From Candidatus Binatia bacterium (lineage in GTDB: Bacteria; Desulfobacterota; Binatia; HRBIN30), in assembly GCA_937925685.1 (NCBI GenBank), contig CALAMI010000015.1, positions 232,911 through 296,910 on the forward strand: DNA of 64,000 nt. The letters are read 5' to 3'. Each line of letters opens with the position of its first letter. Positions within the stretch are counted from its first letter, which is position 1. A program made the translations under genes and the position numbers. Below are positions 1-64,000 of this stretch, piece by piece. Below the pieces are notes generated by a model that was not told the DNA's origin, ran no database searches, and was given only the letters and a program-made list of their open reading frames with translations.

Positions 1-937
1 CAGAATCCGACGCCCCAAAATAAAAACTCGGGGGGAGGTAATGGTACTCCCCGAAACCTTGATGGAAGTTAAAAATCGGGGCAACGTTGATGTTGGTAAC
101 AAATGCCGCAGTCCAGTACCCGGCATCGCGCAAGATCTCTGCAACCGTCGTCGCCTCACTAGGCAGTGGGTCGAACTTGTGCACTGCCCCGTGGGCTGGG
201 GAATATTCTCCTGTAAGAATGGAGGCGACGGACGGGCGGGTCCATGAAGATTGGGCATAGCCGTGGCGAAACCACACGCCTTCGCGCGCCAGCGCGTCCA
301 GGTGTGGCGTACGGCCCTTGCCTCCAAGGATCCCCACCGCGTCAGCTCGCAATGTGTCGACGACCACAAGGACCACATTCGGCTGCTCCGGGCTAGCATG
401 CGCTTGCCGCAGCGGCAGCAATTGGTGGGGCTTGAACTGCTCGACACCCATCTTGAGCACCACAAACACAACAAGCCACAAGGCGGGAAGGCGCCATGCT
501 CCTTGCCGACCAGATCCGCAAACCGTCAAGACAACGGCGGCTGCTCCCAGGCTCAAGAGCACGGCACAAAGGACTAAACCCAAGTACACAACGAGCCCCA
601 AGCCACTGAAGGCAGGCGGGAGCTGTTCGGCAAAGAAACGTTGCGCGACATGATAGCGACCGACGATGAATGCCAAAGGCAGCACAACCACGGCCGCGCC
701 CAGCGCGAGCCACGCATGCTCGGACAATCCGCTACGGCGAAAAAGCGCGTACCGCGCAAGTGCAAACGGTAGAACTAAAATTGCCCCCAGTGCTCCATAC
801 GCCCAAAAACCAAAGGGAAACAAACCGAACTCCGCAAGCGTTGCCCCGAGTGCAATGATCGCCCCAGCCTCGACAACGCCCACTAGGCTTCCGCCCCAAG
901 CTCCGGCGCTCATGAGTCCTAGAAGTGAGTATCCCAT
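1..937 (-). CDS. membrane-anchored sulfatase/alkaline-phosphatase-superfamily protein (LtaS/EptA-like); 3' end runs off the window
   Basis: Absent from the ORF track because it is open at the window edge. Reverse-strand translation from ATG at 937 (GGAGG 4 nt upstream) gives 4-5 hydrophobic helices, then NVVLVVVDTLRAD...HGYAQSSWTRPSVASILTGEY. This is the sulfatase-family metal/nucleophile region, with Thr where formylglycine sulfatases have Cys/Ser. Confidence 0.8.
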   Translation of the reverse strand, partial: MGYSLLGLMSAGAWGGSLVGVVEAGAIIALGATLAEFGLFPFGFWAYGALGAILVLPFALARYALFRRSGLSEHAWLALGAAVVVLPLAFIVGRYHVAQRFFAEQLPPAFSGLGLVVYLGLVLCAVLLSLGAAAVVLTVCGSGRQGAWRLPALWLVVFVVLKMGVEQFKPHQLLPLRQAHASPEQPNVVLVVVDTLRADAVGILGGKGRTPHLDALAREGVWFRHGYAQSSWTRPSVASILTGEYSPAHGAVHKFDPLPSEATTVAEILRDAGYWTAAFVTNINVAPIFNFHQGFGEYHYLPPSFYFGASDS

Positions 938-1126
938 GTCACCTCCTCAGAGAGGGTTTCAGCGGCGACGACTTCCGTTCGCACAAATTCACTGTCGCTG
1001 CCAGCTTGTCAGCGCCTCTAGCGTCAAACTGGTCGCCAGAGGCGACCTAGCCCAAGTCCATGGAACGCCACAGGCCTGAGCTGGGCTTCCAGCAAAGCCA
1101 GAGGCTCAGAGGTTCAATCACTGGCC

Positions 1127-3142
1127 CTATTGGCCGAAGCGCACGATTTCGGCATCCTCCCGAAGGACACGCTGTAAGGCCGAGCCCGTTCGCAACGCGT
1201 CCTCCCGCGCAGAGCCGGCCTGGACAGTGACACGAAACACCTTCTTTTGCGCTCCTAATTCAGTTGGGCTCGCGTGGGCATCGAACCCCCGCTGCCGCAA
1301 CGCTCGCACCAACGCCTGAGCACGTTTCCCATTTGGCGTGCTCAAAACCAGCAAAGCGTACCGACCCGGCCCCTCGCGAACCACCGGCGGGCCCTCCTTC
1401 ACATCCGGAAGGCGCAGCGTCTGTCCAGGAACGATCAAATCGACATCCTCCACCTCAGGATTGGCCAGTTTAATCAGATCCAAAACCGTATAACTCGACT
1501 GACCATACTTGGCCCGCGCAATGGCTGACAGTGAGTCTCCAGGCCGAACCACCAGGTTACCATATTCGGCCACATCGACTTGAGGGGCACTGGGCCCCTC
1601 CGGCGGTCTTTGTTGTCTTCTTCCGCCTAGGCTAACCACGTCACCCAACCGTGCTCCTACCTCCCGAGAAGAGCTCAGCCCAGGACTTGAGGGCAAAGCA
1701 AAGCCCGGCTCGGGCTTGTCCTGCTCCGGCATGTCGCCCCTCGCGTGGATCCTTCTTTCCGAACGATCCCCCACCGACCCACTAGACGCCAAATTCTGCT
1801 CAGCCCCTGATGGCCTGTCCTCGGCAAGAATTCGCTCGTCTTCAGGACTGCCCCCCAGAGCCACTGACTCAACGGGCACATCTGCCAGCATTGCCAGACG
1901 CGGGACCGGTTCTGTTTCGACTGCTGAAACAGTCGGGGCCGGAGCAGAAACTTCGGTCATACTACCAGCTTTCTCTGCCTGGGCACCAGCCACGGGCGCT
2001 AGTGCTTCTGATTCACTTTCTCGAGCTCTCTGCGGAGCTTCTGCAACCTCCCCCCGCACGACATCTATAGCCTCCGCACGAACGGGCACGTCAGGAGGTT
2101 CGATAACTCCGATTTCCGCAGTCCTAGCGGGCTCTTCCACAGAAGCCGGCGCAGCAACGTACGCTTGCCAGATCGAACGCGCGGCGGTCCAAGCCGCCAA
2201 GCCGGTAGCGAGGACGGCACCTGTCAACGCAACTCTTTGCCACCACGAGCGCGACTGGTTGAATCGAACGCGCTCCAACCGAGGCTGTTCCTGTTCTCCA
2301 GCGCCCTTTGCCTCGTCGGACGCGGTGCTCGCAGAGTCCACCGGCAGAAGGTCTGCAGCTGCCTCCTCGATAATTTCGGCCGTGATCCGTTTTTTCCCCA
2401 TGGCGTAACCAATGACCAAGGCATTGTCGCACACCACGTTGACTAATCGAGGAATACCGCGCGAGAAACGATAAATGTACTCTTCGGCATCGCGGCTAAA
2501 CACCCTCGTGTCCGGAGCACCTGCCGCTTCCAAGCGAAAGCGAATGTATTCGGAGACTTCCTCTCGGGATAGCGGCAAAAGGCGACAGTTCACGCTGATC
2601 CGCTGCCGCAACTGACGGAGTACCGGATTGCTTAATTTCTGACCTAACTCGGGCTGGCCGGACAAAACGATCTGGATGATCTTTTCCTTGGCCGTCTCCA
2701 AGTTGGAAAGCAGCCTGAGATCTTCGAGGACACCGTACTCCAGGTCTTGCGCCTCGTCGATGAGCAAGGCCACATTGCGTCCATTGCGCAGCTCCTCCAG
2801 CAAGAACATGTTCAGGCGCTGCAACATGTACAATTTCTTCCCACTGTGGATTGGTAGGTCGAACTCGGCGAACATGTACTCCAGGATCTCCTCGAAGCTC
2901 ACGTTCGTGTTGAACAAGAACACCGTACGCGTGCTTCGATCCAACTCCTCCAGCAAGCGTTTCAGGAGGGTGGTTTTCCCGGTACCCGCCTCGCCAATCA
3001 GGGTAATGAAGCCCTTCCGCTGAGTGATGCCGTAGTGCAAGGAGGCAATGGCTTCCCGGTAGCGAGCATTGAGATACAAGAATTTTGGGTCGGGAGTCAC
3101 GTTAAACGGGCGTTCTCGGAACTGATAAAACTCGCAGTACAT
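1127..3142 (-). CDS. ExeA/GspA-family AAA ATPase, single TM, periplasmic low-complexity linker, LysM and SPOR-like domains
   Basis: Start moved to the internal ATG at 3142 (AGGAGG 10 nt upstream; MYCEFYQFRERPF matches typical ExeA N-termini). Walker A GEAGTGKT and Walker B LLIDEAQ are present. TM WWQRVALTGAVLATGLAAW lies at ~2165-2245. An A/E/P-rich linker follows. LysM-like VVRPGDSLSAIA...IVPGQTLRLP is at ~1406-1561, and a C-terminal SPOR-like repeat at ~1130-1366. Confidence 0.85.
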   Translation of the reverse strand: MYCEFYQFRERPFNVTPDPKFLYLNARYREAIASLHYGITQRKGFITLIGEAGTGKTTLLKRLLEELDRSTRTVFLFNTNVSFEEILEYMFAEFDLPIHSGKKLYMLQRLNMFLLEELRNGRNVALLIDEAQDLEYGVLEDLRLLSNLETAKEKIIQIVLSGQPELGQKLSNPVLRQLRQRISVNCRLLPLSREEVSEYIRFRLEAAGAPDTRVFSRDAEEYIYRFSRGIPRLVNVVCDNALVIGYAMGKKRITAEIIEEAAADLLPVDSASTASDEAKGAGEQEQPRLERVRFNQSRSWWQRVALTGAVLATGLAAWTAARSIWQAYVAAPASVEEPARTAEIGVIEPPDVPVRAEAIDVVRGEVAEAPQRARESESEALAPVAGAQAEKAGSMTEVSAPAPTVSAVETEPVPRLAMLADVPVESVALGGSPEDERILAEDRPSGAEQNLASSGSVGDRSERRIHARGDMPEQDKPEPGFALPSSPGLSSSREVGARLGDVVSLGGRRQQRPPEGPSAPQVDVAEYGNLVVRPGDSLSAIARAKYGQSSYTVLDLIKLANPEVEDVDLIVPGQTLRLPDVKEGPPVVREGPGRYALLVLSTPNGKRAQALVRALRQRGFDAHASPTELGAQKKVFRVTVQAGSAREDALRTGSALQRVLREDAEIVRFGQ

Positions 3143-3238
3143 CGAAGAGCATCCTCCTAGGGCGTCGCCGCTCCACACCTCCGGCATGGCCGCCATTGCT
3201 GCTCCTTCGAGGCAGCCCTCAATCCAAGCATAAGCATC

Positions 3239-4663
3239 TTAGGCATGGCGATAGGCGGCAGCACGGATGCCCAAGTCCCGCATTTTACGATGCAAGGTTG
3301 CCTGATCAATACCAGCATGTCGAGCCGCCTGCGTCACGTTGCCACGGTACTGTTTCAGTAACTCTTCTACATACCAGCGTTCTGCGTCTCGCACAAACTC
3401 GCGTAGCGATTGCTTCCATGATGCTATCGAAGTACCACGCTGCTCGTTCTCCCGGCCAACTCCAACGTCGACTCGAGAAATCGAGCGACCATCGGCGGTG
3501 ACAATTGCCCGCTCGAGCACGTTCCACAGTTCGCGAATGTTGCCCGGCCAATCATAATCCATCAACACGGCCATGGCATCTTCACTGACCCGGTCAATAC
3601 CCTTTTCTCGCGCCAAGGGATGCCGTTGCAAGTACTCCGCAACCAACAAGGGAATGTCTTCACGTCGATCGCGCAAAGGAGGCAGCTGAAGTGGGATCAC
3701 AGCAATGCGGTAATAAAAATCCTCCCGCATCGTTCCTTGCGCGACACACTGGGCAAGGTCGCGATTGCTTGCCGCCACCACTCGCATATCCACACGCATG
3801 CGCTCATTACTACCCAAACGTTCCACGGTTCGCTCTTCCAAAACACGCAGCAGTTTACTTTGCATGGCCAGCGGTATGCTCTCGACTTCGTCAAGAAACA
3901 GCGTGCCTCCGTGGGCGGACTCCACTTTGCCCGCGCGGTTCACCGTAGCACCCGTGAAAGCGCCTTTCTCGTAACCGAAAAGCTCGCTTTCCAACAGGTT
4001 TTCTGGAATCGCTGCACAGTTGATCGGGACGAAGGGTCCCTGCCGTCGCTTGCCCTGCTCGTGGAGCGCGCGAGCCACCAGCTCTTTTCCGGTGCCGGAC
4101 TCTCCGGTGATCAGTACCGTCACGTCAGTATTCGCCAGTGAAGCCACCAGACGAAACACCTCGCGCATCCGCGCATTGCGGCTCAGCATGTTCCCGAAAC
4201 GGTACCTCTCGGCAAGTTGGTCTTTCAGGTTTTGGATCTCGTCCAACAGCCGGCGACGATCAAACACACGCCGGATCGCCAGCGCGAGCTCCTCCGGAGA
4301 AAACGGCTTGGTCACATAATCGGCCGCCCCCAAGCGCATGGCTTCGACAGCTCCGCGGATCGTGCCGTGAGCTGTCACCATAATGACATCGATCGTCGTC
4401 CACCGCCGCCGGATTTCTTGAAGCAAGCTTGCCCCGTCACGCCCCGGCATCATCAAGTCCAGGAGCACCAAGGAGTAGCAGCGCTCCTCCAGACGAGAGA
4501 GCGCTTCCGTAGCCTCCTCAGCTACGTCAGCTCGATAGCCCTGCTGCTCGCAGAGGTGCTGGAGCTGCCGTCGAATCAACGGATCATCATCCACGACGAG
4601 TATTCGTCCGCTCGTTACTTCTGGGCTCGGCTCGGGCCTGCCCGCGAAAGCCATAGAATCCAT
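3239..4663 (-). CDS. sigma-54-dependent response regulator (NtrC family: REC - AAA+ - Fis-type HTH)
   Basis: Motifs: ILVVDDDP...LLDLMMPG...KPF receiver; GESGTGKE Walker A; canonical GAFTGA; TLFLDEV Walker B; C-terminal GNVTQAARHAGIDQATLHRKM HTH. Start set at ATG 4663 (GAGGAGGG upstream). It overlaps the upstream gene by 49 nt. Confidence 0.9.
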   Translation of the reverse strand: MDSMAFAGRPEPSPEVTSGRILVVDDDPLIRRQLQHLCEQQGYRADVAEEATEALSRLEERCYSLVLLDLMMPGRDGASLLQEIRRRWTTIDVIMVTAHGTIRGAVEAMRLGAADYVTKPFSPEELALAIRRVFDRRRLLDEIQNLKDQLAERYRFGNMLSRNARMREVFRLVASLANTDVTVLITGESGTGKELVARALHEQGKRRQGPFVPINCAAIPENLLESELFGYEKGAFTGATVNRAGKVESAHGGTLFLDEVESIPLAMQSKLLRVLEERTVERLGSNERMRVDMRVVAASNRDLAQCVAQGTMREDFYYRIAVIPLQLPPLRDRREDIPLLVAEYLQRHPLAREKGIDRVSEDAMAVLMDYDWPGNIRELWNVLERAIVTADGRSISRVDVGVGRENEQRGTSIASWKQSLREFVRDAERWYVEELLKQYRGNVTQAARHAGIDQATLHRKMRDLGIRAAAYRHA

Positions 4664-5286
4664 TCCCGCCCTCCTCGGCAGGTCAGGTTCGACCGAAGTC
4701 CTCCCCCTTGACCAGCCAGGCATTTCTCCATGACCGCTTGATACAACTCCCCAGCAGCACTGCGTTTGGGGTTACTCCTCTCAGCAGCAAGCCGAAGGAG
4801 AAACCGCCCCGCTTCTGCGACCGGACAAAGCGTCACAACCTCGCCGGGTGGCACCCCATCCTCCGCCAGAAGAGCCGGCAAGTAACTGACGGCCGTACCC
4901 ATAGCACTTGGATTGACCAGCAACTCCAGCTCGTACTTTCCAACCTCCTCGCCGATCATTTGCACCCGATAACGCCGCTCCAACGTCAACACTACGTTGC
5001 CCAGCAGCGCACGGGCATGGAAAATCTCGAGCTCTGATGGGGGCTGCACCAAGTAGTCCAGCAAGGACCGGGTCAAACGTTCCAGCTCATCAACGGTTTT
5101 TCTCAAAGGCTCCGCCAACGAATGTTCGCTCCACTCCAAGGTTTGTTCCATCGCTCGAAACCGCTGGAACAAGTTCCCTAGCCAATGACTCGCTGCATCA
5201 ATGACATCCACGTTAGAGTCGGTTAAAGCCCGTCCGTTAGGCTCCAACCGGCATGCTCCCTGCTCTTTCCCTGTTGTCTCCTTCAT
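4615..5286 (-). CDS. minimal histidine-kinase-like protein (H-box-like helix, degenerate ATP-binding domain, no sensor domain)
   Basis: The 223-aa ORF sits between the binding protein and the NtrC regulator. AASHWLGNLFQ resembles an H-box (His34, codon 5185-5187). The C-terminal half has no recognisable DxGxG/GxGxG ATP-lid motifs. Confidence 0.5.
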   Translation of the reverse strand: MKETTGKEQGACRLEPNGRALTDSNVDVIDAASHWLGNLFQRFRAMEQTLEWSEHSLAEPLRKTVDELERLTRSLLDYLVQPPSELEIFHARALLGNVVLTLERRYRVQMIGEEVGKYELELLVNPSAMGTAVSYLPALLAEDGVPPGEVVTLCPVAEAGRFLLRLAAERSNPKRSAAGELYQAVMEKCLAGQGGGLRSNLTCRGGREWILWLSRAGPSRAQK

Positions 5287-5310
5287 AAGCGAGGCTCGGT
5301 GGCGGGGTCG

Positions 5311-6447
5311 TCACGTTGAGAGCCAGTGTCGCTCACACGGTTCAAACAGCTCGACAAACATAGTTCTTCCGCCCTCGATACGACGGATCAATAGCCAGTC
5401 TCCTTTGTACGCCTTATGGTCGAACGGGCCAAGGCTCATATGTGTCCGCGGCCCTCCGTTTACTGCCGGGAGCATTCGAACCCTTTCCAGTCCCTCCTTA
5501 AACCCTCTCGGGGTTAATAACGGCGACCGGGCGAGCCCTTCAGCAACCAGCATGGCGGTATCCCAGCTCAAAGCGGTCACGGTGTGATCACATCGTCGGC
5601 CCAGGGCAGTAGCCACGCGATCCAACACCGGTTGGAGCCGGGGGTTAGCCTCGCACATCTGGTCGATGCCGTACCATCCCTCCAAGGCCGCCATCCATTC
5701 TCGCTTGGCGTAACAAAACTGAAAGGCTGTGGTCATGATTCTAGGCGGAAACCAACCCAGCTTCGCAAAAATCCGACCTAACAAAATCGTTGGATAGCCG
5801 TACCCCAGGTAAGCAAGGCAATCCGGCATGGCCTCTTGGAGTTTACGAACAACTGCCTCTAAATGGTCCGGGGTCTGGCTTGTATACCCTTCAGCTACGA
5901 TGTCGAGTTCATGACGCTGCGCAAAGTGACGGAAGTTGTGCGAGTACTCCGTACCACCTGGACTCAGTTCATGAATCATGGCCACTCGGCGAAGACCTTG
6001 CCGACAAATCCAGTTTGCCATGAGCGCGGCTTCCTCAGCGAGCCCGCCATTCCCTAAATTGAAGCAGTACTCGCCAAAATAGCGCTCCGTGCCCGTCCAC
6101 GTAATCGCAGGTACGCCCCGCCGCTCGATTTCCGGAGCCAGCGCCAAAGAGTTGTCCGTTATCAAAGGCCCAATCACTCCCAGTACTCCAGCCTCAACCA
6201 GCTCGCGGTAACCCTTGATCGTATTCCGTGCTTCGAGCCGCGGGAGGCCAACCGCCTCTTTGACGACTAGCTCGACGGCCCGCGGTAGTCTTCCTGCGGT
6301 CTCGGCTTCAGCAAAGGCGAGTCTAAGCGTGGCCAGAAATTCCTCCTTCGTCCCCATGTCGATATCGATCAACACACCGATCTTCACCGGCGCAAAGGCC
6401 AAGCCATGTGGGAGCGTTCTAGTTGTCGCCATCGTCGCAAACCTCAC
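5311..6447 (-). CDS. type I periplasmic-binding-protein fold (LivJ/AmiC-like ligand-binding protein), no obvious signal peptide
   Basis: VKIGVLIDI...GVLGVIGPLITDNSLALAPEIERRGVPAITWTG...RRVAMIHELSPGGTEY is the typical Leu/Ile/Val-binding-protein layout. The N-terminus MRFATMATTRTLPHGLAF lacks a hydrophobic h-region or lipobox. Confidence 0.8.
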   Translation of the reverse strand: MRFATMATTRTLPHGLAFAPVKIGVLIDIDMGTKEEFLATLRLAFAEAETAGRLPRAVELVVKEAVGLPRLEARNTIKGYRELVEAGVLGVIGPLITDNSLALAPEIERRGVPAITWTGTERYFGEYCFNLGNGGLAEEAALMANWICRQGLRRVAMIHELSPGGTEYSHNFRHFAQRHELDIVAEGYTSQTPDHLEAVVRKLQEAMPDCLAYLGYGYPTILLGRIFAKLGWFPPRIMTTAFQFCYAKREWMAALEGWYGIDQMCEANPRLQPVLDRVATALGRRCDHTVTALSWDTAMLVAEGLARSPLLTPRGFKEGLERVRMLPAVNGGPRTHMSLGPFDHKAYKGDWLLIRRIEGGRTMFVELFEPCERHWLST

Positions 6448-6560
6448 AGGACGTCAAGTCGGGGAGTGTCTAATAGCCCAGAATGCCCGAAGACGCCGAC
6501 TCTGTGCAAGCTCAATCCGTGACGCCTTCCGCAAGCAAAGGCAAACGAACCCCGGGCAAC

Positions 6561-6599
6561 CCTTTGCTCGCGGTAACCCGAGGTTACGGCGAGCAAAGG
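6561..6599. promoter_or_regulatory. 39-nt near-perfect inverted repeat in a divergent promoter region
   Basis: CCTTTGCTCGCGGTAACC-cga-GGTTACGGCGAGCAAAGG has 18-nt arms with one mismatch. It lies between the divergent start codons at 6447 (-) and 6698 (+). An extra GCAAAGG half-copy is at 6535-6541. Confidence 0.55.
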
Positions 6600-6697
6600 A
6601 AATTCTCGGTCATTCTTTCCGACTTTCACGACAGCAGCGTTCGCTCCGTTGACTTTCGCCGCTATTCAAGGATAGGTTTTTCAAGGCGATCGCCCTA

Positions 6698-8512
6698 ATG
6701 GTCCGGCGCAAGGGCGGGCAAGGAGTCGGTGGAGTGGAGCGCCTGCGAATCGGAGTCGTCGATCGGTCACCCAGTGTCCGGGAAACCATCGCCATTGTCT
6801 TGCGCGAGCACGAAGTGATTCGGTTCGCCCCGGATGCGTTCACAAAACTTCCATCGGCTTTTGGCGGCGACCTGCTCATCATCGAACGGGGATCTATCGA
6901 GACCGAGGTTTTGGCTCGCCTAGCGCCCGGGATTCCGGTGATCTGGCTGCAGGCGGAGCACGAGCGGCAAGCCGAAGATGCGGCGCTGCCTCGCGTTTTT
7001 CCGCCCCAGTTGTTGCGACGTCGTGTGCGTGAGGTTGTTGCAGCGAGCCATCTCGCTCGCGACCCACTGCTTTTACCGGCGTTCGGCCATCCCTTGATCC
7101 CGCGCGAGTCCGAAGCGACGCTTCGCGCCGCTTTGCAAACGAGGCTTCCTACTATCATCTACGGAGAACCAGGTGTGGGCAAGCTACGCCTCGCTCGCGC
7201 ACTCCACCGGGCAAGCGGCAATGCATTTTTTTGCCAGATCAGTGCTGCTACGTGTGACCGTGCGCTTGTAGATCATCTCAAAGCGCAAACCGCGAAAGGA
7301 AAGGCCACGCTTTGCGTCGTAGGGCTTGAGTCACGAACATCGCTTGCAGAAACCGTGTTGCTGGAAGTGGTCGACTCCCTCGTAGGAGTAGACCCCCGGG
7401 TTTGGATGATCTCCCTGAGCCGGCTTAGTCCCGAGGAGCTAGCGGAGGCGACTCCGAAAATCGAAACATTTTTGCACCGGTCTGGCGTCTTCGTCGTGTC
7501 TCTCCCACCTTTGCGCCAACGCACCGAGGATCTCCCCGCTATTATCGCCGCAGAAAGTCAACGGCTTAGCGAGGTGCTCCATGTGAGCCCCGCCGCCTTT
7601 ACTCCCGAGGCTTGGGAGCGGCTGAGGCATTACCTATGGTTCGGCAACTTGTACGAACTCGAGACAGTCCTCGCTCGGACGATGACCTTGGTGACTCACC
7701 GGCCCATTGCTGCCGACGAACTTCTGTTCGACGCTTCCGGTCCTTCGGTCACCCACAACACCTCGGCACCACCACGAACGCAAGAAATCGAGAACTCTTC
7801 AAGCCCGACGAGTCCGAGCGCTTGGCAGCTCGAAGTGCTTCTCAACGAACTGGCACACGAACTGAAAAACCCCTTGGTCACCATTAAAACCATTAGTCAA
7901 CACCTTGAACGGCTCCTCAACGACGAGACGGGCCGCGAGCAGATTGCTCAGCTTGCTGGCGAAGCAGTGACTCGAATGGACCAACTTCTCGAGAACCTCC
8001 TCCGCTTCGCTCGCTTTGGGGCGCCGCGGTTGGAATCAACGACTGTCAATGCTGTGCTGGCCCCGGCACTTGCCGCACTAGCTTCTCTTCTTTCGGAAAA
8101 GCAGGTCTTGCTCCACTATATCCCCCCAGAGGCCAAGACCATCCTTGGTGATCCGGCTCAACTAAGCTTTGCCCTGGAAAACATGCTGCGATCGATCGTG
8201 CGGGACCTCGAAGAGGGTACAACCCTGGCAATACAAGCCTCTGCGAGAGGGACGGGAATCGAAGTGCGGTACCCCCGTCCTCAGGCAGGAGTCACGGAGC
8301 GACTCCAAAATTACATCGATCGTCAACCGTCGAACGAGGCGGTCGTCGAGCCTTTGGGGTTTTTGATCGGCCGGTCACTCCTGCGCCGTAATCGCGTGGA
8401 AGTCGAAGAGCACAGCGAAGGCTCCAACCGGTGCGTAACCATTATTTTTCCGCCAGCTACGGAGACAACAGCGATCTACTATGGCGAAACGACGCGTTCT
8501 CATCGTGGATGA
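6698..8512 (+). CDS. histidine kinase fused to a degenerate receiver-like domain and a degenerate sigma-54-activator (bEBP) AAA+ domain
   Basis: REC-like region ~6743-7042. bEBP-like region ~7079-7732: GEPGVGK replaces GESGTGKE, VVGLES replaces the DE Walker B, and the GAFTGA loop segment is absent. The family hallmarks LPPLRQRTEDLPAII and WFGNLYELETVL are retained. HisKA LLNELAHELKNPL follows (His387, 7856-7858). The HATPase-like end has an N-box (ENMLRSIV) but no clear DxGxG. Confidence 0.75.
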   Translation: MVRRKGGQGVGGVERLRIGVVDRSPSVRETIAIVLREHEVIRFAPDAFTKLPSAFGGDLLIIERGSIETEVLARLAPGIPVIWLQAEHERQAEDAALPRVFPPQLLRRRVREVVAASHLARDPLLLPAFGHPLIPRESEATLRAALQTRLPTIIYGEPGVGKLRLARALHRASGNAFFCQISAATCDRALVDHLKAQTAKGKATLCVVGLESRTSLAETVLLEVVDSLVGVDPRVWMISLSRLSPEELAEATPKIETFLHRSGVFVVSLPPLRQRTEDLPAIIAAESQRLSEVLHVSPAAFTPEAWERLRHYLWFGNLYELETVLARTMTLVTHRPIAADELLFDASGPSVTHNTSAPPRTQEIENSSSPTSPSAWQLEVLLNELAHELKNPLVTIKTISQHLERLLNDETGREQIAQLAGEAVTRMDQLLENLLRFARFGAPRLESTTVNAVLAPALAALASLLSEKQVLLHYIPPEAKTILGDPAQLSFALENMLRSIVRDLEEGTTLAIQASARGTGIEVRYPRPQAGVTERLQNYIDRQPSNEAVVEPLGFLIGRSLLRRNRVEVEEHSEGSNRCVTIIFPPATETTAIYYGETTRSHRG

Positions 8513-9872
8513 CGAACCTAGCGTTCGTCAATCTTTGACCTTGATCCTCAAAGATCAATACGAAGTGCTCGCTGCTGCTACGGGTGACAGTGCATTTGAG
8601 ATCCTGGCAACGACCCCGGTCGATGTCGTTCTTCTCGACATCCTGCTTCCAGGTATGGACGGGCTAGAAGTTCTCGAAAAAATTAAGCAACGCATACCGT
8701 CACCGCAGGTGATCATGTTGACCGCCACCAAAACCGTGAAAACGGCAGTGCGAGCAATGAAGTTAGGAGCCTTTGACTACGTAACAAAGCCCTTCGACGT
8801 AGAAGAACTCCTTCTCCTGGTCGAGCGTGCCGTACAGTCAGCAGCCTTGGTGGAAGAGGTCGAGAATCTGCGTGCCGAGGTCGGACAGCGGTACAGCTTT
8901 GAAAACATCATCGCCCGCTCGCCGAAGATGCAAGAGATTTTGCGCACCGTGGCTCGGGTCGCCCCACTGAAGACAACCGTGCTCATCACGGGCGAAAGCG
9001 GTACCGGGAAAGAGCTCATCGCCAAAGCGTTGCACTACCATAGCCCCCGGGCACACCGGCCTCTGGTCACCCTCAACTGTGCGGCCATTCCCGAAAACCT
9101 GTTGGAAAGCGAGCTTTTCGGCCACGAACGGGGGGCTTTTACCGACGCCCATGCGCGGAAGCTGGGCCAATTCGAGTATGCCGACCAGGGAACAATCTTC
9201 CTCGACGAGATCGGCGAGATGCACCCCTCCATCCAAGCGAAAATCTTACGAGTACTCGAACAAGGCGAGTTTATTCGCGTGGGGGGAAATCAGCCGATCC
9301 GTGTCGATGTGCGAGTCGTCGCCGCTACGAACCGCGATCTCCATGAGGGCATGCGCGAAGGCCGCTTTCGACTCGACCTTTACTACCGCCTCAATGTGGT
9401 CTCGATTCACATTCCGCCGTTGCGCGAGCGACGGGAGGATATCGTCCCGCTCGTTCGACACTTCCTCATTCTGAAATCGCGGGAATTAGGAATCCCCGAG
9501 AAAATGTTCTCGAACGAGGCACTCGATCTTCTCCTCGGTTATTGGTGGCCAGGGAACGTACGCGAACTGGAAAACGTGGTGGAACGGGCCATGGTCCTTT
9601 CCCCCCAGCGGGTCATGGAGCCGTCGGACCTTCCAGAATACATCGCCAACCCGCGCCAAACCCAGTTTCATCCTGCACAGCAAAGCGTCCTCCGTGGCGA
9701 AACCCGCCTAAGCGAGGCCGTCGATCAATTCGAACAAGAACTCATTCGTCGCGCTTTGGAACAAGCACAGTACAACCAGACACGAGCAGCAGAGATTTTA
9801 GGGACCACGCGGCGCATCCTGAAATATAAAATGGATAAACTGGGCATTCGCCCCGCCGAACCGGAAGCATGA
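8481..9872 (+). CDS. sigma-54-dependent response regulator (NtrC/AtoC family) with GAFTDA loop variant
   Basis: Motifs: VLIVDDEP...LLDILLPGMDG...KPF receiver; GESGTGKE; TIFLDEIGEM; WPGNVRELENVVERA; C-terminal HTH YNQTRAAEILGTTRRILKYKM. The sigma-54 contact loop reads GAFTDA (9132-9149) rather than GAFTGA. It overlaps the upstream kinase by 32 nt. Confidence 0.9.
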   Translation: MAKRRVLIVDDEPSVRQSLTLILKDQYEVLAAATGDSAFEILATTPVDVVLLDILLPGMDGLEVLEKIKQRIPSPQVIMLTATKTVKTAVRAMKLGAFDYVTKPFDVEELLLLVERAVQSAALVEEVENLRAEVGQRYSFENIIARSPKMQEILRTVARVAPLKTTVLITGESGTGKELIAKALHYHSPRAHRPLVTLNCAAIPENLLESELFGHERGAFTDAHARKLGQFEYADQGTIFLDEIGEMHPSIQAKILRVLEQGEFIRVGGNQPIRVDVRVVAATNRDLHEGMREGRFRLDLYYRLNVVSIHIPPLRERREDIVPLVRHFLILKSRELGIPEKMFSNEALDLLLGYWWPGNVRELENVVERAMVLSPQRVMEPSDLPEYIANPRQTQFHPAQQSVLRGETRLSEAVDQFEQELIRRALEQAQYNQTRAAEILGTTRRILKYKMDKLGIRPAEPEA

Positions 9873-9962
9873 TGCCAGGCACACCTCCCTCGCCGCATTT
9901 GCGGCCGCAGCAGCGTCCGTAGTTAAGCGCCGCTAGCCCCCCGTTAATTCGATGGGGCGCTG

Positions 9963-9978
9963 GTGACAACTTTGTCAC
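9963..9978. promoter_or_regulatory. 16-bp palindrome GTGACAA-ct-TTGTCAC (candidate activator binding site)
   Basis: Perfect 7-bp arms, read directly. It sits in the 256-nt gap after the NtrC-type gene, ~150 nt upstream of a -24/-12-like element. Confidence 0.3.
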
Positions 9979-10119
9979 GGCCGTACAAAATTGCACACCC
10001 GATAGCGCTCGCTGGCGCGCCAGAACTCAGCAAAAAAGTTTGCCAAGGCTCTGAACTTACGAGATTTTCTCCTATTCACCCAAAGGAGAACGATCACCAA
10101 TCTGCGCCAAATTTAACGT

Positions 10120-10135
10120 TGGCGCGATTTGTGCT
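10120..10135 (+). promoter_or_regulatory. sigma-54 -24/-12-like element TGGCGCG-attt-GTGCT
   Basis: GG and GC dinucleotides are at canonical spacing versus the TGGCACG-N4-TTGCW consensus. Caveat: the predicted start site falls only ~4 nt before ATG 10150. Confidence 0.25.
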
Positions 10136-10149
10136 TTGCGCTTTGCCTC

Positions 10150-11268
10150 ATGCATGGAGCGGAGCCGCAGGCAGAGCGCGCAACCCTGCTAGTTGTCGAT
10201 GACGAGGTCGGTCCTGCCGAAGCTCTACGGATGGTGTTCCATCCCCACTATCGGGTTCTCATTGCTCGCCGTGGTGAAGAAGCGCTTCACGTCCTTCGCA
10301 GAGAGGCGGTTGACGTCGTCACCCTTGATTTACGGATGCCGCAGATGACCGGAGTGGAAGTGCTCCGCGAAATCAAGTCAGAGTTTCCCGACGTCGAAGT
10401 CATTATCATCACGGCCTATGCGTCGTTAGATACGGCGTTGCAGGGGCTGCGCTGGGGAGCGTTCGACTATGTCATCAAACCTTTCGATGTTCCCCACATC
10501 GCCGAACTCGTGGACCGTGCGGTCAAGCGTCGCCGTGCACGGCTTGAGGGCCGACGGTCGCCAGAACAGTTTCTCGGCAACGTGTCACACGAGCTACGCA
10601 CCCCGCTGAGCGCGATTATTGGTTACAGCTCAATCCTAGCCGAAGAACTCGCAGGCAAAATTGATCCCGATCAACTCACGGCGCTCAACCGAATCCAGGT
10701 GAATGCGATCGAGTTACTCGATTTGATCGAGGGGATTCTGCTTTTGAACGCCATCGATGCGGGTGAAATCCCAGTCGTCGTAAGTGAGTTCAATGTCGTC
10801 GAGGTTGTGCAGCAGGTTGTCCAGCAGTTCCATTTGGCCGGTCGCGAACGGGGAATCGATTTCCTCTTCGAGGCCCCTTCAGAGCCTATTATCATTCGCA
10901 GCGATACGCAGAAGATTCAGCGGATCTTCCGAGCTTTGCTCGACCATGTGCTGAAGTACAGCACCGATGGAGGAATCACGGTTCGTCTGGAAGGCGAAGC
11001 GAAGCCATCGGGAATTCGCATCTCCATCATCGACGCAGGAACCGCCATCGATCCAGAAGAACTTCAGCAAGCGATCCAAGGCTTTTTGGCCGACGACTTT
11101 GCCGGTCGTCGGCGCGACCGGGGCTTAGGCATTGGCCTTCGCGTCGCCGTCCAGTTTGCTCGCATGCTTGGCGGCCGCATCAGTGCCGAGCCGCAGCCCC
11201 ACGGGGGCACCAAGGTCACGGTCGAGATTCCCAACTGGCGTTTCTACCCGAGACCACACCCACACTGA
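10150..11268 (+). CDS. hybrid receiver-histidine kinase (REC - HisKA - HATPase_c)
   Basis: Motifs: LLVVDDE...TLDLRMPQMTG...KPF receiver; H-box FLGNVSHELRTPLSAI; C-terminal GLGIGLRVA...GGRI G2 region. ATG 10150 is preferred over TTG 10129. Confidence 0.9.
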   Translation: MHGAEPQAERATLLVVDDEVGPAEALRMVFHPHYRVLIARRGEEALHVLRREAVDVVTLDLRMPQMTGVEVLREIKSEFPDVEVIIITAYASLDTALQGLRWGAFDYVIKPFDVPHIAELVDRAVKRRRARLEGRRSPEQFLGNVSHELRTPLSAIIGYSSILAEELAGKIDPDQLTALNRIQVNAIELLDLIEGILLLNAIDAGEIPVVVSEFNVVEVVQQVVQQFHLAGRERGIDFLFEAPSEPIIIRSDTQKIQRIFRALLDHVLKYSTDGGITVRLEGEAKPSGIRISIIDAGTAIDPEELQQAIQGFLADDFAGRRRDRGLGIGLRVAVQFARMLGGRISAEPQPHGGTKVTVEIPNWRFYPRPHPH

Positions 11269-11283
11269 CACAGGGGCACATCC

Positions 11284-12000
11284 ATGATGGCAACTTTTAC
11301 CGTTGCTGCGGACTTCCAAGCGTGGCTCTTTTGCCGGCAATGTGAAGAGGCAGAAGTGTTGCGTCCTTCCGGTCCTGACCTGCTCCCTCCCACAGAACGG
11401 CGGGACAGCGTCGTCAGTTTCTTGGAGCAGCATGCGGGTCACACGGTTACCCAGCTCGTTCCTACAGGACCCGGAGCAACTCTTTACTCCGGCCCCCTGT
11501 GGGACCCCCACACTGTCCTTTGGATCGAGGTCACCGACGGACACGTCAGCTTCGTTCTCGAAGGCTTTCGCTCGAGAATCGACGCGCCGCGGCGCTATCG
11601 GCTGCGGCGAGGCGCGCTTCTCTGCAAAACTGTATTTCTGGAGTTCGACCGAGGCTTAGCCAGGTTAGCATGGAACCATTCCTTCGGGGCCACAGGAAAG
11701 CATTCCGAAGGGGAACTCCTTGTCGACCGGGCACAGAAACTCATTGCCCAAATCGACCCAGAAACAGTCGAACCTGAATTTGACGACAGCAACGATCCCG
11801 AAACCGCCTTTGCAGCTTGGCCTCCGGCTGCTCGCGAAGCGATCAGAACTCAAGGCCGGTTAGTTCTGCCTCGAGCTTTGCACCGCCAGTGGGACGCCTT
11901 CGTGCGCGAGCATTGTAACTCTTATGGAGCCTGGGCTCTGCGCGTGCGCACCAGAGTGCAGCTTGCCGGAGCAGCGACTCGGTTGAACGCCCCTCTATAA
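11284..12000 (+). CDS. hypothetical protein (no recognisable motif)
   Basis: A 238-aa ORF begins 15 nt after the kinase stop. It has coding-like composition, but I recognised no family signature. Confidence 0.55.
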   Translation: MMATFTVAADFQAWLFCRQCEEAEVLRPSGPDLLPPTERRDSVVSFLEQHAGHTVTQLVPTGPGATLYSGPLWDPHTVLWIEVTDGHVSFVLEGFRSRIDAPRRYRLRRGALLCKTVFLEFDRGLARLAWNHSFGATGKHSEGELLVDRAQKLIAQIDPETVEPEFDDSNDPETAFAAWPPAAREAIRTQGRLVLPRALHRQWDAFVREHCNSYGAWALRVRTRVQLAGAATRLNAPL

Positions 12001-12014
12001 CGAACGCATCCCCT

Positions 12015-13244
12015 GTGGTAGTTTTGCTCCGTATGCTCAGCGGTGACGCGACAGCGCTTTGCAGCGGAGCCCTCGATGGCGTGAGTCGCCACTGGCGGCG
12101 CATTTTTGCCGCTGTGCTCGACGGCAGACCTCTCGACCGAGAAAATGCCATCGCTCTCTTGGAGAGATCAGACGAGCGCCTCTTCTGCACACTCCTCTCT
12201 GTGGCAAGCGAGATTCGCGTTAGGGCCAAGGGGCACGTAATCACGTATTCGCCCAAGGTATTCCTCCCCGTCACGAACCTTTGCCTAGACCGTTGCGCGT
12301 ATTGCACCTTCCGGGCAGATGTCGACGATCCTCACGCCTGGACCATGTTACCCGAAGAAGTGCGCAACGTTTGCGAGCAAGGGCGACGCGCCGGTTGCAC
12401 AGAGGCACTCTTATGCCTCGGGGACAAGCCAGAACGCGCTTTTAAAGCGTACCGTGCCACCCTACACGTGTTCGGCTGCCGATCGACGGTGGACTACCTT
12501 ATCCACTGCAGCGAAGTCGCGCTAAGTCAGGAGTTGTTCCCACACACCAATGCCGGTTTGCTCAGTCGAGAAGATATGGAAAAACTCCGGCCCACGAACG
12601 TAAGCCTTGGCTTGATGCTAGAAAACATTTCCCCCCGGCTGCGCCGACGGGGCCAAGTGCACGCCCAAGCGCCGGATAAAGATCCGCAAAAACGGCTCGC
12701 CATGATACGCCAAGCGGGCGAGCTTCGAATTCCGTTCACGACCGGAATTCTGCTGGGAATTGGCGAGACACCCGCTGAAGTGGTCGATAGCGTGCTAGCA
12801 ATTCGTGCCCTTCACGAACAGTTCGGTCATGTCCAGGAAATCATCATTCAAAACTTCCGCGCGAAGCCGACAACTCGCATGGCCTCAGCACCCGAACCCA
12901 GCAATGTTGACACGGCGAAAACGATCGCGGTCACGCGCTTACTGGCCCCGGCAATGAACATTCAAGCACCACCAAATCTCAGCCCTTACGACCACCGGTT
13001 ACTTCTGCGCGCGGGATTAAACGACTGGGGGGGAATTTCCCCTTTAACTCCCGACTTCGTCAACCCTGAAGCCCCATGGCCGCATGTCGCCGCCCTTGCT
13101 TCACTCTGCCGCGACGAGGGATTCGCGCTCGCGCCACGCCTTCCGATCTACCCCGAGTATCTATTACAGCCCGAATTCATCCACGAAAATTTGCGCCGAC
13201 GTTTGCAAAAGCTTCAGCAACCGAAAGGAGTGCCAACATGCTGA
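12015..13244 (+). CDS. cofG: 7,8-didemethyl-8-hydroxy-5-deazariboflavin (FO) synthase subunit CofG (radical SAM)
   Basis: LPVTNLCLDRCAYCTF carries the CxxxCxxC motif. FTTGILLGIGET matches the family, and a cofH paralogue follows immediately. The exact start is uncertain (12015 GTG or ATG 12033). Confidence 0.9.
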   Translation: MVVLLRMLSGDATALCSGALDGVSRHWRRIFAAVLDGRPLDRENAIALLERSDERLFCTLLSVASEIRVRAKGHVITYSPKVFLPVTNLCLDRCAYCTFRADVDDPHAWTMLPEEVRNVCEQGRRAGCTEALLCLGDKPERAFKAYRATLHVFGCRSTVDYLIHCSEVALSQELFPHTNAGLLSREDMEKLRPTNVSLGLMLENISPRLRRRGQVHAQAPDKDPQKRLAMIRQAGELRIPFTTGILLGIGETPAEVVDSVLAIRALHEQFGHVQEIIIQNFRAKPTTRMASAPEPSNVDTAKTIAVTRLLAPAMNIQAPPNLSPYDHRLLLRAGLNDWGGISPLTPDFVNPEAPWPHVAALASLCRDEGFALAPRLPIYPEYLLQPEFIHENLRRRLQKLQQPKGVPTC

Positions 13245-14482
13245 ATCCAGAACTGCGGGCCTTGATCTTCGATGCACCACCTTTGGAACACGCCCTGCGT
13301 CAGGCTAAGCCGGCGTTTGCCCGTATCCTAGAAGGAGCCCTAGCGGGGCGCGAACTCACAGCCGAAGAAGGGCTGCAGCTGCTCGATGCAGAGGGCAGAG
13401 AGCTAGTGGCGCTATTGCGTGCAGCCGATATGGCGCGTGCCCTCGATGTCGGCGACACCGTAACCTATGTCGTCAACCGGAACATCAACTTCACCAACGT
13501 GTGCTTCGTCGGCTGCCAGTTTTGCGCCTTTGCCCGGCACCGAAAGGATGCGGACGCCCGCACCGACTCTTTGACCACCATTCTGGCAAAAGTTGCCGAG
13601 GCCGTAGAACGTGGGGCAACGGAGATTTGCATGCAAGGGGGCATCAATCCGGAAATGCCACCGCTCTTTTATCGCGATGTTTTGATCGAGATCAAACGCG
13701 CGTTCCCCGACATCCACATTCACGCCTTCTCGCCGATGGAAATTTTCTACGGTGCCCGCCGAGCGGGCCTACCTTACCGTGAGTATCTCACCATGCTGCG
13801 CGATGCGGGCTTGGGCACCATTCCAGGCACGGCTGCCGAGATCTTGGATGACGAGGTTCGTGACGTACTTAGCCATAAAAAGGTGGACGTCCGAAGTTGG
13901 ATCGAGATCGTCACAACGGCACACGAAGTAGGGCTACGCAGCTCGTCTACGATGATGTACGGACACATTGAAAAACCCCACCACATAGTCCAACACATCG
14001 AGATTCTCCGTTCCATTCAACGTCGAACTGGCGGGTTTACGGAATTCGTGCCGCTGCGCTTCATTCACACATACACAGCGCTGTACCAAAAGGGGTTGGT
14101 CAATCCGCCACCTAAAGGCGTCTTCGACCTCAAGGTCTATGCGTTTTCGCGCCTCATGCTTCGTCCCCTCATCGTGAACGTGCAAACCTCGTGGGTGAAG
14201 CTTGGGCCAGAACTGGCGCAATCGAGCCTTGCGGCAGGCTGTAATGATTTCGGAGGCACCCTCATGGAGGAGCAAATTTCGAAATCGGCCGGAGCTGATG
14301 CCGGGGAATATCTACCTGTTGAAACCATCCGCAGCCTGATTCTAGGCATAGGACGAACACCTGAAGAGCGCACAACCGTGTATGGCAGAGTTCCACGCAA
14401 CAACGCGATCGCCTCAAGTGGTCGTCCTAGCTGGGGGAGTGGGAGCCGCACGCTTCCTCCGGGGCCTGCATTCGTGCATTGA
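13238..14482 (+). CDS. cofH: FO synthase subunit CofH (radical SAM)
   Basis: Start reset to ATG 13238 (AAAGGAG upstream; 7-nt overlap with the cofG stop). NFTNVCFVGCQFCAF carries CxxxCxxC; SSSTMMYGHIE is also present. Confidence 0.9.
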   Translation: MLNPELRALIFDAPPLEHALRQAKPAFARILEGALAGRELTAEEGLQLLDAEGRELVALLRAADMARALDVGDTVTYVVNRNINFTNVCFVGCQFCAFARHRKDADARTDSLTTILAKVAEAVERGATEICMQGGINPEMPPLFYRDVLIEIKRAFPDIHIHAFSPMEIFYGARRAGLPYREYLTMLRDAGLGTIPGTAAEILDDEVRDVLSHKKVDVRSWIEIVTTAHEVGLRSSSTMMYGHIEKPHHIVQHIEILRSIQRRTGGFTEFVPLRFIHTYTALYQKGLVNPPPKGVFDLKVYAFSRLMLRPLIVNVQTSWVKLGPELAQSSLAAGCNDFGGTLMEEQISKSAGADAGEYLPVETIRSLILGIGRTPEERTTVYGRVPRNNAIASSGRPSWGSGSRTLPPGPAFVH

Positions 14483-15344
14483 GCCACGAACGACCGCAGT
14501 GGTCGTCAATACAGCGGACGACGATGAGTTTTACGGCCTTCATGTGTCGCCAGATATCGACACCGTGATTTACACCTTGGCCGGACTCGCCCCGCTGCGT
14601 CGCGGTTGGGGCCTTGCCGCTGACTCGTTTCACTGCCTCTCCGCACTGGAGCGCTTTTACGGCCCGGCATGGTTCCGATTGGGCGACCGCGACCTTGCCA
14701 CACATCTCTATCGCACGGAACGGTTGCGCCGTGGCTTGAGTCTAACCCAGGTCACCACCGAACTCGCCCATCGCTTTGGGGTGCAGGAGCGGATTTTGCC
14801 CATGACCGATGCGCGCGTGGCTACGTTCATCCGCACGCGGCAGCAGGGATGGGTGCCTTTTCAGAAGTACCTCGTCCACCACTCTAAGTGCGCACAAGTC
14901 GACGCGATCCAGTTCCGTGGGATAGGAAAGGCGAAACCAACGAGGCAGGTCGAGTACGCCTTGCGCCACGCCACTCACGTGATCCTTCCGCCGAGCAATC
15001 CGTTGGTAAGTCTTGGACCCATCCTACGGCTGCCTGGCGTCCGGCAACGTTTGCGGGCAAAACGAAGCCATGTCCTAGCCATCAGCCCCCTTCTGGGAGA
15101 CGCCCCAGTGAAAGGTCCCCTCGATCACATGCTCCGGGGCTTAGGACACGAGGTATCCCCTTACGGCGTCGCCAAACTCTATCGCGACATTGCCTCGATC
15201 TTCGTGATCGATCGCCGCGATGCTCGGTACGTGCCTTCGATCGAGCAGCTCGGAATGCAGCCCGTGCTCACGGACATTCTTATCGCTGCTCCCGAAAAAG
15301 CCCGCACGTTAGCCGAACTGTCGCTGGAGTTGCTTGGTTTATGA
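14382..15344 (+). CDS. cofD: 2-phospho-L-lactate (LPPG):FO transferase CofD
   Basis: The N-terminal VVVLAGGVGAARFLRGL motif and the position in the cof cluster support the call. The start may be GTG 14418. Either start overlaps the cofH 3' end by 65-101 nt. Confidence 0.85.
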   Translation: MAEFHATTRSPQVVVLAGGVGAARFLRGLHSCIEPRTTAVVVNTADDDEFYGLHVSPDIDTVIYTLAGLAPLRRGWGLAADSFHCLSALERFYGPAWFRLGDRDLATHLYRTERLRRGLSLTQVTTELAHRFGVQERILPMTDARVATFIRTRQQGWVPFQKYLVHHSKCAQVDAIQFRGIGKAKPTRQVEYALRHATHVILPPSNPLVSLGPILRLPGVRQRLRAKRSHVLAISPLLGDAPVKGPLDHMLRGLGHEVSPYGVAKLYRDIASIFVIDRRDARYVPSIEQLGMQPVLTDILIAAPEKARTLAELSLELLGL

Positions 15345-16096
15345 GCCTTGTGTTCACACCAATCCAGGGGCTTCCTCTGGTGCAACCGGGCGATCCGCTG
15401 CCCGAACTCATTGTCCACGCGCTCGCAGCGCAGGGGCTCAGCTTGACCGACGGCGACATCCTCGTCGTTTGCCAAAAGGTGGTGTCAAAGAGCGAAGGAC
15501 GGGTCGTGGAACTCCGTCGCGTTGACCCAACGCCCGCCTCCCGCAATTTGGCGCTCGCTCTCGGTGGCAAAGATCCTCGGCTGGTTGAACTCGTGCTGCG
15601 AGAAACCAACCGGATCGTGCGAGCACAGCGAGGGGTACTGATCGTGGAAACTGGTCCAGGCTGGATTTGCGCGAACGCTGGGGTGGATGAGTCGAACAGT
15701 CCCTCGCCGGACACCGCAGTGCTGTTACCGCTCGATCCCGATTTAACCGCACAACGGATTTCGACTACGGTTAGACAGAAAACGGGGGCGGAAGTTGCTG
15801 TCATCATCAGTGACACCTGGGGACGCCCCTGGCGGAACGGCTTGGTGGACTTCGCTCTGGGTGTGGCCGGGATGGAGCCGTTGCTCGACTGCCGCGGGAA
15901 AGCCGATTTGAACAACCGCGAGCTCCACCACACCGTCTTTGCCCAGGCCGACGCGCTGGCCGCGGCAGCGGGGCTGCTTATGCAGAAGGACGCCGGCGTT
16001 GCCGTCGTCCACGTTCGCGGCTACCGGTGGCAGTCTTCTCCCCACGTGTCGGGTCGTGCCCTGATTCGCCCCGCAACCGAGGACTTGTTCCGCTAA
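15341..16096 (+). CDS. cofE: F420-0:gamma-glutamyl ligase CofE (single-domain type)
   Basis: Start reset to ATG 15341 (ATGA overlap with the cofD stop). Motifs: DGDILVVCQKVVSKSEGR...ANAGVDESN...ISDTWGRPWRNG. Confidence 0.85.
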   Translation: MSLVFTPIQGLPLVQPGDPLPELIVHALAAQGLSLTDGDILVVCQKVVSKSEGRVVELRRVDPTPASRNLALALGGKDPRLVELVLRETNRIVRAQRGVLIVETGPGWICANAGVDESNSPSPDTAVLLPLDPDLTAQRISTTVRQKTGAEVAVIISDTWGRPWRNGLVDFALGVAGMEPLLDCRGKADLNNRELHHTVFAQADALAAAAGLLMQKDAGVAVVHVRGYRWQSSPHVSGRALIRPATEDLFR

Positions 16097-16172
16097 CCGG
16101 CTTCGTTCCTGCTCGCGACTGTCTATTCTCGCGGCCGCTTGTCGGACTTTCCCCGCCGCTGGCGCCTGGGAG

Positions 16173-18074
16173 TCAACTTTCCGGTTTTACAGACGGCCAC
16201 GGGGGAACCACCTCCCCCGCCGGCGAGATCCGAAAGAGAAAAGCGTCAAACCCTCCCGGATCCGGAACTGTCAAGGAAACGGACACCGACGCCCCCGCAG
16301 GCACATCGAAATCCAAGGGGCTTTTCTCCGAGGACAAAACCGATCCTTCTTCTATCACAATCGCAGCTGTGCCCCGTCGAAATCGGAAGCGAAGCAAAGT
16401 GTTATCCGATACCCAGCGTCCCTGCCAACGATGCCGAACGCTTCCGGAGCACAGGAATTGCGGAACCGTCTGCCCTATGTGGAATAAAACCGGGACCTGC
16501 CCGGACCAACGTGATGGAGAGGACGCACATTCGACCTCATATGCCCAACCGTAGCGGCGTAACCAAGTCCAGTCGCCAGGCTCCACCGTTACAGAAAATG
16601 GTCCGCCAAAAGACCGCACTCGTTGCGCACCGAGCATGCCCCGGTGAAACGGCTCGAGCAAATCCCAGTGCCCTGAGTAGGCATAGATGACCTCCGATTC
16701 CCCCGAGGGCCACCAGTTTTCTGTGTTCAACCGCTCCACACGATCGCGGTCCGTTCGCTCCCGAACGGAAAAGAAATAGCCGAGGCCCGGGGAGATAATC
16801 AGCCGGCTACGCAAAGGATAGGGAATCGATTCCACCAACTGCGTTATTCCTGCCCCTGAGACGGCCCTCGAAGGTTGAGGCCAGAAGCTATTCGAAAAGA
16901 AAAAACGCACACTGGCTAAGCCCATGGCAGCCACAAAAACTGCGCTAGCCAGAACCCTCCACCGGCGCTGCGGCAAACGATCCAATGCGTAAACACCAAG
17001 CAAGCTGATGAACGGATAAGCCATCAGCATCCTATGGGCGCTCGGGATAGTGCCCACGGCAGGGCTGACCCCGACCAAAAACCCACCAAGGATGAACAGA
17101 GCCTTCCGCGGGTACCGCAAAACCAAAATGCCGCCCACGCATGAGAGCACGAGAAGCGGCACGGGATGAACCGCGGCCGAACGAACAGAAAACCAAAAAT
17201 CGAGGGCACGAGGCCAAAGGAAGGCCTCGAAGACTGCTCGGCCGCTGGCGAGGATGGCTTCCCACTCCAAGTGGGGTCGTTGTCCCCGAGGTGCCCACAG
17301 GTGCTGAGGGCCGGAAAAGAGGTACGGAAGCCAGGCAACCGCAGCCAGGAGCGGAACGCACAAGGTCAAGAGCCTCCGGCGTCCTCGCGTCAACACCAGG
17401 GCGAGGATCGAGAAGGGTAAAAACAAACGACCCACAAAATAATCATAAAGCAGCAGCGCTTGACCGAAAGAAGCCATGAATGCATCCCGCCACCCGCCCT
17501 GGGTGAACACGATGCGAGCCAAGCCCACCAGCAGCAACAACTGGTGAAAGGTGAGTTCTCCGCCCTGCGAGATCCTTCCGTAGTACAGGCTCCATGGGAG
17601 CGTGGTCACTAAAGCAGCATACGAAAGGGCACCCTCCCGGCTGAACTGCAGTGCCCGTGCCAGTCCGTAAGCAAGCACCACGCTAAAAGCGCCGGTAACG
17701 CCCGCGTAAAAACGGATGCTTTCGCGGTTGGGACCTAACACATCCACGAGTTGCGCTTGGAATAGGACGTTGAGCAGAAGGGGAACACCAGTACACCCCT
17801 CAGTATGCACGCGCCCAGCCTTCCAAGCGTCCCGCGCGCAGGCCAAGATCTTTGGCTCGTCCTCGTTCATCCCAGGAGGAAAATCGTGCGGTGCCGAGAA
17901 GCGGAGGCAAAGAGCGAGCACGACTAAAAAGAAGAGACACATCCGCACGGAAGTTTTCTCTCCACGCAAAACACGGCCCAGGCTCCACAGATAGCCCACG
18001 ACGATGGCCCCGCTGAGCAATGGCACTTGGTGCCTGGACAACGCCGTTAGGAAATCCCCGTAGATGTTTCGCAT
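16173..18074 (-). CDS. polytopic membrane protein, GT-C (ArnT/PMT, GT39/GT83-like) glycosyltransferase fold candidate with C-terminal soluble domain
   Basis: At least 10 hydrophobic segments are visible. The first-loop acidic motif FPPGMNEDEPK resembles the DE motif of PMT/ArnT-type enzymes. A ~200-aa non-membrane C-terminus follows. Confidence 0.45.
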   Translation of the reverse strand: MRNIYGDFLTALSRHQVPLLSGAIVVGYLWSLGRVLRGEKTSVRMCLFFLVVLALCLRFSAPHDFPPGMNEDEPKILACARDAWKAGRVHTEGCTGVPLLLNVLFQAQLVDVLGPNRESIRFYAGVTGAFSVVLAYGLARALQFSREGALSYAALVTTLPWSLYYGRISQGGELTFHQLLLLVGLARIVFTQGGWRDAFMASFGQALLLYDYFVGRLFLPFSILALVLTRGRRRLLTLCVPLLAAVAWLPYLFSGPQHLWAPRGQRPHLEWEAILASGRAVFEAFLWPRALDFWFSVRSAAVHPVPLLVLSCVGGILVLRYPRKALFILGGFLVGVSPAVGTIPSAHRMLMAYPFISLLGVYALDRLPQRRWRVLASAVFVAAMGLASVRFFFSNSFWPQPSRAVSGAGITQLVESIPYPLRSRLIISPGLGYFFSVRERTDRDRVERLNTENWWPSGESEVIYAYSGHWDLLEPFHRGMLGAQRVRSFGGPFSVTVEPGDWTWLRRYGWAYEVECASSPSRWSGQVPVLFHIGQTVPQFLCSGSVRHRWQGRWVSDNTLLRFRFRRGTAAIVIEEGSVLSSEKSPLDFDVPAGASVSVSLTVPDPGGFDAFLFRISPAGEVVPPWPSVKPES

Positions 18075-18167
18075 CGCTGCCCCTCCGTACGAACTGGCAA
18101 ATCACCCACGGCGGAGTCACGCACTAGCGACTGGCCCTGCCTCAGTTGAACCAACCCGCTAAGATCC

Positions 18168-19703
18168 TCAAGCCAACAGGGTCTTCCAATGTTCGATGAT
18201 AAAGTGGGCCACACGGTCTGCGAGAGCAGCCGTCGTGATCTGCGGTGGCGCGCCCAGCGACGAGGGGAAGAGGCCCATGTCGGCCACAAATAAATTTCGC
18301 AGCTCGTGGCTTTTGCCCCACGAATTGACCACGGCTCGTCCAGGATCCTCCCCCATACGACACGTTCCCTGCGGATGGGTCGAGGCAAGCGGGATTTCTC
18401 CAGGGCGGCAGCCGCGTCCGTCAATCACCGATAGATCATCCCCTGGTTTCAACCACAAAGGCTCCCGGTAGTATGGAACCACAACCTCTTTCGCTCCACT
18501 GGCGAAAAGAATCTCGGCACAGTGGCGCATCCCTTCGGCCATCAAAGCCTGCTCTTCCGGCCGCAAGTGATAGCGAATTCGCACGCGCCCGTGAGAATCG
18601 ACCCGAACTTCTCCCTCCGACTGGTCATGCAGGAGCACGAGGATCCCGACCATCCGGTGGTACAAGCGCATCAACTTGGCATGGGTCCGCCCGAACCCGG
18701 GAAGCTGCGCAGCCGTGGCTACGGGAAAGCCAAAAATCGGCATGATGAGATAGCCACTGTCCGGGTTGCGCTCGAGGTCGATGAATTCATCCACGTAATA
18801 ACTTTGTGGAATTCCCAAGTATCCGTAAATATCTTCGTCGTAAATGCCAGCAAGAAGTACACTCGGGTGCAGGTGCAAGTGTTTCCCCACTTGAGTATTC
18901 CGTCGGCCAGCCGCGGCGCTGCGCAACAGAATCTGCGGGCTGTTAATGGCACCAGCCGCAAGGACGACCACCTGCGCATCGACACGCACCTCCCCTCGGA
19001 TACTCCCCAGCTCATCGGCGATGTGTCCCACCACGCGAGCTACACGGTCGCCTGACGTTTCTAACTTTTCCACCGGACAGTTCGCGAAGATCCGTGCGCC
19101 AGCGTGGTCGGCAGCAGGAATGTAAGTCAGTGCCATGCTTTGCTTTGCATCGAAGGGGCAGCCAAGGATACAGAAGCCACTCGAGGTGCAATTCACCCGG
19201 TTGTGATGAGCAACAATTCCGTGGAAACCTAGCTTCTCGCAGCCCTCGCGGATCTTGCGGTTCAGGGTATTCACCTGCGACTCTGGGATCGGTTGAACAT
19301 GCAACATCTTCTCCACGCGTTCGAACGAGGGAATCAGCTCCTCGTACGTCCAAACGATTCCCTCTTCGCGCCGCCACTTCTCTACGATCGGCCGTGGAGT
19401 GCGAAAACAGTAACACAGGTTATGAACCGTCGAGCCCCCTATGTTGCGCCCTTGCAGGATGAGAATTGCGCCATCGTCGGTGGCACGTTGCCCCATGTCT
19501 TCGAAGAGCAACGGCATCATTTCCTCTTCGCGCTGGGTAAAGTCCTCTTTCGTGTAGTGCCCGCCCTGCTCGAGCAACACCACGTCGCGCCCAGCCTCTG
19601 CGAGTTCTTTGGCTACAACGGCTCCGCCCGCGCCCGAGCCAATTACGCAGACCTCTGCCTTGAGCTCCAAGTCACCAGACAACGTTTTTGCACTCTGAAT
19701 CAT
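18168..19703 (-). CDS. GMC-family FAD-dependent oxidoreductase
   Basis: Start reset to ATG 19703 (ATGA overlap with the upstream gene). Motifs: VCVIGSGAGGAVVAKELAEAG Rossmann motif; C-terminal HPQGTCRMG. Confidence 0.85.
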   Translation of the reverse strand: MIQSAKTLSGDLELKAEVCVIGSGAGGAVVAKELAEAGRDVVLLEQGGHYTKEDFTQREEEMMPLLFEDMGQRATDDGAILILQGRNIGGSTVHNLCYCFRTPRPIVEKWRREEGIVWTYEELIPSFERVEKMLHVQPIPESQVNTLNRKIREGCEKLGFHGIVAHHNRVNCTSSGFCILGCPFDAKQSMALTYIPAADHAGARIFANCPVEKLETSGDRVARVVGHIADELGSIRGEVRVDAQVVVLAAGAINSPQILLRSAAAGRRNTQVGKHLHLHPSVLLAGIYDEDIYGYLGIPQSYYVDEFIDLERNPDSGYLIMPIFGFPVATAAQLPGFGRTHAKLMRLYHRMVGILVLLHDQSEGEVRVDSHGRVRIRYHLRPEEQALMAEGMRHCAEILFASGAKEVVVPYYREPLWLKPGDDLSVIDGRGCRPGEIPLASTHPQGTCRMGEDPGRAVVNSWGKSHELRNLFVADMGLFPSSLGAPPQITTAALADRVAHFIIEHWKTLLA

Positions 19704-20287
19704 TGTTCGCCGCCTTGTTCGATTGCCCAGCCTACGCGGCGCGGTCGCGGTATCCATGGCCCCCGGTAATGGAGCACACTCCAGGTTTCGTCTTGTGAGT
19801 AGTAGCCGAGGACGCTCAGGTTTTTCAGCGCCAAGAACCCAGCCCGCACCCATCCAAGGGAGCTATCCGACCAGCGTTGCAAGCACTCATCCTGCTGCGC
19901 AACGGTGAGATTGACAAAGCACCCCGGCTTCCAGAGAACCCACAGGGGACTCCAGTTGAAGATTCTCAAAAGCCAACGAGCCTGCGTCTGCAAGTCCGGG
20001 CTCGCAAAGGTGAGTGCCCAGTCCACCGTCTCTACGGCGTGGGTTTTTTTCACCGGCGGAAGAGCGTCGTCATCGCCCCTGACCATCCGCTCCATCACGG
20101 CAACCAACACCGCAGCATCGTGAGGCTTCAGCACTTGTAGCCGGTACGCTCCCCGCCACTGGGCCCCAAGGGGAGTAGCTGGTAAGCCCAACCGCGCTAA
20201 GCTGACCCAGCCAACGGTCAGCGCACTCAGCTTCAAGAGTTGCCGGCGCGTCACCGACCGCTGGAGGGACTCTAGGGCCATAGCCAA
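19700..20287 (-). CDS. Tat-signal small subunit (gluconate 2-dehydrogenase subunit 3-like)
   Basis: The twin-arginine motif TRRQLLKLSALTV is present. The gene is translationally coupled to the GMC oxidoreductase. Confidence 0.6.
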   Translation of the reverse strand: MAMALESLQRSVTRRQLLKLSALTVGWVSLARLGLPATPLGAQWRGAYRLQVLKPHDAAVLVAVMERMVRGDDDALPPVKKTHAVETVDWALTFASPDLQTQARWLLRIFNWSPLWVLWKPGCFVNLTVAQQDECLQRWSDSSLGWVRAGFLALKNLSVLGYYSQDETWSVLHYRGPWIPRPRRVGWAIEQGGEQ

Positions 20288-20299
20288 CCGCGATCCTCC

Positions 20300-21403
20300 T
20301 TACTCCGAAAAGAAGCGATGAAATACCCTAGGCAACTCATGGAAATCAGGCAACGGCTCCAACTGCTTCGCCAGCCGGACGCTCGAAAATGTGAGCCAAA
20401 AGAGGAACGGCCCGCGGCCCCAACGGCCCTCGCGCACGCCGCACTGGAGAGCATAAGCCGTCTTTGCCGTATACGTAGTGTCGAGTTCGATGCCTTCTTC
20501 CTCCCGCAGCCATGCCGTCAAGCGTTCGGCCTCGGCAATGGGGGCACCGTAACTTTTCCCCAGATAACCTGGCTCGATCGCGAAGTCACTCTCTTGCAGG
20601 GGCGCCGAGCCCACCAGTCGTGGCGTGACCAGGTACCGAGCCGTCTTACGCGCCAGCCGAAAAAGGCTGCGCGCTGTCGGAGGGAAAATGTCGGTCACCA
20701 GTACGCCGAGAACTTTACTCCCAACGCCAGCCAGCCTCAGGCCCAACGTCAACCCGGCCACCGTTCCACCGCTGCCCAAGGGCACAAAAATGACCTCAGG
20801 CGTCGGCAACTCTCCTCGCCGCACTTGTTCCGCGAACTCGAGTCCGGCGTTGACGTAGCCGAGGGTCCCCAGTGGTGAACTTCCGCCCGTCGAGATCATA
20901 TAGGGCAAGTCGTGGCGGAAAAAACTTCCCACCAATTCACGAACCGTGACCACACCCAAGCGAGTAACACTTTGGCCGTACAACAACTTTGCACCTAGCG
21001 CATGCAGGCATAACAGGTTCTCGCGAACGGCTGGGGTCACCGGCTGGAACACCAAACCGACAGTGGTTTTCAGCCCCAACTGCGACGCAAACAACGCGGT
21101 AGCCAGGCCATGGTGCGTGCCCAAACCGCCAAAGGTCAAGACGGAGCGGTAGCGGCGACGAAGCGCATCTGCGAGGAGAAACTCGAGCTTGCGCGGTTTG
21201 TTTCCTCCGTAAAGGGGGTTCGTCTCGTCGTCGCGCTTCACCCACACCTCTGCGCCCAACGAACTCGACCAACGTGGCAACGGATGGACTCGCGTCGGTA
21301 ACTGCGTCAACCGCACACGCGCGGGGCAAGCGCCGCTCCCACCTAACCATTGTTCGAGTGGGAATGTAGATTCGGCCACACTGGGCAAAACCGCATGGAC
21401 CAT
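20300..21403 (-). CDS. PLP-dependent ACC deaminase / D-cysteine desulfhydrase family enzyme
   Basis: YGGNKPRKLEFLLADAL is the family motif containing the PLP lysine; GGSSPLGTLGY is also present. Confidence 0.8.
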   Translation of the reverse strand: MVHAVLPSVAESTFPLEQWLGGSGACPARVRLTQLPTRVHPLPRWSSSLGAEVWVKRDDETNPLYGGNKPRKLEFLLADALRRRYRSVLTFGGLGTHHGLATALFASQLGLKTTVGLVFQPVTPAVRENLLCLHALGAKLLYGQSVTRLGVVTVRELVGSFFRHDLPYMISTGGSSPLGTLGYVNAGLEFAEQVRRGELPTPEVIFVPLGSGGTVAGLTLGLRLAGVGSKVLGVLVTDIFPPTARSLFRLARKTARYLVTPRLVGSAPLQESDFAIEPGYLGKSYGAPIAEAERLTAWLREEEGIELDTTYTAKTAYALQCGVREGRWGRGPFLFWLTFSSVRLAKQLEPLPDFHELPRVFHRFFSE

Positions 21404-21505
21404 AAACGATCACCGCCGACTTCGTCCGATTACCACGACCGCAGCTGCACCACCAAGTAGCCCCGCCGCTTTGCGCCTCCCGCCCGCCTCGGCTAACTTG
21501 CCTGC

Positions 21506-22168
21506 GTGCTGATCACACGCGACTGGTGGACACTGATTCAAACCGGGGGCCTGGCCATGTATCCGCTGCTGGCTTGCTCGGTTGTCAGCGTTGGTGTGGT
21601 CCTCGAACGCGCTTGGACCCTGTGGGCGGCCAGTCGCCGCGCCCGCCAATTGCAACGCATGGTTGTTTCTGCCCTCGACGATGGGGCGCTTGGCGAAGTG
21701 ACTTCCATTGTCCGGCGCGATTCGTCTCTTCTGGCCCATCTCTACCGGGCCGCCCTGGCAGCAGCCGAATCTCCTAACGAGGAGTCTTGGCGCCTCGTTC
21801 AGCACCGGCATCACGCCGCGCTGCGCAGTCTAAAACGTCACCTCTGGCTCATTGGAACGATTGGCAGCTTGGCGCCCTTCATCGGGTTGTTCGGTACCGT
21901 GCTTGGCATCGTGCGCGCCTTCGAGAACATGGCGGCAACAGGCTCGGGGGGGTTCGCCGTCGTGGCTGCTGGGATTTCCGAGGCTCTTGTGGCCACAGCC
22001 GCCGGGTTGTTGATTGGCGTTGTATCGATCTTTTTTTACAATGCGTTCACTGTCCGCGTTGCCACCATGGCGAATGAGTGGAGGGAGTGGGCAGAAGAGT
22101 TAGCGGTGAACCTAGCTGGCCAACGCATGCGAGAAGGGAGTCCTGCCCGTGTCGTTCAAGCCCGTTGA
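21506..22168 (+). CDS. exbB: MotA/TolQ/ExbB proton-channel protein
   Basis: Three TM segments. The C-terminal signature is LAPFIGLFGTVLGIVRAF...GISEALVATAAGLLIGV. Confidence 0.85.
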   Translation: MLITRDWWTLIQTGGLAMYPLLACSVVSVGVVLERAWTLWAASRRARQLQRMVVSALDDGALGEVTSIVRRDSSLLAHLYRAALAAAESPNEESWRLVQHRHHAALRSLKRHLWLIGTIGSLAPFIGLFGTVLGIVRAFENMAATGSGGFAVVAAGISEALVATAAGLLIGVVSIFFYNAFTVRVATMANEWREWAEELAVNLAGQRMREGSPARVVQAR

Positions 22169-22577
22169 CAGTGAACCGATGAGCGACGACATCGTCGCCG
22201 AGATCAACGTCACGCCACTGACGGACCTCTTCCTGGTGTTGCTGATTATTTTCATGGTCACTAGCACCGCCTTGGTGCAACAGGGAACCAACGTCCAACT
22301 GCCGCGCTCGAGCTCGAGCCAAAGCGCTCCAGCCGGTGTGATCGTTACCGCCACTGCCGATGGTCAAATTCAAGTCGAAGGTCAAGCCGTGTCCTGGCCA
22401 GAGTTGCCACTGGCTCTCCGGCAAGCACTCAACCGCGTTGCCGAGCCCGCGGTCGTGCTGCAAGGAGATCGCAGCATCGTGCTAGAACGAGCGGTACAAA
22501 TTTTGACCATCGCTCGCCAGGCTGGCGCCCAGCGAGTTTCCATTGCCACAGTTCCGGACGGGGCGAGCGGCCGCTAA
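22149..22577 (+). CDS. exbD: ExbD/TolR biopolymer transport protein
   Basis: EINVTPLTDLFLVLLIIFMV carries the conserved TM Asp. It overlaps exbB by 20 nt. Confidence 0.85.
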   Translation: MSFKPVDSEPMSDDIVAEINVTPLTDLFLVLLIIFMVTSTALVQQGTNVQLPRSSSSQSAPAGVIVTATADGQIQVEGQAVSWPELPLALRQALNRVAEPAVVLQGDRSIVLERAVQILTIARQAGAQRVSIATVPDGASGR

Positions 22578-22605
22578 ACACTGCGAACGCATCATTCTGC
22601 GACCT

Positions 22606-24111
22606 ATGAAGCAGAGCCGCGCCATTGAGACTTTGCAGGATGCTTTCGAGTCGGGTCGACCCTTGATTTACATCCACTCTGCCGAGGAGCACCGAATCGA
22701 CCGGCTTCTGCGTACTGTCGCTTTTGGTTGCTTTGAGCCCCCACTCACAGTTTTTGAATGGGCGCTCACCACCGGCCTGCGCGACGCCGCCGGAAGCTCA
22801 GCGGCCGCTGGCTTGCACGAACCGCGCAAACTGCTGGACTTCATCGCAGAATATCCCGGTGCGGCAGTTTTTCACTTGAAAGACTTCCACGAGCCACTGC
22901 GAGAGGACCCTGCAGTCCGCCGGCGGTTGCGCGATCTTTACGAGCTTTGCTTTGACCGTAAAAAGTTCCTTGTCATTACCTCGGCGGTACAGTTCATCCC
23001 CGAGGAATTGGCTCGAAACATCTTGCTACTGGAACTCGGTTTACCGGATGCCGAGGAACTACAATCGCTGCTGCGCGACGAAACTGCCATCCTTCGCCAA
23101 CTGGGGCAGCCAGTAGAACTCGATGACCACTATTTGCTCCCCCTGGCACGTGCGCTGCAGGGCCTTACGATCGATGAGGCCCGTCATGCGATTCGGCGTG
23201 CTCTGGCGCATCACCGCATGCTGGGGTCGGAAGCCATCCCGGCTCTGCTCGAGGAGAAGCGACTCGTCGTGAATCGCACCGGCCTCGTTCAGTACGTTGC
23301 CGACGGCACCACGCTGGACTACGTCGGTGGCCTCGAAATCCTCAAGCAGTGGCTGTTGGAGCGCCGCAAGCTTTTCCAGATGCGCGATCAGCTCAGTGCC
23401 GACATCGTGCCGAAAGGCGTGCTCATTATGGGCATTTCCGGGTGCGGCAAAAGCTTATCTGTAAAAGCCATTGCCTCGACATTCGAGCTGCCCCTGTACC
23501 GCATCGACATGACGGAAATTTTTTCGGGCCGACACGGGCCTCCTGAAACTGCCTTTGCACAGGCATGCAAAATTCTCGAACAGATTTCGCCGGCGGTGTG
23601 TTGGTTCGACGAGTTGGAGATGGCCGTTACCTCTTCCGAGTCCAGCGGCGAACAAGGCCGCATGTTCGCCTTCTTCCTTACGTGGATGCAGGAGAAGACT
23701 CGTGGGTTGTTCGTCGCTGCCACGGCCAATCGGATCGATTTACTACCAGCAGAAATGATCCGCAAAGGTCGCTTCGACGAGGTGTTCTTTGTCGACCTGC
23801 CTACGGATGACGAACGGGTGGAGATTTTCCGCATCCATTTGCAGCGCCGTGGGGTCGACCCGAGCAAATTCGATCTCGAGCGACTCAAGCGTTTTACCAA
23901 GGGGTGGACGGGAGCAGAGTGCGAGCAGTGTGTCGTGTCCGCACTCACCACGGCGAAATTGGAGGAGCGGGCGCTCACCGACGATGATTTGCTCAATGCC
24001 ACGGCCACGATCGTTCCCCTCTCTAAGACCATGAAAGAGCAAGTAGACCACATCCGCGAGTGGGCCTTCGAACGAGCCGTTCGCGCCTCGCCACGGGAGG
24101 TGGTCCGTTAA
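22606..24111 (+). CDS. AAA+ ATPase, Ycf46-like (N-terminal ~260-aa domain plus one classic AAA module)
   Basis: Start reset to ATG 22606. Motifs: PKGVLIMGISGCGKSLSVKAIA (Walker A), VCWFDELE (Walker B), VAATANR (sensor 1), RKGRFDEVFFVDLP (Arg fingers). The layout matches what I recall for cyanobacterial/plastid Ycf46. Confidence 0.7.
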   Translation: MKQSRAIETLQDAFESGRPLIYIHSAEEHRIDRLLRTVAFGCFEPPLTVFEWALTTGLRDAAGSSAAAGLHEPRKLLDFIAEYPGAAVFHLKDFHEPLREDPAVRRRLRDLYELCFDRKKFLVITSAVQFIPEELARNILLLELGLPDAEELQSLLRDETAILRQLGQPVELDDHYLLPLARALQGLTIDEARHAIRRALAHHRMLGSEAIPALLEEKRLVVNRTGLVQYVADGTTLDYVGGLEILKQWLLERRKLFQMRDQLSADIVPKGVLIMGISGCGKSLSVKAIASTFELPLYRIDMTEIFSGRHGPPETAFAQACKILEQISPAVCWFDELEMAVTSSESSGEQGRMFAFFLTWMQEKTRGLFVAATANRIDLLPAEMIRKGRFDEVFFVDLPTDDERVEIFRIHLQRRGVDPSKFDLERLKRFTKGWTGAECEQCVVSALTTAKLEERALTDDDLLNATATIVPLSKTMKEQVDHIREWAFERAVRASPREVVR

Positions 24112-24178
24112 AGCTGAGGCTGCCTCTGCTCCTCGGGGGGCCTTGCCACAACCGGCACAAGCAACTTAAGGGAAATCG

Positions 24179-24544
24179 ATGCCGCGGAAAAAAAAATCGG
24201 GTAGCCCTGGGGGAATCGGCGAGTACATTCGCCGTCAGCGCGAACTAGCCAACATCTCTTTACGCAAGTTGGCCGAGCAAAGCGGGATCTCCGCGGCAGT
24301 GCTGCGCGAGATCGAAGCTGGCCTGCGCAACCCGAGCCGGACCATCCTGCAGTCCATCGCTGGAGTACTGCGCCTGTCCGCAGAGACCCTACAGCTCCAA
24401 GCCGGCTTCTTGGACCCGCGCGATCCCGAAGACTCGGACGTTGCCCGCGAGATTCGCCGCGATCCCTACCTTACCGAACGTCAACGGGGCATTCTCATCG
24501 ACGTTTACAAAGCCTTTCGGGCGGCAAACCAGTCACGACCTTAA
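24179..24544 (+). CDS. XRE-family helix-turn-helix transcriptional regulator
   Basis: IRRQRELANISLRKLAEQSGISAAVLREIEAGLRNPS is a classic HTH_3 pattern. Confidence 0.8.
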   Translation: MPRKKKSGSPGGIGEYIRRQRELANISLRKLAEQSGISAAVLREIEAGLRNPSRTILQSIAGVLRLSAETLQLQAGFLDPRDPEDSDVAREIRRDPYLTERQRGILIDVYKAFRAANQSRP

Positions 24545-24852
24545 CCGCCTGATGACGGGGTCTCCCACCGGGTGGCGATGCGGTCGATTTGCTTTAGCAA
24601 GGGTGCAAGGGCCCGGCCTCGCGGCGTCAGGCTGTACTCCACGCGAGGTGGAACCTCCGGAAAAACCTTACGCTCCAAGATTCCATAACGCACCAGTTTA
24701 CGCAGCCGCTCATTCAACACCTTCGTCGTAAGCCCAGGGATGGCTCGCTGCAGTTGCCCAGGGCGCCGCTCGCCGCGCTGGACTGCCCGCAGAACCTCGA
24801 TCGTCCACTTGCAACCCAGTACATCTTGCAAAATTTCCTGTGGAGTGGGCAA
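24541..24852 (-). CDS. HxlR-family winged-helix transcriptional regulator
   Basis: Motifs: LGCKWTIEVLRAV...RPGQLQRAIPGLTTKVLNERLRKLVRYGILERKVFPEVPPRVEYSLT. Confidence 0.85.
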   Translation of the reverse strand: MPTPQEILQDVLGCKWTIEVLRAVQRGERRPGQLQRAIPGLTTKVLNERLRKLVRYGILERKVFPEVPPRVEYSLTPRGRALAPLLKQIDRIATRWETPSSGG

Positions 24853-24971
24853 CGATCAAGCTCCCGTCCTTTCACAAATTTTTCCAAACGGTTGGGTACC
24901 TTACCAAATCGTGCGTACTTGACCAAGCAAAGCTGAACGATTCTTAAATACCGCGAAGAAAGGAGACTGCC

Positions 24972-25475
24972 ATGCGGTTCGCTAGCATCGTACGCAACGG
25001 GACCCTGTCACTGTTGGTGCTCGGCCTCAGTGGAATTGCAACGCACGCCACCGGTCAAGCAAAAGTTCCCTACCCCAGTGGTTGGCGCACTTGGACTCAC
25101 ACGAAAACGATGGCCATCACCTCCGACCAGCACCCTCTTTTTGCTGCATTCGGTGGAGTGCACCATATCTACGTGAACTCCGTTGGGCTGAAAGCGGCAA
25201 AGTCTGGGGGGCCATATCCGGATGGATCCGTGCTCGTGTTCGATTTGCTGGAGTGGACCGAGAGCGGAGGCGCATACACCGAAGGTGCGCGTAAACTTAT
25301 CGGCGTCATGCACAAGGATTCCAAAAAATACAAAGCCACCGGCGGGTGGGGCTTCGAGGGTTTCAAAGGTGGCAATGCAAAAGAGCGCCTCGTCACTGAC
25401 CCGGTAAGCCAGTGCTACAACTGCCACGAAGGACAAAAAGAGAAAGACTTCGTGTTCTCGCAGTATCGGGACTAA
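24972..25475 (+). CDS. cytochrome P460-family periplasmic haem protein
   Basis: A signal peptide (LSLLVLGLSGIATHA) is present, with a single C-terminal CxxCH (CYNCH) in a ~165-aa protein. This matches the P460 family. Confidence 0.7.
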   Translation: MRFASIVRNGTLSLLVLGLSGIATHATGQAKVPYPSGWRTWTHTKTMAITSDQHPLFAAFGGVHHIYVNSVGLKAAKSGGPYPDGSVLVFDLLEWTESGGAYTEGARKLIGVMHKDSKKYKATGGWGFEGFKGGNAKERLVTDPVSQCYNCHEGQKEKDFVFSQYRD

Positions 25476-25545
25476 GCTCCCCATCCCGCGCAAGGGCGGC
25501 AGTGTGGTTGCACCCCTACCGCCCTTGCTCTTTGCACCTGGCCTG

Positions 25546-27729
25546 TCAGGCCCCCACCCCAGGTGGTGGGGGAAGCGTAAAGTAAAATGTCGCCCCGGAA
25601 CCTGGGCTGCCCACCGCCCAAACGCGCCCGCCATGACGAGCGACGACGCGCTGCACCGTTGCCAAGCCGATTCCTGTGCCTTCGAACACCTCGCTTCCAG
25701 GCAAGCGGGTAAAGGGCTTAAACAATTCTTCTCCTAACCGGGCTTCGAAACCACAGCCATTGTCGCGAACGAAATAAACCGGCCCGGCCTCGCTGGAATC
25801 CACGCCAAACTCGATACGTGCCGCTGCTCGCATGTTGGTGTACTTCCACGCGTTTCCTAAGAGATTGGCCAAGGCTACTTCGATGAGATTCGGATCCGCC
25901 CAAACTTTCACTCCTCGGGCGATGATCGATTCCACCTGACGGTCTGGCTGCGACTCCTGGAGCGAACGCAAAATCCGCGCGCAGAGTTCCGACAGGTCGA
26001 CCTCCCGACACCGTAGCGGGTGTGTGCGGACCCTCGCCAAATTCAGCAGATCCTCCACCAGGCGATCCAAATGGGCAGCGTTGCTGCGAATCAGGTCAAC
26101 GTAGTTCTGCGCCTGCTCCGGAAGCTGGGGGCCACAACGCAGTTTCAAGAGTTCGCAATACGCGACCACGCGGCGCAACGGCGCGCGAATATCGTGAGCC
26201 AAAGAATGGTTAAAGGACTCCAGTTCCTGAAGAGCATTCTCGAACTGCCTCGTGCGCTCGATGACCATCTTTTCCAAATTCCGGGTAACCTGCTCCAGCG
26301 CTTCTTCCGCACGGCGGCGTGCAGTAACGTCGGTAAGCGTTCCCACAAACAGCGACCTTTGAGCCTCCGGCCGCTGGCCCACCGCCAAATGCAAGCCGAT
26401 CCAAGCCACCTCGCCAGTGGCGCGAAGAAAGCGAAATTCGGCTTCCATCACAGGCGCTCCGAGCCACGCCTCGCGCTCTTGCAGCAGTCGGATACGGTCC
26501 TCCTCGTGCACGAAGCGCTTCCAACCGTGCCCCAAAAGTTCGTTGCGTGGCCAGCCCAGAATCTGACAGGCTCGGTCGTTCATGTAGAGACAAGAACCAT
26601 CTGCCGCTGCACACACGACACCGACAGGGGAAACCTCGGCGAGCATACGGAAGCGCCCTTCGGCTTGCCGACGCTCTCTTTCGGCGTGATCTCTTGCTGC
26701 CTGTGCTCGTAATCGCTCGATGCCGACCGCAAGATTCGTCACCAGTTTGTCCAGCATTTCCGCTGCGGGAGAGCCGAATGCATTTGGTTGCTCTGAGTAA
26801 ACACACAGCGCTCCGATCGCCTGCCCCTGCAAGAGAATGGGTAACGCAATCAGCGAGCGATAGCCGTGGTGGAGAGCCCGTTCTCGCCAAGGAGCAAAGT
26901 CGGGGTCCACTGATACATCGCTTACGGTCTGGCTCTTACCTTGACGAACCGCTCGCGCTGCCGGTCCACGACCCGTCGGCGCATCATCCAGGGTGATTTG
27001 AATCCCGCGCAGGTAACTTTCTCCAAAGCCGTACCAAGCCGCGGGCTCAAGATACGGTGGCGAGCCCTCATTCACCAAGCCAATCCAAGCAAAACGGTAA
27101 CCGCCGCGGTGAACGATGACTTGGCACACACGAGTGTACAACGCCTCTTCCGACTCAGCAGTGCCGACGAACTCGTTGCACTCGCTCAGCGCCCTCAAAG
27201 CCTGGTTTTGTCGCCGCAGTTCGTGCTCCAGAGCAAATCGTTGGACTGCATAGCGAACGCTTCGCTGTAGCGAGTCTCCGTCGACTTGACCCTTGACCAG
27301 GTAGTCCTGTGCTCCTTGGCGCAACGCGTCCATAGCCATCTGTTCCTCTCGCAAGGAACTAAGGACAACCACGGGCGCTTGCGAAACGGCTCTAACGGTC
27401 GCCAGCGATTGCTCTGGCGCGCAGTCTGGCAGCATGAGGTCGAGGATGATCGCATCGAACGTGGCTTGCCCGAGGAAGGTGCATGCAGATTCCATGGTTC
27501 CAGCAATCGTGACGACATACTGATATCCCAACGGGTCCACTGCATCCTCTAACCAATGTTGCACAAGACGCGCGTAGATCGGATTATCCTCGACCACGAG
27601 GACCCGCAGAGATCTTGCCCGGTGTTCTGAGACACTTTGTTCTTCGATCCAATATTCGGTCGCGGAACCGGTATACTCTGGCCCACCCTTCGTGTCCGCC
27701 CCTTCTCGAGCCTGTTCCCGGAGCTCCAT
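25546..27729 (-). CDS. multidomain sensor histidine kinase (REC - GAF - PAS - HisKA - HATPase_c)
   Basis: Motifs: VLVVEDNP...ILDLMLPD receiver; GAF-like block ...GALCVYSEQPNAF; PAS block; H-box FNHSLAHDIRAPL; GTGIGLATVQRVVARHGG. Confidence 0.9.
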   Translation of the reverse strand: MELREQAREGADTKGGPEYTGSATEYWIEEQSVSEHRARSLRVLVVEDNPIYARLVQHWLEDAVDPLGYQYVVTIAGTMESACTFLGQATFDAIILDLMLPDCAPEQSLATVRAVSQAPVVVLSSLREEQMAMDALRQGAQDYLVKGQVDGDSLQRSVRYAVQRFALEHELRRQNQALRALSECNEFVGTAESEEALYTRVCQVIVHRGGYRFAWIGLVNEGSPPYLEPAAWYGFGESYLRGIQITLDDAPTGRGPAARAVRQGKSQTVSDVSVDPDFAPWRERALHHGYRSLIALPILLQGQAIGALCVYSEQPNAFGSPAAEMLDKLVTNLAVGIERLRAQAARDHAERERRQAEGRFRMLAEVSPVGVVCAAADGSCLYMNDRACQILGWPRNELLGHGWKRFVHEEDRIRLLQEREAWLGAPVMEAEFRFLRATGEVAWIGLHLAVGQRPEAQRSLFVGTLTDVTARRRAEEALEQVTRNLEKMVIERTRQFENALQELESFNHSLAHDIRAPLRRVVAYCELLKLRCGPQLPEQAQNYVDLIRSNAAHLDRLVEDLLNLARVRTHPLRCREVDLSELCARILRSLQESQPDRQVESIIARGVKVWADPNLIEVALANLLGNAWKYTNMRAAARIEFGVDSSEAGPVYFVRDNGCGFEARLGEELFKPFTRLPGSEVFEGTGIGLATVQRVVARHGGRVWAVGSPGSGATFYFTLPPPPGVGA

Positions 27730-27873
27730 CGCGCTTCATCAGAACAAGAACCGTCGGCTCAGGCAATCGGAAAGTGGGAAGGGAAGGAAGCGAGATCCCA
27801 CAAGGCGTTCCCGCGGTCCCTCGCGCCGGCGACAAGCGCCTAGGACTTAGGCGAATGAACGTTGTTCTTCCGT

Positions 27874-28689
27874 TTAACGCAGTTTCCACTGAATGCGTCG
27901 GCCCGAGCGAAACGCCGCCTGACCAGCCTCGATGGCGGCACGATCCGTCCCCAGGCCGATGAAGGCGAAACCCATAGCGAGCGCCTGAGAGCGAGAAAGT
28001 TCTCGGGCTGTCCACAATGCCCGCACGGTTGCTTGCACTGCTCGTGTGGGCGCTTCGGCAATGGCCCGTGCTGCCCAAGCGGCGGCTGACCGCAAATCGG
28101 CCAGCGGGACCACTTCGGAAACCAACCCGATCTCGTACGCGCGACGGGCCGACATCCGCTCGTGGTTGCCCAGAAGGCTCAAACGCATGATCTCGTGGAA
28201 AGGCATTTTCTGCAGCATGTGCATGGGCTCGAACACCGCCGCCATGCCATAGGTCACGTGAGGGTCGAAAAATGTGGCATGCTCGGCTGCAATGATAAAC
28301 TCCACCTCGCCGAGCAGATAAAACGCCCCCCCGCAAGCCATGCCGTTTACTGCCGCGATCACCGGTTTCCACAAGTCGCAGGTTTTCGGGCCGATATAGG
28401 ACGCCGGGTCGTCGAACATAAACGGCGAAGAGGCCGTGCCCACCCGTACGGTTGCGGGACGGCTCGGCCCCATCACTTCGTCACGGTCGATCCCGGTACA
28501 GAATGCTTTGTCCCCAGCTCCGGTAAGAACAACGCAGCGTACTTCCTCACGATCGCGCAGCGAACGCCAAAGAGCATGCAATTCCTCTTGCATGCGCGCA
28601 TTGAAGGAATTCAACCGTTCCGGGCGATTCAGTGTCACCCAAGCTACACCATCGCTTTCTTCGTAAAGGAGAGTGTCGAACGTCAGCAT
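27874..28689 (-). CDS. enoyl-CoA hydratase/isomerase (crotonase) family protein
   Basis: Start reset to ATG 28689 (GGAGG 6 nt upstream). Motifs: VAWVTLNRPERLNSF...VVLTGAGDKAFCTGID...AAVNGMACGGA. Confidence 0.85.
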   Translation of the reverse strand: MLTFDTLLYEESDGVAWVTLNRPERLNSFNARMQEELHALWRSLRDREEVRCVVLTGAGDKAFCTGIDRDEVMGPSRPATVRVGTASSPFMFDDPASYIGPKTCDLWKPVIAAVNGMACGGAFYLLGEVEFIIAAEHATFFDPHVTYGMAAVFEPMHMLQKMPFHEIMRLSLLGNHERMSARRAYEIGLVSEVVPLADLRSAAAWAARAIAEAPTRAVQATVRALWTARELSRSQALAMGFAFIGLGTDRAAIEAGQAAFRSGRRIQWKLR

Positions 28690-28723
28690 CGTCATCCTCC
28701 GCTCGAACTTGAATAGCGGTCCT

Positions 28724-30169
28724 TTACTCAGCACGGACCGGGGGTTTGCGCCCCATCCACGGGCTCGCCTGCTCGAGTTGAAACGCCATGGAAAAAATTA
28801 AGTCTTCACGCCCGTAAGCTGCTACCACCTGAACGCCGATAGGTAACCCTGAAGAAGACCAAAAAAGCGGCAGCGACGCGGCTGGCTGTCCCGTGACGTT
28901 AAATGGCACCGTGAACGCGACAAGTGGAATACTACGCTGAAAACCACGCATGGGTTCCTCCGCTGTCGCACGAACCTCGCCAATCAACGGAGGCGGCTCG
29001 GCCATCGTGGGTGTCAACAAGAGGTCGAAACCAGAATCCCACCACGACGCCACCCTCCGAGCAAAACTCTGCAACCAGACGTGCGACTCGATCCACCGGA
29101 GCGCGGAAATTTCTCGCCCCCCCGCAAGCAAGTATTTCGTGTGAATCTCGAAATCCTCCTCGCCGGGTGGCTCGCCGACCGCCTCGATCCAACGAGCAAC
29201 TTCTGCCGCCAAGGACGCCATGACGATGGTTCCAAAATGCTGCTGGAGCTCACCTTCCTCCAAGGCACGGGGATAGGCGTATTCCACGTGATGCCCGAGC
29301 GACTCCAACAAGGTTGCCGCTTGCTGGACTGCGCTTTTGCACTCGGCATGCACCGTGGTCCAGCCGCTGGGAACATGGTCCAACACGCCAATGCGTAACG
29401 ACTGCGGGGGGCGACGCATCGCGTCCACAAACCGTTGCGCTGGCGGAGGGGCGGTCACTGGATCGCCCGGCATGGTTCCGGCGATGCAGTCCAAGATGGC
29501 CGCGGAATCGCGTACCGACAGGGTAAGAACATGCTCGGCAACAGCGCCATCCCACAAATCACCCCAGTCTGGCCCCAAGGAAACTCGTCCCCGGCTCGGC
29601 TTTAGCCCGAATAGTCCCGTGGCACTGGCCGGGATGCGAATGGACCCTCCTCCATCGTTACCGTGAGCAACGGTCACCATACGGGATGCAACCGCGGCCG
29701 CCGATCCACCACTGGATCCCCCTGGGGAATGGGCCAGACTCCACGGATTACGGGTCGGGCCGTAAGCCACAGGCTCGGTACTCGGTATGGGACCGAACTC
29801 GGGCACATTCGTCTTTCCGAGGACAACAAACCCTGCCGCCCGAAACCGTTGCGCGAGGTAGGTGTCGTGGGAGGCGCGATAATTTCGCCGCTTCAAGTAC
29901 TGGGAGCCGCAATGGAAGGGGTCACCGGCCGTGTGACAGATTAAATCCTTGAGTAAAAACGGAACGCCACGAAAGGGACCCTCGGGCAACGGCCCCCGGA
30001 CTTGCTGCCGTGCGCGCTCGAATAACGGCAACACGACTGCATTCAGCTGGGGATTCAAATCCTCGATGCGTGCAATCGCCGCTTCGACAAGCTCCTCTGG
30101 CGTCACCTCGCCCGCACGCACCGCAGCCGCCTGGTCCGTCGCATCTCCTTCGATCCAGACTCTGCTCAT
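28724..30169 (-). CDS. amidase-signature family amidase
   Basis: The [12 protein letters not shown]...[13 protein letters not shown] signature is present. Confidence 0.9.
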
Positions 30170-30293
30170 GGCCGCTCTCTTAAGCCGCCGGCGAGCTTGT
30201 GTCTACCACGCCGCCCAGCTGCTTGCCCATTTCTTTGAAACATTGTAGTGATTCGGTTTTCGCGATTCTGTCATCTATTTGAAGGAGACGAAA

Positions 30294-33200
30294 GTGATCT
30301 GGTGGAGCTTTTGTGTGTATCTCGTCGCCACCATCGTAAGCCTTTGGAGTGCTGGATGCGGCTCCGATGGCGAACCTCCGAGCCCTGGGGCGCTGCTCCG
30401 CATCGTCTCTCCCAGTGACGGAGCGATAATCACGACGTTCGCTTTCGACATCGTCATCGAAGCGAGTGGACCGGTAGAGCCCCGGGCCTCTTTAAATGGC
30501 GCCAACCTAGCCTTATCCGGAGGGCCAGACCGGTATACAGTGAGAATCGAGCCCGGCCCCCCGCTGCGCGACGACAACACCTTGATCGTGCGCGCCGGCA
30601 GTGCAGTTTCTGCCCCCCAAGTTACAGCTCGTTTTCGTTACGCCCCACCCAAGGCGGTGGCGCGGCGAATTACGAGCCAGTCGGATTTGCTCGCCGGTCC
30701 CCTCGCGCACGGCCGCATCGGGGATTACCTGTTGGCGAATAGTGTAGCTCGCTTTGTAGTCCAGGATGTCGGCCAGCGCGACCTTTACAGCGTTGGTGCC
30801 TTCGGCGGAAATATCATCGACGCAGAGCTGGTGGCCAATCCCGGTAACGACAACTTCCTCGAGATCCAGCCCGCTCTTAACATCGAAACCGTGATCAACG
30901 CGCAAACCATCGATATTGTCAACGATGGCCAAGACGGCACCGCCGCCATCATTCGCACTTGCGGACCCGACGACGTACTCGACTTTGTCAACCCATCGAC
31001 CATCATTCGGGGCGCGGGGCTTACGTTCCCTGACTCTGCCGATGACAAAGACTACGAGATCGAGGCGTGTACCGATTACATCTTGGAGCCGGGCAAGCCG
31101 TACGTGCAGATGGTCACGACCGTGTTCAACAACGAGGACCGCGACCTTGGTCTCTACGTCGGCGACTATGTGAACGGCTCGGGAGAACTCGAGCAATGGA
31201 CCAGCTCCAATGCTGGACTTGGCGAGATTCTGACGGCGAATTTGACGGCTTTGACGTACATCGGATATGGCGAAGCTCAGGGGGTCAGTTACGGGATCAT
31301 ACCCATACCTGTAGAGGACTCGCCGGAGCCGCGCTCGAGCTTTTTTAGTGTTTCGGGCGTCTCCTACATCATGCAGAGTCAGTCGATTCTCCGGGTCATC
31401 TTCGGTCAAAGCCCCAATTTTGTCGTGCCCGCGCGCGGCTCACGCAGTTATGCTCGCTATTTCGTCGTAGGACAAGGCAGCGGCGGAGACATCGTTAGCG
31501 CCGAACAGGAAATCAACGGTACACCAACGGGAACTCTGCGAGGTTGCGTCCACGCTGGTGGGCAGGCATTGCCTGGAAGCCGGGTAAGCGTTTTGCGCGG
31601 GCGTAGTGTCGTCGCTCCGTTTGTCACTGGTGCCGACGGCTGCTTCACCGGCGAGCTCCCTGCGGGGACGTACCAGGTGGCCGCTGCACGCCGAGGCTAC
31701 ATGTACGAGGGCAATAGCGCTAGTCCACTGTTCCACAACCTGTCCATCCGCGCTGGCGAGGTATCCGAGCTCCATATGGAACTCCCGACCACGGGCCGGC
31801 TACGGGTAGAGGTCCACGAAGTGCCGACAAACCCTGGGGCCCCACCGTTTCCAGTTCCAGCCCGTGTAACGGTCGTCGGCTTCGACCCCAGCCCCGAGCC
31901 AGTCATCACCCTCGAGTCGATTGCTGGCACGATCCGGACGGGGACATTCTTCGACATTGGATTCGATCCGGTGCCCTTCGGCGTCGTTTGGCTCGAGTAC
32001 ACTGGGGCTGATGGCACCGTCGAGTTCGATGTGGAACCCGGGCAGTATCAAGTGTACGTGTCGCGTGGGCCAGAGTATTCGCTGTTTCAGCGACCGATCC
32101 AGATCGCTGCCGGGCAGACAACGTCCGTGCATGCCGAGATCGTTCGTGTTGTGGACACCTCTGGCTTCATTTCCTCAGACTACCACGTGCACACGATCCA
32201 TAGCGCGGACTCTCGGGTAAATCTCACCGACCGGGCACTGCAGTTTGCTGGGGAAGGCGTGGACAACGTAATTGTCACCGACCACCATGCTCATACAGAC
32301 TTAATGCCGGTCATCGCGCGACTGGGACTACAAAACTTCTTGTACTCGACGGTCGGAGAAGAAATCACCACGTGGGACTATGGTCATTTCAACGCTTATC
32401 CGCTGAAAATCGACCCCACACGACCTTCGCGGGGGTCGACCGACTGGGCACGGGAGGCCCCTCCGGGGAGGGACTTCGTCCAGTACGGCTCTTACAGCTT
32501 ATCGCCGGCGGAACTCTTCGAACTAGCGGTGAACGGGCCCACCAGCACGCCCGATACGACGATCCAAATCAACCACATTGATAGCTTTTTCTCGCCGCTG
32601 CGTATCGATACCTCATTGGTTCCGCCGCAAACCTTCCTCACGGCAGAGCAGCGCTTAGCCTTTCGTCTCGACCCAGACGGGGGGAATTTGTTTTTTCATT
32701 TCCCCGCGCTGGAGCTGTGGAACGGCGCTGGGCGTAGCCATCAAGCTCAGTTCTTGCAGCAGCGTATCGGTATTTGGATGAATCATCTAAACCAGGGCCT
32801 GCGTACAACCTTTATTGCAGACACCGATACTCACGAATTCCGCAATTTGAACACGGCGGGAGCCCGAACGTGGACCCCAGCCTCCAGTGATGCTCCTGCG
32901 GCTATTGATCCCGCAGAGCTTACACGCGCGGTTGAGGGAGGTAAAGCGATCGGCGGCCAGGGGCCGTATGTCCAGACTCGGCTCATTGCGACCGATGGCT
33001 CTGGAGCGGTGGCTGATTTTAGCCTCAACGGCAACACCGAAGTTCGCAGCAACAATGGGGCTGTCGATCTCGAGATCCACGTGCAAGCACCCCTCTGGGC
33101 GGAGTACGACACCATCGAAATTTACGCCAACGCTACGACGACGCCCACGCTCCGGGTCGACGGCGTACCGACCCTGTTCACCGCCATCCCCGCGCGCGTT

Positions 33201-33533
33201 CTCCGCCTTGGCACCGATTTTCGCCGTGAGGAGATCGTCGTTCGCAGTGACGTCCTCGATGCTGCACGATGGGAGACGCGGATCACGGTTCCTTTCCGCG
33301 ACCTGAGCGAGGACACTTGGTTCGTCGTTGTCGTTAAGGGGACCGATGGGGTGTCGCGACCGATGTTCCCCGTTTTTGCGCGTGACCTCCGTCCCGAGAG
33401 CAACCGCACGCTAGCCGATTTACTCGACGGCAACTTAGGAGAACTCGGGACCATGGCCCTTGGTGCTACCAACGCGCTTTACGCCGATGTCGACGGCATC
33501 GAAGGCTTTCAGGCCCCGCTCGCTCGACGCTAA
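30294..33533 (+). CDS. large lipoprotein with carboxypeptidase-regulatory-like beta-sandwich and PHP/CehA-type metallohydrolase domain
   Basis: GTG 30294 is preferred (AAGGAG 6 nt upstream). Lipobox: LWSAGC. A CarboxypepD_reg-like segment reads GTLRGCVHAGGQALPGSRVSV...GTYQVAAARRGY. The PHP-type motif is DYHVHTIHSADS (from 32178), followed by VTDHHAHTD. Confidence 0.6.
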   Translation: MIWWSFCVYLVATIVSLWSAGCGSDGEPPSPGALLRIVSPSDGAIITTFAFDIVIEASGPVEPRASLNGANLALSGGPDRYTVRIEPGPPLRDDNTLIVRAGSAVSAPQVTARFRYAPPKAVARRITSQSDLLAGPLAHGRIGDYLLANSVARFVVQDVGQRDLYSVGAFGGNIIDAELVANPGNDNFLEIQPALNIETVINAQTIDIVNDGQDGTAAIIRTCGPDDVLDFVNPSTIIRGAGLTFPDSADDKDYEIEACTDYILEPGKPYVQMVTTVFNNEDRDLGLYVGDYVNGSGELEQWTSSNAGLGEILTANLTALTYIGYGEAQGVSYGIIPIPVEDSPEPRSSFFSVSGVSYIMQSQSILRVIFGQSPNFVVPARGSRSYARYFVVGQGSGGDIVSAEQEINGTPTGTLRGCVHAGGQALPGSRVSVLRGRSVVAPFVTGADGCFTGELPAGTYQVAAARRGYMYEGNSASPLFHNLSIRAGEVSELHMELPTTGRLRVEVHEVPTNPGAPPFPVPARVTVVGFDPSPEPVITLESIAGTIRTGTFFDIGFDPVPFGVVWLEYTGADGTVEFDVEPGQYQVYVSRGPEYSLFQRPIQIAAGQTTSVHAEIVRVVDTSGFISSDYHVHTIHSADSRVNLTDRALQFAGEGVDNVIVTDHHAHTDLMPVIARLGLQNFLYSTVGEEITTWDYGHFNAYPLKIDPTRPSRGSTDWAREAPPGRDFVQYGSYSLSPAELFELAVNGPTSTPDTTIQINHIDSFFSPLRIDTSLVPPQTFLTAEQRLAFRLDPDGGNLFFHFPALELWNGAGRSHQAQFLQQRIGIWMNHLNQGLRTTFIADTDTHEFRNLNTAGARTWTPASSDAPAAIDPAELTRAVEGGKAIGGQGPYVQTRLIATDGSGAVADFSLNGNTEVRSNNGAVDLEIHVQAPLWAEYDTIEIYANATTTPTLRVDGVPTLFTAIPARVLRLGTDFRREEIVVRSDVLDAARWETRITVPFRDLSEDTWFVVVVKGTDGVSRPMFPVFARDLRPESNRTLADLLDGNLGELGTMALGATNALYADVDGIEGFQAPLARR

Positions 33534-33542
33534 ACACGGGGC

Positions 33543-34787
33543 ATGGGCGCCACTGGCCTGTGCTGGAGTTTCCTCTTCCTCGGGGCACTTGCGGCCTGCC
33601 GAGCGACACCACAAACTGCTCCTCGAGCCCAAGAAGACCCTCGAGCGCTGATTGCAGCCGTGTCTGTTGCTCCCGTGTACGTCTGCGGCACGGTCGGGCG
33701 TGTTGCCCGCATCGATCGCACGGGATACCGCGCTGAACTCGTCGTGCAACAAGTATTCTTCGGCTTCGTCAAACCCGAGGAACGGTTGGAGATTGCTTGG
33801 GAAGAACTAGCAACCCAGCGAGCCCCGCGCTTCGCCAAAGGGGATCGCCTTTTGGTCGCTCTTTCCCCTCTTCCTGCAACCACTTTGTGGTTGCACCGCT
33901 TTCCTCCCCAGTTGCGCAACGATAAAACCTTTGCGGTGGCCGCACAGGGAGATGCCTTTTTGCGCGAGCCTGACTGCGATGGTTTGGACGCCCTGAAAGG
34001 TTACGTGAGACTAGAGCCAAAGGCACGGGCTGAAAGCGAAGGGGCGCACGCGCTCGCACAGCTCGCAGCTTCCAGTGAGGAACGGCTGGCCGTGGCTGCG
34101 TTAGAGACCTTGGCAGCCAGCTTCGAGGAGAGAGTGCTCCACGAGGGGGAAGTGACCCGTGCGATGGCTCGCGCGTTGCGCGAGGGCGGGGCGAGAATGA
34201 AAAGGGCTGTCCTTGAAATCGCGCGGACACACAAGCTCGAAGAGCTCCGCGATGCAATCCGCGAGATCGCCCAGTCGGACCTGGGCGACCTTGGTTACCG
34301 AGCCTGGGAGGCACTGCTTTCGCTCAAAGACCCGCTGGTTGCAGAGCACTTACCGCAGTGGATTTCGGCCACTGAGCCACGCTCGCGGGTGCTCGGCGCA
34401 AAAGCCGCGGCTACTCTCGAAGCCTTCGAGAGCATCGAGCAGGCCTCACGAGACCCGGCACCAGAAGTACGCCAAGCGCTAGCGGAACACTTACAAGCAG
34501 AAACGCAGTTCTTGCCCTGGTTGCTTGCGCTCCTGGCCGATCCCGACCAAGGTGTGCAGCGGGCCGCTGCAGCCAAGGTTGGCAGCATCGGACCGGCTGC
34601 GCTTCCCGCTCTAGAGGCGCTTCTTTCCAGCGACGATCCCCAGCAGCAAATGGCAGCGATCTTAGCTCTAGCGGAGATCGGCGAACACGCCCGCGGGATA
34701 CTCGAACGAATCGCAGCGGAACACCCCGACGAAAATCTCAGGCGACTTGCGGCCGTGGCGTTGGCAAGACCCCTCAGAGAACAATAG
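33543..34787 (+). CDS. secreted HEAT/armadillo-repeat protein
   Basis: A signal peptide (LCWSFLFLGALAAC) is present. The C-terminal half has repeated DPxxxVRxxAAxxLG-type HEAT units (DPAPEVRQALAEHL, DPDQGVQRAAAAKVG, DDPQQQMAAILALAEIG, DENLRRLAAVALA). Confidence 0.65.
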   Translation: MGATGLCWSFLFLGALAACRATPQTAPRAQEDPRALIAAVSVAPVYVCGTVGRVARIDRTGYRAELVVQQVFFGFVKPEERLEIAWEELATQRAPRFAKGDRLLVALSPLPATTLWLHRFPPQLRNDKTFAVAAQGDAFLREPDCDGLDALKGYVRLEPKARAESEGAHALAQLAASSEERLAVAALETLAASFEERVLHEGEVTRAMARALREGGARMKRAVLEIARTHKLEELRDAIREIAQSDLGDLGYRAWEALLSLKDPLVAEHLPQWISATEPRSRVLGAKAAATLEAFESIEQASRDPAPEVRQALAEHLQAETQFLPWLLALLADPDQGVQRAAAAKVGSIGPAALPALEALLSSDDPQQQMAAILALAEIGEHARGILERIAAEHPDENLRRLAAVALARPLREQ

Positions 34788-34896
34788 CAGGGCTCCTAGT
34801 CTCGATTCCGGCCCACTTTTTTTCCGGGGGCTGGGCACCTGCTCTTCCGCCAGTGTATTCGTTGACTCTGTCGCGCCGATTCCGTAGTGGTAAGGC

Positions 34897-35535
34897 ATGA
34901 ACGAGGACAGCCACCACCAGGCCGAGGAGGTACGGGCAGCCCGCGAGAAAATCCTCGCTGCTGCTGCTCGTCTGTTTGCGGAGCGAGGCTACGAATCGAC
35001 TTCGCTGGCCGAGGTGGCGCGCGCAGCCAAAGTCAGCAAGGCGCTGATTTTTTGGCATTTCGATAACAAACAGCAGCTCTACCTCAGTGCCCTCAAAAAG
35101 AACCTCGAACCATATCACATCGACCGAGAGGAACTCACGGGTCTGGACGCACCCCATCAAATTGCCCGGCTGATCGACTCCTTTTACGAATTCGTCAACG
35201 ACAATGTCTATTCTGTGCGGTTCTTCATGACGTTAATGCTCCGGGGTGAACTGCCATCGGAGGAATCCGCGGCCAGCACGGGCAGTACGAGCTTGCAACG
35301 GGTCAATGAACTGTATCGTGCGTTCCGTCAGTCGTTTGCTGAAATCATCACCGTGGGGCAGCAACAAGCTGTCTTCAACCCGAGCCTAGATCCCGAGCGG
35401 GAAGCTGCCCTGATTCTCGTTACCCTCGTGGGGGTTTTGGCGCAACAGTTCATGCTCGGGGAGTCCCCCGACTGCAGTAAGGCGCTGATCGATCATTACA
35501 AGCTGGTCTTGTTCCAGCGGCTACGCTGTTCTTGA
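34897..35535 (+). CDS. TetR/AcrR-family transcriptional regulator
   Basis: ILAAAARLFAERGYESTSLAEVARAAKVSKALIFWHFDNKQQLY is the N-terminal HTH. Confidence 0.9.
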   Translation: MNEDSHHQAEEVRAAREKILAAAARLFAERGYESTSLAEVARAAKVSKALIFWHFDNKQQLYLSALKKNLEPYHIDREELTGLDAPHQIARLIDSFYEFVNDNVYSVRFFMTLMLRGELPSEESAASTGSTSLQRVNELYRAFRQSFAEIITVGQQQAVFNPSLDPEREAALILVTLVGVLAQQFMLGESPDCSKALIDHYKLVLFQRLRCS

Positions 35536-35623
35536 GGAGACAGGATCCACTGCGTTCAGCTTTATCGCCCCTTACCACCCGAGAACGCCTTGAGTGCAGG
35601 GGGCGCGTTGCCCGCCGATCCCC

Positions 35624-35655
35624 GTGGGGCACTTCCAAGGCGAAAAGTGCCCCAC
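35624..35655. terminator. stem-loop between convergent tetR-family gene and nrdJ
   Basis: GTGGGGCACTT-(10 nt)-AAGTGCCCCAC forms a perfect 11-bp stem. There is no U-tract on either side, so function is uncertain. Confidence 0.35.
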
Positions 35656-35738
35656 CCGAACCCTTTCGGCCGCCGCCACCTCTCCACCCATGCTCTTGCT
35701 CTTCCCGACCAAGCACGACGCACTCTTGAACCAACGCC

Positions 35739-38489
35739 TCAGGAACAGCCGCTTGTTGCCCCGCAATTCATGCATTTGTAGCAAGCGCCGTTACGTACCA
35801 TGATGGCACCGCAGTCATGACAGCTCGGAGCATCGGCTTGCGGGCTGAACCCCAAACTAGCGACGGTCGATCCTCCACCGCCCGCGCCGGTTTGGCCACT
35901 TCCCCGAGTGGCGCTGTCCTCCGCTGTGACGACGATTCCCATTTGGGAACGCTGCTCTGGACTGAGAAAGCGCGAGCCCAAGAAGCGAAAAATGTAATCG
36001 ATGAGGGATTTGGCAAAGGGGATATCCGGATTTTTCGTGAAGCCCGAGGGCTCGAAGCGAACGTGGCTGAATTTGTCGACTAACACTTCCAAGGGCACGC
36101 CGTATTGTAAAGCCATGGAGGTGAGAATCCCAATAGTGTCCATCAACCCAGAAACGGTACTTCCTTCCTTAGCAATCTTGATGAAAATCTCTCCGGGCTT
36201 GCCGTCTTCGTAGAGGCCGACGTGGATGTAGCCCTCGTGCCCAGCAATATCGAACTTATGGCGAATCGACTGACAGTCGGCCGGCAGCTTACGCCGCACC
36301 GGGCGAAACTCAGCCACGTTTGCTTGCTTCATCGTGCGAGCGGTGTTCAGGGGCTGCGTGCGCTTACAGCCATCGCGGTAAATGGCCACGGCCTTCAATC
36401 CTAAGCGCCACGCCGCCATGTAGGCCTCCATGATGTCCTCGACGGTGGCCGAATTGGGCATGTTGATCGTTTTCGAGATCGCACCGGAAATAAAAGGTTG
36501 CACCGCCCCCATCATCCGCAGGTGCCCCATGTAGTGAATCGAGCGGCTACCTCGGTGAGGTTTAAAGGCGCAATCGAACACGGGCAAATGCTCCTCACGC
36601 AGCCCCGGGGCACCTTCGATCGTGTCATGCTCGTCGATGTACTCCACAATCTGCTGGATTGCCGTCGACTCGTAACCTAAACGTTTCAAGGCACGCGGGA
36701 CGGTGGAGTTCACGATCTTGAGCATTCCGCCCCCGACTAATTTTTTGTACTTCACCAAAGCGATGTCTGGCTCGACTCCGGTCGTGTCACAATCCATCAT
36801 GAAAGCAATCGTGCCCGTGGGTGCGAGTACCGTCACCTGCGAATTGCGCACGCCCACCCGCGCGCTCGTTTCCACCACCTGGTCCCACACCTGGCGAGCC
36901 GCCCCCAGGAGTTCAAGTGGTACGTGGCTCGGGTTCAGTTTGTGGGCGTAGCTCGCGTGCTTTCGCAGCACCCGGAGCATGTTCTCGCGGTCAGCGACGT
37001 AACCCGCGAAGGATCCCATGGCTTCGGCAATGCGACACGACTGCAAGTACGCCTCGCCGCACATCAAAGCTGTGACTGCGGCTGCGTACTCCCGCCCGGA
37101 ATCCGAATCGTACGGCAACCCCAGAGACATCAGCAGGGCGCCCAGGTTCGCATACCCTAAACCAAGTTGCCGATACGACCGTGCGTTCCGCTCGATTTCC
37201 GGTGTGGGGTAGCTCGAGTGGTCGACGATGATATCTTGTGCAAGGATGGTGACATCCACGGCATGGCGGAAGGCGGCTACATCGAAGTTGCCCGCCTCGT
37301 CAACAAACTTCATCAAGTTCAACGACGCTAAGTTGCACGCCGAGTCATCCAAGTGCATGTACTCCGAGCACGGATTCGAAGCGTTGATACGCCCGGCATT
37401 CGGGCAGGTGTGCCATTCGTTAATGGTGGTGTCGAATTGCATCCCCGGGTCCCCACACACCCACGCCGCCTCCGCGATCATGCGAAACAGATCCCGGGCA
37501 CGGAATTCCTCGCAGACCTCGCCGGTCAGCACGTAGCGGGTACGCCAAACATCGTCGTTCTCCACTGCGCGCATAAACGCGTCCGGCACGCGCACAGAGT
37601 TGTTAGCATTTTGAAAAAAAACCGAACTATACGCTGGACCATCCAGCGAGCCGTCATAGCCGGCATCAATCAGTGCCCACGCCTTTTTCTCCTCTTCTTC
37701 TTTACAGCGGATGAACTCCACGATATCGGGGTGGTCGATGTTGAGCACCACCATTTTCGCCGCCCGCCGCGTCTTGCCGCCAGATTTGATCACTCCGGCA
37801 GACGCATCCGCAGCTTTCATGAACGACACCGGACCCGAAGCCGTACCGCCACCGGCAAGCTTTTCTTTCGAGGAACGAATGCGGGAAAGATTCACCCCTG
37901 AACCCGACCCCCCTTTAAAAATGATTCCCTCGTTACGATACCAGTTTAAAATCGATTCCATGGTATCCTCGACCGAGAGAATGAAGCACGCCGAGCACTG
38001 CGGTCGCTCTTCGATCCCCACGTTGAACCACACGGGGCTGTTAAAGGCCATCTTTTGGTCCAGCAATAAGTGGGTGAGCTCGGCAGAAAACGCCTGTGCG
38101 TCCTCTGCCGTGGCAAAATAACCTTGCTGCTCTCCCCAGGAGCGTAGCGTACCGACCACACGCCCGATTAACTGACGGACGCTTCTTTCCCGATCCGGAC
38201 TTCCTAGTGGCCCACGGAAATATTTCGACACGACCACGCTCGTGGCCAACTGCGACCACGATTTCGGGATCTCCACATTGTCCTGTTCGAAAACAACTTC
38301 ACCTTTTTCCCCAGTGATCACTGCTTTGCGAATTTCCCACTGCACACAGTCAAAGGGATCCACACCGGGCTGGGTGAAATACCGCCGCACCTGCACCCCT
38401 CGGCCCCGCTTCGTCGCCGCGACCTCGGGAATACCAACACCCACCGTCGTCGCCCGCTCACGCCTTTTCCTCTGTATTCCGTTAGCCAT
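35739..38489 (-). CDS. nrdJ: adenosylcobalamin-dependent (class II) ribonucleotide reductase
   Basis: The 916-aa protein carries NPCSEYMHLDDSACNLASLNL and TIAFMMDCDTTGVEPD. It also has the C-terminal Cys cluster CHDCGAIMVRNGACYKCMNCG typical of NrdJ. Confidence 0.95.
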   Translation of the reverse strand: MANGIQRKRRERATTVGVGIPEVAATKRGRGVQVRRYFTQPGVDPFDCVQWEIRKAVITGEKGEVVFEQDNVEIPKSWSQLATSVVVSKYFRGPLGSPDRERSVRQLIGRVVGTLRSWGEQQGYFATAEDAQAFSAELTHLLLDQKMAFNSPVWFNVGIEERPQCSACFILSVEDTMESILNWYRNEGIIFKGGSGSGVNLSRIRSSKEKLAGGGTASGPVSFMKAADASAGVIKSGGKTRRAAKMVVLNIDHPDIVEFIRCKEEEEKKAWALIDAGYDGSLDGPAYSSVFFQNANNSVRVPDAFMRAVENDDVWRTRYVLTGEVCEEFRARDLFRMIAEAAWVCGDPGMQFDTTINEWHTCPNAGRINASNPCSEYMHLDDSACNLASLNLMKFVDEAGNFDVAAFRHAVDVTILAQDIIVDHSSYPTPEIERNARSYRQLGLGYANLGALLMSLGLPYDSDSGREYAAAVTALMCGEAYLQSCRIAEAMGSFAGYVADRENMLRVLRKHASYAHKLNPSHVPLELLGAARQVWDQVVETSARVGVRNSQVTVLAPTGTIAFMMDCDTTGVEPDIALVKYKKLVGGGMLKIVNSTVPRALKRLGYESTAIQQIVEYIDEHDTIEGAPGLREEHLPVFDCAFKPHRGSRSIHYMGHLRMMGAVQPFISGAISKTINMPNSATVEDIMEAYMAAWRLGLKAVAIYRDGCKRTQPLNTARTMKQANVAEFRPVRRKLPADCQSIRHKFDIAGHEGYIHVGLYEDGKPGEIFIKIAKEGSTVSGLMDTIGILTSMALQYGVPLEVLVDKFSHVRFEPSGFTKNPDIPFAKSLIDYIFRFLGSRFLSPEQRSQMGIVVTAEDSATRGSGQTGAGGGGSTVASLGFSPQADAPSCHDCGAIMVRNGACYKCMNCGATSGCS

Positions 38490-38535
38490 TTTGTCTCCTC
38501 TCCGAGATCGTGAACCTAAGCTTTGTTCGCCCGAA

Positions 38536-38591
38536 GCTCAATTGGTTGTGGATGGTACGGACATATCCCACAACATGTTGTGGTAAGTCAA
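38536..38591 (-). promoter_or_regulatory. nrdJ promoter region with two NrdR-box-like sites overlapping a TTGACT -35
   Basis: On the minus strand the order is TTGACT (38591-38586), then the perfect 16-bp palindrome CCACAACATGTTGTGG (38583-38568). A second site CCACAACCAATTGAGC (38551-38536) lies exactly 32 bp downstream and shares the CCACAAC half-site. Confidence 0.5.
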
Positions 38592-38748
38592 GACCTCCCC
38601 CTGCTTCTTCCCTCTTCTGATCCCCAGGAAACGGAGCACCGGGCCGCGCCGACCTCGGTCGGGTTTCTTTCCGGCACCATACCAGCGATGGTGACTTCCA
38701 AACAGGCTAGCCTCGAGTGCCTTAACCAGGTAAGCTGTCGTTGCTGAA

Positions 38749-39261
38749 ATGGCACGCGACAATTCCCTTCCCCCTTTTCAGTCTTTAGCGGAGACGCTTC
38801 GCGGCATTTTACGGCGTCTGGACGCCGAACAGCATCTGCACGTATATCGCCTTTGGGTGGAATGGGAGCTGGTCGTGGGGCCGCAAATCGCCCGTCGCGC
38901 TCGGCCCCTGGAGTTTCGCAATGGCGTACTGTTGCTCGTGGCGGCCTCGGCCACTTGGAGGCAGGAGCTCGAATTTTTAAAGCCCGAGCTGCTGCAGCGA
39001 ATCCGCTCGCATCTCGAAGACGACCGGGTGCGCGATCTGGCAGTGATTGTCGGTAAAGTCAGCCCTACAGCCCTCTGTCCCACGCCGCAACCAAGGCTCG
39101 CGGCTCGACGTGAGGTGTCCCTCGAAGCGATCGACTGTGAAAAGGTTCTCCAACAAGTGAAGGACCCGCTACTAGCCGAATCTTTACGGCGCTTGTGGAA
39201 CACGCGGGAAAGGTTCAGGTTGAGGGCCGCTTCCGGACAGGCGCACTCGTCCTCTCCGTAA
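38749..39261 (+). CDS. DUF721/DciA-like protein
   Basis: The segment RLWVEWELVVGPQIARRARPLEFRNGVLLLVAASATWRQELEFLKPELLQRI resembles the DUF721 core, as recalled. Confidence 0.6.
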   Translation: MARDNSLPPFQSLAETLRGILRRLDAEQHLHVYRLWVEWELVVGPQIARRARPLEFRNGVLLLVAASATWRQELEFLKPELLQRIRSHLEDDRVRDLAVIVGKVSPTALCPTPQPRLAARREVSLEAIDCEKVLQQVKDPLLAESLRRLWNTRERFRLRAASGQAHSSSP

Positions 39262-39315
39262 ATCGCGGGGCCGACGCGGCTCTTGGTATCGGAAACCACG
39301 AGAAGGGAGATTGTC

Positions 39316-40680
39316 ATGGTTGTTTTCCCGCAGGGCTTCTTCTGGGGTACCGCAACCTCAGCCTACCAAATCGAGGGGGCTTGGAACGAAGAAGGAAAAG
39401 GACCCTCAATTTGGGATGTATTCTCTCACACTCCCGGAAAGATTCTCGATGGCAGCACTGGGGACACGGCGTGCGACCACTATCACCGCTACCAAGAAGA
39501 CATCGCTCTCATGGCTCGTTTAGGCCTAAACGCATACCGCTTTTCGGTGTCCTGGCCACGCGTGTTGCCCGAGGGACAGGGCACCGTCAATTCTCTCGGC
39601 CTAGATTTTTACGATCGTCTGGTAGACGCCCTGTGCGAGTGTGGAATCGAGCCATTCGTCACCTTGTACCATTGGGATCTCCCTCAGGCGTTGCAGGACG
39701 GCGGTGGTTGGGAAGCACGCAACACGGCACTGGCATTTGCCGACTATGTTTCTGTAGTGGCGAGCCGCCTCGGCGACCGTGTCCACCACTGGATCACCTT
39801 AAACGAGCCGCTCGCTGTCGTTGTGGCGGGATACGTGCTCGGCATCCACCCGCCTGCGAAGCAACAGCCTCACGCCGCGGTCCAGGTTTCACACCACTTG
39901 AACGTCGCCCACAGCTTGGCAGTTCAAGTGCTGCGCGGGCTTTGTCCCGCTAGCAAGGTCGGCATCACCCACGTCTCGCTACCAGTCTACCCGGCCTCGG
40001 AATCCAGCGAAGACCAAGCGGCGGCACAGCGCTTCGATTGTCTGGTCAACCGTTGGTTTTGGGAGCCGAGCTTGACCGGGCAGTACCCCGTGGAGGGGTG
40101 GGAATTACTGGCGGAATTCGTTCCGCAAACGGACGCAGGTGACGAGGAGCTCCTGCGTGTGCCGATCGATTTCTTTGGTCACAACAGTTACACGCGCGCT
40201 GTTGTCCGAAACGATCCGAGCGTGCCCTTGGTCGGTGCCTCACAGGTGCCCCAAGTGGGTCGTCCTCACACAGGGATGGGCTGGGAGGTGTATCCTGATC
40301 ATCTTTACGACTCACTGCTTCGCATCACCAAGGACTATCGCCCACCAGCGATTTTCGTCACCGAAAACGGCGCCGCCTATCCTGACGAAGTTCAGGCGGG
40401 CCGCGTGGCTGACGTGCAACGCGTTCACTACCTGCGAGAGCATCTCGTCCGCGCTGGTCGGGCCATTGCGGCCGGGGTGCCGTTGCAGGGCTATTTCTGC
40501 TGGTCCCTCCTCGACAACTTCGAGTGGACGTACGGCTATACGCAGCGTTTCGGCATCGTCTACGTGGATTTCGATACGCAGCAGCGCATCGTCAAAGACA
40601 GTGGCTACTTCTACTCGAGGATTGCCTCACACAATGAGCTTGAAGAGAACGGGGGAAACGAGACAGCTCTCCCGGAGTAA
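39316..40680 (+). CDS. GH1 beta-glucosidase
   Basis: Start at ATG 39316 (AAGGGAG upstream). Motifs: FPQGFFWGTATSAYQIEGA, TLYHWDLPQAL, the NEP acid/base, and the ITENG-type nucleophile (FVTENGAAY). Confidence 0.9.
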   Translation: MVVFPQGFFWGTATSAYQIEGAWNEEGKGPSIWDVFSHTPGKILDGSTGDTACDHYHRYQEDIALMARLGLNAYRFSVSWPRVLPEGQGTVNSLGLDFYDRLVDALCECGIEPFVTLYHWDLPQALQDGGGWEARNTALAFADYVSVVASRLGDRVHHWITLNEPLAVVVAGYVLGIHPPAKQQPHAAVQVSHHLNVAHSLAVQVLRGLCPASKVGITHVSLPVYPASESSEDQAAAQRFDCLVNRWFWEPSLTGQYPVEGWELLAEFVPQTDAGDEELLRVPIDFFGHNSYTRAVVRNDPSVPLVGASQVPQVGRPHTGMGWEVYPDHLYDSLLRITKDYRPPAIFVTENGAAYPDEVQAGRVADVQRVHYLREHLVRAGRAIAAGVPLQGYFCWSLLDNFEWTYGYTQRFGIVYVDFDTQQRIVKDSGYFYSRIASHNELEENGGNETALPE

Positions 40681-41131
40681 AAAGGACCTTGTGTCCGCTG
40701 GTTGTGTTGTTACCCGCTCGCGTGGCGGTACGACCGAGATTCTCTTGGTGCACCCTCGCGGAGCGACGTTTCGAAAACCGCTGTTTGGGATCCCCAAAGG
40801 CCATGTCGAACCGGGCGAACAACCTGCCGAAGCGGCAGTCCGCGAAACCAAAGAAGAAACGGGGCTGAACGTTCGAATCGTCGGTGACCTGGGCACGATC
40901 CGCCAAAAATCAGGGAAACTCGTCTACGGCTTCTGGGCCGTGGTTCATCCCGACAGTGAAAGTGCGATTGACGAACGGGGCCGATGCACCTCCGCCGATC
41001 GCGTCGAAGTTGACGTCTGCCGATTTTATCCCCTCGACCAGGCTGAGCTGCTGATGATTCCGGCCCAGCGGGAGTTCCTCACCCGTCTCCGGAAACATCT
41101 GGGAACACGTGTCCCCAAGGCGCAACTCTAA
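40633..41131 (+). CDS. NUDIX hydrolase
   Basis: The Nudix box is GHVEPGEQPAEAAVRETKEETGL. The start is uncertain: ATG 40633 overlaps the bgl 3' end, with GTG ~40691 as the alternative. The upstream part of track ORF 40139.. is a frame artefact. Confidence 0.75.
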
Positions 41132-41184
41132 CCGCTCCTTTCCCGGCAACCTGCTCTACGTACTCAGCGGCACTCCAGCGAGGC

Positions 41185-42081
41185 ATGCTTTCGAAGCTTG
41201 CACGCGCGCAATGCGGTGGTAGGAACGCTTCCCACAGATGGGCTGCGCATGCTGCGCTTGGTGACCGAGGCTTTGGGGAGGACCAACGAGTGCATGGAAA
41301 AAATGCTGCTTTGATACGGAAATACTATCCCAACTACCGCTCACCGAAACGGGCGTACGAGCAGCTCCTGGACCACACCGTCACTGCTGACACGATCTGG
41401 CTGGACGTTGGCTGTGGGCGCCATCTTACCGGCAACAGCCAACTCAACGTGGCTCTTTCCCGGCGAGCCCGGTTGATCGTCGGTTGCGATCGTGACCCAC
41501 ACCTCAAACGCCACGAGACACTGCACCATCTCGTTCTCTGTGACGCGGCCGCGTTGCCCTTCCGCGACGAAACATTCACGTTGGTTACTGCGGCCATGGT
41601 CGCCGAGCATCTGGAACATCCAGACCGAGTGTTCTCCGAGGTGGCCCGCATCATCGCCCCGGGCGGGCGCTTCATCGTTTTTACACCGAACAAATGGAAT
41701 TACGCCATGGTCGTGGCTCGACTTACGCCGCATTGGTTCCACATGACTTACAAACGTCTGACTTACTTCTTGAACCGGCGCGAGTGGCGCACATTCCAGG
41801 ATGACGTTTTCCCCACTTGGTATCGGGCCAATAGCATTTCTGCTTTGCGTGCCTTGGCGCGGCAGGCGGGGCTTATGGAGGTGCAGATCACTCGTCACGG
41901 CTTGGCCCATTCTTTTGGCTTCGTGAAACCGTTGTATATCCTCTCTCTCCTGTTCGAGAGGCTCATCGACCGACCCGTTTTGGAAGTTCTTAAGGCGGAC
42001 ATCCTAGCGGTTTTCGAAAAGCCAAACGGAGCAGAGTCACTTACCGGCGGTAAGGGACGAACAGTCTTTCCGGCCGTTTAG
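41185..42081 (+). CDS. class I SAM-dependent methyltransferase
   Basis: Motif I is WLDVGCGRH. Also present: AAMVAEHLEHPDRVFSEVARIIAPGGRFIVFTPN. The start is uncertain. Confidence 0.75.
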   Translation: MLSKLARAQCGGRNASHRWAAHAALGDRGFGEDQRVHGKNAALIRKYYPNYRSPKRAYEQLLDHTVTADTIWLDVGCGRHLTGNSQLNVALSRRARLIVGCDRDPHLKRHETLHHLVLCDAAALPFRDETFTLVTAAMVAEHLEHPDRVFSEVARIIAPGGRFIVFTPNKWNYAMVVARLTPHWFHMTYKRLTYFLNRREWRTFQDDVFPTWYRANSISALRALARQAGLMEVQITRHGLAHSFGFVKPLYILSLLFERLIDRPVLEVLKADILAVFEKPNGAESLTGGKGRTVFPAV

Positions 42082-42220
42082 CGGCACACCCGGATTCGCC
42101 ATCGGAACACCCATCCGCAGACCACAGCCAAGAGGCCGCCGGGCGCGAGAGGGGACGACGCGCTTGCGCCCTCGCCGCGAAGCAGATAGCAAGGCTGCTC
42201 CGAGAAAGGAGACCTGAAAA

Positions 42221-42421
42221 ATGGCAGATGCAAAAATCAAGGTGCTGAAAGATGGTCCGTACGAGGTGCACGGTGATATCGAGCTGGTCGACTCCCAACG
42301 CAACCCCATACCCATTCCCGAACGACCGTTCTACTTGTGTCGTTGCGGGCAGTCCGCAAATAAACCATTTTGCGATGGTTCCCATAAAACAGCAGGTTTC
42401 AAGACCGACGGCGCATCATAG
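42221..42421 (+). CDS. CDGSH iron-sulfur domain protein
   Basis: The motif CRCGQSANKPFCDGSH is present. Confidence 0.85.
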   Translation: MADAKIKVLKDGPYEVHGDIELVDSQRNPIPIPERPFYLCRCGQSANKPFCDGSHKTAGFKTDGAS

Positions 42422-42456
42422 TTCTGGACCACACAGTACCAAGGGAGGAATGGAAA

Positions 42457-42945
42457 ATGGCAATTAAAGTCGGGGAGCGCTTACCACTCCACATCAAGTT
42501 GAAGGAGATGACCGACAGTGGGCCGCGAGATGTCAGCTTGGAGGAACTCTTCCAGGGTAAGAAGGTGGTGTTATTCGCCGTACCAGGAGCCTTCACCCCC
42601 ACATGCTCCGCTAAACATCTACCTGGCTTCATCGAAAAGGCCGAGGAAATGAAACGCAAAGGCGTTAACGAAATCGTGTGCGTCGCCGTCAACGATCCCT
42701 TTGTCATGGGTGCCTGGGGGACCGCCAGCGGATCGCATGGAAAAGTGCGCCTGCTCGCCGATGGAAACGCGGAGTTCACCAAGGCCGTGGGCCTTGAACT
42801 TGACGCAAGCGGTTTCGGGATGGGTTTACGTTCACAACGCTATGCCATGATTGTCAACGACGGCGTGGTAGAAGAACTCTTAGTGGAGCCAGGCCCGGGG
42901 CTAACTGTCTCAAGCGCGGAATCGGTACTCGCCAAACTTGGTTGA
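42457..42945 (+). CDS. peroxiredoxin, Prx5/type II subfamily
   Basis: KKVVLFAVPGAFTPTCSAKHLPGF carries the peroxidatic Cys motif. Confidence 0.9.
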   Translation: MAIKVGERLPLHIKLKEMTDSGPRDVSLEELFQGKKVVLFAVPGAFTPTCSAKHLPGFIEKAEEMKRKGVNEIVCVAVNDPFVMGAWGTASGSHGKVRLLADGNAEFTKAVGLELDASGFGMGLRSQRYAMIVNDGVVEELLVEPGPGLTVSSAESVLAKLG

Positions 42946-43121
42946 GCCACGGCAACGGCGGACAGGCCAGGCGGAATTTCCACAAGCGGGCCAGAGGCGC
43001 AACGCGGCAATGCTCCTGAGAAAAGGCTCTCTCTCCGCCACCGGTGCCTTCGTGTTGCGCGGGCGCAAGGCCCGTCTTGTCGCGCCAACGTACTCGAAAT
43101 TTCCTCGGTTACGTCTGCAGA

Positions 43122-43194
43122 AGGCGGCGAGCGGATTCGAACCGCTGCATCGAGGTTTTGCAGACCTCTCCCTTAGCCACTTGGGTACGCCGCC
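43122..43194 (-). tRNA. tRNA-Cys (GCA)
   Basis: A manual cloverleaf fold works. Acceptor stem GGCGGCG/CGCCGCC, anticodon stem GAGGT/ACCTC with loop CUGCAAA, T-arm AGCGG-TTCGAAT-CCGCT, and discriminator U73. Confidence 0.9.
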
Positions 43195-43397
43195 GGACTG
43201 ACAAGTCTGATCGGTTAGCAAGGTAGCCACATGCCTGCAACCGGCCGACCTTTTGCGGACAACAGGACATAGCTCCAGAAAAAGGCTTCCGATGCTTTGC
43301 AACCTGAAATGCCTTCCTCTAACGAGAATTCCCCCATAAGTGTGCTGCTGGGTGCAGAGCCCTGCAGGTCCACCATCTTGCAGACAAAGGATCACCA

Positions 43398-43886
43398 ATG
43401 ACCAAAAAGCGGAGTTGGGGATGTGGTCTTGTTTTCACTACGGCTTTGCTCACATGGTCTGGCTGTCGTGGTTGCCAGCCAGCTGCTGGGCCACCGCTTC
43501 TCGTTCCTCAAGAGGGGCAATTGCCCAAGGCTCCTGTGGCCTCACAAACGCCGGGGAACCCGGTTGCCGAGGCTCCTCCGCCAGGCTGTGTGGTCATTCT
43601 CACGCCCGATGTTGACCGCGGCCAAGCTCCCCTCGAAGTGCGCTTCACCGCAGAGGGTCTTTGCTCCGACGCCCCAGGGGAGTTCGACTGGGACTTTGGA
43701 GACGGGTCACCGCCTCTCATCGCGATGAAACCAGAACAGCCACCCGACAAGGCCGACTACGCCTTCGTACGCACCCAACACGTTTACACCAAGCCCGGTG
43801 AATACATCGCCAAGGTCACCCTGCGGGATCCCCAAAATAACGTCTCCGATGTCGACGAATATCCCATCACGGTGGAATCCCCATAG
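43398..43886 (+). CDS. PKD-domain lipoprotein
   Basis: The lipobox is LLTWSGC. PLEVRFTAEG...FDWDFGDGS is a PKD signature. Confidence 0.75.
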   Translation: MTKKRSWGCGLVFTTALLTWSGCRGCQPAAGPPLLVPQEGQLPKAPVASQTPGNPVAEAPPPGCVVILTPDVDRGQAPLEVRFTAEGLCSDAPGEFDWDFGDGSPPLIAMKPEQPPDKADYAFVRTQHVYTKPGEYIAKVTLRDPQNNVSDVDEYPITVESP

Positions 43887-43936
43887 TCAGCTGCCGCTAC
43901 CTTGGGGCATCGGCAGAACCGCTCCCCAGCAGTGTT

Positions 43937-43965
43937 TTGACTTGAGGAATCCGCTGCGCTAGAAA
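43937..43965 (+). promoter_or_regulatory. sigma-70-type promoter for tRNA-Gly
   Basis: TTGACT, a 17-nt spacer, then TAGAAA. The -10 element ends 11 nt before the tRNA 5' end. Confidence 0.45.
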
Positions 43966-43976
43966 CGGCGGCACAT

Positions 43977-44050
43977 GCGGGTGTAGCTCAGCTGGCTAGA
44001 GCGTATGCTTGCCAAGCATAAGGTCGCCGGTTCGACCCCGGTCACCCGCT
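43977..44050 (+). tRNA. tRNA-Gly (GCC)
   Basis: Acceptor stem GCGGGTG/CACCCGC, D-stem GCTC/GAGC, anticodon stem TATGC/GCATA with loop UUGCCAA, and T-loop TTCGACC. Confidence 0.9.
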
Positions 44051-44057
44051 TTCCTCT

Positions 44058-44086
44058 GGCTCCTCAGGCAGGAGCCTTTTTGCTTT
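44058..44086 (+). terminator. rho-independent terminator after tRNA-Gly
   Basis: GGCTCCT-caggc-AGGAGCC is followed by TTTTTGCTTT. Confidence 0.7.
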
Positions 44087-44151
44087 CCTCCCTCTTGTGC
44101 CGCTTCAGAGGCTGATTCATTCTTGGACCAACGTATGGAGGACCTTGGGCG

Positions 44152-44610
44152 ATGTACGTAGCTGAAATCCTCGAACGCTGCGCTGTTCTCGCCGAGCGCA
44201 CCGCCGCACTTTACCGCCGGCTAGCAGAGCAATTTTCTTACGACAGCGGACGGCGCGAGTTGTGCCACGAACTTGCCTTGATCGAGGAAACCCATGCAAA
44301 GGTGCTCCGCGAAGAACTCGCAAGTTTCCAGCAGCGCGAAGAATCCGGAGATTTTCTACCCGAGTTCGGGCAGCGAATTCTCAGCATCGAAGAACACCTG
44401 GCAGAACTCGAGCGACGCATCTCCGCGACACAAACCTTCAACGAGGCCACGGATGCCTTGCTCGCCTTGCAACAGACCAGCCTGGAAGATCTATACGACG
44501 ATTTGGTCGTTCAGGGAGATCCATCATTCCGTATCTTTGTCGAGCGCTTGGAAGCGGCTTTCGCCAACTCCCCCAAGGGGGCAGTTTTTCGCCGTCCAAA
44601 GCGCTCGTAG
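44152..44610 (+). CDS. hypothetical helical protein (possibly ferritin-like four-helix bundle)
   Basis: A 152-aa all-helical-looking sequence with an ExxH (IEETHAKV). No firm family assignment. Confidence 0.45.
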   Translation: MYVAEILERCAVLAERTAALYRRLAEQFSYDSGRRELCHELALIEETHAKVLREELASFQQREESGDFLPEFGQRILSIEEHLAELERRISATQTFNEATDALLALQQTSLEDLYDDLVVQGDPSFRIFVERLEAAFANSPKGAVFRRPKRS

Positions 44611-44680
44611 ATGCACCCACAGCCGGCAAGCTTCCCCTTGCCGCTCTGGTCACGTAGGAGCAAGTCGCTAAACTGGCGCC

Positions 44681-45658
44681 ATGGCCGATCGTCGAAACTC
44701 CCGACCAAACGACAAGACAAGGAATAGCGTGACTCGCAACCTCGGCGTAGCCGTCGCGCTCAGCACGATTGCGTTCGGATGTGCTGGCAAAAAACTCAAG
44801 ACTGCTGAGGAGTACTTTGCCGCGGCAAACGAGCATTTTCGCAGTGGCGCTTTCAGCGCCGCGACAGCCGAGTACCGTGAGCTACTCGACCAGCACCCGT
44901 TCAGCGATTTGGTCGAACCAGCCGAGTTACGCATTGCCCACGCCCAGTACTTGGATGGGAGGTTTGCCGAGGCTGTGGTCGCATTGACTGACTTTCAGCG
45001 CCGTCATCCGACCAGTCCCCACCTTCCGTTCGTCGGTTACCTGTTAGGCATGTGTTACGCCCGACAGATGCTCGCTTATGATCGTGATCAAACCGCCGCA
45101 CAAAATGCGCAAACTTACTTCCTCACAGTGGTTCGCCAGTTTCCCGATAGCCCGTACGCTGTCCTCGCACGGTCCGAGCTCAGGCGTTGTCGGCAACGCT
45201 TGGCACAACACGAGCTGTATATTGCCGAGTTCTACTGGAAGCGCGGCAATTGGAATGCGGCTGAAGCCCGCCTGGTCGACCTAGCTGCTCGCTACAGCGA
45301 CACCGAAGAGGCCGTCAGCGGGTTAATGCGGTTGGCACGATTCTATCGATCCCGCGGCTTACGGGACCGGGCTACACTGGCCTACCGTGCGGTGACGCAG
45401 TTGCGGCCGGGATCGACGCAAGCGATTCGCGCACAACGGGCGTTGCAAAAGCTAACCTCCGGGCCGACAGCCGTGGCAGCCGATCCCATCGACGTCCTTC
45501 TTGCACTAAACGGGCGCAGCCGGCTCGACCAGGTTTACGAAACCGCGCAAGTGCCGCTACCGCAGGCACCGCAACTGCCATCGCGATCCAGCGGTTTTCC
45601 GGCACCGGCGCTAGGTACCGGGTTCGATCCGTTTGGCCGCGGTCGAACCTACTATTAA
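44681..45658 (+). CDS. bamD: outer membrane protein assembly factor BamD (TPR lipoprotein)
   Basis: The lipobox is TIAFGC. Motifs: YLLGMCYARQM...FLTVVRQFPDSPYAVLARSELRRCRQRLAQHELYIAEFYWKRGNWNAA. Confidence 0.85.
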   Translation: MADRRNSRPNDKTRNSVTRNLGVAVALSTIAFGCAGKKLKTAEEYFAAANEHFRSGAFSAATAEYRELLDQHPFSDLVEPAELRIAHAQYLDGRFAEAVVALTDFQRRHPTSPHLPFVGYLLGMCYARQMLAYDRDQTAAQNAQTYFLTVVRQFPDSPYAVLARSELRRCRQRLAQHELYIAEFYWKRGNWNAAEARLVDLAARYSDTEEAVSGLMRLARFYRSRGLRDRATLAYRAVTQLRPGSTQAIRAQRALQKLTSGPTAVAADPIDVLLALNGRSRLDQVYETAQVPLPQAPQLPSRSSGFPAPALGTGFDPFGRGRTYY

Positions 45659-45700
45659 GTAAGTTGGCCACAACCTGCGCGTGGAGTAGCACCTCTTTCG

Positions 45701-46420
45701 ATGCCTGCCGTGCCGAAGTTTCCACATGCCCGCGTCCTCGTCGTGGGGGTTGGCGGGTTGGGCTGTCCGGCCCTGCAGCTCCTCGCAGCCGCTGGGGTGG
45801 CGCACATCACCTTGCTGGATCCAGATCGAGTCTGTCGATCTAATCTCCACCGCCTGCTGCTGTTCGATGAGAGCGACATCGGCAAACCAAAAGCCGTGGT
45901 TGCGGCTGAAAAATTGTCTGCCCTGTTTCCTCAAACCCGCTTCGTTCCGCTACCGGCAGCTCTGGACGAAATCAATGCCCCGTCGCTGATCCCTGCGCAC
46001 GATTGGGTCATCGATGCCACAGACGGCTGGAACACTAAGCTCTGGCTTCATGACCGGGCGCTTTCTTACGGGCGCCCGGTGGCACACGCTGGCGCTGTCG
46101 GTTGGCAGGGTCAAGCCCTCACCGCGCTACCAAACGTGCCTGGGTGCTTGCGGTGTGCTTGCGGTGTCGCCGAGGACAGCGAGGAGGCATCTTGCCAGCA
46201 GGCGGGTATCATCCCGGGAGTCGTCCAGGTGCTTGGCGCCAGACTTGCCGCTGAGGTGATTTCCTGGCTGACTGGGCGTTTCGAGGCCCTGCTCGTGAGA
46301 AAGCTCCTGTACGTCGACGCGTACCGGATGCAGATGCGGGTGGTCCCGTTTACCGCCGATACGAATTGCCCTGTGTGCAGCCTTGCGACACGCTCATTTC
46401 CCACCGGGCCTACACCCTGA
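45701..46420 (+). CDS. ThiF/MoeB/HesA-family E1-like adenylyltransferase (motifs intact, no rhodanese domain)
   Basis: Motifs: VLVVGVGGLGCP (GxGxxG), DPDRVCRSNLHR, DATD, and two CxxC pairs (CLRC, CPVC) for the structural Zn. Confidence 0.85.
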   Translation: MPAVPKFPHARVLVVGVGGLGCPALQLLAAAGVAHITLLDPDRVCRSNLHRLLLFDESDIGKPKAVVAAEKLSALFPQTRFVPLPAALDEINAPSLIPAHDWVIDATDGWNTKLWLHDRALSYGRPVAHAGAVGWQGQALTALPNVPGCLRCACGVAEDSEEASCQQAGIIPGVVQVLGARLAAEVISWLTGRFEALLVRKLLYVDAYRMQMRVVPFTADTNCPVCSLATRSFPTGPTP

Positions 46421-46738
46421 CCAGCTTCGCCCCGCAGCGAACGGGCAGCCTCCCTTTGCTGCCTACAGAAAAGGCCCGAGCACCGGGGCTGGTCGAATCG
46501 CGGTCGAGCCTCGAAGAGATCGAGCCCCGATCGATGGGACAGGGAAGCAGAGGTGCCCACTTCATCTCCTCTCCTCGAAGAGCATGCAGTCGAGCGCAGG
46601 GCCCAGACGGACACGCGCACAGACAATGTCGGTTCCACTTGAAGGCTAACAAACAGGTCACTAGCGGTGCCTCACAAAAACGCCTTCCCCAATGACCTTC
46701 GTTTCCCTATGTGGGAAGACTACAAGGAGGACGAAGCT

Positions 46739-47020
46739 ATGAGTGTGCGCGTGAGAATCCCCACCCCTTTGCGTCGTTACACAGCGGGACAGGAAGAAGT
46801 TACCGCTTCAGGCACCACGGTGGCGACGATTTTAGAAGACTTGGAACGACGTCACCCGGGTATCAAGGAACGGATTTGCGACGAAGCCGGCAAAGTCCGC
46901 CGGTTCGTGAACATATACATAAATGGCGATGATATCCGTTTCTTAGACAGTCTGGAAACCCCAGTGAAAGACGGTGACGAGATTTCCATCGTTCCCGCCA
47001 TTGCGGGGGGCATAGAGTGA
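46739..47020 (+). CDS. MoaD/ThiS/CysO-type ubiquitin-fold sulfur-carrier protein ending ...AGG-IE
   Basis: Start at ATG 46739 (AAGGAGGA upstream). The 93-aa protein carries RRFVNIYINGDDIRFLDSLETPVKDGDEISIVPAIAGGIE. The Gly-Gly is followed by two extra residues before the stop. Confidence 0.8.
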   Translation: MSVRVRIPTPLRRYTAGQEEVTASGTTVATILEDLERRHPGIKERICDEAGKVRRFVNIYINGDDIRFLDSLETPVKDGDEISIVPAIAGGIE

Positions 47021-48024
47021 GCAAGCCGCCCCAGGCTGTGCGCCCGGGACAAACGTTACGGCCCCGCAAGGTCGAATCCGTACTGGACTTAGTTGGCAAC
47101 ACCCCTCTGATTGAAATCCGCAGAGTACGCGACGGGGTATGCCCGGGTGTGCGAATCTATGCCAAACTCGAAGGGTTGAACCCCGGTGGCTCGGTCAAGG
47201 ACCGACCTGCCGTTTGGATGGTGCGGGACGGTCTGCGGACGGGAAAGCTGCAACCGGGCAAGATCATTATCGACTCGACCTCTGGGAATACAGGCATCGC
47301 CCTTGCCATGACTGGAGCTGTGCTTGGCTATCCCGTCGAACTGGTGATGCCCGCTAACGTCAGCCAAGAGCGCAAGAAAATCGTCGCCGCTTATGGGGCC
47401 AAGATCATCCTCAGCGATCCCCTAGAGGGGTCCGACGGTGCTATCCGCTTGTGCCGTAAAATCCTTGCGGAAAATCCCGAACGCTACTTCAAGCCCGATC
47501 AATACTTCAACGAGGTCAATCCCCTCGCTCACTACCAAAGTACCGGCCCGGAGATCTGGCGCGACACTCGTGGTCAAATTACCCATTTCGTTGCCGGCAT
47601 CGGCACAGGGGGCACCATTATGGGCACGGGACGGTACCTCAAAGAGCAAAACCCAACCATTCAAGTCATCGCCGTCGAACCAGACGATGCCTGGCACGGC
47701 CTAGAGGGACTCAAACACATGGCTAGCTCCATCGTGCCAGGGATCTATCACGAGGAGGAACTCGACCGAAAAATCCCCGTCAGCACCGACGCAGCTTACG
47801 AGATGGTCTACCGCCTAGGTGAGGAAGAGGGATTGGTGATGGGTCAATCTTCAGGGGCTGCTATGGTGGGGGCACTCACCGTAGCCCGCGAACTCCGCGA
47901 AGGGGTCATCGTGGTAATTTTTCCCGATTTCGGCGACCGCTACCTCAGCACTAACTTATGGGTCGGTTGGCGCGAGCGACGCGCCCGCCTCGAACGTCTC
48001 TTGTCGGAGCGAAAAGAGCCGTGA
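47017..48024 (+). CDS. PLP-dependent cysteine synthase family (CysM/CysK-like; candidate thiocarboxylate-dependent sulfhydrylase)
   Basis: Motifs: GNTPLIEI...LEGLNPGGSVKDRPA (PLP Lys)...STSGNTGIALA...GIGTGGTIMG. The GTG start overlaps the carrier stop (GTGA). Confidence 0.85.
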   Translation: MSKPPQAVRPGQTLRPRKVESVLDLVGNTPLIEIRRVRDGVCPGVRIYAKLEGLNPGGSVKDRPAVWMVRDGLRTGKLQPGKIIIDSTSGNTGIALAMTGAVLGYPVELVMPANVSQERKKIVAAYGAKIILSDPLEGSDGAIRLCRKILAENPERYFKPDQYFNEVNPLAHYQSTGPEIWRDTRGQITHFVAGIGTGGTIMGTGRYLKEQNPTIQVIAVEPDDAWHGLEGLKHMASSIVPGIYHEEELDRKIPVSTDAAYEMVYRLGEEEGLVMGQSSGAAMVGALTVARELREGVIVVIFPDFGDRYLSTNLWVGWRERRARLERLLSERKEP

Positions 48025-48683
48025 ACGGCGCCATCGAACTGTCCGCAGAGCAACTCGAGCGGTATTCTCGGCAAATCCTGGTGCCGAACTTCGGCGGTCG
48101 GGGTCAGCAGCTTTTGTTGCGTACCGCAGTGGCCGTGTACGGCGTCGGATTATTGCCGGAGCGGTTAGCGCTTGGGCTGGCACGGAGCGGAACTGGTTAT
48201 GTTAACGTTTCCAAAAGCGTCGCTGAAAGGATTGCCCCGCGGATCGGTCCTGACACGCGTTTGGTCACCGATCCCACGCCCCACGACAGCCTCCTCTCGA
48301 TGCCGCTCTCCATCGACGCTGGCCTCACCGTCAAGGAATGGCATCGCTGCGTGGAGCCTGCAGCACGCGCCCACAACTTTGCGCTATGGTCACGCGCCCT
48401 GGGTTCCGTTGGGCTGGTTGGGGTCACGGTAGCGGACAAGCTACCAACGCTTTGCGCGGGTTGGTTCTTCGACTTTTTGCCCAAAGATCCCTCTCCCTCG
48501 ATGTACGAGAGTTGCGCTATCGAGTGGTCCGCCGCATGGACGAGCGCTTTAGCCCTGCGGCATCTTGCAAACCCTAGCCAGACGGGCGGTACAGTTCTTT
48601 ATCGCTACGAGGCAAAAACCGGCACAATCAGTGCATTTCTCGTCCCGGAGAATTTCCGCTGTGAGCATCGCGACCGTGAGTGA
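48021..48683 (+). CDS. degenerate ThiF/MoeB-like protein (pseudo-E1)
   Basis: GTG 48021 (GTGA overlap with the cysM-like stop). It keeps the N-terminal LSAEQLERYSRQILVP...GQQLL pattern. The nucleotide loop reads VYGVGLLPERL (no GxGxxG). No DxD...SNLxRQ, catalytic Asp or CxxC pairs are visible. Confidence 0.5.
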   Translation: MNGAIELSAEQLERYSRQILVPNFGGRGQQLLLRTAVAVYGVGLLPERLALGLARSGTGYVNVSKSVAERIAPRIGPDTRLVTDPTPHDSLLSMPLSIDAGLTVKEWHRCVEPAARAHNFALWSRALGSVGLVGVTVADKLPTLCAGWFFDFLPKDPSPSMYESCAIEWSAAWTSALALRHLANPSQTGGTVLYRYEAKTGTISAFLVPENFRCEHRDRE

Positions 48684-49938
48684 CCGGGAGAGTTGCCCCG
48701 GCAAAGACACCGAGCGCGGGGCGAGCATCGTCTCCCTCAAGGTTTCGACCCTTGTTCACGGCATTACGCTCGACGAAGCTCTCGAAGAGCGGCTTCGCCG
48801 CGAGGGGCATTGGCTCGCCGTCGGAACGGACCAGCACCGCCTGGAGCTTCGGCTTCCTGGCCGCATCGTCGTCACTCCTTTGGTGGTAAACAGTTGTGGC
48901 CGAGATACGCCTTGGCGGCTGACAGCGACCGATGGTGCGTGGTTTCTCGAGCGCGGTAGCGACCGGCACCGGGTGTGGCTGGAATCGCCTCCGTCCTTTT
49001 ACCGACAACGCACTAGTTCGGGACGGCGGGTTGGAGACTTCGCCCAATTATTTGGACGAACGCTGGTTCTGGGCGGGGCCCAAGCTTGCGGCTACAGCCT
49101 CTCTGGCATCGCTTGTCGCTTTTGCCGGGTCGGCTCCCGTGCCGAAAGCGAGCAAAAGTTCGGTATCACAGCGCACGAGGCCGCCGAAGCGTTGACCATC
49201 GCCAGTCGTGAGCGTTCGCTGGAGCACGTTCTTTTGCCGGCAGCATCGTTCGACGCCGAAGATGGCGGTGTCCGTGAAATCGAACCCCTCGTGAAGGCCG
49301 TTCGGCGGCACACCTCGGCACTCGTTCTTGCAGCGCTTCATCCCCCGCGTACCTTGCGCTGGATCGATCATGCCTACGCGATTGGCGTGGACGGACTTGC
49401 GTTCAATCTGGAAGTGCCTGACGTCGTAACCCTCGAGCGACTCTTACCCGGGCGGGCGCGATACCTCGGCCGTTCGCGTTATTACCAGGCGCTCCGGCAC
49501 GCAGGGAAGATTTTCCCCCGTGGGGCGGTGTGGACAGAACTACTCCTGGGGTCGGCGTCCGCCACCGAGCTGGCAAACTTCATCCAGGAGTTCACCAGCT
49601 GGGGGGTCATCCCCTTGCTGGTACCGGTGCGCCCAGATGCCACTGCTCGTCAGACGCCCTTACCTTTCGCGCCCACCCCAGCAGAAGTGCAACTTTTACT
49701 GGAGACCTTGTCAGATCGTCTCAACTGGACCAGCACCACCCTACCCTGGCTTCCCGAATGGCCACACCTACTGGGGCCCAGCGATGCTCTGCGAGAACCG
49801 CACTCGTACCGCCGCAACGGTTTCAGTCGAATGCTAGCAAATCACCTAGCGCTCTTTGCTGTGCGCAATCTCTCGCGCATTCGGCGTAGCTTACGCGTGA
49901 GAGATCTGGCCGATCATGAACTGGACTCGTCTAGCTAA
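48676..49938 (+). CDS. radical-SAM-like TIM-barrel protein with non-canonical Cys motif (C-x9-C-x2-C); function unknown
   Basis: The ORF has no in-frame ATG near its 5' end. GTG 48676 or 48661 overlaps the upstream stop. LVLGGAQACGYSLSGIACRFCRVG is followed by barrel-like strand/helix periodicity (EDGGVREI..., GVDGLAFNLE, ELLLG). The assignment is tentative. Confidence 0.4.
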   Translation: MSDRESCPGKDTERGASIVSLKVSTLVHGITLDEALEERLRREGHWLAVGTDQHRLELRLPGRIVVTPLVVNSCGRDTPWRLTATDGAWFLERGSDRHRVWLESPPSFYRQRTSSGRRVGDFAQLFGRTLVLGGAQACGYSLSGIACRFCRVGSRAESEQKFGITAHEAAEALTIASRERSLEHVLLPAASFDAEDGGVREIEPLVKAVRRHTSALVLAALHPPRTLRWIDHAYAIGVDGLAFNLEVPDVVTLERLLPGRARYLGRSRYYQALRHAGKIFPRGAVWTELLLGSASATELANFIQEFTSWGVIPLLVPVRPDATARQTPLPFAPTPAEVQLLLETLSDRLNWTSTTLPWLPEWPHLLGPSDALREPHSYRRNGFSRMLANHLALFAVRNLSRIRRSLRVRDLADHELDSSS

Positions 49939-49944
49939 GCCCCC

Positions 49945-51426
49945 ATGAATCCACCGCAATCTTCTCAGTCCACAACGGCTCCTGGTCCACGGTTTGTGGT
50001 CGACACTCGCCCACTTTGGCGTATCTTGCTGCCCCTATTCGGTTACTGGGGGCTCTGCCTGGTGGCAGCCGCGATTTTGTGGTGGAGCGTGAACGCCACC
50101 CCGCCGCAGGGCTTGTCGCCGCAAGGCCAACGCGCGCTCGCGGTGTTCTTTGTGTGTGTCCTCTTCTGGGTTCTGAACGTGCTCCCCCTGATGATCACCA
50201 GCCTACTTGCTATCGTACTCCTGCCACTCACAGGCGTGCTGACTGCCTCGCAGGCGTACGGTCTTTTCGGCAACGAAGCGCTGTTTTTCATCCTTGGCGC
50301 TTTCATCCTGGCGGCTTGCTTGATGCGGTCGGGACTCAGCACCCGCATTGCGCTAGCCATCCTAGATCGCTTTGGACGTACGCCCCGGGGCTTATTGCGA
50401 AGCGTGTTACTCCTTAACGTCGTGATGGCGTTTTTCATGTCCGAGCATGCGGTTGCAGCCATGAACTTTCCCATCATTGCCGAAATGACCAAGGTGCTGC
50501 GTTTACCGGGCCGAAGAAGCCATTATGGCAAGGCTTTGTTTCTTGCCATGGCTTGGGGATCGACCATTGGTGGCATCGCAACGTTGCTCGGCGGTGCGCG
50601 AGCGCCGCTAGCGCTTGGCATCTTGCGGGAAACGACCGGTAAGTCACTCTCCTTTTTCGAATGGAGCGTCGCGATCTTCCCCCTGGTCGTGGCTCTGACC
50701 GCCGTGGCCTATGCCCTGCTCGTTTGGTTTTTCCCCATCGACGTCGAAAACGTGAAGGCTGCTGACGAAGTCCTTCACGAGAAGCGGCTCCGCCTCGGCC
50801 GCATGCGCTATCAGGAGCGTGCCGTGGGACTAGTGATGCTCGGCACACTGGCTGGCTGGATTTTCCTCGGTGAGGAATTCGGCCTCGCCACGGTGGCCAT
50901 GGGCGCGGTGGTTTTATTGTTCTTGCTGCGGCTGGCACGCTGGAGCGAAATCGAAGGCTACGTCAACTGGGGAGTGCTCCTGATGTATGGTGGGGCCATT
51001 TGCCTTGGCTCCGCTCTCAACCGCACTGGGGCGGCAAGTTGGGTGGCACAAGCCACCGTCAGCGAATGGGCGTCGAATGGTTTCGCTGTCATTGTGGCAT
51101 TGTCCACCCTGTCGCTGTTGTTGACCGAGGCCATGAGCAATGCCGCCGTTGTGGCGATGCTTTTACCTATGGCTCTGGGAATTGCAGGGGAGTTTGGAAT
51201 CGATCCCCGCGTGGTCACGCTCGCCGTGGCCGTCCCGGCGGGACTGGCCACCACCCTGCCTATTGGTACACCCGCCAACGCCATCGCTTATTCGAGCGGC
51301 TATCTCGCCTTGCGTGACCTTGTCGTGCCGGGCGCCACCCTAGCGCTTTGCGCATGGATATTGTTTAACCTGATGGCCGTCCTGTATTGGCCTCTCTTGG
51401 GCTTGCCTGTGTGGGGTGGCGGATGA
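49945..51426 (+). CDS. SLC13/DASS-family anion permease (candidate sulfate or dicarboxylate transporter)
   Basis: At least 12 hydrophobic segments are visible. The two SNT/SNA-type hairpin motifs are FFMSEHAVAAM and LTEAMSNAAVVAML...PANAIAY. Confidence 0.75.
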   Translation: MNPPQSSQSTTAPGPRFVVDTRPLWRILLPLFGYWGLCLVAAAILWWSVNATPPQGLSPQGQRALAVFFVCVLFWVLNVLPLMITSLLAIVLLPLTGVLTASQAYGLFGNEALFFILGAFILAACLMRSGLSTRIALAILDRFGRTPRGLLRSVLLLNVVMAFFMSEHAVAAMNFPIIAEMTKVLRLPGRRSHYGKALFLAMAWGSTIGGIATLLGGARAPLALGILRETTGKSLSFFEWSVAIFPLVVALTAVAYALLVWFFPIDVENVKAADEVLHEKRLRLGRMRYQERAVGLVMLGTLAGWIFLGEEFGLATVAMGAVVLLFLLRLARWSEIEGYVNWGVLLMYGGAICLGSALNRTGAASWVAQATVSEWASNGFAVIVALSTLSLLLTEAMSNAAVVAMLLPMALGIAGEFGIDPRVVTLAVAVPAGLATTLPIGTPANAIAYSSGYLALRDLVVPGATLALCAWILFNLMAVLYWPLLGLPVWGGG

Positions 51427-51896
51427 GTCACGTGCTCTTACTGATCTCGCCGCGCTTTGGCTTCACCCGTTCCTTGGCCCGAGCCATGGAACTTGCGCGC
51501 AAGAACCAGGCGTCGCTTGTGGTAGCGGCCGTGATCCCGGATTCCCAGGTGGCTGCGTTGGCGACAACGCTCAGTGATGCAGCCTTTGTCGGTGAGAAAC
51601 TCAGTGCAGATGTCGTAGACCATCTTCGCACCGAGCTCGAGGCGCTTGCGAAGGAGCAGTTAAGAAGCGTGCACGAGCAAGCTTTGGCTGCGGGTGTGCC
51701 CGTGGTCACCCACGTGGTTGCGGCGGAGCCCATGGAAGTGGCCGAACAAATGATAAGCCGCTACGCAGTGAAAACCGTCGTTGTCGCTATACCGGCTCGT
51801 CCTTGGTTTGAAAAACTGTGGAGTCGCAGTGGGACATTGGATTGGACGGAGGAGCTCGGTTGCCCCGTCGAAATGGTGGAAGAAGAAAGGAGTTAA
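51423..51896 (+). CDS. universal-stress-protein-like (adenine-nucleotide alpha-hydrolase fold) protein
   Basis: ATG 51423 (ATGA overlap with the permease stop). The ~157-aa protein has a USP-like layout (VLLLISP...LVVAAVIP...VKTVVVAIP). The ATP-binding G-x2-G-x9-G(S/T) motif is not obvious. Confidence 0.5.
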   Translation: MSHVLLLISPRFGFTRSLARAMELARKNQASLVVAAVIPDSQVAALATTLSDAAFVGEKLSADVVDHLRTELEALAKEQLRSVHEQALAAGVPVVTHVVAAEPMEVAEQMISRYAVKTVVVAIPARPWFEKLWSRSGTLDWTEELGCPVEMVEEERS

Positions 51897-51899
51897 ATC

Positions 51900-53165
51900 G
51901 TGCCCGATCTCGTGCCTGTTCATGGGGGTCTGGATGCCCCGGTCAATCGTACGATTCCCTTATCCCGGCGTAAACAGTTTTTCCGTGAAGCCGCAGAGTT
52001 GCCCAAGGTGGAAGTCAGTCGGGCCGATCTATCGACCGTGTACCGTATCGCCGACGGTACGTTGTCGCCCTTAAGTGGGCCGATGGATGAAGACACCTGG
52101 CATTACGTCTTGGACCACGATGCCCTCGATTTCGGCTTTCGCCACTATGCGTGGACGGCGCCGATTTCCTTTCCCGTCGCCGACGACGAAGTAAAACGCT
52201 TGCAAGTTGGCCGCTCGGCCGCGCTGGTCTACGAGGGAACCCCAATAGCGATCGTGCGTGTGACGAGCGTGTTCGAGTGGGACAAGCCCAAGCACATCGA
52301 AAGATTCTATGGAACTCGTCGCACCGATCATCCCGGCGCCAGGATGATTCTCGAAGACCCGCGGACGAAATTGTTCGGGGGCGAACTTTGGGCTCTACCG
52401 CAAGAGATCGATCCCGAATACGGGGAGTACCTCTTGTCGCCTCGACAAGTTCGGACTCTGATTGCCGAGCGCAAGTGGGAACGCGCGCTCGCCTTCCAGA
52501 CTCGCAACCCCCTCCATCGAGCGCACGAATACGCTCTAGTGGCCGGTGTCGAACGACTCACCCGCGAAGGATACTTTACCGGGGTGGTTCTCAACCCGCT
52601 CGTCGGGGAGCTCAAAGAAGACGACGTGCCTGCGCGCGTGCGTATGCGGTGTTACCGTACCCTGCACGACCTCAAGTTGCTCGGTAAGGGCGACAAGGAC
52701 GAACAGCTTTGGCAAGAGCGCGGCTACGATTTAACGGAAGTGTTCGAACTCGTCGCCCTGGACATGAAGATGTTGTACGGCGGCCCCAAAGAGGCGGTCA
52801 TGCATGCCATCTATCGGCAAAACCTGGGTTTCACCGATATCATCATTGGGCGTAAGCACGCTGACGCTCCGTACGATGACGGCACTCCTATCTGGGGAGA
52901 CTTCGATGCTCAAGAAATTTTTCACCACCTCCGCGGCGAGCTGCGGATTCGACCCTGCAACGTGGGCTTCGCCGCGTACTTTGAAAGTGTCGGCCGCGTC
53001 GATCTGCTGGATCACCATCCGGGGGAGAAACCAGTTTCCATTTCCGGTTCGAGAATCCGCGAAATGCTGACGAAGGGCGAACGGCCGGACGAGCGCATCC
53101 TACGACCAGAAATTGCCGATGTCCTTATTGCTTACTATCGGGAGCGACAAACCACCGGCCGCTAA
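51900..53165 (+). CDS. sat: sulfate adenylyltransferase (ATP sulfurylase)
   Basis: FQTRNPLHRAHEYAL is the HxxH-type motif. The N-terminus is PUA-like. The GRD(H)AG motif reads IIGRKHAD here. Confidence 0.85.
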   Translation: MPDLVPVHGGLDAPVNRTIPLSRRKQFFREAAELPKVEVSRADLSTVYRIADGTLSPLSGPMDEDTWHYVLDHDALDFGFRHYAWTAPISFPVADDEVKRLQVGRSAALVYEGTPIAIVRVTSVFEWDKPKHIERFYGTRRTDHPGARMILEDPRTKLFGGELWALPQEIDPEYGEYLLSPRQVRTLIAERKWERALAFQTRNPLHRAHEYALVAGVERLTREGYFTGVVLNPLVGELKEDDVPARVRMRCYRTLHDLKLLGKGDKDEQLWQERGYDLTEVFELVALDMKMLYGGPKEAVMHAIYRQNLGFTDIIIGRKHADAPYDDGTPIWGDFDAQEIFHHLRGELRIRPCNVGFAAYFESVGRVDLLDHHPGEKPVSISGSRIREMLTKGERPDERILRPEIADVLIAYYRERQTTGR

Positions 53166-53176
53166 TCCGTCGCAGT

Positions 53177-53452
53177 TCACGGGGTAGGGGGCAGGTTCAA
53201 CTCGACGCTGATTCCGAAGAACTCGGTCAACAGGCGGTACAACAACACCAGCGCAACCAGCAGGGTTGCGAGCGCGGCGACCGCCACACCGCTAAGCAAA
53301 GCTAGTGACAGCACGGAGCCTACGGCCACCAAGGGTGTGATCCAGATCGAGACCTCCCCCACAGGCCCCCAAATGGCCCACAGCCGGCGTGCAGTGAACC
53401 ACGCATCGCGGCCAGCAGCGAACAGCCGAAGCAAGCCCTCTAGGTCAGTCAT
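53177..53452 (-). CDS. small two-TM membrane protein, hypothetical
   Basis: The 91-aa ORF has two clear hydrophobic helices. It is the last gene of the ECF sigma operon direction. Confidence 0.4.
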   Translation of the reverse strand: MTDLEGLLRLFAAGRDAWFTARRLWAIWGPVGEVSIWITPLVAVGSVLSLALLSGVAVAALATLLVALVLLYRLLTEFFGISVELNLPPTP

Positions 53453-53499
53453 CGCTCGATTCCCTCTCCGGGGCTTCCTTCATGTCCTGGACGAGTCTT

Positions 53500-53991
53500 T
53501 TAGTCAATCGTGTCGGCCCCGATGGATAAGATAAGGACTCCGTCAGGGTGACGTGGCCCACCAACCAAGAGCGTTCCGTGGTTTCGTAACGCAAGCGAGG
53601 TATCCACGATGGGCCGTGCCCCTTCGAGCACGAGCACTTTCATCGCGATCCGCCCATTACGGAATTCACGCGGAATCACGAGCACGTACCGCCCGCCAGG
53701 GATGTCGAAACTTGCCTTTGCACCCCAAGCCACTCTCTGGCGCTCCTCTTTCACCAGTTGGTACGACGTGTACGGAAACAGGTGGTTGAACTGCTGCCGC
53801 AAGGCGACTAGCCGCGGGTCAAAAGTCCGCCCAGAATTGCTGGCAACAACCGCACCAATGCGCACCTCGACCGCTGGCACGGAGTGAAGTACGGTCTGGG
53901 CTGGGCTACGCACGTCCATCTGCGCAGCGGCTCGCTCAACACCCGCCAGACAGCAAACGGTACTGGCCAACACGAAGGATAGCGGTCTCAC
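53500..53991 (-). CDS. secreted protein of unknown function (ECF-sigma operon member)
   Basis: Start reset to GTG 53991 (GTGA overlap with the anti-sigma stop; GGAGGA upstream). The signal peptide is RPLSFVLASTVCCLAGVERAAA. The upstream 150 aa of track ORF 53500..54435 overlap the anti-sigma gene out of frame. Confidence 0.5.
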   Translation of the reverse strand: MRPLSFVLASTVCCLAGVERAAAQMDVRSPAQTVLHSVPAVEVRIGAVVASNSGRTFDPRLVALRQQFNHLFPYTSYQLVKEERQRVAWGAKASFDIPGGRYVLVIPREFRNGRIAMKVLVLEGARPIVDTSLALRNHGTLLVGGPRHPDGVLILSIGADTID

Positions 53992-54554
53992 GGTTCGGTT
54001 CCTCCTGCTCCAGGCAATTCCTCGCTGACCCACAAAACGGTGGTGTGATGCTGCCAGTCGTCCATCACTGCAACCGAGTTCACGTCGGCTTCTAAAAAGT
54101 CGATCAACGCCGGTGGCTCCAGGCCAGCGAGAACCGTGGTAGGGCTGGTCGGACCAGTGCGCGGTTGAACCCGCAACAACAACAGCGTCGTGAGGGTGAC
54201 CAAAACCACCAATGCCAGCGCCGGCCAAAGCACCTGCGGCTGCCATCTCCACTCGGTCGCAGCGCCATACCAACGCTGCCACCAAGGCACGCGCACCTCT
54301 CGCTCGGGCAAGCGGGCGAGAATTCGTGACCACAAATCTGGAGCTGTGATGCCAGCCAGTTGCCGTTCCACGTGCTCTCGCAACATTGCCTGCAACCGCT
54401 CGAGGCGTTGCAGCTCCCGATCGCACCGCGGACATCTGGCTCCGTGCGCAGCCACTGCCTGTACCAGGTGTGCTTCCAGCTCACCATCGGCGAACAACGG
54501 CAGCATCGCTTGGGCATCGGGACAGCTTAGACTTTCTTGTTTCTCTAGCGGCAC
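53988..54554 (-). CDS. anti-sigma factor (zf-HC2 type, single TM)
   Basis: HGARCPRC gives the H-x3-C-x2-C motif. The TM is VLWPALALVVLVTLTTLLLL. It lies directly downstream of the ECF sigma gene. Confidence 0.7.
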   Translation of the reverse strand: MPLEKQESLSCPDAQAMLPLFADGELEAHLVQAVAAHGARCPRCDRELQRLERLQAMLREHVERQLAGITAPDLWSRILARLPEREVRVPWWQRWYGAATEWRWQPQVLWPALALVVLVTLTTLLLLRVQPRTGPTSPTTVLAGLEPPALIDFLEADVNSVAVMDDWQHHTTVLWVSEELPGAGGTEP

Positions 54555-54578
54555 GAAGCAGCTCCTCGCGCGTGTAGT

Positions 54579-55160
54579 TTACAGGAGATCCTTCAGTCTG
54601 CTTTGAAGTTTTTTTCGCGCATAATGCAACCGGCTCATCACCGTCCCTTTGGAGCACTGCATCACGCGGCTGATCTCCTCGTACGATAGACCTTCGATTT
54701 CCCGCAGGAGTATGACGGCGCGATGGTACGGCGTCAACTCGGCAATGGCTTCCGCAACTCGACTACCGATTTCACGGGACTCGGCCTGACGCACAGGATC
54801 GGTCATCCCCTCCTCGTCGCCCAGGAATTCCTCATAAGGCTCTTCAGACTCCGGGACACCGAACTCTTCCTGCAAACCCACCGTCGGGTTGCGCCGCTGA
54901 TAACGGCGAAGGTCGATAGCACGATTGACCGTGATCCGGAATAACCACGTGTAAAAGCTCGATTCGCCCTTAAAACCCTCGAGGTTTTCGTACGCCTTCA
55001 CAAAGGTGTCCTGCACAATTTCCATCGCGTCTTCCGGGTTGTTCACCATTCCCAGGGCGATCGACATGACTTTTCTTTGGTAACGCTCGAACAATTCCCG
55101 AAAAGCTTCCTTGTTTCCCTTGCGGGCCAGCTCCACGAGCTCAACGTCAGTTCGTTCCAC
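54579..55160 (-). CDS. ECF-type RNA polymerase sigma-70 factor (RpoE-like)
   Basis: Region 2: FRELFERYQRKVMSIALGMVNNPEDAMEIVQDTFVKAY...FYTWLFRITVNRAID. Region 4: LREIEGLSYEEISRVMQCSKGTVMSRLHYARKKL. Confidence 0.9.
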   Translation of the reverse strand: MERTDVELVELARKGNKEAFRELFERYQRKVMSIALGMVNNPEDAMEIVQDTFVKAYENLEGFKGESSFYTWLFRITVNRAIDLRRYQRRNPTVGLQEEFGVPESEEPYEEFLGDEEGMTDPVRQAESREIGSRVAEAIAELTPYHRAVILLREIEGLSYEEISRVMQCSKGTVMSRLHYARKKLQSRLKDLL

Positions 55161-55208
55161 AGTAACACTCGAGGAAAGACGTTCGCCTACGGCCTTCTAT
55201 TCACCTGC

Positions 55209-57836
55209 TCAAGGATGAGCCTCAGCCCAATTGCGTCCGATACCGATATCCACCACCAGCGGCACCCGCAGGTGCACAACCCCTTCCATGACCTCGCGCG
55301 CAAGGGTGCGCATCTCTTCGGCTTGCGGCTCGGCGACTTCAAACACGAGTTCGTCGTGAACTTGCAGGACCATTCGCGCATCCAGCCTTCGTTCCCTGAT
55401 CGCGCGATCTAGAGCGACCATGGCCAGCTTGATGACGTCGGCCGCCGACCCTTGAACGGGCGTGTTCAACGCAATTCGCTCTGCAGCTTGTGCAACAACC
55501 CGGTCCGGACTTCCCAATTCAGGCACCGAGCGCCGCCGGCCCATCAACGTCACTACGTACCCCCGCTCTCGAGCTTGCCGGACAACCGTGTCCAAGTACG
55601 CCCGCACCCCGGCGTAGCGGGCAAAGTACTGGCTTATGTAGCGCTGCGCGTCCCCAACGGAAATTCCCAACTCCTTCGCCAACGAAGCAGCCCCCATGCC
55701 ATAAAGAACTCCAAAGTTGATCATCTTGGCTACGCGGCGCTGGTCGCGGGTGACCGCAGAGGGCGGCACACCGAAAACCTCGGCGGCAGTCCGCGTATGA
55801 ATATCTTCTCGGTTTTCGAACGCGGAGCACAGTACGGCATCGCCAGAGAAGTGAGCCAACAAACGCAATTCAATTTGCGAGTAGTCGGCTACCACCAGAC
55901 AATAGCCGCTCGGAGCCGTAAAGCAGCGGCGAAGCAACACGCCTTCATCGCCCCGTACCGGGATGTTTTGGAGATTCGGATCGGTGGAGCTCAGTCGACC
56001 CGTAGCGGTGACACACTGATTGAAGGTGGTGTGCAGCCGCCCCGTGTGGGCGTCGACGGAGGCGAGCAAACCCTCCACGTACGTCGAGCGCAATTTCGCC
56101 ACCGTGCGGTATTCCAAGATCTTACCCGGCAAGGGGTGAACTGCCGCTAGCTTGGAAAGTACATTGACGTCGGTCGACAGGCCAGTCCTGCCTCGGCGAA
56201 TCCCTCGCGTCGGCAACTGCAGTCTTCCGAACAGTACCTCGCGTAATTGCTGCGGGGACGCAATATTGAACGCCGTGCCGGCAAGCCCGTAAATTTCCTC
56301 AGTGAGGCGCAGCAAGCGGCGCTCTAACTCCCGACCCACCTCCCGCAACGCGGCAGTGTCCAAGTACACGCCTTTCGCCTCCATCCGGGCCAACACTCCC
56401 ACGAGCGGAGCTTCGACCTCATGAAACAGCCGGTCCATCTCTCGCTCGGCCAAAAGCGCCCGCAAGATAGGCACCAACTCTGGTAACACCCGTAATCCCG
56501 AAACCGTCCCTACAACGTCCCCGCGGAAGCGGATGATCTGGCAACCGAGATAGAAACTGGTCACCTCTTCCAAAGACGTAGGGAGGGGTGCCTCCAAGAG
56601 ATACGCTGCCACCATGGTGTCAAAGATCCCAGAGGTGTCCCAATCCTCGGCACCCGCTTTCCTCAAGTCACACTTAAAATCGTGGGCTAGCATCGCGGTG
56701 GGCCGGTGCGCTTGCACTCGTCGGAGAAGCTCATGGGGAGGAAGAAGCTGAGCCGGGACGAGCAGCGCCTGATCAGACCGGCCGGCCAACACCGTTCCCA
56801 GGTCGAGCCCTTCGCCGATGACGGCCACCGCCACCTCGCCATTGGCCGCAAGCCCCTGCAAGAACACCTCGATATCTGTCGGTTGTTTCGCAACCTCATA
56901 CCCTGAGGGCTCAGACTTTCTCTCCTCGGGCAATTCACGCAACAACGAGTAGAAACCCAGTTTCACAAACAATCGTCGCAGGTGGACGGAGTCCATGGGC
57001 CTGACCCGTAAGCTTTCCGAGCCAAGGTCGAGCGGAACATCGCAGCGCACCGAAGCCAACTGCCGCCCGAGCCGCGCAGCCGCAGCCTGTTCATGCAGAG
57101 CGTCCGCAACACGACGCGCGGCTCGGAGTTCCCGCCACGCCCGAATCTCCTCGACGTGCGCTAGCACCTGCTCCAAGGATCCATAGCGGGCAAGCAAAGC
57201 CTGCGCCGTTTTTTCCCCTACTCCTCTGACCCCGGGAATATTATCCACGCTATCGCCCACGAGCGCGATGAAATCTGCGATTTGCTGCGGTGGAACCCCG
57301 AACTTTTTTTGCACTTCGCTGGCGTCGTACCAGCGGTCGTACAGCGTGTCCCAAACACGAACCCGGCCATCCACCAGTTGCAACAAATCTTTGTCGCCGC
57401 CCACGATGACCACTGGACGCTCAAGCTCTGTCCACCGCTTTGTTATCGTGGCAATGACATCATCGGCTTCGACGCCAGGTATTTGCAGCACCGTAAGGCC
57501 ACAGGCTGCGGCAATTTCCCGCACGAACGGCAGTTGGGTAACCAACTCCTCCGGTGTTGTCGGTCGCGTCGCCTTGTATTCGGCGAACAGTTCGGCGCGA
57601 AACGTTTTGCCCGGGGCGTCGAAAACAGCCGCTGCGTAAGTTGGCTTCGCTTCGCGCAACAAACGCAAAAGCATTTTGGTAAAACCGAAGACGGCGTGCA
57701 CCGGTTGGCCTTGAGGACTCGTGAGCCGCGGCAGTGCGAAGAACGCTCGGTAGACATAGGAGTTGGCATCAATAAGATAGAGGGTGTCTGCCGCGCCCAG
57801 CATTTGCCTGGCGCAGGCTAACAAACTGTCCTGCAA
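55209..57836 (-). CDS. polA: DNA polymerase I
   Basis: The 875-aa protein has a 5'-nuclease N-terminus (LYLIDANSYVYRAFFA), motif A (VVADYSQIELRLLAH), and motifs B/C (RRVAKMINFGVLYGM, LQVHDELVFE). Confidence 0.95.
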   Translation of the reverse strand: MQDSLLACARQMLGAADTLYLIDANSYVYRAFFALPRLTSPQGQPVHAVFGFTKMLLRLLREAKPTYAAAVFDAPGKTFRAELFAEYKATRPTTPEELVTQLPFVREIAAACGLTVLQIPGVEADDVIATITKRWTELERPVVIVGGDKDLLQLVDGRVRVWDTLYDRWYDASEVQKKFGVPPQQIADFIALVGDSVDNIPGVRGVGEKTAQALLARYGSLEQVLAHVEEIRAWRELRAARRVADALHEQAAAARLGRQLASVRCDVPLDLGSESLRVRPMDSVHLRRLFVKLGFYSLLRELPEERKSEPSGYEVAKQPTDIEVFLQGLAANGEVAVAVIGEGLDLGTVLAGRSDQALLVPAQLLPPHELLRRVQAHRPTAMLAHDFKCDLRKAGAEDWDTSGIFDTMVAAYLLEAPLPTSLEEVTSFYLGCQIIRFRGDVVGTVSGLRVLPELVPILRALLAEREMDRLFHEVEAPLVGVLARMEAKGVYLDTAALREVGRELERRLLRLTEEIYGLAGTAFNIASPQQLREVLFGRLQLPTRGIRRGRTGLSTDVNVLSKLAAVHPLPGKILEYRTVAKLRSTYVEGLLASVDAHTGRLHTTFNQCVTATGRLSSTDPNLQNIPVRGDEGVLLRRCFTAPSGYCLVVADYSQIELRLLAHFSGDAVLCSAFENREDIHTRTAAEVFGVPPSAVTRDQRRVAKMINFGVLYGMGAASLAKELGISVGDAQRYISQYFARYAGVRAYLDTVVRQARERGYVVTLMGRRRSVPELGSPDRVVAQAAERIALNTPVQGSAADVIKLAMVALDRAIRERRLDARMVLQVHDELVFEVAEPQAEEMRTLAREVMEGVVHLRVPLVVDIGIGRNWAEAHP

Positions 57837-57887
57837 AGCCGCAACGCGTGTACGCAGGAGCGTAGAGCTTTTCTTTCAAAACTTGGG

Positions 57888-58682
57888 TTGCTTCGGCTCA
57901 TTCCCTCGCCTCATCCTAGAGTACCCATGCGTTGGCTCGACTTCGCCCTCCCGGTGCTCGGACGCTTCAGCCACGGATGGCAGCTTGCTCGCCAACAAGG
58001 AAAAATGGCAGCGGAGCTCATCGAGCACGTGCTCGAAAATCGCGCGGTCGGGCGCGGCACGGTGGGGGTGTGGGTCGACCGCCAGTTCTTGCAACAGCGG
58101 CACTGGCAAGGGCTTCGCTCCTTGCATCTGGCCACAGAGGATATCCTAGGCTCGTTGGTTCACAAGCGATCGGAGTATGGCCTGGAGACATTCGTCCTCG
58201 ACCTTGGTTGCGGCAGCGCCCGCTACGCTTGGAGGCTGCTACGCTCCACAACAGGGCTATCTATCCTTTGCTTGCGGCGAAGCCCTCATGAGGTTGCGCA
58301 CGGACGCGAGACCGTGGCCGACCGTTTCGGGGAGCGACTGAGCTTCTCGATCGGAGATCGATGCGATCCAGCAAGCTACTTGATGCCACGCGAAGCCGAC
58401 GTGGTCTTGTGCCTGGCGCCAAGTTCGTGGTTTACCGAGCTCCGTGAGTGGGACATCTTTTCGTCGCTAGTCTTCCGCTCGCTGAGCCTCGGTGGACTCT
58501 TTCTCTTCGGCACATTCACGCTAGGACCCGCTTTCGGTAAGCGTCCCGCCTCGCCTCTTAGCCTGCCCCTCCTGACGCCAACTCTCGAGCGGGTCGGTTT
58601 CCAACAGATCACCGTTCGCACCGCCACCTCATGGAGCTTCCTGCTCGAGGTGTGGAAGAGTGTTCGCTGGTCGGCCTCGTAA
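57888..58682 (+). CDS. SAM-dependent methyltransferase-like protein
   Basis: FVLDLGCGSARYAWRLL is motif I. The start is uncertain (57888 or ATG 57927). Confidence 0.6.
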   Translation: MLRLIPSPHPRVPMRWLDFALPVLGRFSHGWQLARQQGKMAAELIEHVLENRAVGRGTVGVWVDRQFLQQRHWQGLRSLHLATEDILGSLVHKRSEYGLETFVLDLGCGSARYAWRLLRSTTGLSILCLRRSPHEVAHGRETVADRFGERLSFSIGDRCDPASYLMPREADVVLCLAPSSWFTELREWDIFSSLVFRSLSLGGLFLFGTFTLGPAFGKRPASPLSLPLLTPTLERVGFQQITVRTATSWSFLLEVWKSVRWSAS

Positions 58683-59723
58683 CGGATCGAGTACCGAGCT
58701 TATGCTCATTGCACATCCGAGGATAAGCGTGAAGTCTGCGGCTTGCGCCACACCACTGACATTGTCGATGCCGCCAATCCAAGCCATCATCCTCCCCCGG
58801 CGGTAACCCAAACCGGCCGCAAGTTCTACAACCGTTCCCTCGAGTACCGCCGAGTGTAGATCTCGAAACGGGCTTGTGTACAAGTGTTGTTGCAGAAACA
58901 CAGACCATCGTCGGCCGGCAAGCCATTCAAATGCGACCCCTTCAACCACGAATGGTTCCACGGGAAGGCGGGCGGCCGTCACCCGCCCCAGGGGAAAGAC
59001 ACCACCGATGTTGGCAAACAACCAAAGCTGATTTGTCCAAAGAGGTGCATCCAAAGCCAGACCTCCACCGAGATCCCAAGTCCCACTTCCCCAGACGGCA
59101 CTGGGCCGCCCCAATGGCACTTCGATGGCCAAACGAGTAGCCAAGCGCGTGCCGTTCTTGCCGGCCCACACCACCTTCTGGCCTTCGAACGCTACATCTC
59201 CGAGTTCAAGGTATTGTCGCGGTCCGTGAAAGAGTGTCTGGCGGTCGCGTCTCACCCAGAACCCGCCGAACGAGTTATTCGGGAACAACCGACGTTCCGG
59301 ATTGAAAGCCGAGAACAACTTTTCCGTACTGTCAATTACCGGATCGAGAAAGCCGCCAAATCGCGAAAGAAATGGCATTTCGATCCCGAGTTGGAACCCA
59401 CGCGGCGCGCCGACACTCGCGCGCACACTAGTACGATTTTGCTCGAATTTCAGCACGGCATCCACAGCTCCCCGGTCGGTTGCGATGATATTGCTTTCCG
59501 CGGTTTCCAGGCTTAGACGAACTTCTCCCAAGCCCAGCGTTCGCGCTGCGGCAAACGGCAAGTGCAAGAACGTCTGTCGCAGCGGCTGAAAGTTGCGCGC
59601 CGGCAGCGGACCCATCGGCTCGAGAGCCATCACACAAAGCGGGCTGGTCAACCATGCAAGCGCTACCGCCCGAGACCACTTTTGGATACAAGCGCGGCAG
59701 TCGTCCCCAACCATGTGGACCAT
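58629..59723 (-). CDS. predicted outer-membrane beta-barrel protein (DUF3187-like)
   Basis: Start reset to an internal Met (59723 or 59714), giving the signal peptide ...AVALAWLTSPLCVMA. The body has alternating beta-strand-like pattern and glycine/aromatic-rich ends. The family assignment is from memory only. Confidence 0.45.
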   Translation of the reverse strand: MVHMVGDDCRACIQKWSRAVALAWLTSPLCVMALEPMGPLPARNFQPLRQTFLHLPFAAARTLGLGEVRLSLETAESNIIATDRGAVDAVLKFEQNRTSVRASVGAPRGFQLGIEMPFLSRFGGFLDPVIDSTEKLFSAFNPERRLFPNNSFGGFWVRRDRQTLFHGPRQYLELGDVAFEGQKVVWAGKNGTRLATRLAIEVPLGRPSAVWGSGTWDLGGGLALDAPLWTNQLWLFANIGGVFPLGRVTAARLPVEPFVVEGVAFEWLAGRRWSVFLQQHLYTSPFRDLHSAVLEGTVVELAAGLGYRRGRMMAWIGGIDNVSGVAQAADFTLILGCAMSISSVLDPLRGRPANTLPHLEQEAP

Positions 59724-61041
59724 TTTGGAAAACACGTTCAAGCGTTGCGCTCCCCACCGAACGGTGGGGTCCTGGTCTCGCTGGTTAACCGCCTTTGGGC
59801 TCCGCCACAGTGGCGTTCTCTCCCTCCTTGGCCACACTTTTGTCTTCACCTTCGCGTCTCTGTCTTCAGCCGCAGGCATCGATCTCTCCTCTGCCATGGC
59901 TCGGGCGCGCGAGCGATCCCCGGCTGTTCAGGCGGCCGAGCAGGAAGTCGCTGCGGCCCGCGCAAATTGGTACCAAGCCGGACGACCACCGAATCCGCTT
60001 GCCGAACTACGCGCCGAAAATTGGCGCATCACACCCGACTTGCGCGCTCGAGATCCAGAGCTCGATTTCTTTGCCACCCTGAGCCAGCTCCTCGAAATCG
60101 GCGGCAAGCGAGCGGCTCGCCGGGCTGTTGCCCTGGCCGCAATCGATCTGGCGCAGGCTGAAGCGCTGGCTGTTGCACAACAGCTTGCGCTGGAAACAGC
60201 TAAACAGTTTTTGGCGGTCGTCCAAGCCCGCGAGGAGCTTCGCGCCATCGCCGAGTCCGAGAACAGCGTACGGTCGCTGCGCAACGTTGCACAACGACGA
60301 GTCGCCGAGGGACGAGTCGCTGAGGCCGAGCAGCTGAAGCTGGAGACCGAACTCGGTCGACTTCGTGCGCTGTCCGCGGAAGTTCTTGCAAATCAGTCGG
60401 GTGCCCTCCAACAGCTTCGCCAACTTCTCGATGAACCTAGCCTCGAGCCGGAGGCGCTCGAACAGCCACAGTGCACACCAGCCCCTATGGGGAACGATCT
60501 CGAGCTCGTGGAACGGGTGCTTCGCAAACACCCGGAGTACCAGGCCAGGCGGGCAGAAAAGGACCAAGCTCAACATTCGTTCGACCTCGAGCACCGGCGG
60601 CGCATTCCCGACCCCGCATTGACAACCGGTTACAAGCGCACGGCTGATCGAGACACCTTCGTTGCCGGCGTGATGATTCCGCTTCCCCTATTCGATACCA
60701 ATTGGGGGAACGTGCAGCGGGCGGCGGCGCAACTCAGGGCTGCGTATGTCCGGGAAGATGCCACCGTGCTGCGTTTGAAGGGCGAACTCTTAGGGCTTCT
60801 GCAGCGCTGGCGTGCCTTGGCCGCGCAAGCGCTCGCGGCACCGCGCGACCTTGTCGCTCCGGCTGCTAGTGTGCGCCAAGCTGCACGCGTGGCTTTTGAA
60901 GAAGGATCGGGAGATATTCTTGCACTGGTGGATGCCGAACGAGTTTACCTGGAAGTACAACGCACAGCTCTTGCCGCGTGGGCGCAGGCGGTTCTGGCGG
61001 CGCAAACGTGGGAGGTGTTGAGTCAGGAGGGTGATGAATGA
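59713..61041 (+). CDS. TolC/CzcC-family outer membrane efflux protein
   Basis: The two coiled repeat halves (LSSAMARARERSPAVQAAEQEVAAARAN...; ...LLDEPSLEPE...HPEYQARRAEKDQAQ) are typical of OEP family proteins. The start is uncertain (ATG 59713 or GTG 59764). Confidence 0.8.
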   Translation: MWTILENTFKRCAPHRTVGSWSRWLTAFGLRHSGVLSLLGHTFVFTFASLSSAAGIDLSSAMARARERSPAVQAAEQEVAAARANWYQAGRPPNPLAELRAENWRITPDLRARDPELDFFATLSQLLEIGGKRAARRAVALAAIDLAQAEALAVAQQLALETAKQFLAVVQAREELRAIAESENSVRSLRNVAQRRVAEGRVAEAEQLKLETELGRLRALSAEVLANQSGALQQLRQLLDEPSLEPEALEQPQCTPAPMGNDLELVERVLRKHPEYQARRAEKDQAQHSFDLEHRRRIPDPALTTGYKRTADRDTFVAGVMIPLPLFDTNWGNVQRAAAQLRAAYVREDATVLRLKGELLGLLQRWRALAAQALAAPRDLVAPAASVRQAARVAFEEGSGDILALVDAERVYLEVQRTALAAWAQAVLAAQTWEVLSQEGDE

Positions 61042-62297
61042 CTCGCAGCCTCCTTGGTGCGCCACCCTGCCGTGAAGGTCACTGCACGCACGAGCCAACA
61101 CCTTGGCGCACGCTCCGTGCCATGGTCGTCGGCGCGAACGTTGCTGTCTTACTCATCGTTTCGGGTTGCGAGTCTAAAGCCCCGAATTCTCCCGCGGAGG
61201 CCGTCGCCGTCGCTGGAGACTTGGTGGAAGTTCCCCCATCGGTGCAACAAAGGTTAGGAATCGAGATTGTGGTTGCCCGAGAAATGGAGGTCGAGGAACC
61301 AGTCATCGCACCAGCCATCGTCGCCTTTGATGAACGGAGAGTGGCCCGCCTGGGTTCGCCCGTCGAGGGGAGAGTGCGGCAGGTCCTGGTGGAAGTCGGC
61401 GACCGCGTCTATGGAGGTCAAACTCTGGCCTGGCTGTACAGTACAAGTTGGGAAAGCCTAACGGCGCGGTTACGTACAGCCTCGGCCGAGGAACGTTCTG
61501 CTGCCGCGGAATTCGCCTTCGCCGCCCAACAAAAGGCCCGAGCACGCCGGCTTTTCGCGGCCAAAGCAGCCGCACGATTAGACGTAGAACGTGCCCAGTT
61601 GGAGTTTGTGGTCGCGCGAAACAAGCTGCGTGTCGCTCGAGCGGAGCTTGCCCGCTGCAAACGCGAACTCCTTGCCCTCGGTGGCGATTCGGCCACGGGC
61701 ATTCACCCCGAGGGCCTGCCCATTCGCTCGCCGTTCTTTGGTACCGTCGTCGAGCGTAGTGCAAGCCCCGGCCAAGGGGTTGTGCCTGGCAGCCCGCTAT
61801 TTGTCCTCGCCCAGCTCGATCGCCTGTGGCTCCTTGCCGAGGTCGACGAGCGCTGGTTGAGTCGCCTTCGGCCGGGGCTTAACGTCCGCTTTCGAGTTTC
61901 TGCTTATCCTGACGAAACTTTCGTGGCCACGATCGAACAAGTGGGCGACGTGCTCGACCCCAAGACGCGTCGCGTCAAGGTTCGGTGCACCACGGAGAAC
62001 ACCGCCGGCAAGCTCAAAGCAGAAATGTTCGCGCAACTCGAAATTCCCGATCCCGTCCAACGTCCCGTCCTGACGATTCCCGAGTCGGCCCTGCAGCAGC
62101 TCGACGGGCAGCCAGTTGTCTTTATCCTGGTGGGCGAAAACCGATTTCGACCCCAGAATGTCGAAGTTGGCCGCACGGGAGAAGGCTGGGTGGAAGTCAA
62201 AAGGGGTCTGCGCCATGGCGAGCAAATCGTCGGGCGAGGCAGCTTTTTATTGAAATCGACGCTCATCCTGCGAGCACAACCGGCTCACGAGGATTGA
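61038..62297 (+). CDS. RND efflux periplasmic adaptor (MFP, CzcB/HlyD-like)
   Basis: ATGA overlap with the upstream stop. The layout is lipoyl/barrel-sandwich and coiled-coil (GRVRQVLVEVGDRV...; ...FVATIEQVGDVLDPKTRRVKVRC). Confidence 0.85.
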   Translation: MTRSLLGAPPCREGHCTHEPTPWRTLRAMVVGANVAVLLIVSGCESKAPNSPAEAVAVAGDLVEVPPSVQQRLGIEIVVAREMEVEEPVIAPAIVAFDERRVARLGSPVEGRVRQVLVEVGDRVYGGQTLAWLYSTSWESLTARLRTASAEERSAAAEFAFAAQQKARARRLFAAKAAARLDVERAQLEFVVARNKLRVARAELARCKRELLALGGDSATGIHPEGLPIRSPFFGTVVERSASPGQGVVPGSPLFVLAQLDRLWLLAEVDERWLSRLRPGLNVRFRVSAYPDETFVATIEQVGDVLDPKTRRVKVRCTTENTAGKLKAEMFAQLEIPDPVQRPVLTIPESALQQLDGQPVVFILVGENRFRPQNVEVGRTGEGWVEVKRGLRHGEQIVGRGSFLLKSTLILRAQPAHED

Positions 62298-62306
62298 TCC
62301 AAAGCC

Positions 62307-64000
62307 ATGTCTCGCATGGGAATCGTCGAGCGGTTGGTCGACGCCACGTTTCGGCATCCCTCCGTGGTTGCCGTGAGCGTCATCGCCCTCGTGGCGGGCG
62401 GGCTGTGGTGTTTCCGTTCTTTACCCGTGGAGGCTTTCCCTGACCTGACCACCCAACAAGTGGTTGTCGTTTCCGAGGCTCCGGGGATCGCCGCCAGTGA
62501 CGTGGAGCAATGGATCACGTACCCTATCGAGGCAGCGGTGATGGGAATTCCCGGCGCTCAACAGGTTCGCTCCACGTCCAAGTTTGGGCTCTCGTTAGTC
62601 ACGATCATCTTCGAGGACCACGTGCCCCTGTACTTCGCGCGCCAGCAGGTAGCGGAGCGTCTCCAAGAGGTTCGTGGCCGGCTTCCGGTTGGCGTCTTCC
62701 CTGCCCTAGGGCCAGTCGCCACACCCTTTGGCGAGGTCTTTCATTACACCGTGGAAGGACCAGTCGACCTGCTCGAGCGCAAAACACTTCAAGACTGGGA
62801 AATCCGCCTCCGGCTCCGTTCCGTAAGCGGCGTCAGCGAGGTGAACTCTTGGGGTGGCTTGACCAAGCGCTTCGAAGTGGAAGTCGACCCCCAAGCCCTG
62901 GAGAAATTCGGTTTCTCGTTAAGCGAGATCTTGGAAGCGGTTTACAAGAACCACGCGATTTTTGGCGGCGGCTTTATCGAACAGGGGTCTGAGCGGTTCA
63001 CGATCCGAGGCCGCGGCTTACTCACGAGCGCGCCTGAACTGGAAAAAATCGTCGTCCGTGCCAATCACGGTAGCCCCGTTTACCTACAAGACCTCGCTCG
63101 CGTGACCGTGGGCGCCCTGCCTCGCTACGGGGCGGTCACCCGCGATGGGCAAGGGGAAACCGTTGCCGGGATGGTCATTCTTCTCAAAGGCACGAACGCT
63201 GCCGAGGCCACGAAGCGAGTAAAAGAACGGGTTGCCGAAGTGACCAAGTCCCTGCCAGGCGGGGTCCGCATCGAGCCATTCTACGACCAAAGCGAGGTCA
63301 TCGACCGCACCAGCCGAACCGTAGCCCGCAATCTCTTGGAAGGCTCAGCACTGGTGGTCGTCGTGCTGGTTCTTTTCTTGCGCGATTGGCGAGCAGCGTT
63401 GTTGGTGTCTTCGGTCATCCCACTTGCCATGCTCTGCGGCTTCTCGGGAATGTACCTACTCGGAGTTTCGGCCAACTTGATGTCTCTTGGAGCAATCGAC
63501 TTCGGACTGATCGTCGACGGTGCCGTGGTCATGGTGGAGAACTTGGTTCGCCGGCGCAATGAACACCAAAGGTACGCTAACCACGCCCACTTGGTTGCCC
63601 TTTACCGCAGCGCAGCCATGGAAGTGGCTCGGCCAGTGGCGTTCGGTGTGGCCATCATCGTTGCCGTCTACCTCCCAATTTTTACGCTCGAAGGGATCGA
63701 GGGGAAAATGTATCGCCCCATGGCAGTCACCGTCTGCACAGCGATTCTAGGGGCATTGGTTCTGGCACTCACCGCGGTTCCTGCCGCCGCTCCTTACGTG
63801 TTGCAACCCCGCCCTCGCCACAGCCGTGAGGAACCCATTTGGGTTCATTGGCTCCAAACCCGTTATCAACGAGTGCTGCTGATCGCCCTGGAACGACGCA
63901 AAATCGTCGTCTCCACAGGTCTTGTCCTCGTGGCTGTGGCCGCGACCTCGTTGCCTTTTCTCGGAACGGAGTTCATGCCTAAGCTCGACGAGGGTTCGAT
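62307..64000 (+). CDS. heavy-metal-type RND permease (CzcA/CusA family), 3' end off window
   Basis: Absent from the track because it is open-ended. Translation from ATG 62307 gives MSRMGIVERLVDATFRHPSVVAVSVIALVAGGLWCFRSLPVEAFPDLTTQQVVVVSEAPG..., the canonical CzcA N-terminus. The reading frame stays open to 64000. Confidence 0.9.
   Translation, partial: MSRMGIVERLVDATFRHPSVVAVSVIALVAGGLWCFRSLPVEAFPDLTTQQVVVVSEAPGIAASDVEQWITYPIEAAVMGIPGAQQVRSTSKFGLSLVTIIFEDHVPLYFARQQVAERLQEVRGRLPVGVFPALGPVATPFGEVFHYTVEGPVDLLERKTLQDWEIRLRLRSVSGVSEVNSWGGLTKRFEVEVDPQALEKFGFSLSEILEAVYKNHAIFGGGFIEQGSERFTIRGRGLLTSAPELEKIVVRANHGSPVYLQDLARVTVGALPRYGAVTRDGQGETVAGMVILLKGTNAAEATKRVKERVAEVTKSLPGGVRIEPFYDQSEVIDRTSRTVARNLLEGSALVVVVLVLFLRDWRAALLVSSVIPLAMLCGFSGMYLLGVSANLMSLGAIDFGLIVDGAVVMVENLVRRRNEHQRYANHAHLVALYRSAAMEVARPVAFGVAIIVAVYLPIFTLEGIEGKMYRPMAVTVCTAILGALVLALTAVPAAAPYVLQPRPRHSREEPIWVHWLQTRYQRVLLIALERRKIVVSTGLVLVAVAATSLPFLGTEFMPKLDEGS

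Follow-up and report, generated by a model that had tools for sequence, protein, structure and literature searches.

The Binatia type of a conserved sulfur-assimilation cluster with a CysO-like carrier, a probable split E1 and a variant radical-SAM-like protein

Introduction

A protein-thiocarboxylate route to homocysteine has been described that employs MetM, MetO, Mec and MoeZ. Heterodimeric E1 enzymes with a helper half that gives an arginine in trans are known from eukaryotes (SAE1/UBA2 and NAE1/UBA3). The corresponding residues MoeB Arg14 and ThiF Arg11 are fingers contributed by the neighbouring subunit, yeast Tcd1-Tcd2 provides a heterodimer precedent, and the Arg finger has been reported as non-essential in MoeB and ThiF (PMC13139853). 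Bacterial sulfate transporters of the DASS family have already been characterised (PMC5840216).

The locus described here lies within a 64-kb window (the whole stretch of DNA that was analysed, 64,000 nucleotides); it is the Binatia type of a conserved cluster for sulfur assimilation that centres on a CysO-like carrier. A first-pass annotation had proposed a protein-thiocarboxylate cysteine system with sulfate uptake and activation, a reading supported by the CysO-like carrier and by the cluster context in other genomes.

Results

The locus and its junctions

Eight ORFs, all on the + strand, were real on re-check; the family assignments and the close spacing given in the first-pass annotation (overlaps of 4-8 nt, gaps of 6 nt or less) were confirmed base by base and by profile searches. 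The features are as follows.

45701..46420, + strand: catalytic E1, a ThiF/MoeB-type adenylyltransferase, 239 aa (ThiF PF00899, 5e-56)
46639..46667, + strand: promoter-like block TTGAAG-N17-TAGCGG, ~75-100 nt upstream of the carrier gene
46739..47020, + strand: CysO/SAMP1-like sulfur-carrier protein, 93 aa, C-terminus AIAGG-IE (ThiS PF02597, 1.7e-19)
47017..48024, + strand: CysM/CysK-family PLP-dependent cysteine synthase, 335 aa (PALP, 8e-73)
48021..48683, + strand: pseudo-E1, 220 aa, full ThiF fold, N-terminal 'LERYSRQIL' Arg-finger helix kept (model and partial profile matches)
48661..49938, + strand: variant radical-SAM-like (rSAM-like) Fe-S protein, 425 aa, or 420 aa if the start is 48676 (NF045502, TIGR04043, cysteine motif, neighbourhood)
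49945..51426, + strand: DASS-family anion permease, 493 aa (PF00939 1.4e-62; TIGR00785 269.6 bits)
51423..51896, + strand: USP-like small protein, 157 aa (weak Usp match, 1.5e-3, 19.5 bits, below cutoff)
51900..53165, + strand: ATP sulfurylase (sulfate adenylyltransferase, Sat), 421 aa (PF01747 1e-57; PUA_2 1.4e-29; NF003166 288.8 bits)

Checked base by base, the carrier/CysM and CysM/pseudo-E1 junctions are each GTGA overlaps (-4), the pseudo-E1/rSAM junction is -8 with the rSAM start at 48676, the rSAM/DASS junction is a gap of +6, DASS/USP is an ATGA overlap (-4) that couples the two genes translationally, and USP/sat is a gap of +3. The start at 48676, taken earlier to give a protein of 420 aa and an 8-nt overlap, is probably too far downstream: a GTG at 48661 is more likely, judging from the 99%-identical public protein P0001, whose 425 aa equal the length from that start, and from the resulting N-terminus MSIATVSD, which resembles MSTATASE of P0002. 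This start would lengthen the overlap with the pseudo-E1 gene to 23 nt; relatives have 23-29 nt. E1 and carrier genes are separated by a 318 nt spacer; when these spacers were aligned from six loci, the promoter-like block was the sole conserved block besides the ribosome-binding site, and it may mark the start of the seven-gene operon. The spacer gave no Rfam matches.

The carrier passed the NF041918 SAMP1 cutoff (67.6 bits, cutoff 60) and matched over its full length the CysO proteins of M. tuberculosis (3dwg_C, 9e-26) and A. orientalis (4n6e_B, 6e-26). Its end is AGG-IE and not GG; in most orthologues, likewise, a variable tail of 1-5 residues follows the GG, and a minority stop precisely there. 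The CysM-like enzyme, with the SVKDR PLP-lysine motif in its translation, exceeded the TIGR01136 cysKM cutoff (357.9 bits, cutoff 344) and fell slightly below that of TIGR01138 cysM (384.5, cutoff 394); its best solved relatives were plant OASS and enterobacterial CysM (~247 bits), with M. tuberculosis CysM at 207 bits.

The DASS permease is a probable sulfate importer, by inference from its family and neighbours; thiosulfate or a dicarboxylate are other substrate options. Orthologues of the USP-like protein at the same position passed the Usp cutoff (43.8 and 32.5 bits), and reading its translation by eye disclosed no obvious G-2x-G-9x-G(S/T) ATP motif. The ATP sulfurylase translation contains the motif QTRNPLHRAHE.

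Conservation of the cluster across genomes

We searched a species-level genome collection (one genome per species), which gave 95 matched stretches, of which 80 loci were kept; neighbour genes were labelled with phmmer and jackhmmer, and the labels were confirmed with Pfam and NCBIfam. Relatives of the rSAM-like protein occurred in ~80 species-level genomes of Binatia, Myxococcota, Thermodesulfobacteriota, Pseudomonadota, Nitrospirota and others (phylum labels being those assigned by the submitters), and Binatia relatives carry the same block at 43-69% identity. The consensus order was [E1][MetM-like][small sulfite reductase] ThiS [NIL] CysM [JAMM] (E1 or pseudo-E1) rSAM DASS [USP][APS reductase/CysH][Sat], where the MetM-like protein is a threonine-synthase homologue. 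Upstream of the rSAM-like gene, 59 of 60 loci had ThiS, 54 CysM, 42 MetM-like, 36 NIL, 36 pseudo-E1, 16 JAMM and 8 sulfite reductase; of 62 loci, at least 48 had DASS directly downstream and 38 had Sat downstream. The arrangement of seven genes, for which chance juxtaposition had been entertained, is thus conserved in relatives. The pseudo-E1 and rSAM-like genes, which had been singled out as extras without a described role, recur across loci and are real. They do not form a conserved unit as had been supposed: the pseudo-E1 co-varies with a catalytic E1 truncated at its N-terminus, and the rSAM-like gene with ThiS and DASS.

JAMM, CysH, sulfite reductase, MetM and NIL gave zero matches by tblastn over the whole 64-kb window, nor did any plausible gene within it contain a JAMM motif. 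The earlier statement that a JAMM protease, APS/PAPS reductase, sulfite reductase and E1 rhodanese are missing holds for the whole window; it does not hold for the cluster at large, as other lineages have JAMM, APS reductase and sulfite reductase in-cluster. A thioredoxin-dependent APS reductase was identified in relatives' clusters (TIGR02055, 253.8 bits, over cutoff), NIR_SIR was confirmed in L064 and L072, and Thermodesulfobacteriota-type clusters carry both CysH and sulfite reductase. These enzymes are absent only from this lineage's cluster and, since other lineages have them in-cluster, are probably encoded elsewhere in the genome.

The association of the core with MetM-like, NIL, JAMM, APS reductase and small sulfite reductase genes in relatives argues for primary sulfur assimilation. 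It also bears on the earlier suggestion that the locus makes a thio-metabolite of the PDTC or thioquinolobactin type. Those pathways, too, pair an E1-like enzyme with a ThiS-like carrier that has additional C-terminal residues; however, the same core occurs in ~80 species-level genomes, where it is accompanied by MetM-like, CysM, APS reductase, sulfite reductase and Sat genes, and acyl-AMP ligases, siderophore genes and other tailoring genes were not seen with it. We regard such a product, or a chance gene order, as highly improbable.

A catalytic E1 without its finger and a pseudo-E1 that retains it

The catalytic E1 retains every ATP- and Zn-binding motif (GVGGLG, LLDPD, NLHR, KPK, DATD and two CxxC pairs), and has neither a rhodanese domain nor the N-terminal Arg-finger helix: its alignment begins at residue 31 of E. 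coli MoeB, residue 26 of ThiF and residue 18 of UBA2. A longer ORF is impossible because the upstream gene is only 42 nt away. E1s of related loci are of 240-280 aa, and 94 loci together yielded only a single rhodanese domain. In most related loci the E1 orthologue is contiguous with the cluster (order E1-MetM-like-ThiS).

The pseudo-E1 shows the converse pattern. ThiF/MoeB/UbaA models match residues 4-63 only (19.9 bits, below cutoff), and the nucleotide-binding loop, the catalytic Asp and the ATP-binding Arg/Lys are lost. The invariant columns of the family (L12, E13, R14, R17, Q18, I19, L20, G25, Q29 and few others) concentrate in the LERxxRQIL helix. An AlphaFold model (pLDDT 83) gave ThiF 1zud as best Foldseek match (E 8.6e-12, TM 0.7), and SAE1 1y8q_A was also matched. 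A fingerless catalytic E1 together with a finger-bearing pseudo-E1 was found at 40 loci, a finger-bearing catalytic E1 without pseudo-E1 at 9, and both types mixed at none (Fisher test 6e-8, uncorrected for phylogeny). Common descent inflates this statistic; the split cases are mostly those of Binatia and allied MAGs.

This comparative pattern argues strongly that the E1 is split: catalytic E1 and pseudo-E1 would form an obligate, SAE1/UBA2-like heterodimer with one active site, to which the pseudo-E1 would supply Arg17, the equivalent of MoeB Arg14 and ThiF Arg11, in trans. The proposed arrangement resembles eukaryotic SAE1/UBA2 and NAE1/UBA3, and yeast Tcd1/Tcd2. As the finger is reportedly non-essential in MoeB and ThiF, loss of the helix need not make the catalytic E1 dependent upon a partner. 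A point against the split is that the catalytic E1 gene stands upstream of the spacer, outside the coupled operon. The catalytic E1 could also serve molybdopterin or thiamin synthesis.

Alternatively, the pseudo-E1 might be a carrier-docking adaptor, an E1-like scaffold that binds ThiS and offers it to CysM or the rSAM-like protein, much as RiPP cyclodehydratases use inactive E1-like domains to present peptides. Its gene lies directly upstream of the rSAM-like gene, with an 8-29 nt overlap, in all Binatia-type loci; it holds the slot that an intact E1 occupies in Thermodesulfobacteriota-type clusters, and the ThiF fold is kept over its full length. Yet what is conserved is the Arg-finger helix and not the expected ThiS-binding surface; Myxococcota pseudo-E1s have shrunk to ~130 aa with little beyond that helix; presence of the pseudo-E1 matches helix loss in the catalytic E1 perfectly; and Pseudomonadota-type clusters have the rSAM-like protein without a pseudo-E1. 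We therefore consider a docking role unlikely.

The variant radical-SAM-like protein

In the rSAM-like protein a beta-rich domain at the N-terminus precedes a LipA/ThiH-like barrel core that carries the Cx8CxxC motif, and the C-terminus is a basic tail, RRSLRVR. The window protein itself is below every curated rSAM cutoff: it had no Pfam match, its NF045502 variant_rSAM score was 120.5 bits against a cutoff of 125, and TIGR04043 gave 93 bits (cutoff 304). The similarity to TIGR04043 noticed earlier was right in kind. Its orthologues pass NF045502 (153-169 bits) and Pfam Radical_SAM. C138, C147 and C150 are invariant in the family (motif ACGY..CRFCRVGSR), and an aromatic residue precedes the last Cys. 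The family profile found ThiH and LipA as best solved relatives, with weak matches; blocks common with LipA are CRFC, DxxDGG and xNxE, and others are common with ThiH. The AlphaFold model (pLDDT 73, cluster-binding loop < 50) gave generic TIM-barrel Foldseek matches only. These features are suggestive of a single [4Fe-4S] site, held by three cysteines, within the LipA/ThiH-like core.

Natural fusions join JAMM to rSAM (P0041) and rSAM to DASS (P0066, P0105, P0167); clusters of the Pseudomonadota and Thermodesulfobacteriota types have the protein but no pseudo-E1, and at several loci its gene is beside Sat with DASS absent. It may be the cluster's obligatory enzyme, genetically tied to the carrier, the JAMM protease and the permease, and our preferred guess is a transfer of sulfur between the permease and the carrier. 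Most likely it would act at the carrier C-terminus, placing inorganic sulfur, obtained via the permease and a reduction route, onto the adenylated carrier. In MoeZ a rhodanese domain does this sulfur-mobilising job, whereas the cluster E1s are without one. That idea of replacement is weakened by locus L092, which also has a MoeZ-type E1-rhodanese, and in L064-type clusters an enzyme is already present for every canonical step, so that the rSAM-like protein fills no obvious gap.

Could it instead be a LipA-like radical sulfur inserter, with the carrier thiocarboxylate as donor to a thiol metabolite, DASS moving substrate or product, and cysteine and homocysteine as parallel outputs? By profile, its nearest relatives among characterised proteins are LipA, LipS2 and ThiH, all sulfur-related rSAMs; the JAMM-rSAM fusion parallels the CysM-Mec relationship, dicarboxylates are often carried by DASS proteins, and minimal Myxococcota clusters, which have neither CysM nor Sat close by, comprise only E1, ThiS, pseudo-E1, JAMM, rSAM and DASS. 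But three invariant cysteines leave none for a LipA-type auxiliary cluster, Sat in most clusters and CysH with sulfite reductase in some point to sulfate as the DASS substrate, and no further biosynthetic genes recurred in the cluster neighbourhoods; this activity is doubtful.

Still less probable is a regulatory role, in which a SAM- or redox-sensing Fe-S domain would gate the permease together with USP and NIL, giving end-product control of sulfur uptake. USP and NIL are typically ligand-binding regulatory modules, NIL being the methionine-binding domain of MetN; both are also in the cluster, the pathway end product is SAM, and direct fusion to the permease occurs in three representative clusters. 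Against this, many catalytic-looking residues are strongly conserved between phyla and along all 420 aa, both the 59/60 ThiS linkage and the fusion with JAMM indicate the carrier and not the permease, and several loci have the gene beside Sat with DASS absent.

Discussion

The best explanation, to which we give a probability of about 0.6, is a carrier-based sulfur-assimilation cluster with a split E1 and an rSAM-like protein that may act at the carrier C-terminus. Sulfate would be imported by the DASS permease and converted by Sat to APS, which enzymes encoded elsewhere in the genome would reduce to sulfide. A protease encoded outside the window would trim IE from the carrier, the E1 would adenylate the Gly-Gly end so exposed, and the adenylate would be converted to the thiocarboxylate. 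CysM would then use the thiocarboxylate to form a carrier-cysteine adduct, hydrolysis of which would free cysteine.

The cluster is one of primary sulfate assimilation through a protein thiocarboxylate, leading to cysteine by the steps proposed here, and two of its parts, the proposed split E1 and the variant radical-SAM protein, appear to be undescribed.

Gene content, junctions and flanks of the cluster

The eight open reading frames that the first-pass annotation had proposed on the + strand were all present at the places described, and are as follows.

45701-46420, +, catalytic E1
46739-47020, +, carrier (ThiS/CysO-like)
47017-48024, +, CysM
48021-48683, +, pseudo-E1
48661-49938 (probable start), +, radical-SAM-like (rSAM-like) protein
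49945-51426, +, DASS permease
51423-51896, +, USP-like protein
51900-53165, +, Sat

The tight junctions claimed for these genes were confirmed base by base: GTGA joins carrier to CysM (a 4-nt overlap between the carrier gene and the adjoining gene for the CysM-family PLP enzyme) and CysM to pseudo-E1, ATGA joins DASS to USP, the gaps rSAM/DASS and USP/sat are 6 nt and 3 nt, and pseudo-E1 and rSAM overlap by 8 nt if the earlier start is used. That start, 48676, is the less likely one, while the rSAM-like ORF itself is real: translation probably begins at GTG 48661 to give 425 aa, since this is the length of a 99%-identical public protein (P0001), the N-terminus MSIATVSD then aligns with MSTATASE of the HR30 orthologue, and the resulting 23-nt overlap with pseudo-E1 resembles that of relatives. 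Profile searches upheld the family assignments, namely ThiF for the E1 (5e-56), ThiS for the carrier, PALP/cysKM for CysM (TIGR01136 above cutoff), DASS for the permease (TIGR00785 above cutoff) and ATP-sulfurylase plus PUA_2 for Sat; the USP profile match of the USP-like protein was sub-threshold. The pseudo-E1 and the rSAM-like protein are at present annotated as 'hypothetical'. As had been claimed for the locus, no JAB (Prok-JAB, a JAMM/Mec-type metalloprotease), CysH (APS reductase) or sulfite reductase is encoded in the 64-kb window, and NIL is likewise missing throughout.

The E1 gene starts 42 nt 3' of a YfiO/BamD-like lipoprotein gene and is separated from the carrier gene by 318 nt. 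No Rfam match to a riboswitch or leader was found in this spacer, whether the gathering threshold was applied or E values up to 1 were allowed, and its sole conserved feature is one short promoter-like block. A scan of the operon for consensus promoters and terminators gave none above shuffled expectation, and no notable internal terminator. The features flanking the cluster are listed here.

43122-43194, -, tRNA-Cys(GCA)
43977-44050, +, tRNA-Gly(GCC)
44681-45658, +, YfiO/BamD-like TPR lipoprotein
53177-53452, -, predicted membrane protein of 91 aa
53988-55160, -, ECF sigma factor and zf-HC2 anti-sigma gene
55209-57836, -, DNA polymerase I

The YfiO/BamD-like gene lies directly 5' of the catalytic E1, a pairing seen in 37 of 60 related loci; it is not obvious how outer-membrane assembly and an E1 would be linked in function. 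The two tRNA genes lie about 2-3 kb upstream of the cluster, and the placement of tRNA-Cys near a cysteine-synthesis cluster may be coincidence. The membrane protein gene is convergent with the end of sat, and homologues of about 100 aa occupy the same spot in at least 24 related loci, which may represent lineage synteny and not function. The sigma factor, anti-sigma and polymerase genes are also found 3' of the cluster in HR30 and KatS3mg077, and long-range synteny within the Binatia clade is therefore indicated.

Conservation of the cluster

A word-index search of 5.8 billion proteins with the rSAM-like protein returned 14 matches, every one Binatia-type. The block YfiO-E1-ThiS-CysM-pseudoE1-rSAM-DASS-USP-Sat was complete for five of these 14, at 43-69% identity; the seven-gene arrangement noticed earlier thus recurs in five Binatia-type relatives. 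An exhaustive profile search gave 59 representative clusters at E < 1e-30, many of them full-length, and a further homology search with the rSAM family profile added no protein to those already found. Two scans of a species-level genome collection, with sub-alignments A1 and A5 as queries, produced 85 loci, three of which were left out of counts (L014, a distant homologue, and two duplicates of other loci). The cluster-bearing MAGs are labelled by their submitters as Binatia, Myxococcota, Thermodesulfobacteriota, Pseudomonadota, Nitrospirota, Chloroflexota-type and others. Six-frame ORFs of all loci were labelled using phmmer and jackhmmer, seeded with the window proteins and recurrent unlabelled neighbours, and the labels were then checked against Pfam and NCBIfam, which confirmed them.

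The consensus order in the 5' half is [E1][threonine-synthase-like protein with Zn ribbon][small NIR_SIR sulfite reductase] ThiS [NIL] CysM [Prok-JAB], and in the 3' half (E1 or pseudo-E1) rSAM DASS [USP][APS reductase][Sat]. Counts of neighbours are given in the table; where DASS was absent 3' of the rSAM-like gene, the downstream genes yielded no alternative transporter.

Table. Neighbours of the rSAM-like gene. Upstream counts are from 60 loci and downstream counts from 62, each with at least 4.5 kb on that side.
ThiS, upstream: 59/60 loci
CysM, upstream, within 4.5 kb: 54/60 loci
ThrC-like (MetM-like, a threonine-synthase homologue), upstream: 42/60 loci
NIL, upstream: 36/60 loci
Pseudo-E1, upstream: 36/60 loci
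JAB, upstream: 16/60 loci
Sulfite reductase, upstream: 8/60 loci
DASS, downstream: at least 48/62 loci
Sat, downstream: 38/62 loci

The Thermodesulfobacteriota cluster type represented by locus L064 is a complete sulfate-to-cysteine/homocysteine gene set, with DASS, Sat, a thioredoxin-dependent APS reductase (TIGR02055 above cutoff), sulfite reductase, E1, ThiS, CysM, MetM-like and JAB; despite being complete, it retains the rSAM-like and USP genes. Clusters of the Pseudomonadota and Thermodesulfobacteriota types have the rSAM-like gene and no pseudo-E1, and for this reason the idea that the two form a conserved functional pair was rejected.

Pathway identity

Protein-thiocarboxylate routes to cysteine or homocysteine are known in few organisms, and where the carrier's sulfur comes from is the least understood part of them. 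A thio-metabolite pathway of the PDTC or thioquinolobactin type had been raised as an alternative for the locus. The recurrent neighbours are CysM, MetM-like, NIL, JAMM, sulfite reductase, APS reductase, Sat, DASS and USP, and the clusters are not embedded among secondary-metabolite tailoring, ligase or transport genes. Judged from gene content, the complete L064-type set and the fit of the threonine-synthase homologue to MetM argue for primary sulfur assimilation, and not for a siderophore or thio-metabolite pathway.

The MetM-like enzyme is encoded between E1 and ThiS in the related loci, carries an N-terminal Zn ribbon and scores 284 bits against TIGR00260. MetM has been described as a threonine-synthase homologue acting with MetO, Mec and MoeZ in a thiocarboxylate route to homocysteine (Hasebe et al. 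2024, as reported in the GapMind 2026 preprint), and the homologue found here would fit that role; such genes are likely to be mislabelled as threonine synthase. Common to related loci as in the Streptomyces MetM/MetO (Mec, MoeZ) system, the gene is absent from the window's clade, where it has been lost and the 318-nt spacer is left.

The carrier, CysM and the need for a protease

The carrier matched M. tuberculosis CysO (3dwg_C, 9e-26) and A. orientalis CysO (about 1e-25) over its full length and passed the SAMP1 model. It is a beta-grasp, CysO-homologous protein of the ThiS/MoaD family with a C-terminal Gly-Gly, in which AIAGG is invariant and is followed by two further residues. Most orthologues have 1-5 variable residues past GG, and a minority stop exactly at GG. 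Since the window's carrier ends GG-IE, a C-terminal protease would be needed; in-cluster JAMM/Mec metalloproteases are present in 16 of 60 related loci, and as the 64-kb window offers no candidate, the enzyme would have to be encoded outside it. A JAMM protein may be encoded elsewhere in this genome. The CysM of the window scored 207 bits against M. tuberculosis CysM and about 247 bits against generic OASS, and is thus not closer to the M. tuberculosis enzyme.

Three loci encode the carrier with a NIL domain joined to its C-terminus (L044, 5433-5948, with ThiS at 5-91 and NIL at 100-162; equivalents in L053 and L054). The Gly-Gly is internal in these fusions, so that release requires proteolysis. 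Free-standing NIL proteins are encoded in other loci, between ThiS and CysM or between CysM and pseudo-E1.

A proposed divided E1

We compared the E1 and pseudo-E1 with E. coli MoeB and ThiF. The window's E1 aligns only from MoeB residue 31 and ThiF residue 26, begins 11 residues ahead of the Rossmann strand, and cannot be extended to a longer ORF. The GxGGxG loop is kept, as are the ATP-binding Asp62, Arg73 and Lys86, the catalytic Asp motif (Asp130) and both Zn-type CxxC pairs; the N-terminal helix bearing the arginine finger (MoeB Arg14, ThiF Arg11), which MoeB and ThiF carry in one polypeptide with the active site, is missing from it and in this locus is found on the pseudo-E1 only. The pseudo-E1 has the reverse composition. 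Its nucleotide loop and catalytic residues are gone, just remnants of the Cys motifs are left, and it matches ThiF/MoeB/UbaA models over residues 4-63 only; the invariant columns of its family lie mainly in the 'LERYSRQIL' helix (L12 E13 R14 R17 Q18 I19 L20 G25 Q29). The AlphaFold model of the pseudo-E1 (pLDDT 83) has a complete ThiF fold, with ThiF 1zud as top match (E 8.6e-12, TM about 0.7), and superposes on SAE1, the non-catalytic subunit of the SUMO E1. Motifs, model and the locus table below agree on two ThiF-fold subunits, one catalytic and the other not, whose motifs complement each other.

Table. Arginine finger and pseudo-E1 in related loci. Fingerless means without the N-terminal finger helix.
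Fingerless catalytic E1 with finger-bearing pseudo-E1: 40 loci
Catalytic E1 with its own finger, pseudo-E1 absent: 9 loci
Finger-bearing E1 and pseudo-E1 in one locus: 0 loci
Apparent exceptions: 3 loci, including L036 (intermediate) and L093 (variant motif)

Fisher's test on this pattern gave 6e-8, a value that overstates independence because the loci are related by phylogeny. The pseudo-E1 sits at the gene position that the intact E1 holds in Thermodesulfobacteriota-type clusters, and in Myxococcota it is cut to about 130 aa, scarcely more than the finger helix. From these data we infer that E1 and pseudo-E1 would form an obligate heterodimer with one active site. MoeB Arg14 and ThiF Arg11 are arginine fingers given by the neighbouring subunit, and yeast Tcd1 gives an arginine finger to catalytic Tcd2 (PMC13139853). 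MoeB and ThiF can do without the finger (PMC13139853), and this is a caveat on the heterodimer reading. UBA2 aligns to the window's E1 from UBA2 residue 18 only and so is also without the helix.

One of the apparent exceptions, L036, has an E1 at 6145-6987 beside the rSAM-like gene in which the finger helix, a GxGxxG loop and LVDGD are kept while the catalytic Asp motif is gone (VDTAPGHD). This E1 may have been caught midway in decay from E1 to pseudo-E1.

A variant radical-SAM-like protein

The window's rSAM-like protein gave no Pfam match and scored 120.5 bits against NF045502 'variant_rSAM' (cutoff 125); orthologues from the same cluster type passed both PF04055 (31.7-36.5 bits, cutoff 29.5) and NF045502 (153-169 bits). 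In place of the canonical Cx3Cx2C it has Cx8CxxC (C138, C147, C150; ACGY-x6-CRFC), the cysteines of which do not vary in Binatia and are conserved at 90% or more in 30 diverse relatives, and the aromatic residue preceding the last Cys is kept in the family, as in rSAM enzymes. Further family-wide blocks are DGG, HPP, WIDxxYAxGVD, PGRARxxGRxRY, FPxGxV and a basic C-terminal RRxLRV tail. The likeness to TIGR04043 noted earlier does not extend to membership of the MSMEG_0568 family, for the score was 93 bits vs a cutoff of 303.7; the gene context is also entirely different, being sulfur assimilation and not Nit1C/nitrilase.

The best solved relatives of the family profile were ThiH (E 0.0025) and lipoyl synthase (E 0.025). 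ThiH also acts alongside ThiS and ThiF, which serves here as an analogy only. The blocks aligned with LipA are CRFC, DxxDGG and xNxE; one orthologue also matched LipS2 at 1e-6, and similarity to LipA and LipS2 is far below cutoffs. The core blocks aside, the cysteine motif differs (Cx8CxxC vs Cx3CxxC), and a distinct N-terminal beta domain and the basic tail set the protein apart from LipA/LipS2, ThiH, TIGR04043 and NF045502. Three conserved cysteines only were found in the family, with no second set, so that the auxiliary-cluster cysteines of LipA and LipS2, and with them a LipA-type auxiliary cluster, are absent. Radical thiolation of some substrate, to be read beside both the LipA-like blocks and the missing auxiliary cluster, is a live alternative for what the protein does. 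The AlphaFold model (pLDDT 73) has an N-terminal beta-rich domain, then a barrel-like core of alternating strands and helices, with the cluster loop poorly modelled; Foldseek against the PDB gave generic and little informative TIM-barrel matches (DusB, DHPS, pyruvate carboxylase), besides weak ones to the rSAM proteins NifB and CysS (E above 1e-4).

Natural fusions join the rSAM-like domain to the functions encoded around it. P0041 (575 aa) has a Prok-JAB/desampylase-like domain N-terminal to the rSAM-like domain, and in three proteins the rSAM-like domain is N-terminal to the DASS permease (P0066, 881 aa; P0105 and P0167, the latter two as called). Taken together, the data suggest that the rSAM-like protein is an obligatory, physically coupled partner of the machinery acting at the carrier C-terminus and of the permease. 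SAM- or redox-sensing control of uptake is a second live alternative. The reading that we prefer is that the rSAM-like protein would move inorganic sulfur onto the adenylated carrier and replace the rhodanese domain of MoeZ; it is preferred on the basis of association and of a three-Cys cluster with a presumably open iron site. The cluster E1s carry no rhodanese domain, the 94 loci yielded a single one (in L092), and the window's E1 is not a MoeZ-type E1-rhodanese fusion, since its 239 aa cover NF005902 positions 42-262 of 392, the adenylation domain only. A role as substitute for APS or sulfite reductase was rejected for the family as such, since clusters of the L064 type contain both CysH and sulfite reductase in addition to the rSAM-like gene.

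The rhodanese domain of L092 (9632-10777) is part of a MoeZ-like E1-rhodanese fusion 3' of DASS; pseudo-E1 and rSAM-like genes are present in that locus too. A distant relative in L014 (7812-9101; a Vicinamibacterales genome) passes Pfam Radical_SAM and lies in a context unrelated to the sulfur cluster, among Alternative Complex III genes (NrfD-like, ActD); at 27% identity it was assigned to a different subfamily and rejected as a member. Distant variant-rSAM fusions include ATP-grasp plus rSAM (P0128, P0162), rSAM plus GNAT (P0116, which recalls the Nit1C cluster) and PadR plus rSAM (P0137), and the wider family is functionally diverse.

Discussion

In its working the system seems to resemble the CysO/CysM and MetO/MetM thiocarboxylate pathways, with a common carrier and PLP enzymes. 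The M. tuberculosis CysO-CysM-Mec-MoeZ pathway is matched by the CysO-homologous carrier, the translationally coupled CysM-family PLP enzyme and the ThiF-type E1, and in related clusters by a JAMM protease. It differs in that the window's E1 is without a rhodanese domain and, as we infer, is divided into a catalytic and a pseudo subunit, in that the window has no JAMM, and in that the carrier extends past GG; the variant rSAM, DASS permease, USP and Sat are extra. Neither the Streptomyces MetM/MetO system nor that of Wolinella (HcyS/HcyD/HcyF/MetY) has a radical-SAM-like protein, pseudo-E1 or DASS permease. The Wolinella thiocarboxylate genes are also clustered with sulfate-assimilation genes. 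Relative to the described versions there are, on comparative sequence grounds, three apparent conserved additions: the variant rSAM, a DASS/USP uptake module and, in many lineages, the catalytic/pseudo E1 pair. The pseudo-E1 and rSAM-like genes, singled out by the first-pass annotation as extras, are thus both conserved and absent from described thiocarboxylate systems. We found no published account of the cluster, of the role of the rSAM family or of a split sulfur-carrier E1, in a literature search that covered subscription journals thinly.

The E1 pair shares with SAE1/UBA2, NAE1(APPBP1)/UBA3 and Tcd1/Tcd2 a catalytic ThiF-fold subunit that starts at the Rossmann loop and a partner that lacks ATP binding yet carries the RxxRQ finger helix. 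Unlike canonical eukaryotic E1s, the window's E1 lacks a catalytic-cysteine domain and a UFD, there is no accompanying E2, and the E1 matches the adenylation domain of UBA1/UBA2/UBA3 only. The substrate is a sulfur carrier and not a protein modifier, and the subunits of the predicted heterodimer are minimal (239 and 220 aa, down to about 130 aa in Myxococcota).

Jointly, we give roughly one chance in four to the reading in which the rSAM-like protein is a new sulfur-mobilising enzyme that is docked on or fused to the permease and loads the adenylated carrier, and in which the E1 is an obligate bacterial heterodimeric sulfur-carrier E1. If this is true, the rSAM-like enzyme would replace rhodanese and cysteine-desulfurase relays and would represent an unknown step of sulfur assimilation in several phyla, and the catalytic subunit with its Arg-finger pseudo-subunit would be a prokaryotic counterpart of the eukaryotic SUMO/NEDD8 E1 architecture. 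Across genomes placed in six or more phyla, the gene for the rSAM-like protein almost always accompanies that for the carrier, which points to an undescribed component of sulfur assimilation. One orthologous cluster spans intact homodimer-type E1s, the L036 intermediate and complementary catalytic/pseudo pairs, and is a natural experiment; the series mirrors the step thought to have given rise to the eukaryotic heterodimeric E1s, and can show whether an arginine finger that is dispensable in MoeB and ThiF turns essential once it is carried by a partner.
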